Assembly: GCF_044324875.1 (NCBI RefSeq)
Contig: NZ_CP172185.1
Direction: 5' to 3' (one strand)
DNA length: 64,000 nucleotides
From: Escherichia coli
GTDB lineage: Bacteria > Pseudomonadota > Gammaproteobacteria > Enterobacterales > Enterobacteriaceae
Shown here: positions 1-64,000 of the stretch, piece after piece
How positions within the stretch are numbered: position 1 is the first letter of the stretch
Layout of the letters: every line of letters starts with the position of its first letter
Notes under the pieces: generated by a model
Databases searched by the model: none
What the model was told of the DNA's origin: nothing
What the model saw: the letters and a program-made list of their open reading frames with translations, nothing else
Translations under genes and position numbers: made by a program

Positions 1-14
1 TCCCCGCACAACGG

Positions 15-167
15 CTACTTCTTCGGTTCGTAAGCGAGAACAGCCTTAAACTCAATATTACGTTCCTTCACCGTAAACTCACACAGCGAGTCTCCGACCA
101 GAAGCGTAAATCCCAGCACCGTCAAACACAGCACTATGACTGCCGCAAGGGCATATTTCGTCAGCAT
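15..167 (-). CDS. hokE: Type I toxin HokE (Hok/Gef family small membrane toxin), 50 aa
   Basis: Reverse-strand translation from the internal Met gives [50 protein letters not shown], the Hok family sequence; the ORF-track entry 15..203 is an N-terminal over-extension. Confidence 0.85.
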
Positions 168-267
168 GTTTATATTGCCTCCATGCGAAGAAGGGACTAC
201 CATCCAAATTGTTTGGGTTTGGAGTGGCAGCCCCAGGGTTGATAGAAATATCGTCCTGGGGCTTCAT
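79..267 (-). CDS. mokE: Possible mokE (modulator-of-killing reading frame overlapping hokE in another frame)
   Basis: 62-aa ORF that starts upstream of hokE and overlaps it out of frame, as mok does in hok/sok loci; positional inference only. Confidence 0.3.
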
Positions 268-600
268 CTTTCCAGACCTCAGAGTTAACCTGAAACCGGA
301 AAGCTTCAGGCACCCGCCGTTATCTTACCCTTCCTTAGCAAAATAGCTGTTTATTTATACAGTAAGTCCTGTTTCGGACTTCTCAATCCTCATTTGATCA
401 ACTGAAGCTGAACCCGTTTTTTTCTGCATGCCTCAATCGTCAAAATTCTTCGCCACCAGTCCGCACTGCCATAACTTGTCATATTGCAAAATGTAGCCAA
501 TTTGCTTCAGTCACCATCATCAAAAAAAGAAACATTCCAGAACTTCCGCATCTCGCCCAGTCGCTCCCACTTCTATACTGAATAGAAAACGCCAACATAA

Positions 601-1728
<1,128 letters not shown>

Positions 1729-1793
1729 GCCGGGAATTGCCTTACAGAAGAATATCCCTGACAATGGTGTTTTAACTTACATTTAACAATGTT

Positions 1794-2042
1794 ATGAAAC
1801 ACCCTTTAGAAACCTTGACCACCGCAGCAGGCATTTTGCTGATGGCTTTCCTTTCTTGCCTGCTGCTGCCCGCCCCCGCACTGGGGCTGACGCTGGCACA
1901 AAAACTGGTGACCATGTTCCATCTGATGGATCTTAGCCAGCTTTACACTTTATTGTTTTGTCTGTGGTTTTTAGTGCTGGGCACTATTGAGTATTTTGTT
2001 CTGCGCTTTATCTGGCGACGCTGGTTCTCGCTGGCGGATTAA
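1794..2042 (+). CDS. ybdJ: Small inner membrane protein YbdJ
   Basis: 82-aa hydrophobic ORF, expected synteny between ybdK and ybdF. Confidence 0.8.
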
Positions 2043-2106
2043 ACGTCGATTATCGCCGTACTTCGCGGCATACTTTGCTTATTCTCCTTCGCCTAAAGGA
2101 ACGTTT

Positions 2107-2475
2107 ATGGATAAGCAATCACTGCACGAAACGGCGAAACGCCTGGCCCTTGAGTTACCCTTTGTCGAGCTTTGCTGGCCTTTTGGCCCGGAGTTCGATG
2201 TTTTTAAAATTGGCGGCAAGATTTTTATGCTGTCGTCGGAGCTGCGCGGCGTCCCCTTTATCAATCTGAAGTCCGATCCACAAAAATCCCTGTTAAATCA
2301 GCAAATATATCCGAGCATTAAGCCAGGGTATCACATGAATAAAAAGCACTGGATTTCGGTGTATCCCGGAGAGGAAATCTCCGAAGCGTTACTTCGCGAT
2401 CTGATCAACGATTCGTGGAATCTGGTGGTTGATGGTCTGGCTAAACGCGATCAAAAAAGAGTGCGTCCAGGCTAA
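2107..2475 (+). CDS. ybdF: YbdF (DUF419 family protein)
   Basis: Start moved to internal ATG at 2107 ([13 protein letters not shown]...), preceded by an AAAGGA ribosome-binding site; 122 aa. Confidence 0.8.
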
Positions 2476-2568
2476 AGCGGGAATCTATAGCGCATTTTTC
2501 TCGCTTACCATTTCTCGTTGAACCTTGTAATCTGCTGGCACGCAAAATTACTTTCACATGGAGTCTTT

Positions 2569-3222
2569 ATGGATATCATTTCTGTCGCCTTAAAGCGTCA
2601 TTCCACTAAGGCATTTGATGCCAGCAAAAAACTAACCCCGGAACAGGCCGAGCAGATCAAAACTCTCCTGCAATACAGCCCATCCAGCACCAACTCCCAG
2701 CCGTGGCATTTTATTGTTGCCAGCACGGAAGAAGGTAAAGCGCGTGTTGCCAAATCCGCTGCCGGTAATTACGTGTTCAACGAGCGTAAAATGCTTGATG
2801 CCTCGCACGTTGTGGTGTTCTGTGCAAAAACCGCGATGGACGATGCCTGGCTGAAGCTGGTTGTTGACCAGGAAGATGCCGATGGCCGCTTTGCCACGCC
2901 GGAAGCGAAAGCCGCGAACGATAAAGGTCGCAGGTTCTTCGCCGATATGCACCGTAAAGATCTGCATGATGATGCAGAGTGGATGGCAAAACAGGTTTAT
3001 CTCAACGTCGGCAACTTCCTGCTCGGCGTGGCGGCGCTGGGTCTGGACGCGGTACCCATCGAAGGTTTTGACGCCGCAATCCTCGATGCAGAATTTGGTC
3101 TGAAAGAGAAAGGCTACACCAGTCTGGTGGTTGTTCCGGTGGGTCATCACAGCGTTGAAGATTTTAACGCTACGCTGCCGAAATCTCGTCTGCCGCAAAA
3201 CATCACCTTAACCGAAGTGTAA
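2569..3222 (+). CDS. nfsB: Oxygen-insensitive NAD(P)H nitroreductase NfsB
   Basis: [17 protein letters not shown]... recognised as NfsB; start at ATG 2569 with GGAG upstream; 217 aa. Confidence 0.92.
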
Positions 3223-3281
3223 TTCTCTCTTGCCGGGCATCTGCCCGGCTATTTCCCCTCAGATTCTCCTGATTTGCATAA

Positions 3282-4577
<1,296 letters not shown>

Positions 4578-4579
4578 TT

Positions 4580-4620
4580 AAAAAAACCGCTCTTATCGAA
4601 TGGATGAGAGCGGTTTCGGA
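4580..4620. terminator. Bidirectional rho-independent terminator between convergent ybdG and pheP
   Basis: A-run, then hairpin ACCGCTCT...AGAGCGGT, then T-run; located between two convergent stop codons. Confidence 0.6.
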
Positions 4621-4657
4621 TGGTTGACATCATTTTGTCGGATACGGCGTGAATGCC

Positions 4658-6034
4658 TTATTTCCGACGCAGCGTTTTAAACGCTACAAACAGGAATACA
4701 ATCCACACTGGCAGCAGAATCGCTGACAAGCGCATATCATCCATCGTGCACATCAGCAGCAAAATCATGCCGAGGAAGGCAATGCAGAGATAGTTGCCGA
4801 ACGGATAAAGCAGCGCCTTAAACTGTGTTTCACGTCCCTGACGTCGCATCGCCGCGCGAAAACGCAGATGCGCCAGGCAGATCATAATCCAGTTCAACAG
4901 CAGCGTTGCTACCACCAGCGCCATCAGCAGACCAAACGCTTTTTGCGGCAGCAGATAGTTGATTAACACCACCAGCGAAGTGATCGCTCCGGAAAGCATC
5001 AGCGAGTTAATCGGCACGCCGCGACGGCTGACGCGAGTCAAAAACTTCGGCGCATTACCCTGCACAGAAAGGCCAAACAGCATGCGGCTGTTAGAGTAAA
5101 CCCCGCTGTTATACACCGATAATGATGCTACCAGAATGACGAAGTTCAGCGCAGAAGCTACCACGTTGCTGTCGAGATTATGGAAAATCATCACAAAAGG
5201 GCTACTGTTGGATTTCACTTCCACCCACGGATAGAGTGCCAGTAAAACCACCAGTGAACCGATATAAAACAGCAGGATGCGATACACCACCTGATTCACT
5301 GCTTTCGGGATGCTTTTTTCCGGATCGCGCGCTTCAGCCGCAGTAATCCCAATCAGCTCCAGACCGCCGAAGGAGAACATAATTACCGCCAGCGACAAAA
5401 TCAGCCCATTCCAGCCGGTGGCGAAGAAACCACCGTAGCGCCAGAGGTTGTCGATACTGGCTTTTTCGCCGCCGTGCCCAGAAAACAGCAGCCACAGGCC
5501 AAAGCCGATCATACCGATGATCGCCAGCACTTTAATCAGCGCAAACCAGAATTCGGTTTCGCCATATAAGCGCACGTTTACCAGGTTAACGGCGTTGATG
5601 ATAATAAAGAAGGCGGCAGCCCAAATCCACGTTGGAACATCCGGGAACCAGTACTGCATATAGATGCCCGCAGCGGTCAGCTCTGCCATTCCCACCAGCA
5701 CGAACATCACCCAGTAGTTCCAGCCAGAGAGGAAGCCCGCAAACGGTCCCCAGTATTTATAGGCAAAGTGGGCAAATGAACCAGATACCGGCTCTTCGAC
5801 CACCATCTCGCCGAGCTGGCGCATAATCAGGAAAGCGATGATCCCGGCGACGCCGTAGCCCAGCAATACAGCCGGACCCGCCATCTGAATCGCCGGGCCA
5901 ATGCCAAGAAACAGACCAGTACCAATTGCGCCACCCAGCGCAATCAGTTGAATATGACGGTTATGTAATCCGCGATGAAGCGTCGGCTCTTGATTCGACG
6001 CAGTATCTTCCGATACGGTTGACGCGTTTTTCAC
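4658..6034 (-). CDS. pheP: Phenylalanine-specific permease PheP (APC family)
   Basis: Recognised PheP sequence; the product aligns from VKNASTVSED..., implying a GTG start at 6034 (458 aa) rather than the upstream ATG of the ORF track. Confidence 0.88.
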   Translation of the reverse strand: MKNASTVSEDTASNQEPTLHRGLHNRHIQLIALGGAIGTGLFLGIGPAIQMAGPAVLLGYGVAGIIAFLIMRQLGEMVVEEPVSGSFAHFAYKYWGPFAGFLSGWNYWVMFVLVGMAELTAAGIYMQYWFPDVPTWIWAAAFFIIINAVNLVNVRLYGETEFWFALIKVLAIIGMIGFGLWLLFSGHGGEKASIDNLWRYGGFFATGWNGLILSLAVIMFSFGGLELIGITAAEARDPEKSIPKAVNQVVYRILLFYIGSLVVLLALYPWVEVKSNSSPFVMIFHNLDSNVVASALNFVILVASLSVYNSGVYSNSRMLFGLSVQGNAPKFLTRVSRRGVPINSLMLSGAITSLVVLINYLLPQKAFGLLMALVVATLLLNWIMICLAHLRFRAAMRRQGRETQFKALLYPFGNYLCIAFLGMILLLMCTMDDMRLSAILLPVWIVFLFVAFKTLRRK

Positions 6035-6135
6035 GCCTTTCCCCTGTGTGTCTTTTTTGTTGAGGGGCACCTTTTAACATTTAGTGCCCATCGTCGCAAG
6101 ACACAATCCACACGGTTAAACCGGGTATCCTGCTT

Positions 6136-9100
6136 TTATTTCCGTACCCGATGTCGGTGCAGCCACATCAGCTTATATGCCGCCGGGATAATAAACAGCG
6201 ATAGCAAAGGCGCGGTGATCATGCCGCCAATCATCGGCGCGGCAATCCGGCTCATCACCTCTGAACCTGCTCCCGTTCCCCACAGAATCGGCAGCAGACC
6301 AGCGATAATCACCGCCACCGTCATCGCTTTCGGGCGCACGCGCAGGACCGCGCCGTGATACAACGCCTCATCCAGCTTCTGCTCGCTGAATGTTTGCGGA
6401 TTATTCAACGACGGCTCGGCCTCTATGGCGTGACGTAAATACATCAGCATCACCACGCCAAATTCGGCGGCAACCCCGGCGAGGGCAATAAAACCGGTGC
6501 CCGTCGCCACGGAAAGATGAAAGCCCATCCACCACAGCAACCAGATGCCGCCCACCAGCGCAAACGGTACGCTGCTGATAATCAGCAACGCTTCGCCCAC
6601 CCGACGGAACGCCAGATATAACAGCACGAAGATGATCATCAGCGTCATCGGCACCATGAGTTTCAGCTTATGGTTGGCGCGTTCCAGTAGCTCGAACTGC
6701 CCGGAGAATGCCACGCTGGTGCCCGGTTTTAACTGTACTTTTTCAGCTATCGCTTTTTGCAGATCGTGAACCACCGACACCATGTCACGATCGCGGGCAT
6801 CGATATAAATCCAGCTCGTCGGGCGCGCATTCTCGGTTTTCAGCATCGACGGTCCGGTAGAGACTTTAACGTCGGCCACGTCTGCCAGGGTGATTTGCTG
6901 CTTCATCGGCGTCAGGATCGGCAACTGGCGCAGCGCCTGCGGACTATCGCGCCAGCTTTGCGGATAACGCAGATTAATTGGATAACGGGCAATCCCTTCC
7001 ACCGTTTCGCCAACCATCGCCCCGCCCACCGCAGAAGTCACAAACAATTGCACATCCGCCACCGTCATACCGTAACGCGCGGCTTTTTCACGGTTAATCT
7101 CAACGTTGATATAGCGCCCACCTTCCAGACGCTCAGCAAGCGCAGAAGCTACGCCTGGCACCGTTCGTGCCACTTCTTCAATTTGCTCAGCCATCGCGTC
7201 GATATCCGCCAGCACAGTACCGGAAACTTTAATGCCGATGGGGCTTTTAATGCCAGTCGAGAGCATATCGATACGGTTACGAATTGGCGGCACCCACAGA
7301 TTCGCCAGCCCCGGCAGCCGCACGGTGTTATCCAGTTCCTCGATGATTTTGTCCATCGTCATGCCTGGCCGCCACTGCTCTTGTGGCTTAAGCTGGATGG
7401 TCGTTTCTACCATCTCCAGCGGAGCAGAATCGGTGGCGGTTTCCGCTTTGCCGGTTTTGCCAAATACCCGCGCCACTTCAGGTACGCTCATAATCAGCTT
7501 GTCGGTTTTTTGCAGCATAATCGCCGCCTCTGCTGCGGAAATCCCCGGCAGCGTCGATGGCATATACAACAAGTCACCTTCATTGATCTGCGGTAAAAAC
7601 TCCCCGCCAACTTTATTGAGCGGCCAGAGAACCGTCAGCACCGAAAGCGCTGCCACCAGCAGCGTGGTTTTCGGCCAGTGCAGTACTTTCAGCAACAGCG
7701 GATGATAAACACGAATCAAAAAGCGATTGAGCGGGTTACTGCTTTCCGGCGGAATTTTGCCACGGATCCAGTAGCCCATCAGGATAGGGATCACTACGAT
7801 CGCCAGCAGCGCCGCACCCGCCATCGCATACGTTTTGGTGAACGCCAGCGGGCCAAACAGACGCCCTTCCTGCCCTTCCAGGGTGAAGATCGGGATAAAC
7901 GACAACGTGATAATCAGCAGACTGATAAACAGCGCCGGCCCCACTTCAACAGATGCATCGGTGATCACCTGCCAGCGCGTTTTATTATCCAGCGTGGCGT
8001 CAGGATGCTGGTGCTGCCACTCTTCCAGCCGTTTATGCGCATTCTCGATCATGACGATAGCGGCATCGACCATCGCCCCGACGGCAATAGCAATACCGCC
8101 CAGCGACATAATATTGGCGTTCAGTCCCTGAAAGTGCATGACAATAAAAGCAATACACAACCCCAGCGGCAACGAAATAATCGCCACCAGCGCCGAGCGC
8201 ACATGCCAGAGAAACAGCGCACAGACTACCGCCACCACAATAAACTCTTCCAGCAACTTGCCGCTGAGGTTGTCGATGGCGCGGTCAATGAGCTGGCTGC
8301 GATCGTATGTTGTAACTATCTCCACGCCTTCCGGCAGACTACTTTTCAGCGTTTCCAGTTTGTCTTTCACGGCGGCGATCACTTCTCGGGCGTTTTTGCC
8401 GGAGCGCAGGATCACCACCCCGCCCGCCACTTCGCCTTCGCCGTTCAGTTCGGCAATGCCCCGGCGCATTTCCGGGCCAATCTGGACCTTCGCAACATCA
8501 CGCAGATAAACGGGCACGCCATTTTCACTGGCTTTTAAAACGATGTGATTAAAGTCGTCGAGCGTTTGCAGATAGCCGCTGGCTCGCACCATATATTCCG
8601 CTTCCGCCAGTTCGATCGACGAACCGCCCGCTTCCTGGTTTGAAGCATCCAGCGCGCTTTTTACTTCGGCGAGACTGATGCCATATTGCGCCAGGCGCTG
8701 AGGATCGATAACCACCTGATACTCTTTCACCACACCGCCTACCGACGCCACTTCCGCAACGTCAGGAATGGTTTTCAGCTCATATTTGAGAAACCAGTCC
8801 TGCAATGAGCGTAAATCGGCCAGATCGTGCTTACCGCTGCGATCCACCAGTGCATATTCATAGATCCAGCCAACACCCGTGGCATCTGGCCCCAACTCGG
8901 CGCTGACTCCCGCAGGCAGCTTACCCTGTACCTGGTTGAGGTACTCCAGCACCCGCGAGCGCGCCCAGTACGGATCGGTGCCATCTTCGAAAATGACATA
9001 CACATAAGAGTCGCCAAACTGCGAAAAACCGCGCACAGTCTTCGCGCCAGGCACCGACAACATGGTGGTGGTTAGCGGATAAGTCACCTGATTTTCAACG

Positions 9101-9279
9101 ATTTGCGGTGCCTGACCGGGATAGCTGGTTTTAATAATCACCTGCACATCGGAGAGATCCGGCAGCGCATCCACTGGCGTATTAATGATGGTCCAGGTGC
9201 CCCAGATACTCAGAAATAACGCGCCCATCAGCACCAGAAAACGGTTCGCCACCGAGCGACGAATAATCCATTCAATCAT
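6136..9279 (-). CDS. cusA: Cu(I)/Ag(I) efflux RND transporter CusA
   Basis: 1047-aa RND permease, last gene of cusCFBA. Confidence 0.95.
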
Positions 9280-9290
9280 TGGTTATTCCC

Positions 9291-10514
9291 TCAATGTGCA
9301 TGGGTAGCACTTTCAGAGCGCATCCGCTCCAGTGCGCCAGAAATATTGGCTTCGGAATCAATCAGGAACAGGCCGCTGGAAACCACCTTTTCACCTTCCG
9401 CCAGACCAGAGCGTAACGCGGTGACGCCTTGCGATGCCTGGAAAACGGCAACGCGTTTCGGTACAAAGCGCCCGTCGGCATCAACGGTAATCACCCGCTG
9501 TTCGTTGCCGGTATCAATCAGCGCCTGTGACGGAATGAGCAGCATCGGTTCGCTGGCGGTGTTGAGTTGCAACCAGGCGTTCATTCCCGGTTTTAGCGCC
9601 TCGTCGGCGTTGTCGACTTCCAGACGCAGCTGCAACGTGCGGGTCGCGGCATCCACGCCAGGTAGTAGCGTCCATTTGCGGATGGTGAGTGTTTTATCAG
9701 GTCGCGCCGGAACGGTGAGCGTAAACTGCGAGGCATCTTTCACCAGCCAGGCGATGGACTCCGGGATCGCAGCAGTGACCCACACCGGGTCCATACCCTG
9801 AATTTTCGCGACCACGTTATCTTTGGCGATATTCATTCCCGCGCGCAGATCAAACGCGGTGATCACGCCATCAATGGGCGCTTTGAGCGTAAAGCGAGTC
9901 TGTATTTTTTGCGTGGCGATCAGGCGGCGAATATCCGCCTCCGGCATTCCCGCCAGTCTCAGCCGCTCAAGAATGCCTTCAGTCTGGGTCGCCGTACCGC
10001 CGGTTTCGCGCAGCAGTAAATACTCACTCTGCGCTTCCACCCAGTCGGGAATGGTCAGGTCGAGAAGCGGTGTGCCCTTTTGTACTTTATCGCCCACGGT
10101 AAGCGGATACACCTTGTCGATAAACCCGGCAGCGCGAGCCTGCACAATGGCATACTGATACTCGTTGTAACTGACATTCGCCGGGAAACTCTGGGCAAAA
10201 GTCAGCGGTCCGCGCGTGACGGTAGCCGTTTTCACCCCCAGATTCTGCGTCTGAGTCGGGTCAATGCGCACACCAGACGCAGAACTCTCTTCATCGGCAT
10301 ATTTCGGCACCAGATCCATATCCATAAACGGCGATTTACCTGGTTTATCGAACCGCGTATTGGGATACATCGGGTCGTACCAGAATAAGATTTTACGTTC
10401 TGCGGTCGACGTTTTTTCTGCGGGCGGTTCAGCCCGGTCAAACCAGGTAAAACCTGCCGCAGAAATAATACCGCCCGCGATCATGCTGCCGATAATAAGC
10501 GCGATTTTTTTCAT
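9291..10514 (-). CDS. cusB: Cu(I)/Ag(I) efflux membrane fusion protein CusB
   Basis: 407 aa, signal/TM N-terminus, between cusF and cusA. Confidence 0.93.
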   Translation of the reverse strand: MKKIALIIGSMIAGGIISAAGFTWFDRAEPPAEKTSTAERKILFWYDPMYPNTRFDKPGKSPFMDMDLVPKYADEESSASGVRIDPTQTQNLGVKTATVTRGPLTFAQSFPANVSYNEYQYAIVQARAAGFIDKVYPLTVGDKVQKGTPLLDLTIPDWVEAQSEYLLLRETGGTATQTEGILERLRLAGMPEADIRRLIATQKIQTRFTLKAPIDGVITAFDLRAGMNIAKDNVVAKIQGMDPVWVTAAIPESIAWLVKDASQFTLTVPARPDKTLTIRKWTLLPGVDAATRTLQLRLEVDNADEALKPGMNAWLQLNTASEPMLLIPSQALIDTGNEQRVITVDADGRFVPKRVAVFQASQGVTALRSGLAEGEKVVSSGLFLIDSEANISGALERMRSESATHAH

Positions 10515-10529
10515 CTCATTAAACCTGGG

Positions 10530-10862
10530 TTACTGGCTGACTTTAATATCCTGTAATAAAGAAAGGTTGCCCTGCTGGACAAAATTAAACGCCACTTTGT
10601 CGCCAGTTTTAATTTCACTCATTTTCGTCTGCGGAGTGATGGTAAAGCGCATGGTCATCTCCGGCCAGTTCACGGCAGCAATCGGATCGTGATGGATGGT
10701 GATTTTTTTGCTTTCCAGATCAACACCTTTTACCACGCCGGTGGCACTAATGACCTGTGGTTGTGCTTCGCTCATGGTTTCATGATGATGTTCGTTAGCC
10801 TGGGCATTAAAGCCAATCACGGTAAACAGACTGAACATTGCGACTTGCAGTGCTTTTTTCAT
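10530..10862 (-). CDS. cusF: Periplasmic copper/silver chaperone CusF
   Basis: 110 aa with signal peptide and His/Met-rich motifs. Confidence 0.93.
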   Translation of the reverse strand: MKKALQVAMFSLFTVIGFNAQANEHHHETMSEAQPQVISATGVVKGVDLESKKITIHHDPIAAVNWPEMTMRFTITPQTKMSEIKTGDKVAFNFVQQGNLSLLQDIKVSQ

Positions 10863-10885
10863 TTATTCTCTCCTGGAGTTAAAAA

Positions 10886-12268
10886 TTATTGCTGCCAACC
10901 GCCACCAAGTGCGGTATATAAAGAAATTTCGTTGACCTGACGGGCATAATTCAGGTCAAGTAAGGTTTGTCGGGTTGCAAATAAAGAACGCTCGGCATCC
11001 AGCACTTCCAGATAACTGACTGCGCCGTGCTGATATAATGCCCGCGCCCGTTGCAAAGTAATTTGCAGCGACGCCAGATAACGCTGCTGGGCGCTGATTT
11101 GATCGTTCAGGCTTTGACGTAATGCCAGCGCATCTGCCACTTCTTTAAAGGCGTTCTGGATTTTCTGTTCATAATTCACTACCGACTGCTGCTGGCGAAT
11201 TTCGGCGATATCCAGATTGGCCTGGTTGCGTCCGGCATTAAAAATGGGGATCTCAATTTTAGGAATAAAATTCCACATCCCGCTGCTGGCGTTAAATAAT
11301 GACGACAGATCGCTGCTGGCGGTTGATATTCCGCTGGTCAGGCTTATAGATGGGAAAAATGCCGCGCGTGCGGCCCCAATATTGGCATTAGCCGCCATTA
11401 ACGCGTGTTCAGCTTCCATAATATCCGGGCGCTGCAATAAGATTTGCGACGACAAGCCCGCCGGTAATTTAACGCTTTGCAGGCTGTCGCTGTTTACTGT
11501 CTGCGCTTGCGGCAGCTTGCCGTAGCTTCCCAATAATAGTTGCAATGCATTATTCGCCTGCGCCAGTTCCCCCTGACGTTTAGCGATGTCGCTGCGGGTA
11601 CTTTCAATCACCCCGCGAGCCTGTTCCAGCGCCAGAACATTGCTGCTACCGGTCAACAGTTGTTTTTCGACAAACGCATATGACTGCTGATAATTACGCA
11701 GCGTTTCTTCGGCTATTTGCAATTGCGCATACGCCAGCTGCTGATTGAAATATCTTTGCGCGACATTAGAAACCAGCAGAATATGCACCGCGCGCTGGGC
11801 TTCCTCAGTGGCTAAATAATTTTGTCGCTCGGCTTCGCTCATGTTCTTTAAGCGACCGAAAAAATCGAGATCAAAGCTGGCGTTAAGGCCAGTCGAGAAC
11901 TCCCGCGTCGTGGCTGAATCGCCTTTAAGATTGCCGCTCCAGCTGCCGCTGCCCTCGCCATTGAGCTGTGGGTAGCGGTCGGCATCGGTCAGACGATATT
12001 GCGCCCGCGCTTCCTGCACTTTCAGCGTCGCCATGCGCAAATCCCGGTTATTCACCAGCGCCTCGCTAATCAGCGTCTTCACCTGATTATCAACAAAAAA
12101 GGTGCGCCAGCCCGCGTTCTGGTAGTTATCTGCTGCGTTAACCAGGCCGTTCTGGTTGAGTGAGAACTGCTGCGGCACGGGCATTGCCGGGCGCTGATAA
12201 TCCGGTGCCAGTGAACAACCGGTTAGCGCAAGGGCCACACAAAATGGCAGAAGTTTACAAGGAGACAT
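10886..12268 (-). CDS. cusC: Outer membrane efflux channel CusC (lipoprotein)
   Basis: OMF family protein; lipobox LTGCS near the N-terminus. Confidence 0.93.
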   Translation of the reverse strand: MSPCKLLPFCVALALTGCSLAPDYQRPAMPVPQQFSLNQNGLVNAADNYQNAGWRTFFVDNQVKTLISEALVNNRDLRMATLKVQEARAQYRLTDADRYPQLNGEGSGSWSGNLKGDSATTREFSTGLNASFDLDFFGRLKNMSEAERQNYLATEEAQRAVHILLVSNVAQRYFNQQLAYAQLQIAEETLRNYQQSYAFVEKQLLTGSSNVLALEQARGVIESTRSDIAKRQGELAQANNALQLLLGSYGKLPQAQTVNSDSLQSVKLPAGLSSQILLQRPDIMEAEHALMAANANIGAARAAFFPSISLTSGISTASSDLSSLFNASSGMWNFIPKIEIPIFNAGRNQANLDIAEIRQQQSVVNYEQKIQNAFKEVADALALRQSLNDQISAQQRYLASLQITLQRARALYQHGAVSYLEVLDAERSLFATRQTLLDLNYARQVNEISLYTALGGGWQQ

Positions 12269-12337
12269 AGGCTCATAATTTCTGGTGATTTTATGCCGCC
12301 AACTTTACTCGCCAGGCTCTGATTTTCCGGTGACAGG

Positions 12338-12359
12338 AAAATGACAAAATTGTCATTTT
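12338..12359. promoter_or_regulatory. CusR box (response-regulator operator) in the divergent cusC-cusR promoter
   Basis: Perfect 22-bp palindrome AAAATGACAAAATTGTCATTTT in the cusC-cusR intergenic region, matching the known CusR site. Confidence 0.8.
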
Positions 12360-12424
12360 GCCAATAAGCGATTGCCATCTGATCCCGCTACTCTAGAATT
12401 GCCCGGGCAACATGCGGAGGAAAT

Positions 12425-13108
12425 ATGAAACTGTTGATTGTCGAAGATGAAAAGAAAACCGGAGAATACTTGACCAAAGGGTTAACCGAAGCCGGTTTTG
12501 TGGTCGATTTGGCCGACAATGGGCTGAATGGCTACCATCTGGCGATGACCGGTGATTATGACCTGATAATCCTCGATATTATGCTGCCGGACGTGAACGG
12601 CTGGGATATCGTGCGCATGTTGCGCTCCGCCAATAAAGGGATGCCGATTCTGTTGCTTACCGCGCTTGGTACCATTGAACATCGCGTCAAGGGGCTGGAG
12701 TTGGGGGCGGATGACTACCTGGTGAAGCCGTTCGCTTTTGCTGAACTGCTGGCGCGGGTGCGCACTCTACTGCGGCGCGGGGCGGCGGTAATTATCGAAA
12801 GTCAGTTTCAGGTTGCCGATTTGATGGTCGATCTCGTCAGCCGCAAAGTCACCCGTAGCGGCACGCGCATCACGTTGACCAGTAAAGAATTTACTTTGCT
12901 GGAGTTTTTCCTCCGCCATCAAGGTGAAGTGCTGCCCCGCTCGCTTATCGCCTCGCAGGTGTGGGACATGAATTTCGACAGCGATACCAACGCCATTGAT
13001 GTGGCGGTGAAGCGGCTGCGCGGCAAAATCGACAACGACTTTGAGCCAAAGCTGATTCAGACCGTGCGCGGCGTGGGTTACATGCTAGAGGTGCCGGATG
13101 GTCAGTAA
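12425..13108 (+). CDS. cusR: Copper-responsive response regulator CusR (OmpR family)
   Basis: 227 aa, receiver domain plus winged-helix domain; divergent from cusC. Confidence 0.95.
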
Positions 13109-24266: not shown

Positions 24267-26876
24267 TTATGAGCCAGGATGTGTGCAAACTGCCGAAATA
24301 ACAGTGACGGCTTGCTGTAAGCTTTGCTTCGGCAATACATAGTGCGCAATGCAGCGTGAGTTTGCACCGTCTCCCCACTGAACCAGTAATTCACCAGACA
24401 ATGGCGCACCGCTTAAATAAACTTGCCCGTCATCACCCACCATACTGGTTATTCCGGTACTGTTTTCCCGTACCAGTGATCCAAACGGCACCGGTTTTCC
24501 GCCCTGGGTAACGGTAATGAGCGCCCGCACGCCTATGCGGGTATCAAAATTGGCACGAACCAACGCGCCTTGCGTCGGCACAACACTGCTAATATTTTTT
24601 TCAACATCGATGGAATTCCCCATCGTATTGGTATCAAGCGCGATACGGTTATACCGATAAACCGTGGCATACGGCATCACCGCATAGCCGCGCCAGTCGG
24701 TTAAAATGCCAGTTTGATTTTCAATGCGTACACCGCCTGCGCCAGGCGCTTTAATCAAAACATTGGTATCCCCTAAAGGCTGGCTCAGCGTTATGCCATT
24801 TTCATGTCCGACCACACCGCCAGACAGCTGCCAGTTAACGTCATGTTGATCGCGGTCGTAGTTATACCCGACCCCCAGCGTACCGTAAGCGGCCTGCCAG
24901 TTTGCCGTAGCGCTGCCCGTATACCCATTATTCGAGGTATCGCCCTGGCTTACGTGATAACTCAGGTTGTGGCCTTCCAGTAAGGTCCCACCTACACCTG
25001 CCAGCCAGCTATTTTGCCCGTTGCTGTTACGGTTGGCGTTAAAGGAGGCATAAGCGCGGTCGAGCGCATTTTCCCGGGTATAGCGACGTTTGGTCAAAAC
25101 ATTGAAAGGCACTGAAACATTAAGTCCGACAATACGTTCGTTATCGGGGATCCCTACAGATTCATTCCACGAAAATGAGAGCGAATAACTGATGCCAACC
25201 CAGCTGCTGGTATACCCCACCTGATACCACGTATCTGAATCCGAAGTATTCCAGTATTTTTGATGGGTACCAGAGATATAAAGCGAGCCAAAGTCATTAA
25301 GTGATTGTGAAATATTTAACTGCAAACGGTCTTTACGGCTAAAGCGTAAATTGTGGTAATTCACGATTATCGGTTCATCGCGATGCTCACCGTCGTAATC
25401 GTAATCATACTCGTACCCCTCCATTCGACGATACGCAACATCATCAAGGGTATAAAAACCTTGTGTCGAATAGCGGTAACCCATTAACTGAAAATTGGTG
25501 CCGAAAGTGTTCATTGATTTCGCATAGAGGAAGCGAATGGAATCCCCCTCATGACGACTATCGTCGGCTAACTGACTGCGCGCATGGGTCACATCCAGAG
25601 ATACCGCCCCCCAGTTTCCGAGATTGCGCCCCAGCCCTAATAAAAAGGCGGTGTAATTGGCAGATAATTGCGTCCCGCCGTAGGCAGTAAATTCCTGTGG
25701 TAAGCCGCCGAGTGCCGTGCCCTGAAAAAAGAAAGGCGACGATTGCTGACTATTACCGCTACGAAAATCACCCGCCGTCAGGTCAAATTTGAAACGCCCT
25801 TCGCGTTGTAAAATTGGCACTGTCGAATACGGAATAGTGTAATTCTGCTGATTACCATCGCGCTCGTCGATGGTGACGTCCAGATCGCCATTTGAAGATG
25901 TCGGGTGTAAATCTGTAATTTCAAAAGCGCCGGGGGAAACATAGCTTTGATAGATAATAAAACCATTTTGCCGAATCGTTAGCTGGGCCGCCGTACGGGC
26001 AATCCCACGTACCGTTGGGGCAAACCCTTGCTGGCTATCAGGATACATATTATCGGAAGAATAAAGCCGTACACCTCGAAATCCGACGCCATCGAAAATA
26101 TCACTCCCTGTATTACCGTCTCCCATTACCAGTTCACTTTTCAGCGGAATAATGGCGCGCTGTACCCAGGTGCCAATATTATTCCACTGTTCTGAATGAT
26201 ATCCATTTCCGCGAAAATAGTTCCAGGAACCATTGTTGCGTAAACGCCACGGGCCAATATTAATCCCGCTGAGTTCACTAAAAAAATAGCTATCGTTACC
26301 ATTACCTCTGTTACCGGTGAAATTATAATTCAGGAGTAAAGCAGGAATACCTTAATCCCACTCTTCAGGCGGAATGTAACCGTGAGCGCTACTCAACAAC
26401 GCTATCTGAGGAATAGTGATGTTCAGGCGCATCGCTGCAAAATCAAAGTTAATTGTGGCATCAGGTACAGCTTTCAGTAAATCGATGCATTTATTATTTT
26501 GCTGCTGGGCTAACTCGGGGAATGCACTGCTATTAAGGCCAATTCGTTCAAGGAGTGCCTGATTAAAACAAGGCATTAACCCACCTGATTTATCACCTGT
26601 ATTTACTGTCGTCGATTCAAATACGATATCCTGTGAACCAATGAACTCATCATTACGCCAGAGATCCACCCGATACACACCCGCAGGTTGATGATTACCT
26701 CTCTCAAAGCGCGATAAATCAGCAACGGATGTGCCATTCTCTAATAAAAATGCCGGGTTGAAATAACTTTCCGCATAGCTTAAAAAGGAGGGTAAAATGG
26801 CAAGAGATGAATAACAAATTCCGGCCAGACACCAGGTATACCTCTGCGGAATATCCGTAGTAGTGGGTATTTTCAT
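24267..26876 (-). pseudogene. sfmD: Fimbrial usher SfmD interrupted by an in-frame TAA stop at 26352..26354
   Basis: A single 870-codon frame is split only by the TAA at 26352..26354; translation on both sides is usher-like (...[20 protein letters not shown]...). The ORF track shows it as 174-aa and 619-aa pieces. Confidence 0.8.
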
Positions 26877-26906
26877 AATTAGCTCTGATATTGTCAGATG
26901 ATTCGG

Positions 26907-27599
26907 TTAGTTTAAGTTCACTTCTCTGACCGGGGTTACTGAACCATAATCATTAACGGTCTGAAATTTCAGCTTTCCCTGCACTCCTGAGGGTAAGGGA
27001 ATTTGTGAATTAACTCTGGGTGCAGCCATAGCATTCCCCAACTTTTGGCTGCCCACTTGTAAGTTAACCAGGGTGACATAAAAAGGTGATGGATTATGAA
27101 CATTGATATAGTTACCGGATCGCGAAAACTTGAGTGTGTCCGGCGCTTCTGCGGGTAATTCTTGTAATTGAATTGGACGGAGAAATAACTTCATGCGCGA
27201 TAAAATCGCCAGTTGCAAAACATTCCTGCCGTTCAATGCATTTTTATCTACCGAAGGGATCGTCTTAACATTCATCCAGAACAGAGACTCACGATCTGCC
27301 GCCAGCGGTGGACCGGTGTAAATAATACGCAAAGTATTTTCGCTTTTGGGTTCACTAACAAACAGTGGCGGTGTAATGATGAATGACTTTTCTTTTACAC
27401 CGCTGCTGTTTTCAATCCACGAATTGACCAGAAAGCGCTCATTGGTATGGCTATTTCTAATCCATACTGCAGTCTGTTTAGCATCAGCGGGATAAATAAT
27501 ACGCGTGGCACCTAATGCGATCCCTCCGGCAGCATGGGCGCTGGCCGAAATGATTAAATAAAATATAATGAACATCAATAACTTTATTTTAGTCATCAT
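26907..27599 (-). CDS. sfmC: Periplasmic fimbrial chaperone SfmC
   Basis: 230 aa, signal peptide, PapD-like chaperone. Confidence 0.9.
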
Positions 27600-27818
27600 A
27601 GTTAATACGCCTTGTGTATTCCTGACGGCAAAAATAAGAATTATAAAGAAATGATTGCTTTGGTTTCTTACAACACATCATTCCCTTTTCATTTAATAAA
27701 GCGGCATGATACAAAGTGAACATGATTTCGATTTACATTGCCACCATACCGCTTCTGACAACCGGTACATTACTTTGTTATAAGACGTGATATATAATTC
27801 AAAACAACGTGGTTTTGA

Positions 27819-28361
27819 TTATTCGTATCTCATAATAAAAGTCGCGTCAGCATTTGCTTGCCCTGCTGATGCACTTGTACCGGTGCCTTTATAACGTGCA
27901 GAAAAATGAAGAACGTTGGTCCCGGGGATCAAGTTCTGGTTGGTTGAGAAGCTATTCCCATCAGGTTTGAGAATTGCGGATGTATTATCAAGTATTTCAA
28001 TACCGACACCCGTTGCTGTTGTTGTATTAGTACTGGATGCAATGGCCAATAAATTATCATTGATTGCATCCGCCTGACCAGAAAATGCAACGGCAGCATT
28101 AGCGGCAACGACAGGATCGCAGTCGTTCAACTGTATAGTGAATGGAATTAATGCAGAGGTATTACCAACAGCATTGAAAATATCGGTACGATATTGACCG
28201 AGTGTGACAACCTGGTCTGCCGAGTCAGTATTCACTGAACAGGCAGCATTCACCAGTTCGCCCTCAAAGTGAATTGTACCGCCATCTACAACGGCAGCAT
28301 AACTACCCGTAGCGGCGAATAGTGCGGCGGCCAGCGCAGACGAAATAAATCTTAATTTCAT
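27819..28361 (-). CDS. sfmA: Type 1-like fimbrial major subunit SfmA
   Basis: Start at internal Met [14 protein letters not shown]...; fimbrillin with C-terminal motif. Confidence 0.88.
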
Positions 28362-28831
28362 ATATATTCCTTCAATCTCATTTATCGACTCCACATCCGT
28401 ATATAACCGATTACTTTATTTAAGACACTGATAGTAGTAAATTCCTTTTTATCCTCTAAGAATGTCTTAATTGAAAATATGCACTCTATTCTAAAAAATA
28501 GAGAGCCCCGTTAGATGAATACTTCCGCGCAAAATATATTCAACACAAATATAGACCTGAAGCGGTAAATTACCAGGCTGAAAATTCTTTTTATATTGTC
28601 AGGTATTTCTTAAATCATCTTAATCCTTTGACAAGGAAATAAGTCAGTTCCAGATTTACAACGCCATCATGGACGAAAAATGAAGCTTTCAATCTCAGCG
28701 ACAGTACGCCTCACCTTCGCACGAGGTCGCTTCACGCGATAAATCTGAAACGAAACCTGACAGCGCGCCCCGCTTCTGACAAAATAGGCGCATCCCCTTC
28801 GACCTACGTAACAGATGGAATCCTCTCTCTG

Positions 28832-29698
28832 ATGGCAGCAAAGATTATTGACGGTAAAACGATTGCGCAGCAGGTGCGCTCTGAAGTTGCTCAAAAAGTT
28901 CAGGCGCGTATTGCAGCCGGACTGCGGGCACCAGGACTGGCCGTTGTGCTGGTGGGTAGTAACCCTGCATCGCAAATTTATGTCGCAAGCAAACGCAAGG
29001 CTTGTGAAGAAGTCGGGTTCGTCTCCCGCTCTTACGACCTCCCGGAAACCACCAGCGAAGCGGAGCTGCTGGAGCTTATCGATACGCTGAATGCCGACAA
29101 CACCATCGATGGCATTCTGGTTCAACTGCCGTTACCGGCGGGTATTGATAACGTCAAAGTGCTGGAACGTATACACCCGGACAAAGACGTAGACGGTTTC
29201 CATCCTTATAACGTCGGTCGCCTGTGCCAGCGCGCGCCGCGTCTGCGTCCCTGCACCCCGCGCGGTATTGTCACGCTGCTTGAGCGTTACAACATTGATA
29301 CCTTCGGCCTCAACGCCGTGGTGATTGGCGCATCGAATATCGTTGGCCGCCCGATGAGCATGGAACTGCTACTGGCAGGTTGCACCACCACCGTGACTCA
29401 CCGTTTCACTAAAAATCTGCGTCACCACGTAGAAAATGCCGATCTATTGATCGTTGCCGTCGGTAAGCCAGGCTTTATTCCCGGTGACTGGATCAAAGAA
29501 GGCGCAATTGTGATTGATGTCGGCATCAACCGTCTGGAAAATGGCAAAGTTGTGGGCGACGTCGTGTTTGAAGACGCGGCTAAACGCGCCTCATACATTA
29601 CGCCTGTTCCCGGCGGCGTTGGCCCGATGACGGTTGCCACGCTGATTGAAAACACGCTACAGGCGTGCGTTGAATATCATGATCCACAGGGTGAGTAA
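28832..29698 (+). CDS. folD: Bifunctional methylene-THF dehydrogenase/methenyl-THF cyclohydrolase FolD
   Basis: 288 aa, recognised FolD ([19 protein letters not shown]...). Confidence 0.96.
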
Positions 29699-29699
29699 C

Positions 29700-29912
29700 A
29701 TGGCGACATTTTCTTTAGGTAAACATCCGCACGTTGAGCTGTGCGACTTGCTGAAACTGGAAGGCTGGAGCGAAAGCGGCGCGCAGGCGAAAATCGCGAT
29801 TGCCGAAGGCCAGGTGAAAGTCGACGGTGCGGTTGAAACGCGCAAACGCTGCAAAATCGTCGCCGGGCAGACAGTGAGTTTTGCCGGTCACAGCGTACAG
29901 GTTGTTGCCTGA
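29700..29912 (+). CDS. ybcJ: S4-domain RNA-binding protein YbcJ
   Basis: ATG at 29700, two bases after folD stop (MATFSLGKHPHVELCDLL...), 70 aa. Confidence 0.88.
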   Translation: MATFSLGKHPHVELCDLLKLEGWSESGAQAKIAIAEGQVKVDGAVETRKRCKIVAGQTVSFAGHSVQVVA

Positions 29913-29919
29913 TCCCTTT

Positions 29920-29951
29920 CCCGGCCTGTAACAACAGGCCGGTTCTCTTTT
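29920..29951 (+). terminator. Rho-independent terminator after folD-ybcJ
   Basis: Hairpin CCGGCCTGT-AACA-ACAGGCCGG followed by TTCTCTTTT. Confidence 0.7.
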
Positions 29952-30019
29952 CAGACTTTTGCCCTCTACGCCCCATTCATCCATGCTGATAGCATCGACA
30001 TTTTGCCGAAGCGATCATC

Positions 30020-30541
30020 ATGCCAACCGTTATTACGCACGCCGCCGTTCCCCTTTGCATTGGTTTAGGGTTGGGTTCGAAAGTCATCCCTCCGCGTCTT
30101 TTATTTGCCGGAATCGTCCTGGCGATGCTGCCTGATGCCGACGTCTTGTCGTTTAAATTTGGCGTTGCTTACGGCAATGTTTTTGGTCATCGCGGGTTTA
30201 CCCATTCGCTGGTGTTTGCGTTTGTTGTCCCGCTGTTATGTGTGCTGATTGGACGTCGATGGTTCAGGGCTGGGCTGATTCGCTGCTGGCTGTTTTTAAC
30301 CGTCTCGTTGTTATCGCACAGCTTGCTGGATTCGGTAACCACTGGCGGTAAGGGCGTTGGCTGGCTGTGGCCGTGGTCAGATGAACGCTTTTTCGCTCCC
30401 TGGCAGGTGATTAAAGTCGCGCCGTTTGCATTGTCTCGTTACACCACGCCGTACGGACATCAGGTGATTATTTCTGAATTGATGTGGGTATGGTTGCCGG
30501 GGATGCTACTGATAGGAATGTTGTGGTGGCGCAGACGATAA
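30020..30541 (+). CDS. ybcI: Inner membrane protein YbcI (DUF457)
   Basis: 173-aa polytopic membrane ORF in the expected position. Confidence 0.85.
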   Translation: MPTVITHAAVPLCIGLGLGSKVIPPRLLFAGIVLAMLPDADVLSFKFGVAYGNVFGHRGFTHSLVFAFVVPLLCVLIGRRWFRAGLIRCWLFLTVSLLSHSLLDSVTTGGKGVGWLWPWSDERFFAPWQVIKVAPFALSRYTTPYGHQVIISELMWVWLPGMLLIGMLWWRRR

Positions 30542-30565
30542 CCGGATGCGAAAACTCGCATCCGG
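30542..30565. terminator. Hairpin terminator between convergent ybcI and cysS
   Basis: Palindrome CCGGATGCG-AAAACT-CGCATCCGG directly after the ybcI stop. Confidence 0.55.
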
Positions 30566-30576
30566 CAATAGCGCAA

Positions 30577-31962
30577 TTACTTACGACGCCAGGTGGTCCC
30601 TTGCGGGCCATCTTCCAGCACGATCCCCATCTCGTTAAGACGGTCACGCGCCGCATCTGCCGCCGCCCAGTCTTTCGCTTTACGGGCATCCAGACGCTGT
30701 TGAATTAACGCTTCAATCTCAGCCACTTCGCTGTCGTCTGCCTGCGCGCCGCTTTGCAGGAACGCTTCCGGTTCTTGCTCCAGCAGGCCCAATACGGCGG
30801 AAAGTTTACGCAGATGAGACGCCATCGCGTTCGCCGCTGCCATATCTTCTGCTTTCAGACGGTTTACTTCACGCGCCATATCAAACAGTACGGAATAGGC
30901 TTCCGGGGTGTTGAAATCGTCGTCCATCGCTTCAATAAAGCGCGCTTCAAACGCTTCGCCACCGGCAGGCGCAACGGTTTTATCGGTGCCGCGCAGCGCA
31001 GTGTAGAGACGCTCCAGCGCCGCACGCGCCTGCTTCAGGTTCTCTTCGCTGTAGTTCAGCTGGCTGCGATAGTGGCCTGACATCAGGAAGTAACGCACGG
31101 TTTCAGCATCGTAGTATTTCAGCACATCGCGCACGGTAAAGAAGTTACCCAGCGATTTCGACATCTTCTCGCGGTCAACCATTACCATCCCGGAGTGCAT
31201 CCAGTAGTTCACATACTGACCATCATGCGCACAGGTGGACTGAGCGATTTCGTTCTCGTGGTGCGGGAACATCAGGTCTGAACCGCCGCCGTGGATATCA
31301 AAGTGGTTACCCAGCTGCTTGCAGTTCATTGCCGAACATTCAATGTGCCAGCCTGGACGGCCCGCGCCCCACGGAGACGGCCAGCTCGGTTCGCCCTCTT
31401 TCGACATCTTCCACAGAACGAAGTCCATCGGGTTGCGTTTGTCGTCGACCACGTCAACGCGCGCGCCTGCCTGCAGCTGGTCGAGATCCTGACGCGACAG
31501 CACGCCATATGTCGGATCGGTCGGTACGTCAAACATCACGTCGCCGTTGTCCGCCACATAAGCGTGACCTTTGGCGATCAGTTGTTCAGTGAGTTCAATA
31601 ATTTCTGCGATATGGTGCGTCGCGCGCGGCTCCATATCCGGGCGCAGAATGTTCAAAGCATCAAAATCTTTGTGCATTTCGGCGATCATGCGATCCACCA
31701 GCGCCACAAAGCTTTCGCCATTTTCATTGGCGCGTTTGATGATTTTGTCGTCGATATCAGTAATGTTGCGCACATACTTCAGCTTATAGCCGAGGAAACG
31801 CAGATAGCGCGCAACCACGTCAAAGGCAACAAAGGTACGCCCGTGACCGATATGACAGAGATCGTAAACGGTGATTCCACACACGTACATGCCGACTTCC
31901 CCGGCGTGAATAGGCTTAAATTCCTCTTTTTGGCGTGTCAGAGTATTGAAGATTTTTAGCAT
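30577..31962 (-). CDS. cysS: Cysteine-tRNA ligase CysS
   Basis: 461 aa with HIGH motif (CHIGHGRT) and KMSKS. Confidence 0.97.
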
Positions 31963-32135
31963 CGAAGATTCCGTTTAGACATGTGTGGGTAATTGAGTTG
32001 CGTATAATACCCATATTTCCCGCGCGAATCAGCATACATTGCGTGATGATCCGATCGTGCGGTTATGCTATAACACCACCCTATATATGACCCGAACCGG
32101 GTTGAAGCACCAATCAAACGGAACAGGATGCAAAA

Positions 32136-32630
32136 ATGGTTACTTTCCACACCAATCACGGCGATATTGTCATCAAAACTTTTGACGATAAAGCACCTGA
32201 AACAGTTAAAAACTTCCTGGACTACTGCCGCGAAGGTTTTTACAACAACACCATTTTCCACCGTGTTATCAACGGCTTTATGATTCAGGGCGGCGGTTTT
32301 GAACCGGGCATGAAGCAAAAAGCCACCAAAGAACCGATCAAAAACGAAGCCAACAACGGTCTGAAAAATACCCGTGGTACGCTGGCAATGGCCCGTACTC
32401 AGGCTCCGCACTCTGCAACTGCACAGTTCTTCATCAACGTGGTTGATAACGACTTCCTGAACTTCTCCGGCGAAAGCCTGCAAGGTTGGGGTTACTGCGT
32501 GTTTGCTGAAGTGGTTGAAGGCATGGACGTGGTAGACAAAATCAAAGGTGTTGCAACCGGTCGTAGCGGTATGCACCAGGACGTGCCAAAAGAAGACGTT
32601 ATCATTGAAAGCGTGACCGTTAGCGAGTAA
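32136..32630 (+). CDS. ppiB: Peptidyl-prolyl cis-trans isomerase B (cyclophilin)
   Basis: 164 aa, recognised PpiB. Confidence 0.96.
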
Positions 32631-32632
32631 TC

Positions 32633-33355
32633 GTGGCGACACTCTTTATTGCAGATCTTCATCTCTGCGCGGAAGAACCGGCGATCACCGCCGGTTTTCT
32701 GCGTTTTTTAGCGGGGGAAGCCCGCAAGGCCGACGCGCTGTATATTCTTGGCGATCTGTTTGAAGCGTGGATTGGCGACGACGATCCCAACCCACTCCAT
32801 CGCCAGATGGCGGCAGCGATCAAAGCGGTGTCCGATTCCGGCGTTCCCTGTTATTTCATTCATGGCAACCGTGATTTTCTGCTCGGCAAACGCTTTGCCC
32901 GTGAAAGCGGCATGACGTTATTGCCGGAAGAAAAGGTGCTCGAACTGTATGGTCGCCGGGTATTGATTATGCATGGCGACACGCTGTGCACCGATGACGC
33001 CGGTTATCAGGCTTTTCGCGCCAAAGTCCACAAACCCTGGCTGCAAACGCTATTCCTCGCCCTGCCGTTGTTTGTGCGCAAACGCATTGCCGCGCGAATG
33101 CGCGCGAACAGCAAAGAAGCCAACAGCAGTAAATCGCTGGCGATCATGGACGTTAACCAAAACGCGGTAGTCAGTGCGATGGAAAAACATCAGGTGCAAT
33201 GGCTGATTCACGGGCATACCCATCGCCCGGCAGTACATGAACTTATAGCCAATCAGCAACCTGCTTTCCGCGTCGTGCTGGGAGCCTGGCATACTGAAGG
33301 TTCAATGGTGAAAGTCACGGCGGATGACGTTGAGCTGATTCATTTTCCGTTTTAA
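32633..33355 (+). CDS. lpxH: UDP-2,3-diacylglucosamine hydrolase LpxH
   Basis: 240 aa, calcineurin-like phosphoesterase motifs ([16 protein letters not shown]). Confidence 0.95.
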
Positions 33356-33384
33356 ATACCCGCAACTTTGCTGATTTCACAGCC

Positions 33385-33400
33385 ACGCAACCGTTTTCCT
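33385..33400. promoter_or_regulatory. Putative PurR box upstream of purEK
   Basis: ACGCAACCGTTTTCCT resembles the PurR operator consensus (ACGCAAACGTTTTCNT), about 70 bp upstream of purE. Confidence 0.5.
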
Positions 33401-33471
33401 TGCTCTCTTTCCGTGCTATTCTCTGTGCCCTCTAAAGCCGAGAGTTGTGCACCACAGGAGTTTTAAGACGC

Positions 33472-33981
33472 ATGTCTTCCCGCAATAATCCGGCGCGTGT
33501 CGCCATCGTGATGGGGTCCAAAAGCGACTGGGCTACCATGCAGTTCGCCGCCGAAATCTTCGAAATCCTGAATGTCCCACACCACGTTGAAGTGGTTTCT
33601 GCTCACCGCACCCCCGATAAACTGTTCAGCTTCGCCGAAAGTGCCGAAGAGAACGGTTATCAGGTGATTATTGCGGGCGCAGGCGGCGCAGCGCACCTGC
33701 CTGGCATGATTGCCGCCAAAACGCTGGTGCCAGTGCTGGGCGTGCCAGTACAGAGCGCCGCACTGAGCGGTGTCGATAGCCTCTACTCCATCGTACAAAT
33801 GCCGCGCGGCATTCCGGTGGGTACGCTGGCGATTGGTAAAGCTGGCGCGGCAAACGCGGCATTACTGGCAGCACAAATTCTTGCGACTCATGATAAAGAA
33901 TTGCACCAGCGTCTGAATGACTGGCGCAAAGCACAAACTGATGAAGTGCTGGAAAACCCGGACCCCCGAGGTGCGGCATGA
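33472..33981 (+). CDS. purE: N5-carboxyaminoimidazole ribonucleotide mutase PurE
   Basis: Start at ATG 33472 ([20 protein letters not shown]...), 169 aa. Confidence 0.96.
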
Positions 33982-35045
33982 AACAGGTTTGCGTCCTCGG
34001 TAACGGGCAGTTAGGCCGTATGCTGCGTCAGGCAGGCGAACCGTTAGGCATTGCTGTCTGGCCGGTCGGGCTGGACGCTGAACCGGCGGCAGTGCCTTTT
34101 CAACAAAGCGTGATTACCGCTGAGATCGAACGCTGGCCGGAAACCGCCTTAACCCGCGAGCTGGCGCGCCATCCGGCCTTTGTGAACCGCGATGTGTTCC
34201 CGATTATTGCCGACCGTCTGACTCAGAAGCAGCTTTTCGACAAGCTTCACCTGCCGACCGCACCGTGGCAGTTACTTGCCGATCGCAGCGAGTGGCCTGC
34301 GGTGTTTGATCGTTTAGGTGAGCTGGCGATTGTTAAGCGTCGCACTGGTGGCTATGACGGACGCGGTCAATGGCGTTTACGCGCCGATGAAACCGAACAG
34401 TTACCGGCTGAATCCTACGGCGAATGTATTGTCGAGCAGGGCATAAACTTCTCTGGTGAAGTGTCGCTGGTTGGCGCGCGCGGCTTTGATGGCAGCACCG
34501 TGTTTTATCCGCTGACGCATAACCTGCATCAGGACGGTATTTTACGCACCAGCGTCGCTTTCCCGCAGGCCAATGCGCAGCAGCAAGCGCAAGCCGAAGA
34601 TATGCTGTCGGCGATTATGCAGGAGCTGGGCTATGTGGGCGTGATGGCGATGGAGTGTTTTGTCACCCCGCAAGGTCTGCTGATCAACGAACTGGCTCCG
34701 CGTGTGCATAACAGTGGTCACTGGACGCAAAACGGTGCCAGCATCAGCCAGTTTGAGCTGCATCTGCGGGCGATTACCGATCTGCCGTTACCGCAACCGG
34801 TAGTGAATAGCCCGTCGGTGATGATCAACCTGATTGGTAGCGATCTGAATTATGACTGGCTGAAACTGCCGCTGGTGCATCTGCACTGGTACGACAAAGA
34901 AGTCCGTCCGGGGCGTAAAGTGGGGCATCTGAATTTGACCGACAGCGACACATCGCGTCTGACCGCGACGCTGGAAGCCTTAATCCCGCTGCTGCCGCCG
35001 GAGTATGCCAGCGGCGTGATTTGGGCGCAGAGTAAGTTCAGTTAA
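33978..35045 (+). CDS. purK: N5-carboxyaminoimidazole ribonucleotide synthase PurK
   Basis: 355 aa ATP-grasp protein; 4-bp overlap with purE. Confidence 0.96.
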
Positions 35046-35061
35046 CCTGGTGCTCATTTGA

Positions 35062-35146
35062 TTGCCGGATGCGGCGTGAACGCCTTATCCGACCTGTGGA
35101 AACAGTGATATTTCCAGGTCGGATAATCAGCATCGCATCAGGCACA
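35062..35146. repeat. REP/BIME repeat pair between convergent purK and ybcF
   Basis: GCCGGATGCGGCGTGAACGCCTTATCCGACCT plus an inverted REP-like copy about 25 bp downstream. Confidence 0.6.
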
Positions 35147-35164
35147 AATACCGAATGCCTACGA

Positions 35165-36058
35165 CTACAGCGAAATACAGGTCCCCGCTTCGCCCGCCAG
35201 CGTCTCTTCAATCCGCGATAACGCCCCAATCCACGCGGGTTTACCACGGCTTCTGACATAGCCACTCACCGCCATTACCTTCGGCCCCATCGAACCATCG
35301 GCTTTGGCAAATGGCGCTAAATCATCCGGTGTGGCACGGCGAATGGCGCGTTGCTGCGGCGTTCCCCAGTTTTCATATACCGCATCAGCATCGGTGAGGA
35401 TCACCAGCCCATCGGCGTTAATCTGCTCGGCGAGCAACGCAGCGGCGAGATCTTTATCAATCACTGCTTCACTCCCTGCTCCGTCATCCGTCACAGGCAC
35501 ACCGCCGCCGCCACTGCAAATCACCACATGCCCCTCTTTGAGCAACAACTCGATGGCTTCGCTGTCGAGAATTTTACGCGGTTGCGGAGACGCTACCACC
35601 CGGCGCAAATATTTACCATCACGTTTCATCTGCCAGCCGTAAGCCGCTTCCAGTGCCTCTTGTTCTTCTGGCTGATAAACCGGACCGATAAACTTCTCTG
35701 GCTGCAAAAACGCCGGATCATCAGGCGAAACCTCAATGCGCGTCAGCACCGTCGTGACAGGCGGCATCTGCGGCTGTGCGCTCAAGCTCTGCGCCAGCAT
35801 ATAGCCAATCATCCCCTGACTTTCCGCCACCAGCACATCCAGCGGATACGGTTCTACCTCTTTCCACGCCAGATTCTGCAATGCCAGCAGCCCCACCTGC
35901 GGTCCGTTGCCGTGAACAATCGCCAGCCGATAAGAACGGGCCAGGCGCGCCAGCGCGGGTACAGCACTGGCAATATTACGATATTGATTTTCTGCCGTCA
36001 GCGCCTCACCGCGCTGGAGTAAGGCGTTGCCCCCAAGAGCCACAACCAGTGTTTTCAT
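35165..36058 (-). CDS. ybcF: Carbamate kinase-like protein YbcF
   Basis: 297 aa carbamate kinase fold ([14 protein letters not shown]...). Confidence 0.9.
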
Positions 36059-36870
36059 GGTTTTCCTTGTAATAATTGTTGACCAAGCCAGAACCCCAGC
36101 AGCGTATCTGCCCCTGACGTATGCCCCAGCGCCAGCAGCGAATCAATTGCAACAGCGGTACGTTTCGGGCAACTCAGAGCATGGACAAAGTGCAGGAGTG
36201 GCGAGGCGAAATATCCTTGCGCGGCATAACGTAAATAACTGACGCTCACCGCTGTGGTAACGAGTTGAAGATTGTCGGAACAGGTAAAAAATGGGCGACC
36301 GGAGCGCGCATCTAAAGCGCCATAATACCAGGCCGCCAGCAGCATTCCGCTCAGCGTGTCATCATGACTCGGCGTTAATCCCGGACCTTTGCCCAGCCAG
36401 TGCCGCCAGTCGGTCTTCACGCCATTGAGCGCGGCCTGAAAACAGTGGCGAAACTGGCGTAACTCAGCAGGAAGCGGATCGCCTGCCGCCAACGCCAGTG
36501 GCCCGAAAAGCCCGGTTTCCTCCGCGCGTTGCATCCATGCCGCTGCAAGCGGTTGAGGATGCGCAGGCGGCGTAATACGCAGCAAACAATAACGCTGTGG
36601 CTGTTTAACCGTGAAACGCCCGAGGCGAATCCCTTGAGCCACAACCTGTGGTCGTTCATTGCCGCATAATCCACCGCATAACGCATCGAATTGCGCGCGG
36701 CGAAGCACCCATCCTCCGGGGCCGAAACCACTACCCTGACGATGCAGCGTTAACAGTTCGCCGCTTTCCGTCATCAGGTTAATCGCCCGTCGCCACACTC
36801 CCGCTAACCGCCAGGACTGGCAATAATTCGGTGCGCTACGGCTGGCAAGCAGAGGATGGATGAACGTCAT
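36055..36870 (-). CDS. ylbF: YlbF (DUF2877)
   Basis: 271 aa, 4-bp overlap with ybcF, GAGGAA ribosome-binding site. Confidence 0.85.
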
Positions 36871-36880
36871 TGCGCGTTCC

Positions 36881-38139
36881 TCAACCTATCCCCATGCTTG
36901 CAGCCAGTGCTTCCAGCGCCTGTTCAAAGCAGGCCAACGGTGCCCGCACAGTGCCTGCGCCAATCTGCCCGATCCCCGCCTCTTTATGGGCGATACCGGT
37001 ATTGATGAGTGGCGTAATGCCGGTTTCTACCACGCGACGAATATCCAGCCCCGGCACGCGCCCTGAAAATCCCAGCTTGGGATCTGCAACTGCATATTGC
37101 GTTCAAGGTAAATTTCCGCCATCTCTTCAGATACCGCTCTGGCCGCTTCCATGCCACCCGCACCGACAAAGCGCGTTACGCCAGGCGCTGCGATCATTGC
37201 CGCACCTCCGATACCAAAGGTTTCGGTAATCGCGCTATCGCCCATATCCGGGTTCGCCTGCTCCTGCGAGAAGCCGGTGAAAAACAGACCTTGCGGAGTG
37301 TTTACAGGCGCAGTAAACCAGCGTTCGCCCAGCCCGCTGACCCGAATCCCGAACATATTGCCGTTGCGGGTCATAGCCGTAACGATGCTGCCTGAGCGGA
37401 TCATCGCGCCAGCATCCATCGCCGCCTTGCAGTAGGCCATCGCGAGGTTGAGGAAGAACTGATCGGTCACGCTGAGGAAATCCATCACTTCCGCAATGTG
37501 CTGTTTATCATGATCGAGGCGAGCAATTTGTGGGGCCAGCGTACGCATTAACAGTGCTGAGGAAGCAATATTGCGTTGATGGAACTCATCGCCCATGGTA
37601 ATGCCCTGCGCCATCATCGCGGTGAGATCGATACCGCGCTCCATGCGCCCCAGCGCCGCGCTTAATACTGGCATTAACACATCGCGCATCCAGCGATGGC
37701 GAGTCAGGACATCTTCGCCGTAAGCGCCAAAACGCATCACTTTGCCGATACCTTCGTTGAGGTTGCAGTACGCCCGGTTGCCGTCGGTCACGTTCTCGAC
37801 CACCAGCATCGGCATACTGGCAGAAGTAATGCCGCCCATTGGCCCGACGGCATTCACATGGTGACAAGGAATGAAGTTCACTTCCCCCTGATCCAGCATT
37901 GCCAGCGCCTGCGCTTCATCTTTCGCCCAGCCTTCAAACAGACATGCGCCCACGCACGCCCCTTTCATGGGTCCGGTCATCTCCTGCCAGCGCATTGGCG
38001 GCCCGGCGTGAAGCAGTGTTTTGCCCTCGTTTAGTTCGCTGATAAGTGAAGAAGCCGGTTGCACATCCAGCCAGTGTGGACGAGCACGACGAATTTGTTC
38101 GATAACCGCAGCATTGGCTTGCGCCACTGATGTAAACAT
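36881..38139 (-). pseudogene. ylbE: ylbE (DUF1116) with a frameshift near the 3' end
   Basis: Main frame stops at 37027 after 370 aa. An alternate reverse frame is open from about 37102 to a TGA at 36881..36883 and encodes ...[70 protein letters not shown], ending 10 bp before ylbF. The combined length is about 419 aa. Confidence 0.6.
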
Positions 38140-38148
38140 GGGAACCCC

Positions 38149-39816
38149 TTATTGCAAACGTTCTAATAAACGAGCCAGTTTTTTATTGCCGCCGGCGACT
38201 GGCGACCATTGGTAATGCACAACCGGTTTGCTGGCGCTTTGTAGCTCCAGCGCAAAGCTGCGTAATCCGATGTTAATCACGGCGACGTTTTCCAGTAATG
38301 ACGGTGTGTGTTGCTGTGCGGCAGGCGAGAGCGGATGAATTAACGCTGCCGCCAGCAAGGTGGCTTCCGGTAGCGAACTCACGACAGCAATCCCCGCATC
38401 TTCCAGCGTGGCGATTTGCTGCGAGCGGCATTGCGGGTCACGTTCGGTACCTGTCACCGTGGCAATGGCGTACAGCGGTTGGCTGTCTGAACGCGCGGCA
38501 CAGGCTTTTTGCCAGGCGCTCACCAGCGAGGCGGCAGGATCGGCGGTCGCACCGAAGCCAATCACGACATCAAGCAGCAACACGCGCACTTGCGGTTTAG
38601 CGCCGAGATCGGCAATTAACAGGTTGCGTAAGGTCGGGTCGATCATCGGATGGGGACGCCCGACGGTGTAAAAATCATCGCCCAGGTCGAGGATCTGATG
38701 TCCGTCGGCGTCGAGCATCATGCCGTGATGATGGGTATCGTCGGCTTCCACGCCAAGGTGTCCGGCAAGTAATCCCGCCGCTTCAGCAGCCAGCGTACCG
38801 CCGGTATACAAACCGCAAATAAATCCGCTGCTGACAGGTGCTATTGCGTTACGTCGCGCCGTGACGCGTGAAAGCAGGCAAGCCAGGCGTGCGGCCTCAT
38901 CCAGCGAGGAGGCAAACCAGACATTTTCGTCGCGGGCCACCGCCGGGGTATAACCTAAAAACAGCGCCACCGTCGGTTTGCCGGTTGCTTTCATGGCCTT
39001 AACAATTTTCAGACGCACAGCTTCGGCAGGTGGTTTTGAAACAAATGCCAGCACTTCGCTTTTCTCGTCTGCACTGAGCATTTCCAGCGCCGTCAGCGCA
39101 CTGATGCCGCCCACTTCACGGCTGAGGTCGCGGCCGCCAAGGCCAATCGCGTGAGTAATTCCCTCCCCTGCCAGCGCAATCTGCGAGCACAGCTCCTGAA
39201 TCCCGGTACCGGAAGCGCCAATGACGCCAATGTTGCCTTCCGGCATCACGTTAGCAAAAGCCAGCGGCGTGCCGGCAATCATCGACGTACCGCAGTCCGG
39301 CCCCATCACCAGCAAGCCTTTTTCCCGCGCGCGGGTTTTAAGTTGGATTTCATCTTCCAGCGTGACGTTATCGGAGAACATCATCACGTTGAGGTTGCGA
39401 TCCAGCGCCTGATTCGCCAGCTCCGCCGCATACTCGCCAGCCACTGAAATCAGCGCCAGACTGGCGTCGGGTAATTTCTGACAGGCACTGTCCCAGCGAC
39501 GCACCTGCGTCAACGCCTGGCTGCTGCCTGAACCCTGCGCCAGTTGTTTTAGCGCCTCTTCAAGCTGTTGCATAATCGCCTGCGCGATCCCCGCATCCGC
39601 CGCTTCGCTACGAATTGCCACGCAAATATCGTTCGGCGTGGCGTTATTAAAATCGTCATGCCAGAAACCTGTCGTCTCTAATAACGCTTTATTGGCGGGC
39701 GTACCCATCATTACAGAAACATCATCAACATTTTCTGATTCGCTTAGTTTTCGTGAAATAATCATTAAACTGACCGAATCCTGAAAACACCCTTTTTTAA
39801 TAAAGGCGTGGATCAT
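38149..39816 (-). CDS. fdrA: FdrA (acyl-CoA synthetase-like, CoA-binding domain protein)
   Basis: 555 aa, recognised FdrA. Confidence 0.9.
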   Translation of the reverse strand: MIHAFIKKGCFQDSVSLMIISRKLSESENVDDVSVMMGTPANKALLETTGFWHDDFNNATPNDICVAIRSEAADAGIAQAIMQQLEEALKQLAQGSGSSQALTQVRRWDSACQKLPDASLALISVAGEYAAELANQALDRNLNVMMFSDNVTLEDEIQLKTRAREKGLLVMGPDCGTSMIAGTPLAFANVMPEGNIGVIGASGTGIQELCSQIALAGEGITHAIGLGGRDLSREVGGISALTALEMLSADEKSEVLAFVSKPPAEAVRLKIVKAMKATGKPTVALFLGYTPAVARDENVWFASSLDEAARLACLLSRVTARRNAIAPVSSGFICGLYTGGTLAAEAAGLLAGHLGVEADDTHHHGMMLDADGHQILDLGDDFYTVGRPHPMIDPTLRNLLIADLGAKPQVRVLLLDVVIGFGATADPAASLVSAWQKACAARSDSQPLYAIATVTGTERDPQCRSQQIATLEDAGIAVVSSLPEATLLAAALIHPLSPAAQQHTPSLLENVAVINIGLRSFALELQSASKPVVHYQWSPVAGGNKKLARLLERLQ

Positions 39817-40132
39817 AACAACTCCTTAAAAATTGCACCCATGGCAATTGCACGAGCAGTGTTAATGTGGCGATTACGGTATCGATGACAACGAGCAAAT
39901 AAGGTGATGAATATCACACAGGGATTATTAACAAAAGAATTCAAATAACCGCCAGGCTATTACGTGTTATTTTTTAATAAGCGTGGTTGTTTTAAAAACC
40001 AGGTTAAAAGCGAGCGGATTATCAAATAAATTCTAACTATATTTTTTTGCCTGTCTGGATCACATAATCCAGATATTTTCCCTGTATGTTAATTGCAGTC
40101 ATGCTTCACACCGTCGTTAAAAAGGAAGACAG

Positions 40133-41182
40133 ATGAAAATCAGTCGGGAAACACTCCACCAGCTAATTGAGAATAAACTCTGCCAGGCTGGGTTAAAACG
40201 TGAGCACGCTGCAACCGTGGCTGAAGTATTGGTTTACGCCGATGCCAGAGGGATCCACTCTCATGGCGCGGTGCGTGTTGAATACTACGCAGAACGCATT
40301 TCAAAAGGCGGCACCAACCGCGAACCGGAGTTTCGTCTTGAAGAAACCGGGCCGTGTTCGGCAATTTTACATGCCGACAATGCCGCCGGACAGGTCGCGG
40401 CTAAAATGGGTATGGAACATGCCATCAAAACCGCCCAGCAAAAAGGCGTTACGGTGGTCGGTATCAGCCGGATGGGTCACAGCGGCGCAATCTCTTATTT
40501 TGTGCAGCAGGCAGCCCGCGCCGGATTAATTGGTATTTCGATGTGCCAGTCCGATCCAATGGTTGTGCCGTTTGGCGGCGCGGAAATTTACTACGGAACT
40601 AACCCACTGGCCTTTGCCGCGCCGGGAGAAGGCGACGAGATCCTTACCTTTGATATGGCGACTACCGTACAGGCATGGGGAAAAGTGCTCGACGCCCGCT
40701 CGCGTAATATGTCTATCCCGGATACCTGGGCGGTCGATAAAAACGGAGCACCAACAACCGATCCATTTGCAGTTAACGCCCTGCTCCCTGCCGCCGGACC
40801 GAAAGGGTATGGCCTGATGATGATGATTGACGTCCTCTCAGGCGTCTTACTCGGCTTACCGTTCGGGCGACAGGTTAGTTCGATGTATGACGATTTACAC
40901 GCCGGGCGTAATTTGGGGCAATTACATATCGTTATTAACCCGAACTTTTTCTCCTCCAGCGAATTATTTCGTCAACATCTTAGCCAGACCATGCGCGAAT
41001 TAAATGCCATAACCCCCGCGCCCGGTTTTAACCAGGTTTATTATCCCGGACAGGATCAGGATATTAAACAACGCAAAGCCGCCGTCGAAGGCATCGAAAT
41101 TGTTGATGATATTTACCAGTATTTAATTTCCGACGCGCTTTATAACACGTCATACGAAACGAAAAATCCCTTTGCGCAATAA
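40133..41182 (+). CDS. allD: Ureidoglycolate dehydrogenase AllD
   Basis: 349 aa, recognised AllD. Confidence 0.93.
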   Translation: MKISRETLHQLIENKLCQAGLKREHAATVAEVLVYADARGIHSHGAVRVEYYAERISKGGTNREPEFRLEETGPCSAILHADNAAGQVAAKMGMEHAIKTAQQKGVTVVGISRMGHSGAISYFVQQAARAGLIGISMCQSDPMVVPFGGAEIYYGTNPLAFAAPGEGDEILTFDMATTVQAWGKVLDARSRNMSIPDTWAVDKNGAPTTDPFAVNALLPAAGPKGYGLMMMIDVLSGVLLGLPFGRQVSSMYDDLHAGRNLGQLHIVINPNFFSSSELFRQHLSQTMRELNAITPAPGFNQVYYPGQDQDIKQRKAAVEGIEIVDDIYQYLISDALYNTSYETKNPFAQ

Positions 41183-41203
41183 TTATTGAGACAGGACTTT
41201 CTT

Positions 41204-42439
41204 ATGATTACACATTTTCGTCAAGCCATAGAAGAAACGCTGCCCTGGCTTTCCTCTTTTGGCGCTGACCCAACGGGTGGTATGACCCGTTTACTTTATT
41301 CGCCGGAATGGCTGGAAACTCAGCAGCAATTTAAAAAAAGAATGGCAGCAAGCGGGCTGGAAACACGTTTCGATGAAGTGGGCAATTTATACGGTCGCCT
41401 GAGTGGGACCGAATATCCACAGGAAGTGGTTCTGAGCGGTTCGCATATCGATACCGTGGTTAACGGCGGTAACCTCGACGGGCAATTCGGCGCGCTGGCG
41501 GCGTGGCTGGCAATTGACTGGCTGAAAACGCAATACGGCGCGCCGTTACGTACGGTCGAAGTGGTGGCGATGGCAGAAGAAGAAGGCAGCCGCTTCCCGT
41601 ATGTCTTCTGGGGCAGTAAAAATATCTTTGGGCTGGCGAATCCTGACGACGTGCGGAATATCTGTGATGCCAAAGGAAATAGTTTTGTCGATGCGATGAA
41701 GGCTTGCGGATTTACTCTGCCGAACGCCCCACTAACTCCGCGTCAGGATATTAAAGCCTTTGTCGAACTGCATATCGAACAGGGCTGTGTGCTGGAAAGT
41801 AATGGGCAGTCAATTGGCGTGGTGAATGCAATTGTCGGGCAACGTCGCTATACGGTGACGCTGAATGGCGAATCAAACCATGCAGGCACCACGCCGATGG
41901 GTTATCGTCGTGATACGGTTTACGCTTTCAGTCGCATTTGCCATCAGTCTGTCGAAAAAGCGAAAAAGATGGGCGACCCGCTGGTGCTGACCTTTGGCAA
42001 GGTGGAGCCGCGCCCGAATACGGTGAATGTGGTACCGGGTAAAACCACGTTCACCATTGATTGTCGTCATACCGATGCTGCCGTGCTGCGCGATTTCACC
42101 CAACAGTTAGAAAACGACATGCGGGCGATTTGCGATGAAATGGACATTGGTATTGATATCGATTTATGGATGGACGAAGAACCCGTGCCGATGAACAAGG
42201 AACTGGTCGCCACCCTGACAGAATTGTGTGAACGCGAAAAACTGAATTACCGGGTGATGCACAGTGGTGCCGGGCACGACGCGCAAATTTTCGCGCCTCG
42301 CGTACCAACCTGCATGATTTTTATCCCCAGCATCAACGGGATCAGCCATAACCCGGCGGAACGCACCAATATTACCGACCTTGCCGAAGGGGTCAAAACG
42401 TTGGCACTCATGCTTTATCAACTTGCCTGGCAGAAATAA
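41204..42439 (+). CDS. allC: Allantoate amidohydrolase AllC (M20 peptidase family)
   Basis: Start at ATG 41204 (MITHFRQAIEE...), 411 aa. Confidence 0.93.
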   Translation: MITHFRQAIEETLPWLSSFGADPTGGMTRLLYSPEWLETQQQFKKRMAASGLETRFDEVGNLYGRLSGTEYPQEVVLSGSHIDTVVNGGNLDGQFGALAAWLAIDWLKTQYGAPLRTVEVVAMAEEEGSRFPYVFWGSKNIFGLANPDDVRNICDAKGNSFVDAMKACGFTLPNAPLTPRQDIKAFVELHIEQGCVLESNGQSIGVVNAIVGQRRYTVTLNGESNHAGTTPMGYRRDTVYAFSRICHQSVEKAKKMGDPLVLTFGKVEPRPNTVNVVPGKTTFTIDCRHTDAAVLRDFTQQLENDMRAICDEMDIGIDIDLWMDEEPVPMNKELVATLTELCEREKLNYRVMHSGAGHDAQIFAPRVPTCMIFIPSINGISHNPAERTNITDLAEGVKTLALMLYQLAWQK

Positions 42440-42449
42440 GGAGTCATAA

Positions 42450-43235
42450 ATGGGATATTTAAATAACGTCACCGGTTACCGCGATGATTTACTGGCTAAC
42501 CGTGCGATTGTTAAACACGGTAATTTCGCACTTTTAACCCCGGATGGTCTGGTAAAAAATATTATTCCGGGCTTTGAAAATTGTGACGCGACAATCCTCT
42601 CCACGCCAAAGCTGGGTGCCTCTTTTGTTGATTATCTGGTCACACTGCATCAAAACGGTGGCAACCAACAGGGCTTCGGTGGCGAAGGCATTGAAACGTT
42701 CCTGTATGTGATCTCTGGAAATATCACTGCCAAAGCTGAAGGCAAAACATTTGCCTTAAGCGAAGGTGGCTATCTTTATTGCCCACCAGGCTCCTTAATG
42801 ACGTTTGTTAACGCCCAGGCCGAAGACAGCCAAATCTTTTTATATAAGCGCCGCTATGTTCCGGTAGAAGGCCATGCACCGTGGCTGGTTTCTGGCAATG
42901 CCAGCGAACTGGAACGCATTCATTATGAAGGCATGGACGATGTTATTCTGCTGGATTTTCTGCCCAAAGAGTTAGGTTTTGATATGAACATGCATATCCT
43001 CTCTTTTGCGCCAGGTGCCAGCCACGGTTATATCGAAACTCACGTCCAGGAACACGGTGCCTATATTCTTTCCGGTCAGGGGGTTTATAACCTCGACAAT
43101 AACTGGATCCCGGTGAAAAAAGGCGATTACATCTTTATGGGCGCTTATTCCTTACAGGCCGGTTATGGCGTAGGGCGTGGTGAAGCGTTTAGTTATATTT
43201 ACTCGAAAGATTGCAACCGCGACGTAGAGATTTAA
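42450..43235 (+). CDS. allE: (S)-ureidoglycine aminohydrolase AllE (YlbA, cupin)
   Basis: 261 aa bicupin, downstream of allC. Confidence 0.92.
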   Translation: MGYLNNVTGYRDDLLANRAIVKHGNFALLTPDGLVKNIIPGFENCDATILSTPKLGASFVDYLVTLHQNGGNQQGFGGEGIETFLYVISGNITAKAEGKTFALSEGGYLYCPPGSLMTFVNAQAEDSQIFLYKRRYVPVEGHAPWLVSGNASELERIHYEGMDDVILLDFLPKELGFDMNMHILSFAPGASHGYIETHVQEHGAYILSGQGVYNLDNNWIPVKKGDYIFMGAYSLQAGYGVGRGEAFSYIYSKDCNRDVEI

Positions 43236-43277
43236 GTCATACCACTCGCCTGATTATTTTTAGCTATGTTGGATTTT

Positions 43278-43304
43278 GCCACGGTTTATACCGTGGCTTT
43301 TTTT
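43278..43304 (+). terminator. Rho-independent terminator of allDCE
   Basis: GCCACGG-TTTATA-CCGTGGC followed by TTTTTTT. Confidence 0.75.
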
Positions 43305-43320
43305 GCGGTAAATTCAGGTA

Positions 43321-43350
43321 AAAAACGGATGCGGGATAAAATGCATCCGC
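43321..43350 (-). terminator. Rho-independent terminator of glxK
   Basis: On the reverse strand, hairpin CGGATGC...GCATCCG followed by a T-run (A-run 43321..43326 on the plus strand). Confidence 0.65.
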
Positions 43351-43364
43351 TCTAATGGCAAGAG

Positions 43365-44510
43365 TCAGTTTTTAATTCCCTGACCTATTTTAATGGCGCA
43401 GGCAATATTTCGTGCGCTGTTGAAGAGATTGGTTTCACCGCTGGCGAGCACTTCGGCTAAAGGTGCCAGACGTGGCAAAATGCTGAACACCGCGTCAATG
43501 CCGTACTGGTGCACCACTTCCACGCCGTCACCCAATACGCCAGCAATCCCAATCACCGGGACATTAAACTGCTTCGCCACCGACGCCACGCCCAGCGGTG
43601 CTTTACCGCCTGCCGTTTGCGAGTCGATGCGCCCTTCCCCGGTGATCACCAGCGCTGCGCCCTGCACCGCCTGCTCCAGGTTGACCGCCCGCAGTACAAT
43701 CTCAATACCCGGTTTAATATCCGCATTGAGGAATACCGCCGCCGCAATGCCCATCCCGCCCGCCGCGCCGCCGCCCGCCATCTGGCAGACGTTGATTTCA
43801 GTTTGCTGTTGTAAAACACGGGCGTAATTTTGCAGTCCCTGCTCCAGCTCTTCGACCATTTCCGGCGTTGCCCCTTTTTGCGGGCCAAACACCGCCGCCG
43901 CGCCGCGTGCCCCTACCAGCGGATTATCAACGTCACATGCTACTTCAATATGGCAGTTCGCCAGACGCGGATCGCATTCCTCCATCTCAATGCTTGCCAC
44001 GCGCGCTAAATTGCCGCCGTTAGCCGCCAGCACCTGACCGTCGGCATCGAGAAAACGCACACCAAGCGCCTGCGCCATGCCCATACCGCCGTCGACCGTC
44101 GCACTGCCGCCTATGCCGAGAATAATATGGCGAATGCCGTTATCCAGCGCATGACGAATTAACTCCCCCGTACCAAAACTGGAGGCCAGCAACGGATTAC
44201 GCTTTTCAGGCGCGACCAGCATCAGACCACTTGCTGCCGCCATCTCAATCACCGCTGTTTTCCCGTCGCCGGTAAGGCCATAAAAAGCATTCACTTTTTC
44301 GCCCATCGGCCCGCAGACTTCAAGCGTCACGATGTTGCCGCCCGTCGCTGCGACCATCGCATCCACCGTTCCTTCGCCGCCATCCGCTATCGGCAAACAG
44401 ATATAGTGCGCATCGGGAAAGAGGGTCGAAAACCCGGCTTTAATTGCCTGACAACATTTTTCTGCACTTAAGCTCTCTTTAAACGAGTCTGGCGCAATGA
44501 CAATCTTCAT
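43365..44510 (-). CDS. glxK: Glycerate 2-kinase GlxK
   Basis: Start at Met [14 protein letters not shown]..., 381 aa. Confidence 0.93.
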
Positions 44511-44531
44511 TATCAATCCTTTTTCAACAAA

Positions 44532-45839
44532 TTATTCGATGCGTTCCCACGGAATAAGATTATCCATAAGAACAGCCAGTAAAATCCCGACCAGTAAGCC
44601 GTTACTGAGCAGAGGACGAAGCGTTAATGGAAGGTCTTGCAGATACACAGGCGGTAATGCCATTAAAAATATGCCGACAAATAACGGCAATGCGAGTCGA
44701 TAAATATTGCGAGCGGTAAACGTGATTTGCTGTCTAAACACCAGCGCGGAAAAGAGTAAAGGCAGATAAGAAACCAGCATGACCGCGCTACTCACCGGTA
44801 AGGGGATACTGCAAAACAGTCGCGTGAGTGCCGGAACCAGTGCCACCAGCAGGCAAATAACGCTGCCATAAATAAACGAACGCCGCGTGTAATCGCCAGT
44901 CTGGGTTAATAAACCAATGGATGAAACAAACGGTGAAAATGGAATTACCGCCAGCGGCACGGTTATCAGTGTCATAAATCCGGTCGCCACAAAGCTGCGA
45001 CGATAACGTGTATTCCCCGCGCCCTGCTGCGGATAAAAAACATCCGTGCCACGAATCGCACCGTAGGTATTGCTGATATTTACCAGACCTGTAATCACCG
45101 CCGTCAGAATAATCCCCGGCGACAAAGCACCGCCACTGCCGAGCGGGAACCACTGCCAGTGCAACTCACCGGAGAGCGAATGCGAAGAAGGAAAGCAAAA
45201 GTACCACAATAACCAGCCGGTTATCGTGCCGACCAGCAGGCCGTAACGGGCAAAACGTTGCGGCAGGAAAATAATCATCGCCAGTACCAGGCACATCACC
45301 GCCACCGAGAGCGCGAACGGCGGTAACTGAATTTTAAAATTTGGGTCGGCTATGCCAAACGGCAGCCCGAGCATACCTTTGAAAAAGATAGTGGTCAGCT
45401 GCGCGCCCAGCATCAACATAAACAAGACCATCACCGACGGCGTAAATAACCGCGCCAGACGATGACCTAATCCGCTAAAACCAATCAACATCGTCAGCAC
45501 GCCAGAGAGCGCAATCCCCACCGCCAGGCTGGTAGCGATATCGTTGATCGGTGTCCCGCGCGATGCTTCGCCAAGGGTGATCGTAAGGATGGTTCCCCAC
45601 CACAGGCCACCCGGCCCTTCCATAATAGCGCGACGATGACCGCAGAACGCCTGAGCGAAGCAGGCCAGTGCGGTAGCAAGAAAAGCATATTGCGTGAGCG
45701 TAAGCAGGCTGCTTTGCGGCAACTGAAAAGCAGAAAGTAGCGTAGGAGGAACCACAACAGTGTTGCAAAAAATAAAGAAAAACCACTGAAATCCTGATAA
45801 CAGGCTTTCGCGGCTGACTGCAAAATTGAACATAAACAC
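44532..45839 (-). CDS. ybbY: Putative purine/uracil permease YbbY (NCS2 family)
   Basis: Polytopic membrane ORF of about 433 aa; exact start uncertain. Confidence 0.85.
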   Translation of the reverse strand: MFMFNFAVSRESLLSGFQWFFFIFCNTVVVPPTLLSAFQLPQSSLLTLTQYAFLATALACFAQAFCGHRRAIMEGPGGLWWGTILTITLGEASRGTPINDIATSLAVGIALSGVLTMLIGFSGLGHRLARLFTPSVMVLFMLMLGAQLTTIFFKGMLGLPFGIADPNFKIQLPPFALSVAVMCLVLAMIIFLPQRFARYGLLVGTITGWLLWYFCFPSSHSLSGELHWQWFPLGSGGALSPGIILTAVITGLVNISNTYGAIRGTDVFYPQQGAGNTRYRRSFVATGFMTLITVPLAVIPFSPFVSSIGLLTQTGDYTRRSFIYGSVICLLVALVPALTRLFCSIPLPVSSAVMLVSYLPLLFSALVFRQQITFTARNIYRLALPLFVGIFLMALPPVYLQDLPLTLRPLLSNGLLVGILLAVLMDNLIPWERIE

Positions 45840-45889
45840 ACCTTAACCGGAGAATGCCCGCCGCAAGGACGGGCATTGCAGGGGCCAGA

Positions 45890-47251
45890 TTACTGCTGAT
45901 GTTTAAGGATAAATTGACCTTTCGGCGCAACAGGGAAGCCCTGTTCGATGTCGTAAATCACATCACCACGTAAGATGGTTTTCGTGATACGCGCGCCAAT
46001 GGTACGGCCAACATACGGGCTGACTTTGTGGCGATATTCCAGATCGTCATTGGTAAGAACATAGCTGCTATTCGGCTGAATGAAGACGAAGTCGGCATCT
46101 TTTCCTGGGGCGATACGGCCTTTTTGCTGCAGACCGAAAATATCTGCTGCGTTAGTCGCCATTAATTTGCCGAACATCGGCAGAGACATACCGCGTTTCT
46201 GTACCGCTTCATCGAACATCACGTCCATACAGTTTTGCAGACCGGCAATACCGCCCCATGCTTCCATGATGTTGCCGGCTTTCATTTCCGGAGGGCATGG
46301 TGAGTGGTCGGAAACCAGGCAGTCGATTTCACCGTTAAATAGTTTTTCCCACATGCCTTTCTGGTTTTCCAGATCGCGGATCGGCGGTGAACACTTCGCC
46401 AGAGTACCGATTTCTTCGAACTGATCGGTATCCAGTACAAAGTAATGCGGGCAGGATTCACAAGTAACGTCCTGACCTTCCTGACGTGCACGAGTCACTT
46501 CTTCAACGCCTTCCGGGCTGCTGATATGGCAAACGTGCAGACGGCAACCGGCAACTTTCGCCAGATACAGCACGCGGCGAATCGCTTCCACTTCGGTAAA
46601 TACCGGACGCGAAGCCACATAGTCATGGGCAGTTACGCGACCTTCACTTTTCGCTTCTTCGCCCAGTGCATCACAGATCAGTGCGTTTTCGCAGTGCACC
46701 AGCACCGGCTGCCCCAGTTCGCCCAGCTTCTGCGCACCTTTGAAGAACTGCCAGTCGTTTACATCACGGAAGTCGTTGTCGATACCGCGATCGCCACAGG
46801 TCGCAACGAAGCATTTGAAGCCGACAACGCCCACTTCATCCAGCTCATGCAGACGGTCGATGTTGTAAGACACCAGGCCACCGAGTTGTGCCGCATCGAT
46901 AGTCAGCTTGCCTTTAGCGGCATCGAACTTCAGTTCAATTGAAGCGCGGTCAACCGTTGCAGGCAGCTGGTTGAGCGGCATTTCGATCATGGTGGTGATA
47001 CCACCTTTTGCCGCTGCGCGAGTACCGGTTTCATAACCTTCCCAGTGGCTACGACCCGGTTCAGAAATATGGGTGTGCGCATCAACCATGCCTGGCGAAA
47101 CCACCAGACCAGACGCATCCATCACTTCTTTTGCATCGCCCAGATCCTGACCGATAGCAGCAATTTTTCCGCCTTTAACGGCGATATCTACAACGCGAGC
47201 TTCGTTTTCTAAAATAACAGTGCCGTTTTTAATGATTAAATCAAAAGACAT
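45890..47251 (-). CDS. allB: Allantoinase AllB
   Basis: Start at internal Met [15 protein letters not shown]..., 453 aa; metal-binding DAHTH motif. Confidence 0.95.
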
Positions 47252-47311
47252 AACAAACTCCTTGTAAAATACAGATTGGTTTTTTAACTCAATGTTCAAT
47301 ATCGGGATTAA

Positions 47312-48766
47312 TTAACCTGTGACTTTTTGTTCTCCTGTTTTTTCTGCTGTAGTACGTTTCTTTAATAAGGCGTAGGCCGCAAAGGCGACGATGACGCCGA
47401 CAAACCATGAAACACGAGATAACGGTTCCATAAAGGGAATAAACTTACCGCCAAGAGATAAAATAACGGCCACCAGAGTTACTGAAAACGCAGTGAGGTT
47501 AAAACCGTTATCGTAATATTTATAATCGCCAGGTGCGGTGTACAGTTCATCAAGATTAATTTGCCCACGCATCACCACAAAATAATGCGCCATCATGACA
47601 CCAATTACCGGACCCAGCATTCCGCCGATAATATCGAGGAACAGATAAATACTGTCCTGATTTTCCATTAATTTCCACGGGCAGATCAGCAGGCTGATAA
47701 TACTGGCAATCAGTACGCCGTTTTTATAGGTCAGTTTCGTCGGTGCAATAGCGGCAATCTGATAACCAGCAGGAATAATATTACCGGTGGCGTTAGTGGA
47801 GATAGTCGTCATCAGAATAACCAGTACCGCAAAGAACGAGGCAAACAGGCTATCCCAACGCTGAACAATATCCAGCACGTTCCAGGTGTCAGCGCCGTAG
47901 TGAATACTGGCTCCGGCAATAATACATACCCCGGCGACCGCAAACAGAATATAGGCCACAACTAAACCGAGCGTTTGCCCCAGCGCCTGCTCACGAAACG
48001 AGTGGGCGTTTTGCGTAAAGTCGGATGCGCTCACCGCCGGTGCCGCCCAGACCGCAACCACCGCGTTAATCACCACCAGGAACAGGAAGCCACCGTTTTC
48101 TGCTTTCTGAATACCGCTCGGAATGTAGTCAAAGATTGGACCGATCCCGACCAGCGAAATCGCCCAAATCGCCATACCGCCGAAGACAACATAGATACAC
48201 GGGTTAAGAATGGCGGTGAATTTATTTAAAACTTTGCCACCACCGAAACCGATTCCGACGTTGACCAGCCAGAAGAGTAAGAAAGTAATTAAGCCCGGTA
48301 GAGAAAGCCCTAACAGGGTAAAATCACCACCGAGAGTTAAAAATCCCGGCCAGATTTTGCCAATCAGGATCAAGCAGGCCAGCGATCCAGCGTAACATTG
48401 CAGGCCAAACCACATAATGGCAGCAATCCCGCCTCTTAATAATCCGGGAAACAGTGCACCACGTACGCCGTAAGAAGCACGCAGGATCATGGCAAAAGGC
48501 ACACCGTATTTACTGCCCGCAGCACCGTTTAATACCATTACCGCGGCAATGAAAAAGGCGCTGAGGATAATTGCCAGCATAATACTAAAGGTAGACAAGC
48601 CGAGAATAAAAAAGCCGCCGACCATCACATAATTGGGAACGTTATGAACCGAACCCATCCATAAGGTAAAATAGTTAAATGTTTTCCAGGTCCGCTGGCT
48701 TTGCGTTTTCGGCAATAGATCTTCGCTATAGCCGCGTTGCTGGAATAGTTTTCTCTGATGTTCCAT
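47312..48766 (-). CDS. ybbW: Allantoin permease (NCS1 family) YbbW
   Basis: 484 aa, 12-TM transporter in the allantoin cluster. Confidence 0.9.
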   Translation of the reverse strand: MEHQRKLFQQRGYSEDLLPKTQSQRTWKTFNYFTLWMGSVHNVPNYVMVGGFFILGLSTFSIMLAIILSAFFIAAVMVLNGAAGSKYGVPFAMILRASYGVRGALFPGLLRGGIAAIMWFGLQCYAGSLACLILIGKIWPGFLTLGGDFTLLGLSLPGLITFLLFWLVNVGIGFGGGKVLNKFTAILNPCIYVVFGGMAIWAISLVGIGPIFDYIPSGIQKAENGGFLFLVVINAVVAVWAAPAVSASDFTQNAHSFREQALGQTLGLVVAYILFAVAGVCIIAGASIHYGADTWNVLDIVQRWDSLFASFFAVLVILMTTISTNATGNIIPAGYQIAAIAPTKLTYKNGVLIASIISLLICPWKLMENQDSIYLFLDIIGGMLGPVIGVMMAHYFVVMRGQINLDELYTAPGDYKYYDNGFNLTAFSVTLVAVILSLGGKFIPFMEPLSRVSWFVGVIVAFAAYALLKKRTTAEKTGEQKVTG

Positions 48767-48934
48767 AAATCCCTCTTAATTTCACGTATCGAATAACGTT
48801 GTTTTAATCTAGCTATGAGGAACAAATAAAATAAAAATATTATTTTTAATACTGAAGCAACATCTTTGGCTGCTTTCTTTTTAAATATTGCTGGCCGATT
48901 CATTTTCTGATATCGGCCATTTTTATTGTGGGTA

Positions 48935-49813
48935 TCAGGCCAGTTTATGGTTAGCCATTAATTCCAGCGCCTGCACTAACGCAGAGTGATCCAACTGGCT
49001 GCCACCGTTTGCCGCACAGGTATTAAACAATTCCTGGCAGGTCGCGGTGTTTGGCAGGTTCAGCGCCAGTGCTTTCGCACTTTGCAGTGCCAGGTTGAGA
49101 TCTTTCTGGTGCAGCGCAATTTTAAAACCTGGATTAAAGGTGCGTTTAATCATGCGCTCACCGTGAACTTCCAGAATACGTGAGGAAGCAAAGCCGCCCA
49201 TCAGCGCCTGGCGCACACGTACCGGATCTGCACCGGCTTTTGAAGCAAACAGCAGGGCTTCAGAAACCGCTTCAATATTGAGCGCCACGATAATCTGATT
49301 TGCCACTTTGCAGGTTTGACCGTCGCCGTTACCGCCCACGAGGGTGATATTTTTACCGAGCAGTTCAAACAGCGGTTTAACACGTTCAAATACCGCTTCG
49401 TCACCGCCAACCATAATCGACAACGTCCCTTCACGCGCGCCGATTTCACCGCCGGAGACTGGCGCATCGAGATAATCGCCGCCCAGTTCATTCACCTGAC
49501 GAGCGAAACGCTTAGTTTCAATCGGGGAAATGGAGCTCATATCAACAATGGTTTTGCCCTTCAGCGAGGCTTTAGTACAACCATTTTCACCAAACAGAAC
49601 TTCTTCAACCTGTGGCGTATCCGGCACCATAATAAAAATGATGTCCGATGCTTCCGTTACCTGGCGCGCAGTTTCAACACTGACGGCACCCAGTGACAGT
49701 AATTCATCAGCAACCGGACCAATGGTTGTGACATGCAGTTGATGACCGGCTCGCGCCAGATTAATGGCCATCGGTGTACCCATAATGCCTAAGCCAATAA
49801 ATCCCAGTTTCAT
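48935..49813 (-). CDS. glxR: Tartronate semialdehyde reductase GlxR
   Basis: 292 aa, NAD-binding GLGIMG motif. Confidence 0.95.
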   Translation of the reverse strand: MKLGFIGLGIMGTPMAINLARAGHQLHVTTIGPVADELLSLGAVSVETARQVTEASDIIFIMVPDTPQVEEVLFGENGCTKASLKGKTIVDMSSISPIETKRFARQVNELGGDYLDAPVSGGEIGAREGTLSIMVGGDEAVFERVKPLFELLGKNITLVGGNGDGQTCKVANQIIVALNIEAVSEALLFASKAGADPVRVRQALMGGFASSRILEVHGERMIKRTFNPGFKIALHQKDLNLALQSAKALALNLPNTATCQELFNTCAANGGSQLDHSALVQALELMANHKLA

Positions 49814-49912
49814 AATTAACCTCTTTTAAATTTCGCTTATCCTGAATTCAGACAACACGATCCCCTGCCAACTTAGCGGCCTAAAAAAGCATTGTCTGAA
49901 TAGCGTTACGTT

Positions 49913-50689
49913 TTAACGGTACGGATCCATCCAGCGTAAACCGGCTTCCGTGGTGGTTTGGGGTTTATATTCACACCCAACCCAACCGTTGTAGTCAGAA
50001 TTTTCGATTACCTTAAAGAGATAATCATAATTAATTTCTCCGGTCCCCGGTTCGCCGCGATGCGGATTATCGGCAATTTGCAGGTGACCAATTTTATCGG
50101 CCCATTGCGTCATAGTGTTGGTTAATTCACCTTCCATCCGCTGCATGTGATAAATGTCATACTGAATTTTCAAATTGCAGCAACCAACATCATCAATCAA
50201 TTTCAGCGCCTGCCGAGTTCCGGTGAGATAGAAACCATGAATATCAAAATGGTTAATAGGTTCAATCAGTAATAAAATATCTTCTTTCATCAGCATATTC
50301 GCGGCATAACGCAGGTTTTCTACAAGCGTTGCGTGAATCTGTTCACTGCTGAAACCAGCCGGCGTTTTACCGACCAGACAGTTAATTTTTTTATTACCCA
50401 GCGCACGGGCATAACGAATCGCTGCTGCTACGCCATCCCGAAACTCTTCTTCACGGCCAGGAATACAAGCAATACCCCGCTCGCCCGCCGCCCAGTCACC
50501 TGCCGGTAAATTGTGCAACGTATGTTCGAGTTTATTACTCGCCAGCACCTGTTTTAATTCTTCAATGTCATAGTCATAAGGGAACATAAATTCAACGCCG
50601 CGAAAACCACACTGAGCAGCTTTCTCAAAACGGGCGAGAAAATCATATTCACCAAATAACATCGATAAATTAGCAGAGAAACGTAACAT
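49913..50689 (-). CDS. hyi: Hydroxypyruvate isomerase Hyi
   Basis: 258 aa, recognised Hyi. Confidence 0.95.
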   Translation of the reverse strand: MLRFSANLSMLFGEYDFLARFEKAAQCGFRGVEFMFPYDYDIEELKQVLASNKLEHTLHNLPAGDWAAGERGIACIPGREEEFRDGVAAAIRYARALGNKKINCLVGKTPAGFSSEQIHATLVENLRYAANMLMKEDILLLIEPINHFDIHGFYLTGTRQALKLIDDVGCCNLKIQYDIYHMQRMEGELTNTMTQWADKIGHLQIADNPHRGEPGTGEINYDYLFKVIENSDYNGWVGCEYKPQTTTEAGLRWMDPYR

Positions 50690-50701
50690 TATTTATCTCC
50701 T

Positions 50702-52483
50702 TTATTCATAGTGCATGAAGCAGGTTTCAGTCGGTGCATCCACTGCGTTATCGGCGATATCTTCAAATTCCATGACATTATCCAGTTCGCTGCCCATCGA
50801 AATATTGGTCACACGCTCGAGAATAACTTCCACGACTACCGGTACCCGATATTGCGCCATTAAGGCTTTCGCCTGTTCAAAGGCTGGTGCAATATCATCC
50901 GGTTTGAAGACCCGAATAGCTTTACAACCTAAACCTTCCGCTACTTTTACGTGGTCGACGCCGTAACCGTTCACTTCGCTGGAGTTAATATTTTCGAACG
51001 CGAGCTGTACGCAGTAATCCATATCAAACGCGCGCTGCGACTGGCGAATCAGACCCAGATAGGCGTTATTGACCAGTACATGGATGTACGGAATGTTGAA
51101 CTGTGCGCCAACGGCTAATTCTTCAATCAGGAACTGGAAGTCGAAGTCACCGGAAATCGCCACCACATTGCGCTCTGGATCAGCGGCACACACGCCCAGC
51201 GCCGCCGGAATGGTCCAGCCCAACGGGCCTGCCTGCCCACAGTTGATCCAGTGGCGGTCTTTAAAGACATGCAGCATTTGTGCCGCAGCGATTTGTGACA
51301 GGCCAATGGTGGTGACATAACAAACATCGCGACCAAAGGCTTTGTTCATCTCTTCATACACGCGCTGCGGTTTCACCGGCACGTTGTCGAAGTGGGTTTT
51401 GCGCAGCAAAGTGCGTTTGCGCTGCTGGCAGTCGGCGACCCATTCTTTACGACACGGCAGACGACCCGCTTTTTGCATCTCCTGCGCCACTTCAACCAGC
51501 AGTGTCAGCGCCGCTTTAGCATCAGAGACAATGCCGAGATCCGGACACAGCACGCGGCCAATTTGCGTCGGCTCAATATCGATATGAACGATTTTGCGCC
51601 CTTCGGTGTATTTCTCTACCGAACCGGTATGACGGTTCGCAAAACGGTTACCGATACCAAACACCATGTCGGACGCCAGTAGCGTTGCGTTACCGTAACG
51701 ATGCGCGGTTTGCAGACCCACCATCCCGGCCATCAGTTCATGATCGTCGGGAATACAGCCCCAGCCCATCAGCGTTGGGATCACCGGAACGCTGGTCAGT
51801 TCAGCAAACTGTTGTAACAGTGCAGCAGCGTCAGCATTGATTACCCCGCCCCCGGCAACAATCACCGGACGTTCGGCCTGGATTAACATTTCTACAGCTT
51901 TTTCGATCTGCATACGGCTGGCTGCAGGTTTGTAGACCGGCAGCGGTTCGTACATGTCAGGATCAAACTCGATTTCCGCAACCTGAACGTCGAACGGTAA
52001 ATCCACCAGTACCGGACCCGGGCGACCAGAACGCATCAGGTGAAACGCCTGTTGCAGCACACGAGGCACCAGCGCCGCTTCACGAACTGTAACCGCCATT
52101 TTGCTGACCGGTTTAGCAATTGCTTCAATATCAACGGCCTGGAAATCTTCTTTATGCAGACGGGCGCGCGGAGCCTGGCCGGTAATACACAGAATAGGAA
52201 TGGAATCAGCAGAAGCGGAATAGAGCGCGGTGATCATGTCCGTGCCCGCAGGACCGGAAGTCCCCAGACATACGCCGATATTCCCTGCCGTTGCGCGGGT
52301 ATAACCTTCCGCCATGTGCGAAGCACCTTCCACATGACGCGCCAGAATGTGACGAATACCGCCGTGCTTACGCATCGCTGAATAGAACGGATTGATTGCT
52401 GCTCCCGGAACGCCGAAGGCGGTGGTGATACCTTCTTTCTCCAGCACATACATTGCCGCGTCAACGGCTCTCATTTTTGCCAT
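50702..52483 (-). CDS. gcl: Glyoxylate carboligase (tartronate-semialdehyde synthase) Gcl
   Basis: Start at internal Met [18 protein letters not shown]..., 593 aa, ThDP enzyme. Confidence 0.95.
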
Positions 52484-52503
52484 TTTATTCCTACCTCTAT
52501 TAA

Positions 52504-52520
52504 TTGGAAAAATTTTCCAA
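52504..52520. promoter_or_regulatory. AllR operator in the gcl promoter
   Basis: Perfect palindrome TTGGAAAAATTTTCCAA, 20-40 bp upstream of the gcl start. Confidence 0.75.
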
Positions 52521-52535
52521 CTTTCAAATTTTGTC

Positions 52536-52560
52536 AAAAAAACCCGCTCCGCAGAGCGGG
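52536..52560 (-). terminator. Rho-independent terminator of allR
   Basis: On the reverse strand, hairpin CCCGCTCTGCGGAGCGGG followed by TTTTTTT, right after the allR stop. Confidence 0.7.
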
Positions 52561-52572
52561 ATGCGACAGACA

Positions 52573-53388
52573 CTATGGATGTGCTTTCAGTCCCAACGCC
52601 GTGCTGATATCGCGGGCGGTGTCTCTGACCAGCTCACCCTGACTGACAAAACGATCTTCTGTCAGTCTTGATGAAGGCCCGGAGATGGAGATAGCGGCAA
52701 CAACGCTACCTACATCATCGTAAATTGCTGAAGCTATACAATTCAGGCCGACAACATGCTCTTCTTTATCTACGGTATAGCCCAGTTCACGCGCTTGTTC
52801 CAGGTCCTTCAGCAAGGTGGGCATATCCACAAGCGTAGTTGGCGTAAACTGCTGCAAACCGGTTTGCAGAATGATGCTCATCAACTCCTCTTCCGCCAGC
52901 GGATAAAGCAGCGCTTTGCCCGCACCGGAAGCATGCAGCGGCAGACGACTGCCCAGTGGCGCGCACATCCTGACCATCGATTTACACTCTAACTGACCAA
53001 TTAATACCGCTTCATTACCGTTACGGATCGCGACATTGACCGTTTCGCCGGAAAGTAACATCAGGCGGCGCATAAACGGCCCGGCGACGGAGAGGACATC
53101 GCGGTTATGGATGTACGCCGCACCGACGTTAAAGACACCTAATCCTATATGCCACCAGCCTAACTGACTGTCCTGATAGACAAAATCCGCTGCCTGTAAA
53201 ACCTTCAGCAAGCGAAAGGTCGTGGAGAGCGGCAAATCCAGATTGAGAGAAATATCGCTAACCGACGAACTTCCCCCACTTTTTTCCAGATATTGCAGAA
53301 TCGCAATTCCCCGCTCTAACGCCTGTGCGCCCTTCTGTGCCACAGGCTCCGCCTGTCCTGGCCTGCCGCGCCGTCTAACTTCCGTCAT
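52573..53388 (-). CDS. allR: Allantoin/glyoxylate repressor AllR (IclR family)
   Basis: 271 aa, recognised AllR. Confidence 0.95.
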
Positions 53389-53465
53389 ACCTACGTTAAC
53401 TCCGACCTACAAGTGAGCATAAACAATGAACAATTAGTTTATCTTATGCAAGTCGGTTGCAGGCG

Positions 53466-53948
53466 TCACGCAAAACAGAGTTCCTGTTCAGGAATACTTT
53501 CAACATCACAGTTGTCACTGCCGCCGCGATCGATGGTCAGAAAATCGGTGACGCGCTGCCAGGCGAAAAGTGGGTGATGCCAGACGTTACGATGGTAATT
53601 CACTCCCTGTTCGCCGTTGGTAATAAACGCCCGCAGAGTTGACAGGTCTAGTTTGTCGTCACCTAACGCCACGACCACCACAAACACTTCACCTTTCATC
53701 GGGATAAAGGCCTGAGTACCCAGCGGATGACGTTCGAGTTCGTGAATGGTCAGCGGCAGATTCGCCGGTTGCGCGCGGTTAATGCTGATAAGCGTACGGT
53801 CTTGCTCAAGAATCTCAACCAGCGCCAAATCGTGGTAACGCTCCACCAGTCCATTGTTAATATGGAAAAAATCCCGTTTCTGCGTTTCGATTACGTCGCC
53901 ATAAGCACTAAAGGCTTCCTGACTTAACGGTAATACCTGAAGTTTCAT
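53466..53948 (-). CDS. allA: Ureidoglycolate lyase AllA
   Basis: 160 aa, recognised AllA. Confidence 0.95.
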
Positions 53949-54053
53949 CTTTTTGTCCTTATAACATAATTCCGTTCAACCACCGCCGACCGGTCAGCTT
54001 GGTTTCAATAACAGGCAATCTAAAACCTTAAGAGAACAACATCAACACAAAAG

Positions 54054-54070
54054 TTGGAATATTTTTCCAA
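54054..54070. promoter_or_regulatory. AllR operator in the divergent allA-allS intergenic region
   Basis: TTGGAATATTTTTCCAA, one mismatch from the perfect palindrome seen at the gcl promoter. Confidence 0.7.
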
Positions 54071-54177
54071 AACTAGATTTAGCCCACAAATTGAACAGGG
54101 TTATCATGTAAAAATACTGATAAATCAGAGGATAAGAAAATCACGCAACTTGCGGATTTAAAAGGGGATACCTGAAG

Positions 54178-55104
54178 ATGTTCGATCCAGAAACCTTGCG
54201 GACTTTCATTGCTGTTGCTGAAACAGGAAGTTTTTCAAAAGCGGCAGAACGATTATGTAAAACCACGGCGACAATCAGTTATCGCATTAAACTTCTGGAA
54301 GAGAATACCGGAGTGGCGCTGTTTTTCCGCACGACTCGCAGCGTGACGTTGACAGCGGCTGGCGAGCATCTACTTTCTCAGGCCAGAGACTGGCTGAGCT
54401 GGCTGGAAAGTATGCCCAGCGAGCTGCAACAGGTGAATGATGGTGTGGAACGCCAGGTGAATATTGTCATCAACAACCTGCTCTACAACCCCCAGGCCGT
54501 CGCCCAGCTGCTGGCGTGGCTGAATGAGCGTTACCCCTTTACCCAGTTTCACATCTCCCGACAAATCTATATGGGCGTCTGGGACTCGCTATTGTACGAA
54601 GGTTTTTCGCTGGCTATCGGCGTCACGGGAACTGAGGCGCTGGCAAATACCTTTAGTCTTGATCCCTTAGGATCGGTGCAATGGCGCTTTGTCATAGCGG
54701 CGGATCATCCGCTGGCGAACGTTGAAGAGCCGCTAACAGAAGCTCAGTTGCGTCGCTTTCCGGCGGTCAATATTGAAGACAGCGCCCGCACCTTAACCAA
54801 ACGCGTCGCCTGGCGATTGCCAGGGCAAAAAGAGATTATTGTTCCTGATATGGAAACGAAAATCGCCGCCCATCTGGCGGGCGTTGGCATTGGTTTTTTG
54901 CCAAAATCACTTTGCCAGTCAATGATCGATAATCAACAACTGGTCAGCCGGGTAATCCCAACGATGCGCCCTCCTTCGCCATTGAGTCTGGCATGGCGCA
55001 AATTTGGCAGCGGCAAAGCGGTAGAAGATATTGTGACCTTGTTTACCCAACGCAGGCCGGAAATCAGCGGATTTTTAGAAATTTTCGGCAACCCACGCAG
55101 TTAA
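54178..55104 (+). CDS. allS: LysR-family activator of allantoin utilisation AllS
   Basis: 308 aa, LysR HTH plus substrate-binding domain. Confidence 0.95.
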
Positions 55105-55157
55105 AAATCAAGTTTCCTTGCGCGTTGGCGCGTAAAATAGCGCGCAAGCTGATTTGA

Positions 55158-56279
<1,122 letters not shown>

Positions 56280-56330
56280 CCCACAAAAATGCTTTTCCGT
56301 TCCTCTTTAATAAATTGTGCAACTGGTTAA

Positions 56331-56999
56331 CTACCAGTTGCCATAGGGATATTTTTTATCTTTGATAAACTCAAGTACATATTCATCGTCTCCAAGAGAA
56401 AAATCATGCCGGGAAATTCCTTTACACATTTCCATTTTTTCACCTGAAACCGTTTCTATCAGAATCTGCTTATCCGTCAGGCGAATATTGGGCTTGTCAG
56501 GTTTCTCCAGCCATACGCGTACTTTTCCTTCTGGAGCCAGACCGATTAACAGATACCGCAGATAATACTTTTCACTGCCACCGCCTGGTGGTGAATAAGG
56601 TGTGAGCATCAATTTCCAGACGTCTCCCGCCAGCGTTATCCAGGTTTCATACACTTTTTTATCAATCACTGAATCCCAGCAGAAATGGATAGACATAGGG
56701 GGATTTTTGGCTTTATTGAATGATAACACCCCAACCCGAAGATTATCTCTCCACTGACCAATAGTAGTGGAACTCGGAGCGGTAGCATCCAGCGTTCTGA
56801 ACTGATAATAGATACCATCAGTGTCCAATAGTTCTACATAGGTAACTTGTGCTGGTAGCGCATTAGGGTAGAAAAAAAGGAAATACCATTCATCATAGGG
56901 TGCAAGCAGTGATATTTTTTCTTTCGCTGCTGTCTGGACTGATCCGGCTATCATTAACGCAATGGTTAATCTATAAATTATTTTAGCTGTTATTTTCAT
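56331..56999 (-). CDS. Putative periplasmic immunity protein, paralog 2 (orphan immunity candidate)
   Basis: 222 aa with Sec signal peptide (MKITAKIIYRLTIALMIAGSVQTAAKEK); C-terminal half nearly identical to the upstream paralog; sits 3' of the Tle1-like effector. Confidence 0.65.
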   Translation of the reverse strand: MKITAKIIYRLTIALMIAGSVQTAAKEKISLLAPYDEWYFLFFYPNALPAQVTYVELLDTDGIYYQFRTLDATAPSSTTIGQWRDNLRVGVLSFNKAKNPPMSIHFCWDSVIDKKVYETWITLAGDVWKLMLTPYSPPGGGSEKYYLRYLLIGLAPEGKVRVWLEKPDKPNIRLTDKQILIETVSGEKMEMCKGISRHDFSLGDDEYVLEFIKDKKYPYGNW

Positions 57000-57005
57000 T
57001 GTTAC

Positions 57006-57665
57006 TTACCAGTTACCATAGGGATATTTTTTATCTTTGATAAACTCAAGAACATATTCATCGTCTCCAAGAGAAAAATCATGCCGGGAAATTCCTTTAC
57101 ACATTTCCATTTTTTCACCTGAAACCGTTTCTATCAGAATCTGCTTATCCGTCAGGCGAATATTGGGTTTGTCACGTTTATTAAGCCATACCCGTACTTT
57201 TCCTTCCGGAGCCAGCCCGATTAACAGAAACCGCAGATAATACTTTTCACTGCCACCGCATGGTGGTGAATAAGGTGTGAGCATCAATTTCCAGACGTCT
57301 CCCGCCAGTGTTATCCAGGTTTCATACACTTTTTTATCAATCACTGAATCCCAGCAAAAATGGATAGACATTGGTGGGTTTTTGGCTTTATTAAAAACTG
57401 ACGACATCCCTGATACTTTCTCGCTCCATTGTCCAACACTTCCTGGACTGGCATTGGTACTGGCCAGCGTTCTGAACTGATAATAGATGCCATCGGTATC
57501 TAATAATTCCACATAGGTAACTTGTGCTGGTAGGGAATCAGGGTAGAAAAAATTGAAATACCACTCATCATAGGGTGCAAGCAACAATATTTTTTCTTTC
57601 GCTGCTGCGTTAAAGTTAAGAACCATAGACGTAATAACAAACAGTAATTTTATATTAAATTCCAT
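57006..57665 (-). CDS. Putative periplasmic immunity protein, paralog 1 (likely cognate to the adjacent Tle1-like effector)
   Basis: Start at internal ATG 57665 (MEFNIKLLFVITSMVLNFNAAAKEK, signal peptide); this start overlaps the effector stop as ATGGAATTTAA; about 219 aa. Confidence 0.7.
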   Translation of the reverse strand: MEFNIKLLFVITSMVLNFNAAAKEKILLLAPYDEWYFNFFYPDSLPAQVTYVELLDTDGIYYQFRTLASTNASPGSVGQWSEKVSGMSSVFNKAKNPPMSIHFCWDSVIDKKVYETWITLAGDVWKLMLTPYSPPCGGSEKYYLRFLLIGLAPEGKVRVWLNKRDKPNIRLTDKQILIETVSGEKMEMCKGISRHDFSLGDDEYVLEFIKDKKYPYGNW

Positions 57666-59658
57666 TTTGTTTATTCCCTTGCATATCGTATATAGTTCTG
57701 GTCCAATTTTCATCCGGCCGATTAACAAAACTAAACGTCTTAAACGCTGATACTTCAGCAGACACCTTATTTTTTAATCGATAATCGACGGTATTCCAGT
57801 TGGAAGAACAGTGTAAATATTTCCCAATGGTTTTAAGCTCATCATCAGAAAAAGGCATCGGCGCTGTACACAAGAGAACGGCTTTACCCTGAGAAATTGC
57901 TTTTTCACATATTACCTTTAAATGACTGGGAACTTTTAATTCCTTATCAGCAACAGAAATGGCATCAAATACTACCCCTGCCTCTTTAGCGACTTCATAC
58001 ATTACTCTTAACGCAATCTTTGACCAGTCATTGGTGATCGTTCTGCGAAATGTCACCGCTGCAGCGACCCGTTTTCTCACATTACCTAAGTGGTCAGGCG
58101 ACGCTATTTCATCAATATTGGATTCAATTTTTAGGACACCAGAAGGCAGAATCGGAGCCAGCGTCGAATAGCGCCACAATAACTCTGCCTGCTGTACTGC
58201 TTTTTGGTAAGCGCTTGTCGCTTCCATCGGCACATTTCCCAGTACCGTTTCAATCGCCGGGCGACTTAAAAACAGGTACTCATCTTCCTGTGGGTCATAA
58301 CCGCCACCAATATCAGCATGTGATCCAGGGAAACTTAATTCTGGCCAGCTTTCCTTTATGCTGTTGAGGCAAAAGTTATAGCGACATTCGTTCATTGCTG
58401 TGAGCTGGAATACATGTTTGGCCACACCTGGCGGTAACTTCACTTTTACCGGAAAGTTATTACCATCATGAGGGTCAAAACCATCCATCAGCCCTCCGAT
58501 GGCTGCAACTGTGTCAAAAATACCTAAAAATTGCACTTCCCCGGAAGGTTTACCTAAATATTCAACTGACTGAAATGCCGTCGCAATGGTTTTAATCAGT
58601 ACGGGATCACGTTCAAATACGCGATTAGTAAAGTGCCGTGCGGCTGCCGCCCCACGACTAAAGCCAAATACGTCAAACTGTAGACGCTTAATTACTAGTT
58701 TAGCATCCTTTAAATCAACAATAATCTCTGCCAGTGTCTCACGAAGCAGTGATATCGCACGGTCAGTTTTGGCAATTACCCCAGTATCATTATTTCCTAG
58801 CCCCATTCCTACCAGAGAGTCTGCTTTATTATTTTCAGTGCCAATACCTTCAATATATATTTTTTCCTGAATATTAAATACATCATCATCTAAAACTAAT
58901 TGCCGATGATACAACTCATTCAACCAATGAATATTCGTATAGTAATTCAAATAGCTCTGTACTCCGGATCCCGTTTTACCCTGCTTGCTCATACATTGTT
59001 TATTAAACGAGGCCAAATCCTGGACATCCAGACCATAGGTTTCTGGTTGGCAAAAACTCATACGTAAATTCGTATTGGTTAAATTGTTTCCTGTGCCATC
59101 AAAGAATACGCCAATGGTGAGGATAATTTCTCGTTCAGGCGGTATTTCTGGTTTTTCCTCAACAGGTAAGAGCGTCGGTGGGAAAAGGCGATTATAATTT
59201 TCAGGTGTGAGTAAATAACTAAATTCTGTATTGGCTGTAAGATGCTTACAGTAGATATATTTGTAGTGTATTGTTATATATTGATAGTCGAGTTCATTTT
59301 CTTTTATTATAATCTGATTCTGAGTTAACGTTGCACCGCGGACTTCAATATAATAATAACTTTCCCATTTCCCATATTTATTAATACGATAAAAATCAAA
59401 CTCAAAACGGCATCGTTCGTTATTATTAATGCAATTCATCAGCAGCGGTGAGCTTTTATCGAGAATTTTACAAAATTGTATCGCTTGATGATTAATGCCA
59501 AATCCTGTATTACTCACTCCTCCCTGAAAACTAAAAACAAATATTTCATCTTCATGTCCCTGTTGATACCGATTCCCGACAGAGGCTTGCGTCCCGCATC
59601 CTGCAGAAATATTACCTTGTTGCTCCCCTGTAATGCGTAAATATATAATGTCACCCAT
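57655..59658 (-). CDS. Hcp-domain / DUF2235 (Tle1-like phospholipase) fusion protein, a putative T6SS Hcp-linked effector, 667 aa
   Basis: N-terminal ~155 aa match the Hcp/TssD family (IYLRITGEQQGNISAGCGTQASVGNRYQQGHEDEIFV..., KSSPLL motif). A Pro-rich linker (PPTLLPVEEKPEIPPERE) follows, then DUF2235 hallmarks: FFDGTGNN, nucleophile elbow GFSRGA, FDTVAA and HADIGGGY. Confidence 0.85.
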   Translation of the reverse strand: MGDIIYLRITGEQQGNISAGCGTQASVGNRYQQGHEDEIFVFSFQGGVSNTGFGINHQAIQFCKILDKSSPLLMNCINNNERCRFEFDFYRINKYGKWESYYYIEVRGATLTQNQIIIKENELDYQYITIHYKYIYCKHLTANTEFSYLLTPENYNRLFPPTLLPVEEKPEIPPEREIILTIGVFFDGTGNNLTNTNLRMSFCQPETYGLDVQDLASFNKQCMSKQGKTGSGVQSYLNYYTNIHWLNELYHRQLVLDDDVFNIQEKIYIEGIGTENNKADSLVGMGLGNNDTGVIAKTDRAISLLRETLAEIIVDLKDAKLVIKRLQFDVFGFSRGAAAARHFTNRVFERDPVLIKTIATAFQSVEYLGKPSGEVQFLGIFDTVAAIGGLMDGFDPHDGNNFPVKVKLPPGVAKHVFQLTAMNECRYNFCLNSIKESWPELSFPGSHADIGGGYDPQEDEYLFLSRPAIETVLGNVPMEATSAYQKAVQQAELLWRYSTLAPILPSGVLKIESNIDEIASPDHLGNVRKRVAAAVTFRRTITNDWSKIALRVMYEVAKEAGVVFDAISVADKELKVPSHLKVICEKAISQGKAVLLCTAPMPFSDDELKTIGKYLHCSSNWNTVDYRLKNKVSAEVSAFKTFSFVNRPDENWTRTIYDMQGNKQNGI

Positions 59659-59783
59659 ATGATTACACCCATTCCATAGATTTTAATTATATAATATAAA
59701 CTTAATAAACATCTCATTTGGCAATGTATATTAATTATATGTTTGGGCATAACAATTTTTTAATTACGTGATGCACTAATAAT

Positions 59784-64000: not shown

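Follow-up and report, generated by a model that had tools for sequence, protein, structure and literature searches.

The hokE toxin gene and its surroundings

The window analysed here is a stretch of 64,000 nt of NZ_CP172185.1, and all coordinates in this text are window positions. Its left edge carries hokE (15..167, minus strand), whose translation gives a Hok/Gef membrane toxin of 50 amino acids followed by a TAG stop codon. The product matches the Pfam HOK_GEF family over the full profile (PF01848; 32.1 bits against a cut-off of 22, E=8e-8, profile positions 1-42 of 42) and is identical to HokE of K-12 MG1655 (b4415). A hydrophobic stretch spans residues 6-24, cysteines stand at positions 14 and 29, and position 46 is a tyrosine. 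The NCBIfam HokA and Hok-family models gave matches below their cut-offs only (47.7 versus 89 and 38.9 versus 73, respectively), so that the name HokE rests on the identity with the K-12 protein and on the position of the gene. K-12 HokE is toxic on expression (bioRxiv 10.1101/2025.08.07.668861), and the Hok protein of the window, being identical to it, does not show the inactivating mutations that the initial annotation had named as a possible objection.

A Shine-Dalgarno sequence, GGAGG, can be read at 178..182 on the minus strand, 10 nt 5' of the hok AUG, and is unchanged across 11 alleles. The ORF listing presents hok as a longer frame of 62 amino acids (15..203, minus strand), owing to an in-frame ATG 36 nt upstream. 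We rejected this ATG at 203 as a start codon: it is the reverse complement of the -10 element TACCAT of the sok promoter described below and has no usable ribosome-binding site, and its conservation therefore needs no coding explanation.

The right-hand neighbour of hokE is ybdK (610..1728, plus strand; Pfam GCS2, E=8e-98). The proposal that a 50-aa Hok toxin gene of a type I locus sits next to ybdK is borne out by the ORF, by its Pfam match and by the position of ybdK. Positions 1..620 of the window matched 5,410 of the 5,426 complete E. coli genomes, and the match covered at least 80% of the query in 4,891 of them. The best match to this segment has 99.8% identity and is annotated as 'type I toxin-antitoxin system toxin HokE' beside ybdK; over 20 kb, the best identity among complete E. 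coli genomes was 99.4%. The gene order in MG1655 is ybdK, sokE (ncRNA b4835), hokE (b4415), IS186B and entD; the window is in the reversed orientation, and the entD side falls beyond its edge. The order ybdK-hokE-(IS186)-entD was found in 8 of 10 fetched E. coli genomes; in JJ1886 and strain 23779, the hokE copies are instead bordered by genes for SDR family oxidoreductases.

We consider it very probable that the left edge of the window is a chromosomal hokE/sokE type I toxin-antitoxin locus, in which all elements lying within the window are intact. Such a locus is already known: K-12 and thousands of E. coli genomes have it annotated, and both its LexA box and its RNA editing are in the literature. 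For the annotation of this window, our analysis gives the exact positions of SokE and its promoter, of the start of the hok mRNA, and of the LexA and editing sites.

Antisense RNA, hok leader and upstream reading frame

The antisense RNA SokE is predicted at 211..271 on the plus strand, with a length of 61 nt and ends placed by homology to MG1655 sokE (b4835). It aligns end to end with the 60-nt K-12 RNA, with one substitution and one 1-nt indel, the latter being an extra base in the hairpin loop. The comparison with annotated hokE/sokE that had been suggested at the outset gave an identical toxin and an RNA that aligns over its whole length. A Sok gene had been expected around 170..260 on the plus strand; the strand was correct, but the RNA lies at 211..271, the expected range covering the promoter and most of the RNA. 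SokE consists of a single-stranded 5' tail of 11 nt, GUUUGGGUUUG, a long hairpin and a U-rich 3' tail, UUCAUCUUU. Its fold has an energy of -25.6 kcal/mol (z=-3.5), and none of 200 shuffled sequences was equally stable. The tail is exactly complementary to nt 95-105 of the hok mRNA, which comprise the target loop and the upper stem. A weak Rfam match to mir-1990 on the same strand (213..281, 19.8 bits against a cut-off of 63) was discarded, as it is the Sok hairpin itself.

The sokE promoter (175..203, plus strand) was read from the sequence as a -35 element TTGCCT (175..180), a 17-nt spacer and a -10 element TACCAT (198..203), with a start at about 211. Its hexamers match the consensus at 8 of 12 positions, and the threshold of the automatic scan is 9 of 12. 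Indeed, the scan of 1..620 for consensus promoters and terminators found nothing, because the Sok promoter reaches only 8 of 12 matches, the -35 of hok is unrecognisable and the loop of the Sok terminator is too large; homology and visual inspection accordingly served to locate the promoter and terminator signals. The combination TTGCCT-17-TACCAT is listed at the K-12 ybdK/sokE spacer among the RpoD holoenzyme sites of a genomic SELEX map (PMC3946193). This promoter is invariant in 10 of 11 alleles, and the remaining one, O157 copy 1, carries a single substitution in the spacer at the equivalent of window base 195. SokE would be an antisense RNA with its own promoter and its own terminator hairpin; a Sok gene on the strand opposite hok is what the initial annotation had expected.

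The 5' end of the hok mRNA was placed at about 315 on the minus strand (GGGUGCC), at the start of a match to Rfam RF01794 ('sok') which covers 159..315 and the full model positions 1-157 (80.3 bits, cut-off 59, E=3e-18). This match sits on the hok-sense strand and corresponds to the hok leader, from the 5' end to the hok AUG, not to the Sok strand. A putative -10 element of the hok promoter, TAAGAT, can be read at 322..327 (minus strand), 6 nt before the presumed start at 315; its counterpart in an alignment with K-12 hokC is TATAAT, and it is accompanied by no good -35.

The minimum-energy fold of the leader (z=-3.5) contains a tac stem, a 5' hairpin, a target hairpin and a small hairpin over the hok AUG. 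Folding places the tac element, GGGUGCCU, at 308..315 (minus strand), and in the open form the tac stem joins nt 1-6 with nt 54-58 (258..262) and encloses the 5' hairpin of nt 13-48 (268..303, minus strand). The Sok-target hairpin, mRNA nt 82-123 (193..234, minus strand), is found in the minimum-energy folds as well as in the Rfam consensus structure. A fold of the leader had been proposed as a check for fbi and tac elements; tac is seen, but the 3' partner of fbi lies to the left of the window. Across 11 distinct hokE leaders, standard pairs fill 98.5% of the cells predicted to pair, and two pairs of the target hairpin switch from A-U to G-C on both sides among hokE alleles. This covariation backing is modest, the alleles being 97% identical. 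A YUNR U-turn motif is absent from the target loop (nt 99-107, CCCAAACAA), which is without U, and CUGA or CUCA stands there in some other hokE alleles. In R1 the YUNR motif speeds Sok binding, and it is an aid, not a strict requirement.

Upstream of hok, and overlapping it, an ORF of 62 amino acids (79..267, minus strand) starts at nt 49 of the mRNA, out of frame with hok, and ends inside it. Such an ORF had been described as mok-like in the initial annotation; the ORF and its different frame stand, but the label mokE is weakly supported, because the ORF lies off the mok position of R1 and hokC and its frame varies among alleles. Aligned to hokC, hokE has no AUG at the position of the mokC and R1 mok starts, reading GGGG for GAGG and AAACCC for AUG. 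Moreover, mokE is not annotated in MG1655 and the term has no mention in the searchable literature. Depending on 1-nt indels in two loops, that of the Sok hairpin and that of the target, the ORF from AUG49 takes three forms: the out-of-frame form of 62 amino acids in the window and several alleles, an in-frame Hok fusion of 83 amino acids in K-12, O157 copy 2, E. albertii and E. whittamii, and a form of 22 amino acids, with its stop 14 nt before the hok Shine-Dalgarno sequence, in N3 copy 2, JJ1886 copy 2 and others. Both the 83-aa and the 22-aa form occur in other Escherichia species, and the Pseudocitrobacter locus lacks an ORF from AUG49.

The missing mok start codon, the dependence of the upstream ORF on single indels, its absence in Pseudocitrobacter and the silence of annotation and literature on mokE are what one would expect of a hokE variant without an R1-type mok. 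In such a variant, Hok would be translated from its own strong GGAGG and controlled by LexA, by mRNA folding (fbi and the hairpin over the hok AUG) and by Sok-triggered decay, and the ORF at 79..267 would be there by chance or would matter only through the translation of its first ~20 codons. However, AUG49 (265..267) is invariant in all Escherichia alleles, lies within the Sok-complementary stretch and stands 9 nt after a GAGG. In R1, mok starts at an AUG 58 nt before hok and has to be translated as far as the hok Shine-Dalgarno sequence, the sequence and the frame of Mok being immaterial as only translation that reaches this site counts (PMC9841398); since R1 tolerates a change of frame, such changes would be tolerable for the 62-aa and the 83-aa forms. 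The alleles being about 97% identical, invariance and variation both carry little statistical weight. We regard this variant as possible but rather doubtful; it is compatible with the main reading of the locus as hokE/sokE.

Extended to the family, the same comparison might mean that the LexA-boxed hok genes of Escherichia and Pseudocitrobacter form a subfamily without a canonical mok, in which translation would be independent of mok or would proceed through a frame-independent translation of the leader. A separate point is that tandem copies would be orthogonal pairs. We offer both as tentative suggestions, which we do not favour at present. The only mildly new points of our work are of this comparative kind, namely the plasticity of the upstream-ORF frame and the divergence of Sok tails and target loops from one tandem copy to the other, and they concern the family, not the window.

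LexA operator, editing motif and the left edge

A LexA box, CTGTATAAATAAACAG, was found at 347..362 (no strand assigned) by a match to the pattern CTGT-N8-ACAG; counted from the presumed start of the hok mRNA, it occupies -47 to -32. The span of 15-300 first given for the locus does contain the toxin gene and Sok, but the locus runs on beyond it, with the mRNA start at about 315, the -10 at 322..327 and this operator. Neither the LexA operator nor the TadA editing site was part of that earlier description. The 16-mer is the same in every intact hokE copy examined, and also in 10 of 11 loci of other Escherichia species and Pseudocitrobacter faecalis, which were retrieved by a pattern leaving the six central bases of the box free. 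The box is thus conserved in sequence and in distance across Escherichia and Pseudocitrobacter. In the literature, hokE is a listed LexA-box gene with a heterology index of 4.9 (PMC11228462) and appears as an SOS toxin-antitoxin locus (PMC2826370). In a recent K-12 transcriptome, hokE was neither induced by AZT nor dependent on LexA cleavage (0.47-fold and 0.89-fold, PMC11228462). By its operator sequence the hokE locus fits the LexA regulon, the binding of LexA and the induction being predicted.

Another motif is TACG at 29..32 on the minus strand, read from the sequence at codon 46 of hokE (TAC, Tyr; codon at 30..32, edited A at base 31). From K-12 data we predict that this is a TadA A-to-I site that would change Tyr46 to Cys. 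The K-12 hokE mRNA is reported to be edited to 40% at position 46, from Tyr to Cys, and Cys46 is important in HokB (PMC5630033, PMC12214031); the role of the Hok cysteine positions 14, 29 and 46 is treated in the same papers (PMC12214031, PMC5630033). TACG is kept in all Escherichia alleles examined, and Pseudocitrobacter encodes the cysteine directly (TGC).

The window ends 14 nt past the hokE stop, and IS186B of MG1655 starts 18 nt past it. The initial annotation had placed IS186 beside hokE in K-12 and the end of the window before that point, which these distances confirm. The first arm, GCGGGGA, of a GC hairpin 3' of the hokE stop lies at 1..7 (minus strand), as recognised by alignment with MG1655 and O158:H23. 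This hairpin, GCGGGGAGTAATCCCCGC (GGGG-N6-CCCC), is the IS186 target in K-12, with an IS186 end that reads CATAAGCGCTAACTTAAGGG. The remainder of this hairpin is to the left of window position 1, as are the terminator and the 3' fbi element. In the intact arrangement, the hairpin is followed by AGGCACC and then by the terminator, GCCCGCGG...CTGCGGGC. In O158:H23, the closest relative, the hok mRNA has 412 nt, reaches about 97 nt beyond the window edge and has the terminator at its end; in its minimum-energy fold, nt 1-8 pair with nt 355-362 (fbi, AGGCACCU), and the tandem copy folds likewise.

The 3' side of hokE is occupied in different ways among E. coli genomes. A query of 380 bp found 8,367 places in 5,412 records, with at least two places in 32 of 60 evenly sampled records, and a single hokE copy also occurs in some genomes. 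Over half of the E. coli genomes carry tandem copies, and these diverge chiefly at the tail of Sok and at the target loop, for which we distinguished four types (CAAACCCAAAC, CAAACCUGAAC, CAAACCAGAC and CGAGCCCCAAC). If true, this divergence of tail and target loop would make the tandem hokE copies mutually orthogonal toxin-antitoxin pairs. Together with the frame instability of the supposed mok ORF, the divergence of the Sok tail between tandem copies bears on the control of chromosomal hok loci and on whether these are truly inactive. In some genomes, IS150 is inserted in the hok leader at the window equivalent of ~239, and strain 19SZHZ713Rt carries both an IS150 in the leader and an IS421 downstream, at the place of IS186.

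A silent relic might be suspected here, either because an IS186 or IS421 in the GGGG-N6-CCCC hairpin, just outside the window, would have removed fbi and the terminator, or because of subtle changes. The insertions of MG1655 and 19SZHZ713Rt at this very place point in that direction, as does a window edge that falls before the insertion site. Moreover, K-12 hokA, hokC and hokE are viewed as inactivated by insertion elements (PMC5630033, PMC12214031), and chromosomal hok loci reportedly gave no post-segregational killing (bioRxiv 10.1101/2025.08.07.668861). On the other side, everything in the window is intact and matches alleles with complete 3' parts (O158:H23 and N3), the two closest complete genomes carry a second hokE locus directly downstream, with no insertion sequence there, and the K-12 hokE mRNA is still transcribed and edited (PMC5630033, PMC12214031). 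A relic therefore appears improbable to us on balance, and we retain the reading of a hokE/sokE locus with intact elements.

Two ORFs run antisense to hok on the plus strand (136..288 and 209..346). We rejected the idea that they encode a real, conserved protein and give it practically no credence. In several genomes, the PGAP annotation has a hypothetical protein of 89 amino acids at the equivalent place, but in the window the ORF is split into pieces of 50 and 45 amino acids, and the annotations of the closest genome and of others flag it as frameshifted or with an internal stop, a pseudogene in close relatives. No Pfam or NCBIfam family matches 136..288, and hok, Sok and their signals account fully for the conservation of the region.

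Proposed mechanism and comparison with known systems

The original description of chromosomal hok loci is reportedly that of Pedersen & Gerdes in 1999. The mechanism of the hokE/sokE locus is likely to be that of R1 hok/sok with a LexA operator added, and the Hok-family mechanism has been described (PMC9841398). Our proposal builds on the elements observed here and on their location and conservation: the toxin ORF, Sok and its promoter, the structured leader, the complementarity of tail and loop, the LexA box and the editing motif. A weak promoter, with its -10 at 322..327 and overlapped by the LexA operator at 347..362, would give a hok mRNA of ~410 nt from ~315 on the minus strand. In the full-length mRNA, the 5' GGGUGCCU would pair with the 3' AGGCACCU in a fold-back inhibition, the partner being some 40-50 nt past the left edge. 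By analogy with R1, this closed mRNA would be neither translated nor bound by Sok. Slow trimming of the 3' end might then free the 5' end and allow refolding into the tac stem with nt 54-58 and the target hairpin at 193..234, which the predicted folds support.

SokE would be made constitutively from TTGCCT-17-TACCAT, and its 11-nt tail would bind the target loop. The resulting Sok/hok duplex, over mRNA nt 45-105, would cover AUG49, block translation into hok and mark the mRNA for cleavage by RNase III. When hok transcription exceeds Sok, for example after LexA cleavage in an SOS induction, the 50-aa HokE would insert into the inner membrane and damage it. TadA editing of codon 46 (TAC to TIC), as extrapolated from K-12, would supply a second cysteine. 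Points that sit uneasily with this mechanism are the doubtful mok step, the target loop without YUNR and the K-12 hokE that is not SOS-induced. In addition, the chromosomal hok loci tested so far reportedly showed no post-segregational killing and have been proposed to be inactive (bioRxiv 10.1101/2025.08.07.668861; PMC5630033; PMC12214031).

Among known systems, tisB/istR-1, symE/symR and dinQ/agrB resemble hokE/sokE in that a LexA box lies at the toxin promoter and the antisense promoter is independent of LexA (PMC2826370), whereas their toxins and RNAs are unrelated to Hok/Sok. In addition, tisB was induced 73-fold in K-12 in the same experiment in which hokE was not (PMC11228462).

K-12 hokC (gef)/mokC/sokC is closer to our locus, with the 5' end GGCGGGTGCYTGARGC, the leader architecture, an IS186 shortly past the stop and an editable Tyr46 (PMC12214031). 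In hokC, however, mokC is annotated; it begins 57 nt before the toxin gene, in the same frame and behind a GAGG, at a start codon that hokE is without. No LexA box aligns in hokC.

The founding member, R1 hok/mok/sok, differs from hokE in several respects. The hokE locus is chromosomal, has a LexA operator upstream and has no AUG at the R1 mok position; its out-of-frame upstream ORF starts 100 nt before hok, against 58 nt in R1. Cys46 would be obtained by RNA editing in hokE and is encoded in R1 (bioRxiv 10.1101/2025.08.07.668861, PMC12214031). The hokE target loop is without YUNR, and no role in post-segregational killing is known for chromosomal copies. Nevertheless, both have a Hok/Gef toxin of ~50 amino acids, an antisense RNA that is complementary to the mRNA leader and combines a single-stranded 5' tail with a terminator hairpin, a target hairpin, and a 5' tac element that can pair with the 3' fbi or with a nearby upstream box. 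In both, the Sok -35 overlaps the hok Shine-Dalgarno region (mechanism in PMC9841398).

The nearest counterpart is K-12 MG1655 hokE/sokE (b4415/b4835) itself. K-12 has one C fewer in the Sok hairpin loop, so that AUG49 is in frame and gives the 83-aa fusion instead of the 62-aa ORF of the window; its Sok tail reads GUUC... versus GUUU... in the window; and it bears IS186B at 18 nt past the stop, where the window has already ended. The two loci agree in the position beside ybdK, in HokE, in the 16-nt LexA core, in the Sok promoter hexamers and in the TACG motif.

Tandem copies and insertion sequences at the hokE/sokE locus

Many E. coli genomes carry two hokE/sokE loci in tandem, placed between ybdK and entD, the second copy lying in the stretch equivalent to that directly left of window position 1 (for instance at 2509..3166 in the region L001 of another genome, in that region's own coordinates, and likewise in L003, L005, L008 and L009). 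In JJ1886, genes for SDR family oxidoreductases are found beside the tandem loci instead of entD. The tandem copies diverge in the region of the Sok 5' tail and target loop (columns 88-110 of alignment A2) and are near-identical elsewhere, a pattern suggesting pairs that do not cross-react.

The locus is also a hot spot for insertion sequences. IS150 breaks the hok leader at the same point in two unrelated strains (L006 3267..4636 and L010 2765..4134, in the coordinates of these regions), equivalent to about position 239 of the window. In K-12 and in strain 19SZHZ713Rt, IS186/IS421 lies within a GGGG-N6-CCCC hairpin 3' of the hokE stop codon; the portion of this hairpin inside the window occupies 1..7.

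Reading frames upstream of and antisense to hok

The upstream, mok-like ORF that begins at hok mRNA nt 49 (79..267 (-) in the window) is found in three different frames across natural hokE alleles (that of the window and those of regions L001-L010 and L013-L018): it encodes 22 aa, encodes 62 aa out of frame with hok, or runs on into hok as an 83-aa fusion. Insertions or deletions of 1 nt, in the loop of the Sok hairpin and in the target loop, account for these differences. In the same allele comparison, the hokE-type locus of Pseudocitrobacter faecalis had no nt-49 upstream ORF.

On the opposite strand, antisense to hok (window-equivalent 136..405 (+)), PGAP annotates a 'hypothetical protein' of 89 aa in several genomes. 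This gene call is probably spurious. The window has it broken into ORFs of 50 aa and 45 aa, and in close relatives the gene is flagged as frameshifted.

Wider window and genome comparison

With window 1..20000 as query, the best complete E. coli genomes matched at 99.4%, with the match spread across about 30 kb of their sequence, and thus have roughly 10 kb extra compared with the window. The matched regions carry annotations for a type VI secretion VgrG and for a zincin-like toxin-domain protein, among others. Elsewhere, only some 21.6 kb separate a tRNA-Arg gene (anticodon TCT; 21767..21843 (-)) from hokE, and STnc480 (RF02068), an enterobacterial sRNA family, matches at 43242..43308 (-) with 84.9 bits (cut-off 72).

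Strand assignment of the Rfam sok family

RF01794, the Rfam family that bears the name 'sok antitoxin', has its match in the window on the hok-sense strand (159..315 (-)), from the hok mRNA 5' end up to the hok AUG. A pipeline using RF01794 would therefore place 'sok' on the wrong strand, as the annotated sokE of K-12 lies on the strand opposite to this match.

Follow-up and report, generated by a model that had tools for sequence, protein, structure and literature searches.

In E. coli, the response regulator CusR has been assigned a binding site, the palindrome AAAATGACAAnnTTGTCATTTT, between the divergent cusRS and cusC(F)BA operons, as given in PMC11195947, which cites Munson 2000; the same source, citing Yamamoto & Ishihama 2005, states that no other CusR site is present on the chromosome. 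ChIP-chip gave one CusR peak genome-wide, in the cusC-cusR spacer (bioRxiv 10.1101/2020.08.17.251918), and genomic SELEX placed CusR and, separately, HprR in this spacer, where HprR gave a single high peak (PMC8249747). HprR is reported to recognise the same sequence as CusR with a different affinity, and both regulators recognise the cus and the hprR-hiuH boxes (PMC8249747). Phosphorylated CusR activates both divergent cus operons (PMC10920338, PMC11522558), and Reg-Seq detected a copper-dependent activation at cusC. Unphosphorylated CusR has been described as a repressor of cusCFBA (PMC8249747), and the sign of cusCFBA regulation without inducer is not fully settled. Setting the primary footprint papers aside, the later literature places no CusR site elsewhere in the spacer.

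Two other regulators are relevant to this comparison. In Cupriavidus metallidurans, footprinting and mutagenesis showed that AgrR, a homologue of CusR, uses a 6-4-6 inverted repeat, ATKACANNNNTGTMAT, together with an in-phase promoter-proximal direct repeat; both repeats contribute to activation, and a Type II activator position was proposed (PMC7380067). That box belongs to another organism and another regulon, and AgrR was active in its unphosphorylated form in the mutant that was studied. For E. coli CusR, a similar role of the direct repeat is putative. PhoB, in turn, has a ChIP-seq site at cusR/cusC in K-12, with the motif TGTCATTTTTCTGTCACC (Fitzgerald et al. 2023, PMC10294691, Table 1 and text), and cusC dropped about 4-fold, from 208 to 50, when phoB was deleted (PMC10294691).

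The window analyzed here, that is, the whole stretch of 64,000 nucleotides, contains a cusC-cusR spacer of 156 bp (12269-12424) that is limited by the ATG of cusC (12268, minus strand) and by the ATG of cusR (12425, plus strand). The genes on its two sides are the following:

6136-9279, minus strand: cusA, TIGR00914, full length
9291-10514, minus strand: cusB, NCBIfam NF007303, full length
10530-10862, minus strand: cusF, NCBIfam NF007348, full length
10886-12268, minus strand: cusC, 460 aa, first gene of cusCFBA, NCBIfam NF007347, 901.7 bits, full length
12425-13108, plus strand: cusR, 227 aa, OmpR-family response regulator, NCBIfam NF007346 equivalog, 507.9 bits, residues 1-227 of 227
13098-14540, plus strand: cusS, 480 aa, sensor histidine kinase, NCBIfam NF007345, 983.1 bits, residues 1-480 of 482

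Since all six cus ORFs beside the spacer are full length, with scores far over the NCBIfam cut-offs, and since 356 bp around the spacer are 100% identical to E. coli CFSAN061763, the cus circuit is physically intact in this strain and its box is unchanged, in line with the first-pass annotation, which had described an intact copper/silver-responsive circuit. The site itself reads as follows:

12338-12359, strandless: CusR box, AAAATGACAA-AA-TTGTCATTTT, with an asymmetric centre AA
12341-12356: core of the CusR box, ATGACA-AAAT-TGTCAT

The 22-bp sequence AAAATGACAAAATTGTCATTTT is found as a single copy in the 64-kb window (0 matches in 100 shuffles) and equals the published box AAAATGACAAnnTTGTCATTTT letter for letter, its asymmetric bases falling on the 'nn' of the latter. 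With cus genes on both sides, the repeat is indeed the CusR operator that the first-pass annotation had recognised, and its location between the divergent cusRS and cusCFBA operons agrees with the RefSeq annotation of the identical region. It had also been placed midway between the two divergent starts, which holds since 69 nt separate it from the cusC start codon and 65 nt from that of cusR. Its description as a perfect 22-bp palindrome has to be softened: the site is an inverted repeat, but its reverse complement mismatches at the 2 central positions, leaving 20 of 22 positions symmetric, and the repeat finder returned two 10-nt arms that are 100% complementary with 2 nt in between. Altogether, the repeat is the already published CusR operator, and its identification is correct, ordinary and not new.

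Two perfect inverted repeats in the window have arms of 10 nt or more separated by 0-6 nt, compared with a mean of 0.57 per 64-kb window in first-order Markov simulations, 41% of the simulated windows containing at least one. The symmetry is thus not statistically unusual in 64 kb and palindrome quality by itself is weak evidence; as it was not significant in simulation, we did not count it as evidence for a CusR box. The same frequencies are what one would expect of an AT-rich inverted repeat that arose by chance and has no function of its own. However, we find such an origin hardly conceivable and exclude it because of conservation and of the exact match to the published 20-base consensus: the half-sites are invariant among loci whose CusR proteins are 58-89% identical and whose flanks are divergent, and the repeat sits at a fixed position with respect to both cusR and a -10 hexamer. 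The non-randomness of the site thus comes from its exact match to the 20 specified bases of the consensus, from its position in the cus spacer and from its conservation. A relaxed search of the window (up to 3 mismatches) gave no more additional box-like sites than expected by chance.

Conservation within the species is very broad. Of 5426 complete E. coli genomes, 5335 contain the 356 bp around the spacer and 5231 contain the 40-bp segment with the box at its centre; over these 40 bp, 3379 of 5232 matching records were identical and 1853 had 1-2 differences. In the three variant E. coli alleles that were read, the box was unchanged and all the SNPs fell outside, at 12337 (G/A, in K-12 and in a chicken isolate) or at 12364 (A/C, in a cattle isolate). 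K-12 has the same 22-bp sequence, flanking genes and spacer length (156 bp), and nothing of substance differs; the sole difference in the spacer is at 12337, one base outside the box, where K-12 and strain DSM 103263 have A and the window has G. The more frequent allele is that of the window (3379 of 5232 records identical over 40 bp). Going by the ChIP-chip and genomic SELEX data obtained on the identical K-12 sequence, the repeat of the window would be bound by CusR, and the box would be needed for the Cu/Ag- and cusR-dependent induction of cusC that is stated in the literature.

Outside E. coli, at least 120 loci matched when one genome per species was scanned for AATGACAANNTTGTCATT; about 41 of these correspond to one non-coding Collinsella locus unrelated to cus, so that the scan provides examples and not a census. 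Among the loci listed, six have the box directly upstream of a CusR orthologue (58-89% identity), in Denitrificimonas, Lelliottia, Enterobacter, Providencia, Collimonas and one metagenome contig. The distance from the box centre to the regulator start ranges from -75 to -82 in 8 loci (7 genera or replicons), with 76 nt in the window, and an alignment of seven orthologous or paralogous loci showed that the central dinucleotide varies (AA, TG, AT) and that the arms are constant. On a sil/pco plasmid, ATGACAATGTTGTCAT lies between silC and silR, and box-like sites are also found upstream of pcoE and silE. The SilR operator of IncHI2-type sil/pco plasmids and the pcoE and silE boxes share with the window the series ATGACAA-NN-TTGTCAT, CTGTCAC, 22 nt and -10, and the SilR operator lies at the same distance from its regulator gene as does the box of the window. 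It differs by its centre (TG versus AA in the window) and by its outer A/T flanks (GATAATGACAA...), and the sil spacer has about 31 additional nt on its silC side.

The alignment of the seven spacers revealed one more invariant block, GTGAC (12330-12334), on the cusC side of the box:

12330-12336, minus strand: third half-site CTGTCAC (GTGACAG on the plus strand), in phase with the left arm at 11 bp and present on the cusC side alone

Read toward cusC, the order is TGACAA-NN-TTGTCAT, TTTC, CTGTCAC, with 11 bp from the TGACA of the third half-site to that of the left arm. Among the 18-mer matches listed (at least 120), all 7 CusR-family loci have xGTCA in this register and none of the 113 others does, for a chance expectation of about 1 among the 244 orientations examined, and the third half-site is always on the side opposite to the regulator gene; the cusR side of the box has no extra half-site. 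The core ATGACA-AAAT-TGTCAT fits ATKACANNNNTGTMAT, or ATKACA-N4-TGTMAT, of the AgrR/CopR/PcoR type, and the in-phase direct repeat of the AgrR type is present in the window as CTGTCAC (12330-12336), 11 bp away in register. This extension is thus known in kind, from the published PhoB site and from the AgrR layout. The first-pass annotation had limited the operator to the 22-bp repeat: the box stands, its extent does not, and the comparison of sequences argues for a larger operator to which the third in-phase half-site on the cusC side probably belongs.

This half-site could also serve PhoB only. It is part of a second recognisable element:

12329-12346, minus strand: Pho-box-like direct repeat TGTCAT-TTTC-CTGTCACC, two TGTCA-type repeats with an 11-bp periodicity

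The element differs from the published 18-nt PhoB motif at a single position, 12337, which falls in its 4-nt spacer (TTTC here and TTTT in K-12, owing to the G at 12337). The common natural G/A SNP thus lies in the spacer of the third-half-site/PhoB element. Together with the PhoB ChIP-seq peak, the lower cusC level in phoB deletion cells and the single high SELEX peak of HprR, this overlap could mean that the spacer is mainly a target of PhoB or HprR, with CusR control being secondary. We judge this very unlikely, since the box accompanies cusR/silR orthologues at a fixed distance in every genus examined and since the sole CusR ChIP-chip peak lies in the cusC-cusR spacer. The HprR (YedW)/CusR box at hprR-hiuH, CATTACAAAATTGTAATG, is informative in this respect: its layout (CATTACA-AAAT-TGTAATG, N4, CTGTAAG, 22 nt, TATCCT) shares with the cus site the 6-4-6 register, the N4 gap and the 22 nt to a TAnnnT hexamer, but its half-sites are TTACA/TGTAA at all three positions instead of TGACA/TGTCA at cus. 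That the third half-site becomes TGTAA along with the palindrome fits a cognate regulator of the CusR/HprR type on this site rather than PhoB. The classical Pho box replaces the -35 element and lies about 10 nt upstream of the -10 element. In the window, the direct repeat is 22 nt from the predicted cusC -10 TAAAGT and overlaps the CusR box instead of being free-standing, which does not match the classical spacing; as the -10 is predicted and the 10-nt rule is a general one, this gap argues only against a canonical pho promoter and not against PhoB binding. We keep the reading of a CusR operator that overlaps a PhoB site.

The third half-site also has a constant relation to the candidate promoters of the spacer, for which all positions given here (-10, -35, starts, -53.5 and -57.5) are predicted:

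12302-12307, minus strand: predicted cusC -10 TAAAGT, 22 nt downstream of the third half-site
12372-12399, plus strand: predicted cusR promoter TTGCCA-16 nt-TAGAAT, 10 of 12 matches

On the cusC side, ACTxTA in the -10 region is kept in both spacer alignments, and the -35 position is occupied by CCGGAA, which matches poorly, as one would expect if the promoter depends on an activator. A TAnnnT hexamer lies exactly 22 nt past the third half-site in 11 of 11 promoters compared (cusC, silC, pcoE, silE and seven genomic loci), a comparison from which the pcoA promoter was left out since its third half-site (TGTTT) and its -10 are ambiguous, and the half-sites are invariant across these 11 promoters. 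On the cusR side, the sil, Enterobacter and Lelliottia loci retain both TAGAAT and the -35 trinucleotide TTG.

These promoter positions also bear on whether the palindrome could work as an RNA hairpin, i.e., as an attenuator or a terminator. As RNA, 12326-12371 has a folding energy of -12.7 kcal/mol (z = -3.2 versus shuffles), but such an energy is common to any palindrome. The flanking genes are divergent and the box is upstream of both predicted promoters, so that it is probably not transcribed; in addition, a scan of the spacer for terminator-like sites found none, and the centre of the repeat varies while its arms never change, giving no compensatory change that would reveal a selected stem. 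We thus ruled out an RNA hairpin, which we regard as having a negligible probability, on the basis of its position upstream of both predicted promoters and of the lack of compensatory changes.

We consider it highly probable that the E. coli copper/silver two-component system CusS-CusR uses this repeat as its operator, through the following steps, which draw on the literature and on established knowledge. Periplasmic Cu(I)/Ag(I) would activate CusS, which would phosphorylate CusR, and CusR on the inverted repeat of the spacer would then turn on both divergent promoters, those of cusCFBA and cusRS. With a predicted cusC start near 12295, the centre of the palindrome would be at about -53.5 and the third half-site at about -41 to -35, a geometry that would be expected for an activator of the OmpR/PhoB type touching the RNA polymerase. 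Since the third half-site is found on the cusC promoter, which has no usable -35, the RNA polymerase could be contacted there by an extra CusR protomer or by two protomers bound head to tail on half-sites 2 and 3. With its good hexamers (TTGCCA-16-TAGAAT), the cusR promoter is probably basally active, and the box, near -57.5 of this promoter with its predicted start near 12406, would boost it, which would amount to a moderate positive autoregulation. HprR may bring a peroxide/hypochlorite signal to the box and PhoB a phosphate limitation signal to the direct repeat of half-sites 2 and 3; as both would act on the same DNA, the spacer may be a small signal-integration point.

The regularity of three half-sites and 22 nt across the cus, sil, pcoE, silE and hiuH promoters is the sole mildly new element of this analysis. 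One may speculate, although we have more doubt than confidence in this idea, that the operator of CusR/SilR/PcoR/HprR is a fixed module made of the inverted repeat, N4, a direct-repeat half-site, exactly 22 nt and a -10, always facing the structural operon. In such a module, the third half-site and the palindrome would change type in step, the third site would be occupied by the cognate regulator and not just by PhoB, and the output of the palindrome would be polar, or asymmetric, at the divergent promoter; this rule is perhaps undescribed for enterobacterial regulators. For those building PcusC copper biosensors or interpreting cus regulation, the operator should be taken as 12329-12359, so as to include, besides the palindrome, the third half-site, where the PhoB site also lies. 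For the strain itself, the finding confirms a wild-type copper/silver sensing and efflux circuit and carries little weight beyond annotation.

Several loci among the scan matches and on the plasmids showed other gene contexts. In Moritella sp. JT01 (L116, 8660-8762), the full module, ATGACAAAATTGTCAT, N4, TAGTCAG, 22 nt and TAGAAT, lies 85 bp upstream of a gene for a 616-aa multicopper oxidase, with a CusR-like regulator (54% identity) encoded 4 kb off; this suggests that the same operator design may control PcoA/CopA-type genes in marine Moritella. In Collimonas sp. OK307 (L100, 4471-5962), the adjacent regulator is 58% identical to CusR and the module faces an ORF of 229 aa without Pfam match, followed by a cytochrome b561-family gene, instead of a cusC-type gene. 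The pcoA promoter of plasmid pRHB16-C11_2 (L004, 8440-8560) has a palindrome of the TTACA type, CATTACA-CGAT-TGTAATG, like the hiuH box, while pcoE, silE and silC on the same plasmid have the TGACA type, so that one resistance island holds both operator variants.

The Collinsella locus, which makes up a third of the listed scan matches, is of another kind. In L005 (11022-11119) and in about 40 other genomes, a highly conserved non-coding stretch contains AAATGACAACGTTGTCATTT, preceded by a GC-rich hairpin and followed 23 bp on by an imperfect copy, ATGACAACGTAAGACAT; the unit is duplicated in one genome (L045). No cus-like genes were found near this locus, and the stretch looks like the operator of an unrelated regulator.

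Within the cus spacer, a 20-nt direct repeat was also seen, 12269-12288 (AGGCTCATAATTTCTGGTGA) and 12314-12333 (AGGCTCTGATTTTCCGGTGA), whose two copies are 80% identical at a distance of 45 bp, the second of them having its end in the third half-site. We rejected this repeat as an element of its own, since it is not kept in the sil spacer and is probably due to chance.

Three other features of the window were noted. At the cusS-nfrB junction (14521-14543), the window lacks an island of about 10 kb that CFSAN061763 carries there, with genes for a T6SS Vgr protein, a DcrB-related protein, a 1620-aa zincin-like toxin and an ISEc1 transposase. The 3' end of cusS forms the junction, and CusS has 480 aa in the window versus 482 aa in CFSAN061763. 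At about 20960-22100, collinearity with L125 indicates envY, then directly tRNA-Arg(tct), then fimZ, and the tRNA-Arg(tct) gene was confirmed at 21767-21843 on the minus strand. In K-12, we take this tRNA gene to be the insertion site of the DLP12 prophage, with ompT and appY; DLP12 appears to be missing there in this strain, as in CFSAN061763. Finally, the second of the two perfect inverted repeats counted above, CCGGATGCGAAAACTCGCATCCGG at 30542-30565, lies between the convergent genes ybcI and cysS, as assigned by collinearity. The terminator scan made no call at 30542-30565, where there is no T run, and the repeat contains CCGGATGCG, which we presume to resemble a REP-element sequence.

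Follow-up and report, generated by a model that had tools for sequence, protein, structure and literature searches.

Chaperone-usher assembly requires the usher for polymerisation and secretion of the pilus subunits. FimD, the usher of the type 1 pilus (PDB 3RFZ, 4J3O, 6E14), is homologous to SfmD from end to end with an E-value of about 1e-260. It is a paralogue encoded at another locus and must not be confused with sfmD itself.

The sfm (Salmonella-like fimbriae) operon is silenced by H-NS in the laboratory (PMC5797941). When its expression was forced in K-12 it promoted binding to eukaryotic cells (Korea et al. 2010, in the account given by PMC5797941). In MG1655, deletion of each of 12 chaperone-usher operons, sfmACDHF included, improved growth (PMC8174762). 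A survey of Escherichia genomes found 370 of 449 chaperone-usher clusters intact and about 18% disrupted, and reported that sfm is absent from phylogroup B2 (PMC3559732). A 'partial inactivation' of sfm has been described for some groups (PMC3604780), and in S. flexneri 2457T sfmD figures among the listed pseudogenes (PMC6854044).

The nearest intact allele of the gene considered here is the sfmD of AF40, an E. coli isolate from a human rectal swab in the UK (chromosome NZ_OZ547043.1). It is of the b0532 type and is annotated as an intact usher of 869 aa (WP_059341606.1). The gene which we compare with it resides in a stretch of 64,000 nucleotides of E. coli DNA, contig NZ_CP172185.1, called the window throughout. 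Locus, synteny and the PapC_N/Usher/PapC_C architecture are the same in both, and 2609 of 2610 nucleotides are identical. The remaining one is decisive: codon 175 is GAA in AF40 and TAA in the window. We hold, with a probability of roughly 93%, that codon 175 was recently converted from GAA to TAA by a single G-to-T change within one E. coli lineage, and that this change was passed on to the descendants of that lineage and ended the function of the Sfm usher.

The sfm locus and its usher gene

In the window sfmD occupies 24267..26876 on the minus strand. Its assignment, as originally proposed, is borne out by synteny, folD-sfmACDHF-fimZ-argU, and by 98-100% identity to annotated sfmD genes. 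The neighbourhood is canonical, i.e., cysS, ybcI, ybcJ, folD, sfmA, sfmC, sfmD, sfmH, sfmF, fimZ and tRNA-Arg. The operon is identified as sfm by its site between folD and fimZ-argU, the gene order sfmA-C-D-H-F and the near-identity to annotated sfmD. RefSeq has given the names fimA, fimC and fimH to some genes of the sfm locus. A megablast query with the 2610 bases matched sfmD in 4200 of the 5426 complete E. coli genomes, with a coverage of 80% or more and an identity of 95-100% in 4101; the matches listed were annotated as sfmD.

Translation of the minus strand of 24267..26876 yields 870 codons, i.e., a frame of 869 sense codons plus the terminator, with one internal stop at codon 175. This is the TAA at 26352..26354; because it is read on the minus strand, the plus strand has TTA at these positions. 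The original prediction of a single in-frame TAA in a frame of about 870 codons was thus accurate in coordinates and codon count; it had left the strand unstated.

Usher-like sequence on both sides of the stop, also claimed at the outset, was recovered by Pfam. In the intact SfmD of AF40 the domains are PapC_N at 38-187, Usher at 202-777 and PapC_C at 786-850. In the TAA allele PapC_N is found in an upstream ORF of 174 aa, and Usher and PapC_C in a downstream ORF of 619 aa. The three families (PF13954, PF00577, PF13953) are in the usher order in the intact allele and across both fragments of the TAA allele. A gene with PapD_N and PapD_C domains, i.e., a PapD-like chaperone, is immediately upstream of sfmD, and subunit genes with Fimbrial domains are situated on both sides. 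What is absent is the single uninterrupted polypeptide of an usher, consisting of signal peptide, N-terminal domain, barrel, plug and C-terminal domains, since the frame is closed at codon 175. The sfmD of the window is a member of the FimD/PapC usher family by descent; it is presumably no functional usher gene.

The remainder of the operon, on the minus strand like sfmD, is preserved. The major subunit gene sfmA (27819..28361), the gene for the adhesin-like subunit, sfmH (23247..24254), and the minor subunit gene sfmF (22721..23236) are each 100% identical to the AF40 genes and free of internal stops. The gene for the periplasmic chaperone, sfmC (26907..27599), is intact as well and differs from AF40 by one base at 27572, a private L10F exchange in the signal peptide. 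The expectation that these four genes had been spared was therefore well founded: none has an internal stop and all are 99.9-100% identical to AF40 genes which are intact according to RefSeq. On the plus strand, the response-regulator-type fimbrial regulator fimZ (22086..22718) is intact, with one synonymous difference from AF40 and no internal stop. The locus is bounded by argU, a tRNA-Arg(UCU) gene at 21767..21843 on the minus strand. It is followed directly by envY (junction at 21721..21767) with no prophage in between, whereas AF40 has an intD-type prophage at argU. K-12 carries DLP12 at this site.

Altogether, 57 genes of the window were compared with annotated relatives. Only sfmD and ylbE are broken, and among the 57 sfmD is the only gene which aligns without gaps and has an internal stop. 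Near the 3' end of cusC (10890..10948, minus strand) two 1-nt indels, a few bases apart, compensate each other when compared with strain BEC1-S17-ESBL-09, so that the length of 1383 nt and the frame are kept. The allD gene (40133..41182) is intact in the window and frameshifted in AF40. The identity to AF40 is a mosaic: it amounts to 99.97% over the argU-sfm-cysS block (21765..32630) and 100% for ppiB, while the majority of the genes from purE through allS (33472..55104) reach 97.3-99.2%. This suggests a recombination boundary near lpxH/purE. The spacer between ybcF and purK is about 120 bases long in the window (35045..35165), whereas AF40 has an IS1397 between these genes; IS1397 or IS421 copies taken from reference loci have no match in the window. 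Between ybbP and mnmH (56331..59658, minus strand) we find a gene for an Hcp-family type VI secretion effector; a tandem pair of DUF2931 paralogues, about 90% identical to each other, comes after it.

A glutamate codon replaced by an ochre codon

The sole difference between the two sfmD alleles in 2610 nt is nucleotide 523, a T in the window and a G in AF40. It corresponds to a coding-strand change of G to T at window position 26354. Three further relatives also read TGG GAT GAA GGT here, i.e., GAA is present in all four relatives that were read. A sense codon such as GAA, CAA or AAA had been anticipated; it is GAA. Glu175 has thus given way to an ochre codon through a transversion, G to T in the coding strand.

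Clearly, an in-frame stop is present where the orthologues have a sense codon. This holds for the four relatives and for the complete genomes, in which the 31-mer with TAA is found 0 times and that with GAA in 4024 genomes. The lesion is real and heritable, as it is found in independent isolates. Usher homology on both sides, and identity to an intact sfmD at all other positions of the 2610 nt, show that a conserved gene has been hit by a specific lesion and that the stop is not a chance occurrence in a non-coding frame. An overlapping feature on the plus strand was considered as well and discarded: no ORF of 60 aa or more covers the stop site on that strand, and elsewhere inside sfmD there is one chance ORF of 75 aa only.

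Carriers of the stop and decay of sfmD in other lineages

How frequent is the stop? A 31-mer centred on it seeds a megablast match only if the match is exact. With TAA at its centre it is found in 0 of 5426 complete E. coli genomes. As a positive control, the same 31-mer with G for T, i.e., with GAA, matches at 100% in 4024 of the 5426, which is about 98% of the genomes with sfmD. An 81-base query centred on the stop likewise has no full-length exact match in any complete E. coli genome; the best full-length matches have one mismatch. The possibility that the stop is a normal feature of reference genes, with a downstream restart annotated, can be dismissed: no complete RefSeq E. coli genome has the stop, and the GAA control matched 4024 genomes. 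The observation which was named in advance as speaking against pseudogenisation, a reference sfmD with the same stop and an annotated restart, was accordingly not encountered in this set.

In a collection of 15 billion proteins the exact 174-aa product is recorded from 56 contigs (GenBank SRB09251.1, 'fimbrial outer membrane usher protein [Escherichia coli]') and in 58 blocks of the contig index. The assemblies with this exact product are labelled E. coli. A Shigella origin, at which the pseudogenes might have hinted, was rejected on account of these labels, the lack of matches to IS1397 and IS421 from the reference loci, and the finding that only sfmD and ylbE are broken among the 57 genes compared. 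The DNA of four carriers was read, so that the evidence for the reality of the stop consists of independent assemblies. TAA is present in each of them. SRR21141798 (L006) has 0 differences from the window in 10,689 bases, SRR31139948 (L005) has 2 in 12,525 bases, SRR31740797 (L007) has 1 in 8,087 bases, and contig UDIE01000009.1 of GCA_900482385.1 (L012) has 1 in 4,860 bases.

The few differences are informative with respect to relative age. At codon 10 of sfmC, in the signal peptide (window position 27572), the window and L006 have TTC (Phe), whereas L005, L007, L012 and AF40 have CTC (Leu). L005 differs further from the window at codon 21 of envY. As all four carriers have TAA in spite of 0-2 further SNPs relative to the window, the stop predates the micro-diversity of the carriers. 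Conversely, the SNP in codon 10 of sfmC is younger than the stop because the three other carriers keep CTC. A stop common to isolates which have since diverged is inherited and is no artefact.

On the larger scale the inactivation appears to be recent and lineage-specific. Compared with the AF40 gene there is no second lesion or other substitution, and after the stop 695 codons are still open and identical in sequence to the intact allele. The designation as 'early' pseudogenisation fits these data, as a second lesion in sfmD is absent when it is compared with the intact allele.

The stop is not the only way in which sfmD has been lost. The identical 619-aa remnant ORF is recorded from 336 contigs. 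Ten loci from this set were read; one is L012, a carrier of E175*, and nine are others. These nine have eight distinct lesions within the first 250 codons of sfmD. Five are nonsense mutations, W210* by TAG, W210* by TGA, W218* by TGA, G225* by TGA (two loci) and W231* by TAG. Two are 1-nt deletions, in codons 197 and 217, and one is an IS1 insertion near nucleotides 497-526. The backgrounds are about 98% identical to the TAA allele. A separate frameshift allele after residue 217 (P0008) brings the total to at least nine other independent lesions in sfmD. The pseudogenes of other E. coli and Shigella resemble that of the window in being inactivated in the first third, in leaving the same 619-aa ORF and in having operons which are otherwise complete. 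They differ in position, type of mutation and background (about 98% identity), i.e., they are independent events and do not represent the E175* allele. The stop is real but it is ordinary pseudogenisation of a cryptic chaperone-usher operon, and decay of this kind is common in sfmD.

Truncated products and the fate of Sfm fimbriae

What is left of the usher? The truncated ORF (26352..26876, minus strand) encodes 174 aa, comprising a signal peptide, a complete usher N-terminal domain and a linker. SfmD 37-174 aligns to residues 2-134 of mature FimD, and since the alignment begins at residue 37 the signal peptide comprises approximately residues 1-35. The product ends at the motif YIPPE(L/E)WD. 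The stop corresponds approximately to residue 135 of mature FimD, and the translocation-domain constructs which have been crystallised start at positions equivalent to SfmD 164 (FimD, 3OHN), 167 and 178 (PapC, 2VQI and 3FIP). By these alignments the stop is placed at the junction between the periplasmic N-terminal domain and the β-barrel, and the truncated protein is predicted to be an N-terminal domain plus linker with essentially no barrel, no plug and no C-terminal domains.

Downstream of the stop 75 former codons of sfmD (176-250; 26127..26351, minus strand), still identical to the intact allele, are untranslated. The first in-frame start is an ATG at 26126, codon 251. It opens the remnant ORF of 619 aa (24267..26126, minus strand), which encodes the barrel from codon 251, the plug and the C-terminal domains and is devoid of a signal peptide. 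The 21 nt upstream of this ATG (CTGAAAAGTGAACTGGTA and the preceding three bases) have no AGGA, GGAG or GAGG Shine-Dalgarno core. Usher-domain residues 202-250 are absent from a restart product, which consequently is without the first barrel strands. Within the 64-kb window the only tRNA is tRNA-Arg(UCU), and no suppressor tRNA is present. A suppressor tRNA or a structured RNA at the stop was examined as a candidate and rejected, as the window has only tRNA-Arg(UCU), sok and STnc480, none of them near sfmD. The sok sequence (Rfam, 80 bits) belongs to a hokE/sok type I toxin-antitoxin locus at 15..315, and the sRNA STnc480 (85 bits) is at 43242..43308, both on the minus strand.

From these data the following sequence of events may be envisaged. 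Translation would stop at the junction of N-terminal domain and barrel and release a precursor of at most 174 residues, about 139 after removal of the signal peptide. This fragment would have neither pore nor plug nor C-terminal domains. The rest of sfmD would not rescue it because in-frame translation could not start again until 76 codons further downstream, and its product would have no export signal. Without an usher, complexes of SfmC and subunits would find no platform on which to polymerise and to cross the outer membrane. With the usher lost, Sfm fimbriae should not be formed in the lineage, not even upon activation of the operon, which is normally silenced by H-NS. Thus, in the TAA lineage Sfm fimbriation is presumably lost. 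The damage may extend beyond sfmD. A long stretch of untranslated mRNA ahead of downstream genes is a classic setting for Rho-dependent polarity. Ahead of sfmH and sfmF approximately 2.1 kb of mRNA would be untranslated, and this probably lowers the expression of both in this manner; sfmH would be exposed because it is downstream of the stop. The intact downstream genes may therefore be under-expressed through transcriptional polarity.

Could TAA be a sequencing or assembly error, with GAA in the true genome? The original prediction had mentioned an error as the alternative, and it is true that only a single base separates the window from the nearest intact allele and that no complete RefSeq genome has TAA. 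However, the same TAA was read in four independently sequenced assemblies of one lineage which differ at other sites, the exact truncated protein is recorded from 56 contigs, and the change is a substitution and not a homopolymer indel. The probability of an error is close to nil. A different objection would be that a working usher is still made, be it by readthrough of TAA, by an ochre suppressor tRNA or as a two-piece usher upon re-initiation. The 695 open downstream codons, identical to the intact allele, and the surviving 619-aa ORF would be in line with this; yet the open frame is simply explained by a recent mutation. In E. coli, a TAA with G as the next base terminates translation efficiently. 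Further, the 64-kb window has no suppressor tRNA, and the first start is at codon 251 with no AGGA, GGAG or GAGG core in the 21 nt ahead of it. A protein initiated there would have no signal peptide and so could not reach the outer membrane, and it would lack Usher residues 202-250 and hence the first barrel strands. We consider a functional usher exceedingly unlikely.

Two further views accept that the usher is lost and ask whether something was gained. The truncated product might have acquired a role as a secreted, soluble usher N-terminal domain which binds chaperone-subunit complexes in the periplasm, a decoy or dominant-negative. In the fragment the signal peptide is retained and the N-terminal domain is complete, and the end of the fragment is within about 5 residues of the ends of the soluble N-terminal FimD constructs in the PDB (1ZE3, 1ZDV), which bind FimC-FimH. 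In sequence the truncated SfmD corresponds to mature FimD 2-134, essentially that soluble construct. It is mildly unusual that the truncation would leave almost exactly the domain which structural biologists have expressed alone. Upon de-repression a 174-residue product that is made and exported might sequester SfmC-subunit complexes or cross-reacting FimC-subunit complexes and would then be a natural dominant-negative modulator of pilus assembly and not inert debris. We give this little credence. The operon is silent as a rule, we see no changes that would be compensatory or refining, and in other lineages sfmD is truncated at many different positions, which argues against selection for one particular fragment. 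A role for the fragment is thus very improbable. Somewhat better founded, yet still unlikely, is the proposal that the loss was positively selected and is not neutral decay of a silent operon, e.g., by saving costs or by avoiding an immunogenic structure or a phage receptor. The stop was kept as the lineage diversified, other lineages have suffered at least nine further independent lesions in this region of sfmD, and MG1655 grew better upon deletion of each of its 12 chaperone-usher operons (PMC8174762). However, relaxed selection on an operon silenced by H-NS (PMC5797941) would lead one to expect recurrent lesions just as much, and with 0 of 5426 complete genomes the allele is rare. We therefore retain as the preferred reading a recent, inherited nonsense mutation which presumably ended usher function.

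The significance of this mutation is small beyond bookkeeping; the chaperone-usher operons of E. coli are well known to turn over, and this is one more dated example. For annotation, a single sfmD pseudogene should be recorded in place of separate ORFs of 174 and 619 aa, which some GenBank records call as two proteins. The E175* SNP together with a nearby frameshift in ylbE could serve as a lineage marker. ylbE (DUF1116; 36881..38139, minus strand) has a 1-nt deletion near 37052, GCCTGGGG to GCC-GGGG, which shifts the frame at about codon 363 and results in a product of 370 aa. An 81-mer with this deletion has an exact match in 0 of the 5240 complete E. coli genomes that have the region. The exact 370-aa product is recorded from 133 contigs (SRB09175.1), compared with 56 for the sfmD stop; given this larger number, the ylbE frameshift may be the earlier of two markers of this lineage.

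Follow-up and report, generated by a model that had tools for sequence, protein, structure and literature searches.

The ylbE locus and its operon

The window analysed here is a stretch of 64,000 nucleotides of Escherichia coli DNA (contig NZ_CP172185.1 of assembly GCF_044324875.1), and all positions given below are counted from its first letter. It carries the operon fdrA–ylbE–ylbF–ybcF next to allECD, with the gene order and the full-length orthologs confirmed against MG1655, and within this operon ylbE is divided between two reading frames. The genes, frames and sites concerned are the following.

38149..39816, minus strand: fdrA (allF), first gene of the operon, intact, 555 aa
38139..37027, minus strand: truncated ylbE (allG) open reading frame, 370 aa, with a TAG stop at 37029..37027
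36881..37102, minus strand: alternate frame with the orphaned C-terminus of YlbE, open from 37102 to 36884, with a TGA stop at 36883..36881
37057..36881, minus strand: GTG-started open reading frame of 58 aa, labelled by the submitters “C-ter fragment, truncated protein”
37053 (C) / 37052 (G), minus strand: site of a 1-nt deletion, placed by DNA alignment with intact alleles
36055..36870, minus strand: ylbF (allH), intact, 271 aa
35165..36058, minus strand: ybcF (allK, carbamate kinase), last gene of the operon, intact, 297 aa

The truncated product consists of 362 native residues, followed by eight out-of-frame residues (RGWIFVAW) and the stop. The 3′ part of the gene was aligned with two references, the intact allele of E. 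coli N3 and that of MG1655 (NC_000913.3, with an intact coding sequence of 419 aa), and exactly one gap was found. Where the intact alleles read GCGTGCC[T]GGGGCTGG, the bracketed T is absent from the window; in this part of the gene the intact alleles have GCGTGCCTGGGGCTGG and the window allele has GCGTGCCGGGGCTGG. In the intact gene of 1260 nt the missing T occupies nt 1088 and belongs to codon 363 (CTG, Leu). It is a lone base outside any homopolymer, with a run of four G directly after it, and it sits inside the zone in which the two frames overlap. When the T was put back in silico, a YlbE of 419 aa was obtained that differs from the MG1655 protein by five amino acid substitutions. The homologous part of the alternate frame begins past the deletion, at 37052, and its stop codon (36883..36881) lies 10 nt upstream of the ylbF ATG (36870).

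A preliminary description of this DNA had ended the ylbE frame at 37027 and had noticed a second reverse frame open across 37102..36884, and both were recovered at the same coordinates. It had also anticipated a repaired protein of about 419 aa within this operon, which is the length that re-insertion of the T gives. Its proposal of a single-nucleotide frameshift holds as well, but the interval in which it put the indel (37080..37105) does not, the real site at 37053/37052 being some 30–50 nt further 3′.

The damage is confined to ylbE among the genes that were checked. Between ybbP and cysS, 23 other genes were compared with MG1655, and all of them align over their full length without gaps or internal stops. 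They include the 16 other genes of the allantoin cluster (allS, allA, allR, gcl, hyi, glxR, allW, allB, ybbY, glxK, allE, allC, allD, fdrA, ylbF and ybcF), which fits a recent, isolated hit and not the decay of a whole regulon.

Surroundings of the operon

Several further observations were made along the window. Between purK and ybcF there is a REP-like palindromic element (GCCGGATGCGGCGTGAACGCCTTATCCG...) at 35046-35165, and the short-read contigs of the lineage end there. Three RNA genes were placed outside the operon.

159-315, minus strand: sok antitoxin RNA, adjoining hokE (Rfam)
21767-21843, minus strand: tRNA-Arg(TCT), between envY and fimZ
43242-43308, minus strand: sRNA STnc480, between allE and glxK (Rfam)

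At the tRNA-Arg(TCT) site between envY and fimZ, K-12 has a DLP12-type prophage, whereas the window has none. From selU to ybbP (56331-59658) the window codes for an Hcp-family T6SS effector of 667 aa and contains two DUF2931 genes, where K-12 has rhsD–ybbC and pseudogenes instead; selU itself is 368 aa long in the window and 364 aa in K-12. The gap between cusS and nfrB (14521-14543) is without an island of about 10 kb that is carried by the nearest complete relatives and that, in one relative (14522-24590), includes a T6SS VgrG, a DcrB-related protein, a zincin-like metallopeptidase toxin and an ISEc1 transposase. The first part of the window (1-25000) reaches up to 99.4% identity to complete RefSeq E. 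coli genomes. From 25000 to 64000, a part that covers the sfm genes, the allantoin cluster and the genes up to ybbP, identity to the best of 5,426 such genomes is 97–98.5%, and this divergence reflects either a lineage that has no relative among the complete genomes or a segment imported from a divergent E. coli.

The segment lost from YlbE

The 73-aa peptide of the alternate frame was searched alone, and it matched residues 356–420 of a 424-aa homolog (57% identity, E=2e-18) that is itself about 50% identical to YlbE, so the open alternate frame is not due to chance. The repaired YlbE aligns with PDB entry 3CLQ (421 aa) over residues 2–416 (E=5e-112, 46% identity), and the block ETG..P.INT.IAHKE.GIG.IGAG, which is strongly conserved in this alignment, falls wholly in the part that is now encoded in the alternate frame. 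The Pfam model PF06545 (AllG, formerly DUF1116) was matched over its full profile (1–215) with 327 bits against a cutoff of 27 by the truncated and the repaired protein alike. This match spans only YlbE residues 87–302, all of which are kept in the 370-aa product, and it therefore gives no verdict on the C-terminus, for which 3CLQ and a family-wide search were used instead. The NCBIfam models returned no match for YlbE, truncated or repaired.

The family-wide search recovered 3,123 relatives of YlbE. Among the best 150 cluster representatives, 109 reach at least query residue 405; the 41 that end early are scattered (64–401) and include no class ending near residues 362–370. Intact orthologs that stop at residue 370 and have no homology to the alternate-frame peptide, which the preliminary description had named as what would refute it, were not found among them, and the frameshift reading stands. 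In an alignment of 57 sequences, whose 56 diverse homologs had been chosen for full length, mean identity to the query is 50.6% over residues 363–412 and 36.6% over residues 1–362, with an occupancy of 99.6% in the former; because of that choice, the unselected count of 109 in 150 is the fairer test. By comparison of sequences, then, the lost segment is the best-conserved part of the YlbE family. Members of the AllG/YlbE family have a full-length architecture of about 410–430 aa in one frame, including the C-terminal block. In the window the frame is broken at codon 363 instead, with the C-terminal segment encoded in another frame, which makes the locus a pseudogene member of the family.

The repaired protein was modelled with AlphaFold2 (mean pLDDT 97.4), and the model superimposes on 3CLQ with a TM score of 0.96 and an rmsd of 1.0 Å. 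In the model the lesion lies inside a beta-strand formed by residues 359–366, and the truncation would remove the end of this strand, a helix (367–373), two further strands (378–385 and 392–399) and the terminal helix (402–415). The frameshift thus swaps the last 57 residues of YlbE for 8 unrelated ones and, with a segment gone that is both conserved and structured, an inactive or unstable subunit is the most likely outcome, the chief reservation being that the Pfam AllG domain stays whole.

Inheritance of the deletion

The exact 370-aa product has been deposited as SRB09175.1; it was found in public data on 133 contigs, and 136 blocks of the index list it. The leftover open reading frame of 58 aa, deposited as SRB09188.1, is present on 135 contigs. 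Contigs of GCA_900482385.1 and of four independent sequencing runs all have the deletion, and over 9–13 kb they show 1–3 SNPs relative to the window. The contigs that bear it are SNP-distinct from each other and hence come from separate isolates of one clone. One of the isolates that lack the ylbE T, SRR31121924, has in addition lost 15 nt in frame from glxK (376 instead of 381 aa). This second deletion, which corresponds to window 43756-43770 and lies at position 385 of the isolate's contig, falls in a GC-rich repeat of the GGCGG type.

The exact repaired protein of 419 aa also exists. It is encoded by GCA_024755885.1, which differs from the window by 3 SNPs over 12.9 kb plus exactly the ylbE T, and by ERR5752170, which differs by 2 SNPs over 8.6 kb plus exactly the same T. 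Since a near-identical haplotype survives with the T present, the deletion is a recent event. Taken together, ylbE (allG) in the window is read as a recent pseudogene that arose by a single-base deletion in one clonal E. coli lineage and whose product is most likely misfolded or inactive, a reading to which we assign a probability of about 0.93. It is an ordinary lineage-specific pseudogene, already flagged as truncated in public annotation.

Why the allele spread, and whether it is a pseudogene at all

It may be asked whether the deletion was selected, i.e., whether shutting the oxamate branch redirected ureidoglycolate to glyoxylate and glycerate and so helped the clone to expand. The deletion was found in about 136 sample blocks compared with 2 intact ones on the near-identical haplotype, and further truncated ylbE fragments occur in public data. 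A clade of S. sonnei has been reported with five nonsynonymous and no synonymous SNPs in ylbE (PMC6811581), and another report describes an fdrA variant that altered allantoin flux and that arose under laboratory selection (PMC8550087). The ratio of about 136 to 2, however, reflects the sampling of a clone and not its fitness, and hitch-hiking or drift during a clonal expansion explains these counts equally well, so that adaptive loss is regarded as unlikely. It addresses the spread of the allele, not its nature, and is compatible with the explanation as a recent pseudogene. With the lesions of a K-12 stock (see below), the nonsynonymous excess in S. sonnei and the other fragments, ylbE seems to have been hit repeatedly; if adaptive loss were true, the deletion in the window would be one case among several in which Escherichia and Shigella lineages have repeatedly inactivated ylbE in parallel. 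One of the other C-terminal fragments, BEC38187.1, has 174 aa and is encoded on a complete chromosome of 4.99 Mb.

With a programmed −1 ribosomal frameshift, or if the split gene were functional, the cell would keep a working enzyme, YlbE being made at full length or in two pieces. A −1 shift within nt 1038–1113 of the gene, where the frames overlap, would indeed restore the frame, and the GTG-started open reading frame of 58 aa covers the orphaned C-terminus. That overlap zone contains no slippery heptamer of the form X XXY YYZ, however, and the two-frame arrangement is not conserved among relatives, which have one uninterrupted frame, near-identical sister isolates included; a programmed shift was rejected as very unlikely on these two grounds. 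The 58-aa product is no better placed. The break would fall within a predicted beta-strand, the GTG is preceded just by a poorly spaced AGGG and not by a well-spaced ribosome-binding site, and the interval holds no promoter-like site. Even weak complementation in two pieces is for these reasons unlikely, and the whole proposal of a functional YlbE is very improbable.

No assembly error is commoner than a single-base indel, and the site lies next to a run of four G, which might suggest that ylbE is intact in the organism and that the missing T is an artefact. The deleted T is nevertheless a lone base and not part of a homopolymer. The same truncated product comes from about 136 sample blocks that represent unrelated ERR and SRR runs as well as one GenBank assembly, on contigs that are SNP-distinct, and the sister isolates that have the T were resolved as such. 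Sequencing error was ruled out by this recurrence and is hardly credible.

The question of K-12 arose since the preliminary description had taken ylbE to be a known frameshifted pseudogene of MG1655 and had suggested a tie of the window to that lineage. The former is correct for the original reference (U00096.2 / NC_000913.2), in which ylbE was annotated as a pseudogene (PMC5460176, PMC4759930, PMC3045373); in the current record, NC_000913.3, the gene is intact (419 aa). The published differences in K-12 are a SNP (547,694 in the old numbering) and an additional G (547,831), both inside the 252-nt first fragment of the gene (PMC5460176), and conversion of the coordinates places the added G in the G-run at nt 252–256 of ylbE. 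The window is intact over this part of the gene: it has five G at nt 252–256, which is the intact state, and its frame is open through codon 362, its own break lying at nt 1088. Nor is the surrounding chromosome close to K-12: ylbE differs from that of MG1655 at 26 of 1260 nt (97.9% identity) and 28 neighbouring genes have 95.7–99.3% identity, while among the complete RefSeq E. coli genomes, those of K-12 included, the highest identity is 98.7% over ylbE and 98.2% over the 30–45 kb part of the window. Although the old MG1655 reference did have a frameshifted ylbE, direct alignment and the published lesion coordinates rule out that the window carries the K-12 allele, a reading with next to no chance of being right, and the link to the K-12 lineage was abandoned. 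A ylbE frameshift alone is no sign of K-12, as independent lesions have arisen at different places in the gene.

Predicted consequences for allantoin catabolism

[quoted passage not shown] The activity of AllG with AllF and AllH was established by experiments on the K-12 proteins (PMC11326118). A delta-allG strain produced no oxamate, built up oxalate and consumed 14.0 mM allantoin compared with 19.5 mM (PMC11326118), and allG alone failed to complement the deletion (0 mM oxamate; PMC11326118, Table 1). The latter hints at polarity, or at a stoichiometry requirement among the three genes allFGH, a point that is relevant to any effect of an early allG stop on allH.

In the clone, loss of the T at nt 1088 replaces the C-terminus of AllG through the frameshift and most likely yields a misfolded or inactive subunit. 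By analogy with delta-allG, oxalurate would then not be converted to oxamate and carbamoyl phosphate, the nitrogen of allantoin would be recovered anaerobically only through the intact branch of ureidoglycolate lyase and glyoxylate, and carbamate kinase would no longer contribute ATP. Loss of the AllFGH oxamate carbamoyltransferase is thus predicted for the clone.

An effect on the downstream genes is a separate matter. The Shine-Dalgarno sequence of ylbF (GAGGA, with 7-nt spacing) overlaps the original ylbE stop codon, and in the broken allele the ribosomes stop 156 nt ahead of the ylbF start codon instead of the 10 nt of the intact allele. When the operon was scanned for promoters and terminators, nothing was found between the premature stop and ylbF. 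Because ylbF has a good Shine-Dalgarno sequence of its own, downstream expression may be little affected, and with the interval lacking promoter-like and terminator-like sites a polar effect on ylbF, and more generally a lower expression of ylbF and ybcF caused by the premature ylbE stop, is speculative.

The annotation of the clone should accordingly read ylbE/allG pseudogene, with the prediction that no oxamate can be formed from allantoin under anaerobic conditions. Absence of the T cleanly marks the clone off from its closest intact relatives; beyond annotation and strain typing the lesion has little significance.

Comparison with known systems

The closest known counterpart of the repaired protein is AllG/YlbE of E. 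coli (b4572, P77129), the subunit of the OXTCase AllFGH, which is the same gene in the same place of the operon, downstream of allECD. The repaired protein has the same length of 419 aa, 5 substitutions and the PF06545 domain, whereas the allele in the window is cut to 370 aa. The structure 3CLQ, a conserved protein of unknown function from Enterococcus faecalis V583, is a full-length homolog that has the C-terminal segment absent from the window allele; it differs in coming from another organism, in being intact and in that its PDB entry is without an assigned function. The ylbE pseudogene of the old MG1655 reference resembles the one described here in that a shift of one base broke the same gene in one lineage or stock. 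In MG1655 the lesions are found near nt 114 and within the G-run (nt 252–256), in contrast to the lesion at nt 1088 in the window, which is carried on a haplotype about 2% divergent from K-12; the two are independent events.

Follow-up and report, generated by a model that had tools for sequence, protein, structure and literature searches.

Two palindromes at the AllR control regions of a non-K-12 Escherichia coli

Which protein reads the two near-identical palindromes that lie upstream of gcl and between the divergent genes allS and allA in Escherichia coli, and how would it act from there? We addressed this question in a 64-kb stretch of genomic DNA, the whole of which is called the window here. 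The span of interest, 52484-54177, is the stretch enclosed by the gcl ATG (52483, minus strand) and the allS ATG (54178). Sequence, position, statistics, identity to the K-12 sites, an identical repressor and conservation across species all lead to the same answer, and we therefore consider it almost certain that the palindromes are the two high-affinity operators of AllR, which is itself encoded between them.

The palindromes and their genetic surroundings

The two sites and the genes and signals around them are as follows. Identities of gcl, allR, allA, allS, mnmH and hyi were taken from NCBIfam equivalog models.

52504-52520, unstranded: AllR operator at the gcl promoter, TTGGAAAAATTTTCCAA, centre 52512
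54054-54070, unstranded: AllR operator in the divergent allS-allA intergenic region, TTGGAATATTTTTCCAA, centre 54062
49913-50689, minus strand: hyi (NCBIfam equivalog)
50702-52483, minus strand: gcl, glyoxylate carboligase (TIGR01504, 1281 bits), first gene of the AllR-repressed gcl-glxK operon
52536-52562, minus strand: intrinsic terminator of allR, stem CCCGCTC/GAGCGGG (52543-52560) followed by T7, from a terminator scan
52536-52770, minus strand: allZ (K-12 b4831), small RNA from the allR 3' end (RefSeq annotation, 97.4% identity over 235 nt)
52573-53388, minus strand: allR, IclR-family repressor of 271 aa (NF007548 equivalog, 619 bits against a cut-off of 406)
53466-53948, minus strand: allA, ureidoglycolate lyase (NF002948, 360 bits), AllR-repressed
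54178-55104, plus strand: allS, LysR-type activator of the allD and allF operons (NF007501, 642 bits), AllR-repressed (PMC12535856)
55173-56279, plus strand: mnmH/selU (NCBIfam equivalog)

A preliminary description of this DNA had placed near-identical 17-mers at 52504-52520 and 54054-54070, and direct reading finds both at exactly these coordinates. The gcl box TTGGAAAAATTTTCCAA is a perfect 8+1+8 palindrome. In the allS-allA box TTGGAATATTTTTCCAA seven of the eight arm positions are paired, around a perfect 6+5+6 core. Read on the plus strand the two differ at two of 17 positions, and with the allS-allA box taken on the minus strand at one of 17. The gcl box sits in the 89-bp allR-gcl spacer, its centre 29 bp upstream of the gcl ATG, and the allS-allA box stands at about the middle of a 229-bp divergent spacer, with 116 bp between its centre and the start codon of allS and 114 bp on the allA side. 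These locations, upstream of gcl and within the allS-allA spacer, are those expected of AllR boxes, as judged from the NCBIfam equivalogs and from collinearity with K-12. The same description spoke of two sites bracketing a control region at two AllR-controlled promoters. The two sites are real, but what they bracket is simply allA and allR; likewise there are two control regions, but these hold three promoters, those of allS, allA and gcl.

Could such a pair arise by chance in A/T-rich DNA, as palindromes without any function? The intergenic DNA is indeed A/T-rich, and weaker lookalikes are as frequent as chance predicts: TGGAA-N5-TTCCA, with its ten specified bases, is found 28 times at up to two mismatches against 29.5 expected. 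The exact pattern TTGGAA-W5-TTCCAA (TTGGAAWWWWWTTCCAA), in contrast, has two matches in the 64-kb window, which are the two boxes themselves (0.00 expected), and none of 100 dinucleotide-preserving shuffles contained one. With up to two mismatches there are three matches against 0.28 expected. The third, at 11260-11276 (two mismatches, 10.8 bits), lies inside a 460-aa open reading frame and was treated as a chance occurrence. Given these counts and the conservation of both sites in 19 other species described below, a functionless coincidence is vanishingly improbable.

The repressor encoded between the sites is intact. It is identical to K-12 AllR in 271 of 271 residues despite 10 nucleotide differences in the gene, and its C-terminal domain matches PDB 1TF1, the AllR effector domain (E=2e-110). 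The AllR protein of Escherichia whittamii is also 100% identical, but at 94.3% DNA identity this species was rejected as the origin of the window. A cognate AllR is thus encoded in the same genome as both boxes. The small RNA AllZ, verified by northern blot (PMC8175672), shares the allR terminator and falls within the 52484-54177 span; it is separate from the AllR operator system.

The wider regulon had been described as complete apart from a frameshift in ylbE, which is borne out: the order of the 17 genes that extend from allS to ybcF is that of K-12, and they align without gaps except in ylbE.

36881-38139, minus strand: ylbE, with a 1-bp deletion near 37052

At this point K-12 reads GCGTGCCTGGGG and the window GCGTGCC-GGGG, and the open reading frame is truncated to 370 aa, compared with 419 aa in K-12. 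The gene is intact in the current K-12 RefSeq record (419 aa), so the frameshift is not a K-12 lesion. It measures 1,260 nt in all of the closest complete genomes, against 1,259 nt in the window, and the exact 65-mer around the deletion occurs in none of 5,426 complete E. coli genomes. The frameshift is either private to this strain, in which case it affects the oxamate branch, or an assembly error. Also within the allantoin cluster, the allE-glxK spacer carries an Rfam match to the enterobacterial small RNA STnc480 (43242-43308, minus strand; 84.9 bits against a gathering threshold of 72).

Further away, an orphan type VI secretion module (56331-59658, minus strand) is located between mnmH/selU and ybbP, where K-12 has the rhsD cluster. 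In it an Hcp carries a fused Tle1-like phospholipase domain (667 aa); two DUF2931 genes, probably immunity genes, come next. The segment is present in 573 of the 5,426 complete E. coli genomes. The window also contains a sok antitoxin RNA of a hok/sok-type toxin-antitoxin locus (159-315, minus strand; Rfam, 80.3 bits against a gathering threshold of 59) and a tRNA-Arg with anticodon TCT (21767-21843, minus strand; ARAGORN and Rfam).

Published AllR sites and the AllR box across species

How do the two boxes compare with sites that have already been assigned to AllR? A survey of the IclR family lists the AllR motif as KTTGGAAWAWTWTTCCAAC in its Table 1, citing Rintoul 2002 (PMC8222616). Both boxes fit this motif, and the core TTGGAA-WAWTW-TTCCAA is exact in at least one orientation. 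Curated AllR sites of another consensus or at another location had been named in the preliminary description as the outcome that would speak against its reading; the published motif matches both boxes.

Comparison with K-12 itself leads in the same direction. A 37-mer, AAATCTAGTTTTGGAAAAATATTCCAACTTTTGTATT, has been quoted as the K-12 AllR recognition site (PMC13300388), and window positions 54044-54080 on the minus strand reproduce it but for one SNP that lies 8 bp outside the box; the allS-allA box is identical to the K-12 site. The gcl box departs from K-12 at the dyad-centre base alone, with a further SNP 2 bp outside the box. Because this base lies on the dyad axis, it cannot add to the two-fold symmetry. 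Read in the gcl sense, position 52512 is A in K-12 and T in the window as well as in strains 118UI, O157:H7 Z892 and 22-250; among these E. coli strains the centre base of the gcl operator is variable and all 16 arm positions are fixed. The window belongs to E. coli but not to K-12: its genes are 95.7-98.8% identical to those of MG1655, the control region is 99.4% identical to that of the best-matching complete genomes, and the orientation is reversed relative to K-12. Experimental work on K-12 has shown that an 82-bp fragment equivalent to 52491-52572 confers AllR repression on a reporter (PMC13300388), and ChIP-seq describes AllR as highly specific, its one or few strong sites standing out well above the background (PMC12059191). 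Both palindromes are AllR operators already described in E. coli, and the regulation they point to is textbook regulation with nothing new in it.

An independent view comes from other genera. A scan with the AllR protein, taking one genome per species, returned 23 loci. The allS/allA-allR-gcl arrangement is conserved in 19 enterobacterial species outside Escherichia, with AllR 66-91% identical; they include members of Citrobacter, Klebsiella, Raoultella, Superficieibacter, Buttiauxella, Izhakiella, Atlantibacter and Providencia. In all 19 a TGGAA-N5-TTCCA box with no more than one mismatch is found in both intergenic regions, and it occurs almost nowhere else in these loci of ~8.8 kb. When 22 sequences upstream of gcl are aligned, the box arms (TTGGAA and TT-CAA) do not vary at all, and neither do the start codon and a part of the allR terminator with its T-run; no other column is invariant. 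The allS-allA alignment (21 sequences) has the same island of conservation at the box. In general the arms are the most conserved intergenic columns, and the five central bases vary but are always A or T. Spacing is kept as well: with a single exception in each set of 19 comparisons, the distance to the box is 110-115 bp for the allA ATG and 27-36 bp for the gcl ATG, and the two boxes are 1,541-1,636 bp apart in every species examined. The conserved distance between the operators (~1.55 kb) is fully accounted for by the lengths of allA and allR.

A weight matrix trained solely on the non-Escherichia sites and scored on the window gives 33.2 bits for the gcl box and 31.7 bits for the allS-allA box. 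Elsewhere in the window no position exceeds 10.8 bits, and 50 shuffles yielded at most 18.7 bits. Among the gcl promoter variants of E. coli that were inspected, the most divergent one (91.9% identity over 62 bp) has altered flanks and an untouched box. Such divergent examples were picked by a short-query megablast against the 5,426 genomes, a search that yields identity bands only and loses many genomes to word size. Taken together, the cross-genus comparison traces the AllR box from Escherichia to Providencia and provides a phylogenetic footprint of it that is both clean and independent.

Inverted repeats of this kind need not be read by a protein. As A/T-rich repeats adjoining promoters they might instead form an RNA hairpin or a cruciform, or serve as an UP element, and the gcl box could be partly transcribed, depending on the true start site. 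The pattern of conservation speaks against all of these. Arms are invariant across genera, and the rare changes are single-sided and uncompensated (TTTTCA in Izhakiella australiensis, TAGAA in Atlantibacter, TTTCAA in I. capsodis), which fits a sequence read by protein and not a base-paired stem. Transcripts from the two inferred promoters of the allS-allA spacer, furthermore, would not include the box, which is upstream of both, and exact GG/CC dinucleotides at a fixed spacing are more than an UP element would require. We regard a role without a bound protein as extremely improbable.

If the boxes are protein operators, is AllR the protein? The sole serious rival is IclR, a paralogous glyoxylate-responsive repressor, which may bind the palindromes mainly or also, so that regulation of gcl, allS and allA would be shared. 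The two regulators are close relatives: the IclR model matches the AllR of the window at E=1.3e-73, and they have glyoxylate-binding residues in common (PMC11323563). Their sites are similar too: of the 14 positions specified in the published IclR consensus TGGAAATNATTTCCA, the gcl box departs at two and the allS-allA box at three. By those mismatches, and by their location at genes other than aceBAK or iclR, the boxes fall outside what defines an IclR site. In each of the loci examined the box is accompanied by allR, and the outer T/A pair at ±8 and the A/T bases at ±1 and ±2 are AllR-specific and conserved. The natural IclR operators of K-12 score 3.1 bits (aceB) and -0.5 bits (iclR) on the AllR-box matrix, as opposed to 32-33 bits for the boxes of the window, so that the two operator sets can be told apart. 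The literature cited assigns the sites to AllR (PMC12535856, PMC8222616, PMC13300388, PMC11323563). A substantial part for IclR here is thus very unlikely, and AllR remains the preferred reader of both palindromes.

Promoters and possible modes of repression

AllR would bind each palindrome as a dimer, with one helix-turn-helix reading each TTGGAA/TTCCAA arm. From one arm centre to the other it is 11 bp, close to a full turn of the helix. What such binding does to transcription depends on where the promoters lie. A simple sigma-70 scan of the sequence found no convincing promoter and a single weak, implausible match, and candidate hexamers were instead taken from conservation:

52532-52537, minus strand: candidate gcl -35 TTGACA, partner AATTTT at 52509-52514, spacer 17 (from sequence)
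52522-52527, minus strand: candidate gcl -35 TTGAAA, partner TTAATA at 52498-52503, spacer 18 (from sequence and alignment)
54017-54045, minus strand: candidate allA promoter, -35 TTGATG at 54040-54045, 17-nt spacer, -10 TAGATT at 54017-54022 (from the 21-sequence alignment)
54107-54115, plus strand: candidate allS extended -10 TGTAAAAAT, in the conserved block ATGnAAAAAT

At gcl there is little room. The allR terminator, whose stem and T-run are conserved across species, ends 16 bp upstream of the operator, and ~46 bp are available between it and the ribosome-binding region GAGGTAGGA (from ~52497). Since the 17-bp box occupies the middle of this space, any sigma-70 promoter of gcl must overlap it, and both candidate pairings do. 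Relative to the gcl start, the operator would be located at about -10 to -25. In other genera the alignment favours TTGAAA-18-TTAATA over TTGACA-17-AATTTT; in Klebsiella, TATAGT follows directly after the gcl box. AllR bound at this site would overlap the core promoter and exclude RNA polymerase. Promoter occlusion at gcl, with a start site placed by inference, is well supported, because the box overlaps any promoter there and because the 82-bp K-12 fragment is AllR-repressed.

The situation between allS and allA is different in geometry. Measured from the inferred promoters, the operator centre falls at ~-52 for allA and ~-60 for allS, and this single operator between back-to-back promoters would repress both. 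As it lies upstream of the inferred -35 elements, plain occlusion alone does not explain repression. AllR might cover more DNA than the palindrome itself, hinder the contacts of the polymerase alpha subunit with this A/T-rich DNA, or assemble into higher-order oligomers.

Two further sets of conserved blocks were noticed in the spacers. On the allS side (54083-54127, plus strand) there are CCACA (54084-54088) and ATGnAAAAATACTnATAAATCA, the latter of which in E. coli includes the palindrome CTGATAAATCAG (54116-54127); both are probably parts of the promoter and start region of allS. In the allA-allR spacer (53389-53465), upstream of allR, the blocks CGTGACGC and (A)TCTTGCATAAGAT form a short inverted repeat that is conserved in most genera, and they may represent the allR promoter or be bound by another factor. 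The palindrome TGCAAGTCGGTTGCA (53447-53461), which overlaps these blocks, was considered as an autoregulatory AllR-like site upstream of allR and set aside: it is found in E. coli only and is not conserved outside Escherichia.

What would release the repressor? In K-12, glyoxylate lowers AllR binding and allantoin is a co-repressor, and AllS then activates allD and allF (PMC12535856, PMC11323563). Identity of both protein and site suggests that glyoxylate-relieved binding carries over to this strain. Glyoxylate would then release AllR and de-repress allS, allA and the gcl operon, and the AllS so produced would activate allD and allF; allantoin, as reported, would strengthen repression by AllR.

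Could additional sites contribute? For tetrameric IclR-family regulators tandem sites are typical, with centres 18-22 bp apart (PMC8222616). In the cross-species comparison we found no conserved second site at 18-22 bp from either box. Two lookalikes were rejected: a resemblance at -18 from the gcl box is confined to E. coli, and a weak, A/T-rich one at 54106-54122, 52 bp away on the allS side, averages -5.3 bits, below the 99th percentile of the background, and overlaps the predicted allS -10, whose conservation has other causes. A RutR box upstream of gcl was reported by Hasegawa 2008, as cited in PMC10163214. The RutR box TTGACCANNTGGTCAA has no match at up to three mismatches in 52000-54300, where the reported site may be more degenerate, or it may lie elsewhere.

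AllR is reported to act as a tetramer, a dimer of dimers. Taken together with the presence of one strong palindrome per control region and the lack of a conserved tandem partner, this raises the idea that one AllR tetramer might bridge both operators, looping out allA and allR and thereby coupling repression of allS, allA and gcl. Such an arrangement is very unlikely.

Comparison with known systems

The proposed bridging would resemble the loop between OL and OR of phage lambda, which encloses cI. With the tandem-site operators of the IclR family, AllR shares membership of a family whose members bind DNA as dimers or tetramers; it departs from them in having a single strong palindrome in each control region. 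The IclR operators of aceBAK and iclR are also comparable: they belong to the same family and have the TGGAA/TTCCA arms, the spacing and the glyoxylate-triggered release in common with the AllR boxes (PMC8222616, PMC11323563). The central bases differ, however, the AllR box adds the outer T/A pair, and other genes are regulated.

The nearest relative is the AllR system of K-12 itself. Beyond annotation the significance of the present analysis is small, but it does establish one point: the AllR/AllS control circuit is standard in a non-K-12 E. coli with both operators intact, and knowledge gained in K-12 transfers directly. Genes, positions, 17-bp palindromes and the AllR protein are the same in the two, and what sets the window apart is a different E. 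coli lineage with SNPs at the centre of the gcl box and in the flanks.

Follow-up and report, generated by a model that had tools for sequence, protein, structure and literature searches.

The closest described counterpart of the locus studied here is Hcp-ET2 of ETEC PE321. Citing reviews credit it with T6SS-dependent interbacterial antagonism via Tle1 phospholipase activity, with ETI2 providing immunity (Ma et al. 2017, Virulence 8:1189, PMC5711352). For the toxin domain, the closest relative of solved structure is Tle1 of EAEC, in which a Ser197Ala substitution was reported to abolish activity (Flaugnatti et al. 2020, as relayed by a citing preprint).

We analysed a window of 64,000 nucleotides of Escherichia coli DNA, the whole stretch under study. 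It contains a gene, here called hcp-ET2, with the features of that class: a single polypeptide with an N-terminal Hcp and a C-terminal DUF2235 domain, an Enterobacteriaceae host and downstream immunity genes. Taking the class definition from citing reviews, we put at about 85% the probability that the protein belongs to the known Hcp-ET2 class, in which a specialized Hcp is joined to a Tle1-family phospholipase. An earlier, sequence-only reading had taken fusions of Hcp to DUF2235 to be known in Enterobacteriaceae, and this was correct, such fusions being the Hcp-ET2 class of Ma et al. (2017). The locus adds nothing new on toxin classes; this one is described and widespread in E. coli. It does correct the annotation, as public records mostly say “tube protein TssD/Hcp” for a gene that is a predicted lipase toxin followed by two putative immunity genes.

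The cassette and its genes

The gene lies in a 3.5-kb cassette of low GC content. In K-12, the slot between ybbP and mnmH holds rhsD-ybbC in place of the cassette. The following features were located, with coordinates given within the window.

56280..59826, no strand assigned: low-GC cassette between mnmH/selU and ybbP, recognized by its GC content (about 40% compared to 51% for the whole window) and its flanking genes
59734..59763, minus strand: sigma-70-like -35/-10 pair 5' of hcp-ET2 (TTAAAA, 18-nt spacer, TATAAT), by consensus match only
57655..59658, minus strand: hcp-ET2 coding sequence, 667 aa, 75.2 kDa, with an ATG start and the stop codon included in the range
57006..57665, minus strand: immunity candidate 1, DUF2931, 219 aa, with the RefSeq start (Pfam PF11153, E 5.4e-28)
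56331..56999, minus strand: immunity candidate 2, DUF2931 paralogue, 222 aa (Pfam PF11153, E 5.2e-26)
56319..56341, minus strand: terminator-like hairpin that overlaps the immunity candidate 2 stop codon

Judged from the sequence, hcp-ET2 and the two downstream DUF2931 genes are one operon. The end of the toxin gene and the start of immunity candidate 1 share 11 bp, and a gap of 6 bp separates the two candidates from each other. The hcp-ET2 promoter is a candidate only, because a promoter scan of the hcp-ET2 region found no enrichment of promoter-like sites over shuffles. The open reading frame at 57655..59658 is real and looks intact, and RefSeq labels the same frame in 99.7%-identical DNA “Hcp family type VI secretion system effector”. 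A pseudogene reading of the allele here is not supported, given the intact frame and the invariant motifs; decayed copies occur elsewhere.

The two immunity candidates are 79% identical (BLASTP), and both carry N-terminal signal-peptide-like sequences, that of candidate 1 being MEFNIKLLFVITSMVLNFNAAA/KEK. A longer, TTG-initiated frame of 240 aa (57006..57728) was considered for the first immunity gene and rejected for the RefSeq ATG at 57665, because the latter yields an N-terminus that is a canonical signal peptide. Neither candidate has a Cys in its first 30 residues, the place of a lipobox. In a simple pattern scan of 106 full-length close homologues, the lipobox was missing in 89 and present in 17. 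Sequence searches with the DUF2931 candidates returned no solved structure and no NCBIfam model match. The immunity C-terminal segments exist as alternatives, KGISRHDFSLGDDEYVLEF as opposed to NGRSAYKHGYSYPESTKNF. Under the unusual delivery geometry considered below, the recombining pair of immunity genes, together with a replaceable patch of the toxin at residues 566-611, could mark the specificity interface.

Domains of the fusion protein

The protein was divided into an Hcp domain, a linker and a lipase domain, all encoded on the minus strand.

59182..59658, minus strand: Hcp/TssD tube-protein domain, residues 1-159 (from TIGR03344, PF05638, solved Hcp structures and model superposition)
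59128..59181, minus strand: Pro/Glu-rich interdomain linker PPTLLPVEEKPEIPPERE, residues 160-177, read from the translation
57658..59127, minus strand: Tle1-family (DUF2235) alpha/beta-hydrolase phospholipase domain, residues 178-667, 54.5 kDa (from phmmer, Foldseek and PF09994)
59086..59100, minus strand: DGTGN motif, residues 187-191, invariant in 114 homologues and aligned with D44-G47 of EAEC Tle1
58657..58659, minus strand: Ser334 codon AGT, predicted nucleophile in GFSRG (332-336), invariant and aligned with Ser197 of EAEC Tle1
58513..58515, minus strand: Asp382 codon GAC, predicted triad acid in FDTVAA (381-386), invariant and aligned with Asp245 of EAEC Tle1
58318..58320, minus strand: His447 codon CAT, predicted triad base in HADIGGGY (447-454), invariant and aligned with His310 of EAEC Tle1

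The N-terminal domain scored 125.4 bits against the NCBIfam model TIGR03344 for TssD (cut-off 58.9), with residues 1-149 covering model positions 1-163 of 167, and matched Pfam PF05638 (T6SS_HCP) over residues 6-138 with an E-value of 5.8e-13. Among solved structures, its sequence matched 3HE1, 6A2V and 5MXN, the last of which is Hcp within the V. cholerae sheath-tube. A full-length AlphaFold2 model made from a 20-sequence alignment was poor (pLDDT 61.9, pTM 0.43, active-site region below 50) and was, therefore, used for the Hcp part only. This part, with block pLDDT mostly 53-88, superposed on 6A2V, 3HE1, 5MXN and 4HKH with target-normalised TM-scores of 0.74-0.88 and rmsd of 2.1-4.5 Å. As modelled, it has the full, conserved fold of an Hcp. 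The linker, probably flexible and with a conservation of 0.48, is among the lowest 20-residue blocks in the family alignment and varies there in length; its residues 162-172 have AlphaFold2 pLDDT below 50.

The lipase domain was matched to EAEC Tle1 (6SJL/6SKI) over residues 173-661 by phmmer against the PDB (E 1.4e-127), and identity across the catalytic part (residues 173-466) is about 54%. Pfam PF09994 (Tle1-like) aligned to residues 369-460 only (E 9.6e-11), with a further, weak match at 329-343. We took the domain to start near residue 180 because of the full-length EAEC Tle1 alignment and the invariant GVFFDGTGNN (183-192). A second AlphaFold2 model, built for residues 173-667 from 114 sequences, reached pLDDT 72 and pTM 0.77, and Foldseek placed it on 6SJL_E and 6SKI_F with TM-scores of 0.75-0.76. 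The 10-residue blocks that contain the triad have a mean pLDDT of 76-84, and the active-site loops are moderately confident. The triad, GFSRG and DGTGN were invariant in the 114 homologues (43-94% identity), which come from E. coli, Salmonella, Enterobacter, Kluyvera, Lelliottia, Cedecea and others. The DGTGN motif is likely the oxyanion-hole loop.

These results agree closely with the sequence-only reading, which had placed the Hcp module at residues 1 to about 155, the Pro-rich linker at about 158-178 and the start of the DUF2235 domain near 180. It had also named Ser334, Asp382 and His447, with the codon coordinates listed above, as the triad; the assignment stands and matches the EAEC Tle1 triad residue for residue, and the spacings it gave, 48 residues from Ser to Asp and 65 from Asp to His, are those of Ser197/Asp245/His310. 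Pfam profiles and structure prediction, both of which it had proposed as checks, recovered Hcp and Tle1-family matches alike. The sequence matches lie well outside what chance would produce.

Delivery, deployment and target

No T6SS core genes lie in the window. A genome with a 99.7%-identical locus carries a T6SS in its aspV island; this system is laid out as described for E. coli T6SS2 and has a frameshifted VasL-domain gene. The Hcp domain is 36% identical to the 159-aa T6SS Hcp of that genome and 28% identical to its 172-aa Hcp. The T6SS that fires Hcp-ET2 is most likely T6SS2. The Hcp domain would co-assemble with the canonical Hcp of a chromosomal T6SS, likely with no more than one fused subunit per ring, and sheath contraction would expel Hcp-ET2 into a Gram-negative neighbour. 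There, in the periplasm, Ser334, Asp382 and His447 would hydrolyse membrane phospholipids, leading to the death of cells without immunity. The two co-transcribed DUF2931 (Tli1-type) proteins would reach the periplasm via cleavable, non-lipoprotein signal peptides and would shield the producer and its kin. By analogy with the described systems, we infer enzymatic activity, T6SS-dependent export, a periplasmic site of action and an immunity function for the locus.

The sequence-only reading had called the lipase tube cargo. In T6SS terms, a covalent fusion is a “specialized” Hcp and not a “cargo” effector, and transport inside the tube was an assumption. The lipase domain, even when packed as compactly as possible, has a computed diameter of about 5.0 nm. 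This exceeds the measured inner diameter of an Hcp ring, 45 Å, and the lumenal-cargo picture should, thus, not be read literally. Since the folded 54.5-kDa lipase is too big for a single Hcp ring, the delivery geometry is perhaps novel, with one fused subunit in a terminal or VgrG-proximal ring and its lipase outside the lumen, or with the lipase threaded through at least three rings. That such a geometry is new among T6SS effectors is a tentative suggestion, which we think possible but doubtful. If true, it would concern the whole Hcp-ET2 class, beyond this single locus. The general question touched here is how a tube subunit carries a toxin domain bigger than the lumen.

The size mismatch also favors a proposal that the fusion is no built-in part of the tube, with the Hcp domain as a mere recognition or adaptor module and a single lipase held outside the lumen, for example as a terminal cap or at the tip next to VgrG. 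Two rings are needed even for a two-domain cargo of 39 kDa, and EAEC Tle1 rides the VgrG spike and not the tube, according to the PDB titles. However, the Hcp fold is complete and conserved, published discussion prefers one Hcp-ET per otherwise canonical ring, and a lipase of elongated or multi-lobed shape could extend across several of them. We consider this proposal unlikely, if less so than the other alternatives. The lumenal model is a proposal for small Hcp-ET toxins, and an outside-tube geometry would differ from it.

The cassette could be an orphan relic that is intact in sequence yet undeployed, without a compatible or functional T6SS or without expression, while its immunity genes are under selection against toxin-bearing neighbours. 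The locus is distant from any T6SS cluster, and the frameshifted VasL-domain gene in T6SS2 of the near-identical genome would fit such a relic. So would a pseudogenised hcp-ET2 copy in NZ_CP039403.1, the N-terminally truncated Salmonella versions of 549 aa, and K-12, which is without a T6SS and retains the related orphan Hcp-ET gene yhhZ. These points are set against alleles that were full length wherever examined, an exact protein that is already public on 189 contigs, and catalytic motifs that are all invariant. Also, the dN/dS of hcp-ET2 was 0.25-0.37 compared to three other E. coli alleles, with few substitutions, and it stayed below 1 in both domains (0.13-0.14 for Hcp and 0.5-0.66 for the lipase, again from few, within-species substitutions). 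The ETEC Hcp-ET2 was reported to be functional. An undeployed relic is, on balance, improbable.

The toxin-domain gene was found by blastn in 573 of 5,426 complete E. coli genomes, ST131 included. Queried with the lipase domain, blastn in its “distant” setting recovered this gene alone and did not reach EAEC-type tle1. As roughly a tenth of complete E. coli genomes have the gene, those of the pandemic ST131 lineage among them, the cassette probably aids competition in the gut. The lipase might instead be aimed chiefly at eukaryotic host membranes and act as a virulence factor. Extraintestinal lineages such as ST131 commonly carry the cassette, the substrates of the Tle family are lipids shared by bacteria and eukaryotes, and EAEC Tle1 is listed with both prokaryotic and eukaryotic targets in a review table. 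This role is quite improbable as the chief one, as the two dedicated, periplasm-directed immunity genes point to protection of self and kin from an antibacterial toxin that acts in the periplasm, and Hcp-ET2 was reported as antibacterial. A role in virulence is compatible with the main antibacterial reading. That the protein is a plain structural tube protein with a catalytically inert C-terminal extension, as the NCBI names for the exact sequence (“type VI secretion system tube protein TssD/Hcp”) would have it, is barely credible, since these names mirror the N-terminal model match only. Its C-terminal 490 residues make up an entire Tle1 homologue, whose catalytic residues are invariant and whose gene has immunity-type genes next to it.

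Comparison with known systems

Remote relatives are Tle1 (PA3290; 4O5P) and TleB (9J3F) of P. aeruginosa, which belong to the same DUF2235 superfamily and share the GxSxG nucleophile elbow; both were picked up by sequence (E 1.8e-06 and 2.3e-10, respectively) and by fold. They show about 16% identity and a TM-score of about 0.35 to the domain here, and they are larger (about 780-880 aa), with extra domains and without an Hcp fusion. The Hcp domains of two other specialized Hcps of E. coli, Hcp-ET3-4 (aroP-pdhR locus) and the Hcp-ET1-like YhhZ (yhhY-ggt locus), are 59-60% identical to the one here over 155 residues, well above the 28-36% seen with the T6SS-cluster Hcps of a cassette-bearing genome, and all three are orphan cassettes with downstream immunity genes. 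The C-terminal toxins of those two are nucleases (pyocin S/colicin DNase and HNH), span about 230-430 residues and work in the cytoplasm, in contrast to the 490-residue lipase here, which is predicted to act in the periplasm.

EAEC Tle1 (EC042_4534; 6SJL, 6SKI) has the same lipase fold and family as the C-terminal domain here, and its triad, S197/D245/H310, is identical in aligned position and spacing to S334/D382/H447. EAEC Tle1 is a free cargo effector whose gene lies within the T6SS-1 cluster and which loads onto VgrG at its C-terminal TTR domain, whereas the lipase here is fused to Hcp in an orphan cassette. Its immunity protein, Tli1, is a DUF2931 protein like both candidates here; Tli1 is described as an outer-membrane lipoprotein with a lipobox, whereas the candidates here lack the lipobox Cys. 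As described in citing reviews, Hcp-ET2/ETI2 of ETEC PE321 (A31K_02346) shows no demonstrable difference from this locus and shares with it the Hcp and DUF2235/Tle1 layout, the Enterobacteriaceae host and the downstream immunity.

The Hcp and lipase domains of the fusion protein

The hcp-ET2 gene (57655..59658, minus strand) is an intact reading frame of 667 codons with an ATG start, and a script reproduced every coordinate in the sequence-only reading, from motif residues to triad codons. The following protein features were placed by script check.

Residues 160-177, minus strand: interdomain linker PPTLLPVEEKPEIPPERE
Residues 332-336, minus strand: GFSRG, with the Ser334 codon at 58657..58659
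Residues 381-386, minus strand: FDTVAA, with the Asp382 codon at 58513..58515
Residues 447-454, minus strand: HADIGGGY, with the His447 codon at 58318..58320

By its profile matches and predicted fold, the N-terminal domain is an Hcp, as had been proposed. It scored 125 bits over residues 1-149 against NCBIfam TIGR03344 (TssD; curated cut-off 58.9) and matched Pfam T6SS_HCP with an E of 5.8e-13. Its sequence also matched the solved Hcp structures 3HE1 (E 1.2e-14), 6A2V, and 5MXN, and the Hcp part of the full-length AlphaFold2 model superposed on 6A2V, 3HE1, 5MXN (V. cholerae Hcp in the sheath-tube), and 4HKH (Hcp1 of enteroaggregative E. coli, EAEC), with target-normalised TM scores of 0.74-0.88.

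The C-terminal 490 residues are, on alignment and modeling, a Tle1-family lipase, in agreement with the DUF2235 domain first recognized from the sequence alone. The Pfam DUF2235 model (PF09994) aligned to residues 369-460 only (E 9.6e-11), and a phmmer search of the PDB aligned residues 173-661 with EAEC Tle1 (6SJL and 6SKI; E 1.4e-127), and identity reached about 54% in the catalytic part (173-466). Residues 173-667 were also modelled with AlphaFold2 from 114 homologues (pLDDT 72, pTM 0.77). The best structural matches of this model were 6SJL_E and 6SKI_F (TM 0.75-0.76, E ~1e-42); P. aeruginosa Tle1 (4O5P) and TleB (9J3F) ranked far below them.

Ser334, Asp382, and His447, the triad that had been predicted, fall on chain positions 197, 245, and 310 of EAEC Tle1 in the phmmer alignment. 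According to a preprint that cites Flaugnatti et al., the catalytic triad of EAEC Tle1 is Ser197, Asp245, and His310, and phospholipase activity is lost when Ser197 is changed to Ala. Because the residues align in this way, the spacings of 48 and 65 residues given in the sequence-only reading are exactly those of EAEC Tle1. All three residues, the GFSRG elbow, and a DGTGN motif (residues 187-191) were invariant in both homologue alignments (20 and 114 sequences; 43-94% identity), which included E. coli, Salmonella, Enterobacter, Kluyvera, Atlantibacter, Lelliottia, and Cedecea.

The Pro-rich linker, expected at about residues 158-178, contains 6 Pro and 5 Glu in its 18 positions. It lies within a block that ranks with the least conserved in the family alignment (0.48) and that varies in length, and residues 162-172 had a pLDDT below 50 in the full-length model. 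Thus, residues 160-177 fit a flexible tether.

Immunity candidates and the chromosomal slot

Two DUF2931 genes lie directly downstream of the toxin gene on the same strand.

57006..57665, minus strand: DUF2931 gene 1, 219 aa (Pfam PF11153, E 5e-28; ATG at 57665 per RefSeq)
56331..56999, minus strand: DUF2931 gene 2, 222 aa (Pfam PF11153, E 5e-26)

Gene 1 and the toxin gene share 11 bp at the toxin stop, and only 6 bp separate gene 1 from gene 2, an arrangement that suggests a single operon. A terminator-like hairpin overlaps the stop codon of the last gene. A consensus-like site upstream of the toxin gene is a weak promoter candidate because comparable sites were not enriched over shuffles. 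A 240-aa, TTG-start version of gene 1 (57006..57728, minus strand; 74-bp toxin overlap) was rejected, as the RefSeq ATG gives a 219-aa protein with a normal signal peptide.

At the protein level, the pair share 79% identity. Both begin with a signal-peptide-like sequence that has no cysteine and, therefore, are predicted to be exported and not lipidated. A preprint places EAEC Tli1, which confers immunity to EAEC Tle1, in the DUF2931 family as well, with the difference that it carries a lipobox. In a simple pattern scan of 106 full-length close homologues, the lipobox was absent from 89 and present in 17.

The tandem genes (56331..57665, minus strand; 332..1666 in loci L004, L005, and L006 from other genomes) have a mosaic structure. 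Across the final ~360 nt, the two copies match at 92-100% in each 60-nt block, and identity is only 63-72% in the adjoining 120 nt upstream. In other E. coli alleles, one or the other paralogue has an alternative C-terminal segment, CNGRSAYKHGYSYPESTKNF, in place of CKGISRHDFSLGDDEYVLEF; in the window, both copies have the CKGISRHDFSLGDDEYVLEF version. The mosaic identity and swapped segments point to gene conversion between the paralogues.

The window is E. coli chromosomal DNA. The cassette (~56280..59826) has 40% GC compared to 51% for the window, and sits between hyi-gcl-allR-allA-allS-mnmH and ybbP-ybbA-tesA. In K-12 MG1655 (locus L010, 4832..12132), the ybbP-selU/mnmH interval instead holds rhsD-ybbC and rhs remnants. 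Therefore, this is one slot with alternative T6SS toxin cassettes depending on the strain.

Distribution and variation

By megablast (query coverage of 80% or more), the complete cassette was found in 569 of 5,426 complete E. coli genomes. Lipase-domain DNA was found in 573, O25b:H4-ST131 among them, always chromosomal and in single copy. Full-length homologues that join Hcp to DUF2235 abound in Enterobacteriaceae, and the exact 667-aa sequence is already public (189 contigs, several NCBI accessions). RefSeq labels the fusion "Hcp family type VI secretion system effector" or "tube protein TssD", and each of its two partner genes "DUF2931 family protein". Public records carry this exact 667-aa sequence as "type VI secretion system tube protein TssD/Hcp", a name that hides the lipase toxin domain of 490 residues.

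The window allele shows no sign of decay. Based on few substitutions, dN/dS against three other E. coli alleles was 0.25-0.37 overall, 0.13-0.14 for the Hcp domain, and 0.5-0.66 for the lipase. In the cassette of another E. coli genome, NZ_CP039403.1 (L009, 2485..5809), the toxin gene is frameshifted with an internal stop and the second DUF2931 gene is frameshifted. In some Salmonella homologues, most of the Hcp domain is missing: four S. enterica proteins (P0017-P0020; 549 aa, ~70% identical) start near window residue 116, inside that domain. These may be remnants of Hcp-ET2 that lost their N-terminus, or their starts may be mis-called.

A homologue from E. coli O88:H1 (P0002, 95% identical) differs at 34 residues, 27 of them within 566-611 (57826..57963, minus strand), which also ranks with the most variable lipase-domain regions in the family alignment. 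This stretch may be a specificity patch replaced by recombination. The L005 allele has a replaced patch at toxin residues 252-266.

Delivery and relation to known systems

No T6SS core genes were found in the 64-kb window. We inspected NZ_OZ547043.1 (L008), whose cassette is 99.7% identical. Its aspV island (L008, 7365..38791) holds a T6SS running from tssB to tssM with a gene for a 159-aa Hcp after it, and a divergent operon encoding a 172-aa Hcp, VgrG, and an Rhs protein (toxin). This matches the E. coli T6SS2 layout, described as vipA2-hcp2A plus divergent hcp2B-vgrG2. The VasL-domain gene is annotated as frameshifted and, thus, activity of this T6SS is uncertain.

Compared to the two Hcps of this island, the fusion's Hcp domain has 36% (159-aa Hcp) and 28% (172-aa Hcp) identity; it is 59-60% identical to the Hcp domains of two orphan Hcp-ETs at other sites, Hcp-ET3-4 (aroP-pdhR) and YhhZ (yhhY-ggt; 59%). 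From these identities and the T6SS2 dependence reported for Hcp-ET1 in a preprint, our best guess is that T6SS2 delivers the fusion. The majority of E. coli genomes retain yhhZ-yrhA, K-12 derivatives without T6SS among them (L003, 11974..13643; L007, 19819..21488).

The mechanism is most likely that of the Hcp-ET2 class. The Hcp domain would be built into the tube alongside canonical Hcp, and the lipase would be driven out into a neighbouring cell, where it would act on phospholipids from the periplasmic side; both DUF2931 proteins, in the periplasm, would shield the producer and its kin. Geometry is the weak point of this proposal. The lipase domain (54.5 kDa) has a computed minimal compact diameter of ~5.0 nm, compared to an Hcp ring inner diameter of 45 Å in a recent cryo-EM study. 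In that study, a 39-kDa cargo of two domains already takes up two rings, and the authors argue that no more than one Hcp-ET subunit fits per ring. The lipase could be threaded through several rings or sit outside the lumen. The earlier term "tube cargo" is better taken as "specialized Hcp", and lumenal location is an assumption. How large Hcp-fused toxins are accommodated concerns the whole class.

Otherwise, the original observation was accurate and its interpretation is supported, including the assignment to a known Hcp-DUF2235 class. According to two reviews that summarise Ma et al. (2017), Hcp-ET2 of ETEC PE321 (reference locus A31K_02346) has DUF2235 as its toxin part, mediates T6SS-dependent interbacterial antagonism via Tle1 phospholipase activity, and has ETI2 as its immunity protein. 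The window gene is a member of this already described, widely distributed effector class, sharing the defining architecture and context given in the class descriptions.

Follow-up and report, generated by a model that had tools for sequence, protein, structure and literature searches.

The Hcp-ET2/ETI2 pair of Escherichia coli is reported to have been described by Ma et al. in 2017 (Virulence 8:1189), with the locus tag A31K_02346 in strain PE321. [quoted passage not shown] A literature search for Hcp-ET together with ST131 retrieved no paper. Members of the DUF2931 family, to which Tli1 belongs, were shown to protect against DUF2235 effectors, tandem pairs included, and in Aeromonas hydrophila both Tli1AH and Tli2AH were reported to be needed together (PMC7245790). 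Short gene overlaps in E. coli support tight termination-reinitiation, with coupling dropping steeply as the distance between stop and start grows (PMC6728339, PMC10666635), and the commonest overlap classes are -4, -1 and -8 (PMC10666635). No report on the reinitiation efficiency of the 11-nt class was found in this coupling literature (PMC6728339, PMC10666635).

Here we analysed a stretch of 64,000 nucleotides of E. coli DNA (RefSeq assembly GCF_044324875.1, contig NZ_CP172185.1), hereafter the window. Our main reading, to which we assign a probability of roughly three in four, is that an acquired island in this window carries a compact operon, made of an hcp-tle1 fusion gene and two DUF2931 immunity genes, that would be expressed from one transcript with termination-reinitiation and would confer periplasmic immunity. 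The genes, domains and signal peptide on which this reading is built are as follows:

57655..59658, minus strand: effector gene, 667 aa, with an Hcp (TssD) domain, a linker and a Tle1/DUF2235 phospholipase region
59643..59245, minus strand: Hcp (TssD) domain, residues 6-138 of the effector (Pfam PF05638, 3.4e-13)
59142..57676, minus strand: Tle1/DUF2235 phospholipase region, residues 173-661 (PF09994 and 6SJL_D alignment)
57006..57665, minus strand: immunity gene 1, DUF2931, 219 aa (Pfam PF11153, 4.3e-28), given as the same CDS by PGAP
57665..57600, minus strand: candidate Sec signal peptide of immunity 1, residues 1-22, ending A-A-A before KEK
56331..56999, minus strand: immunity gene 2, tandem DUF2931 paralogue, 222 aa (Pfam PF11153, 4.3e-26)

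Hcp and toxin lie in one reading frame, a single 667-aa ORF in which the toxin is C-terminal of Hcp. The N-terminal part also matched the NCBIfam model TIGR03344 (residues 1-149, 2e-36), and Hcp structures were found in the PDB with the effector sequence. For the C-terminal part, the PF09994 match (2.3e-14) was above the gathering score and covered only profile positions 169-273, and residues 173-661 aligned end to end with PDB entry 6SJL chain D (E=1.4e-127), which we take to be the Tle1 of enteroaggregative E. coli (EAEC) in complex with VgrG. The effector contains the GxSxG nucleophile motif as well as the conserved Asp and His: GFSRG (S334), FDTV (D382) and PGSHADIGGGY (H447) were invariant in the 13 aligned homologues, whose identities went down to 46%, and the same motifs align in 6SJL_D. 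By comparison with published Tle1 work, these three residues are presumably the catalytic triad. The full-length Hcp-Tle1 fusion is kept in Salmonella, Kluyvera, Enterobacter, Lelliottia and Cedecea, and none of the T6SS core genes is found within the window. Judged from its sequence, the protein is a putative T6SS effector and phospholipase, an Hcp-Tle1 fusion of the Hcp-ET2 type. In this regard, the preliminary description of this DNA had called the upstream gene a T6SS effector and the downstream gene its immunity gene, and both assignments agree with our data, the former by the profile and PDB matches to Hcp and to Tle1 phospholipases and the latter by the PF11153 match to the DUF2931/Tli1 family directly 3' of a Tle1 gene on the same strand.

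The N-terminus of both immunity proteins is hydrophobic and leads to an A-x-A-type site ahead of a conserved KEK, the cleavage site having been placed by the -3/-1 rule, and that of immunity 1 aligns with the signal peptides of its paralogue and homologues. With these putative Sec-type signal peptides, the two proteins would be expected to reach the periplasm. A lipobox Cys is absent from both signal peptides (57600-57665 and 56925-56999, minus strand). An L-x-x-C lipobox was present in most of the DUF2931 homologues retrieved and missing in those of Pseudocitrobacter (L003), Salmonella arizonae (L006) and L040, the first two being the nearest Hcp-fused relatives. This distribution suggests a soluble periplasmic sub-type rather than outer-membrane lipoproteins, and the missing lipobox is no argument against membership in DUF2931. 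A PDB sequence search with immunity 1 gave no match.

The two immunity genes share 84% nucleotide identity overall and 96-100% in their 3' halves, which suggests a recent gene conversion or duplication. The tandem (56331-57665, minus strand) is mosaic, its diverged blocks being the signal peptide and codons ~70-95. Immunity alleles of E. coli carry one of two C-terminal cassettes, KGISRHDFSLGDDEYVLEF or NGRSAYKHGYSYPESTKNF, in combinations that differ between copies 1 and 2, as seen when an ST131 locus (L002) and that of strain GmM077 (L079) were compared with window positions 56331-57665. The effector has variable patches at residues 252-265 (GmM077) and ~574-610 (cluster P0002), and among three E. 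coli alleles these showed no simple covariation with the immunity cassettes. In the ST131 RefSeq record (L002, 1632-2255), PGAP begins immunity 2 fifteen codons later than the gene at 56331-56999 of the window, giving 207 aa; this is an annotation inconsistency, as the same upstream ATG and signal peptide exist there.

The effector and immunity 1 meet at a junction with two elements:

57655..57665, minus strand: stop/start overlap ATGGAATTTAA, encoding the effector tail N-G-I-stop and the immunity signal peptide M-E-F
57675..57680, minus strand: SD-like AAGGGA, 9 nt 5' of the immunity-1 ATG, including the GGG codon of effector Gly661

Both direct reading and a script gave ATGGAATTTAA for minus-strand positions 57665..57655. 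The 667-aa effector ORF (59658..57655), whose C-terminus is ...YDMQGNKQNGI*, terminates at TAA 57657..57655, and reading from ATG 57665..57663 runs to the end of the immunity ORF at 57006 and yields 219 aa. The shared stretch is thus 11 nt, and the earlier statement that the ATG lies 8 nt ahead of the effector TAA in overlapping genes is borne out. The geometry of the sequence, the identity of the domains, the choice of start codon and the conservation of the arrangement are direct observations. A fold of the 131 nt around the junction was not unusual (z=-0.13), and an Rfam scan of 56000-60000 matched no family. Two further ideas about the junction were considered and dropped. Unmasking of a sequestered immunity ribosome binding site by effector translation was given up with the fold at z=-0.13, and a programmed frameshift producing an effector-immunity fusion, considered since the immunity frame has no stop in the 21 codons 5' of the ATG, was ruled out as there is no known slippery or +1 motif and the open stretch is chance-sized and closed in close relatives. 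Within the same window, cusR (ending at 13108) and cusS (starting at 13098) overlap as ATGGTCAGTAA (13098..13108, plus strand), which is the identical ATGnnnnnTAA 11-nt geometry in two ORFs with full-length NCBIfam model matches (227/227 and 480/482), and further adjacent gene pairs share 1 or 4 nt. The 11-nt overlap is real and conserved, yet it reflects the ordinary packing of genes in an operon, in this case an effector-immunity module known from earlier work.

Low GC (0.34-0.45 against 0.53-0.60 in the flanks) marks the three genes as an island (56300-59830). In the RefSeq annotation of near-identical loci, its neighbours are ybbP, on the minus strand at 59827..62241, and mnmH, convergent on the plus strand at 55173..56279. 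In E. coli K-12 this position is occupied by the rhsD element. The ybbP-mnmH site looks like a hot spot of polymorphic-toxin cargo, and the island was probably acquired horizontally. Three candidate transcription signals frame the genes:

59784..59820, minus strand: hairpin AAAGCCGTTTAT...ATAAACGGCTTT with a T-rich tail, just 3' of the ybbP stop (RNA fold -18.9 kcal/mol)
59734..59763, minus strand: sigma-70-like candidate promoter TTAAAA-18-TATAAT with 10/12 matches, in the 168-nt ybbP-effector spacer, by consensus only
56319..56341, minus strand: terminator-like hairpin GCAACTGG-TAGTTAA-CCAGTTGC with a T-rich tail, across the immunity-2 stop (-15.0 kcal/mol)

The first hairpin is likely the terminator of the ybbA-ybbP operon, which would isolate the island transcriptionally from upstream; the consensus terminator scan did not call it because its T-run is interrupted. 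The hairpin on the immunity-2 side sits in the 51-nt gap before mnmH. Promoter-like matches in the region were not above chance, with 5 found against 10.2 expected from shuffled sequence, and the predicted promoter and terminator sites fit a single transcript without being proof of it.

Co-transcription is the natural reading of the junction, because the overlap leaves no room for a terminator and a promoter and the consensus scan predicted neither kind of site there. A single mRNA, probably initiated between ybbP and the effector gene and terminated at the hairpin that spans the immunity-2 stop, would carry all three genes. Ribosomes finishing the effector at UAA 57657..57655 would stand 8 nt past AUG 57665 and could reinitiate there, aided by the AAGGGA site on the Gly661 codon, and free ribosomes may also initiate de novo at the same SD-like site, so that immunity 1 could be translated independently of the effector. 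Immunity 2, whose ATG is 6 nt past the immunity-1 stop and has a weak SD (duplex -2.8 kcal/mol), would probably be coupled likewise across this gap. The putative Sec-type signal peptides would then direct both immunity proteins to the periplasm, the site of action of Tle1-type phospholipases that sister cells deliver. We infer the single transcript, the coupling, the export and the neutralisation of the toxin, with co-transcription plus termination-reinitiation as the best-supported mechanism for the junction.

Tle1-type lipases act in the periplasm, and immunity would therefore be directed mainly against attack by sister cells and not against the cell's own cytoplasmic pool. Furthermore, coupling need not be the sole or an essential route to immunity expression, since T6SS immunity genes in Vibrio cholerae and tli1 in EAEC have additional upstream promoters. 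The interpretation in the preliminary description, that the overlap safeguards the cell by making immunity whenever toxin is made, is accordingly retained in part: the gene identities, the start codon and the compact operon stand, and the safeguard logic needs to be qualified in view of the periplasmic action of Tle1 and of the extra immunity promoters known elsewhere.

The junction was then compared across the Tle1/DUF2931 family. Among 76 loci taken from species-representative genomes, 46 junctions consisted of a Tle1 gene directly followed by a DUF2931 gene; four starts (L012, L017, L045 and L072) were set by hand from candidate lists, that of L012 being ambiguous between a 10- and a 4-nt overlap. 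Overlaps of 1-11 nt were found in 41 of these 46 junctions (89%), the tally including that of the window:

4-nt overlap, ATGA: 23 junctions
10-nt overlap, ATGGAAATAA-type: about 12 junctions
1-nt overlap, TAATG: 4 junctions
8-nt overlap: 1 junction
11-nt overlap, the window: 1 junction
10-nt gap with a strong GGAGG, EAEC-type loci (L038, L041, L042, L052): 4 junctions
30-nt gap: 1 junction

All six other Hcp-fused relatives have ATGA. In the closest of them, represented by the S. arizonae-type sequence, CAAAAATGA aligns where E. coli has CAAAATGGAATTTAA, and this alignment is consistent with an origin of the 11-nt form in which a single base changed in the A-run before the ATG and the effector stop shifted from an ancestral ATGA to the next in-frame TAA. 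The 11-nt form is an E. coli variant of a family-wide tight stop/start juxtaposition. Within E. coli the whole module was present in 569 of 5,426 complete genomes (about a tenth), ST131 records included, and of the 573 complete genomes carrying a 70-nt junction segment, 560 have it with an identity of 99% or more. A diverged allele from strain GmM077 has a different signal peptide and one codon more, yet ATGGAATTTAA is unchanged.

These comparisons bear on the possibility, which we rate as less probable than the main reading, that the overlap is a neutral by-product of compaction, immunity 1 being translated mainly from its own SD-like site with effector translation adding little, and the 11-nt form having come about through the one-base change in the A-run. 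The SD-like site is suitably spaced ahead of immunity 1, and the overlapped bases encode the effector tail past the invariant Gly661 and the first residues of the signal peptide, both unconserved in the alignments, so there would be little constraint against drift of the junction and little selection needed to tolerate the overlap. Across the family, the overlap measures 1, 4, 8, 10 or 11 nt or is replaced by a 10-nt gap, which likewise indicates that no fixed geometry is required, and the difference between CAAAAATGA in the closest Hcp-fused relatives and CAAAATGGAATTTAA in E. coli goes in the same direction. However, the 89% of overlapping junctions in the family, set against ~24% of E. coli unidirectional gene pairs lying between -8 and +6 nt (PMC10666635), suggests a juxtaposition that is maintained, in a comparison whose loci are phylogenetically related rather than independent. 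In addition, published tests on native overlapping pairs found tight coupling also in those that have an SD (PMC6728339).

A promoter in the 3' part of the effector gene could also drive both immunity genes, besides or instead of the operon transcript, in which case the overlap would not act as a safeguard; we consider this tentative and on the whole unlikely. There are precedents for it: in V. cholerae, promoters internal to vasX, tseL and vgrG-3 serve tsiV2, tsiV1 and tsiV3, respectively, independently of the main T6SS promoter (PMC3857813), and in EAEC the basal expression of tli1 from P4532, an internal promoter of the sci1 cluster, shields T6SS-OFF cells (PMC13262931). The AT-rich effector gene would also favour sigma-70 sites, spurious or real. 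Nevertheless, between 57700 and 59650 the consensus scan picked up nothing promoter-like on the minus strand, a result that is weak evidence either way, and the only other minus-strand match (57005..56977, 9/12) lies at the start of immunity 2.

A broader and rather speculative extension, to which we give a low probability, would see in the junction a family-wide dual-coding element. In nearly all loci, the SD-like site of the immunity gene incorporates the codon for the effector's invariant Gly, and under this proposal the ribosome binding site on the Gly codon of an effector M-x-G motif, together with a tail whose length is constrained so as to hold the immunity start 8-11 nt downstream, would set the effector:immunity ratio, the E. 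coli 11-nt form being a frame-shifted derivative. Separately, the same proposal would have an Hcp-fused clade with soluble, non-lipoprotein immunity, in which the mosaic copies in tandem widen the range of effector alleles that are protected against.

Arrays of truncated effector 3' fragments, corresponding to the last ~110 aa, were also seen in some Cedecea and other Enterobacteriaceae loci (L021, 6166-7499; L048, 6151-7091). Downstream of every fragment comes a DUF2931 gene, the same overlapping stop/start junction being kept throughout, and the arrays look like orphan immunity cassettes that were copied along with the effector 3' end.

The position of the overlap depends on the start of immunity 1, for which ATG 57665 is, on the sequence evidence, the best supported of the candidates and the right choice. 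Among the in-frame ATG, GTG and TTG candidates, it is the only one with an SD-like site, the pairing of AAGGGA with the 16S 3' end amounting to -5.3 kcal/mol when all other candidate starts reach -1.7 or weaker. From this ATG the protein begins with MEFNIKLLFVITSMVLNFNAAA followed by KEK, in parallel to MKITAKIIYRLTIALMIAGSVQTAA and KEK in the paralogue, and the signal peptides of homologues from other genera start within a few residues of its alignment position. The immunity frame opens at the ATG itself in Pseudocitrobacter (L003) and 21 nt before it in S. arizonae (L006), and since the frame is closed just 5' in these closest relatives the longer upstream extension of E. coli cannot be ancestral. 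In each of three inspected records, the PGAP annotation agrees on this start and on an overlap of 11 nt. The mechanical ORF call of 240 aa from TTG 57728 is the most upstream possible start and over-extends the gene by 21 codons. The start first proposed for immunity 1 in the preliminary description was this same ATG, and it is upheld by the sole SD-like site, the homologue signal peptides, the closed frames in relatives and PGAP. That immunity 1 begins instead at TTG 57728 or ATG 57713 (74- or 59-nt overlap), as the frame being open back to 57728 would allow, or at ATG 57626 (no overlap), is very improbable, because these starts lack SD-like pairing (-1.4, -1.7 and +1.3 kcal/mol, respectively), the upstream two would place 16-21 additional residues ahead of the hydrophobic core and are not possible in relatives with the closed frame, ATG 57626 would delete most of a signal peptide that the paralogue and all homologues have in full, and PGAP chose ATG 57665 in three records.

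The effector-immunity module is already known and the overlap is a routine feature of it, and our results have little significance beyond correct annotation, that is, the immunity-1 start is fixed and the module is identified as of the Hcp-ET2 type with two Tli1-family genes. As a practical matter, an effector deletion that does not spare the last ~25 nt, which contain the SD-like site and the ATG, would abolish immunity expression. At the level of the family, tight stop/start juxtaposition is the rule for Tle1/DUF2931 pairs.

Compared with the systems described so far, the locus is closest to Hcp-ET2/ETI2, with which it shares, as the reviews describe that pair, the species, an N-terminal Hcp joined to a C-terminal DUF2235/Tle1 and the immunity gene or genes that follow (PMC6730261, PMC6099711); by architecture and species, the window allele is a probable match to Hcp-ET2. 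With Tle1-Tli1 of the EAEC Sci-1 cluster (6SJL/6SKI chain D; "Tle1-EAEC" in RefSeq) it has in common the phospholipase region and an adjacent DUF2931 immunity gene on the same strand. However, the EAEC Tle1 stands alone and is carried by VgrG, whereas Hcp and toxin form a single protein in the window; where the window has the 11-nt overlap, EAEC-type loci show a 10-nt gap and a strong GGAGG; and their immunity protein is an outer-membrane lipoprotein with a lipobox Cys (10.1101/2024.03.05.583533), which both window immunity proteins lack. The window also differs from EAEC Tle1-Tli1 in having two immunity paralogues. As regards coupled overlapping pairs in general (PMC6728339, PMC10666635), the junction follows the usual pattern, in which stop and start overlap on one strand and the upstream gene contains an SD-like site, and its 11 nt belong to a less frequent class than the most common overlaps of 4, 1 and 8 nt. 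Lastly, the A. hydrophila system resembles the window in gene order, with the DUF2235 effector Tle1AH followed by two tandem DUF2931 genes, Tli1AH and Tli2AH, although Tle1AH is a cargo that depends on a DUF4123 adaptor and not an Hcp fusion (PMC7245790). For the window paralogues, which are 84% identical in DNA, redundancy or a broadened specificity seems more likely than the joint need reported for the Aeromonas pair.
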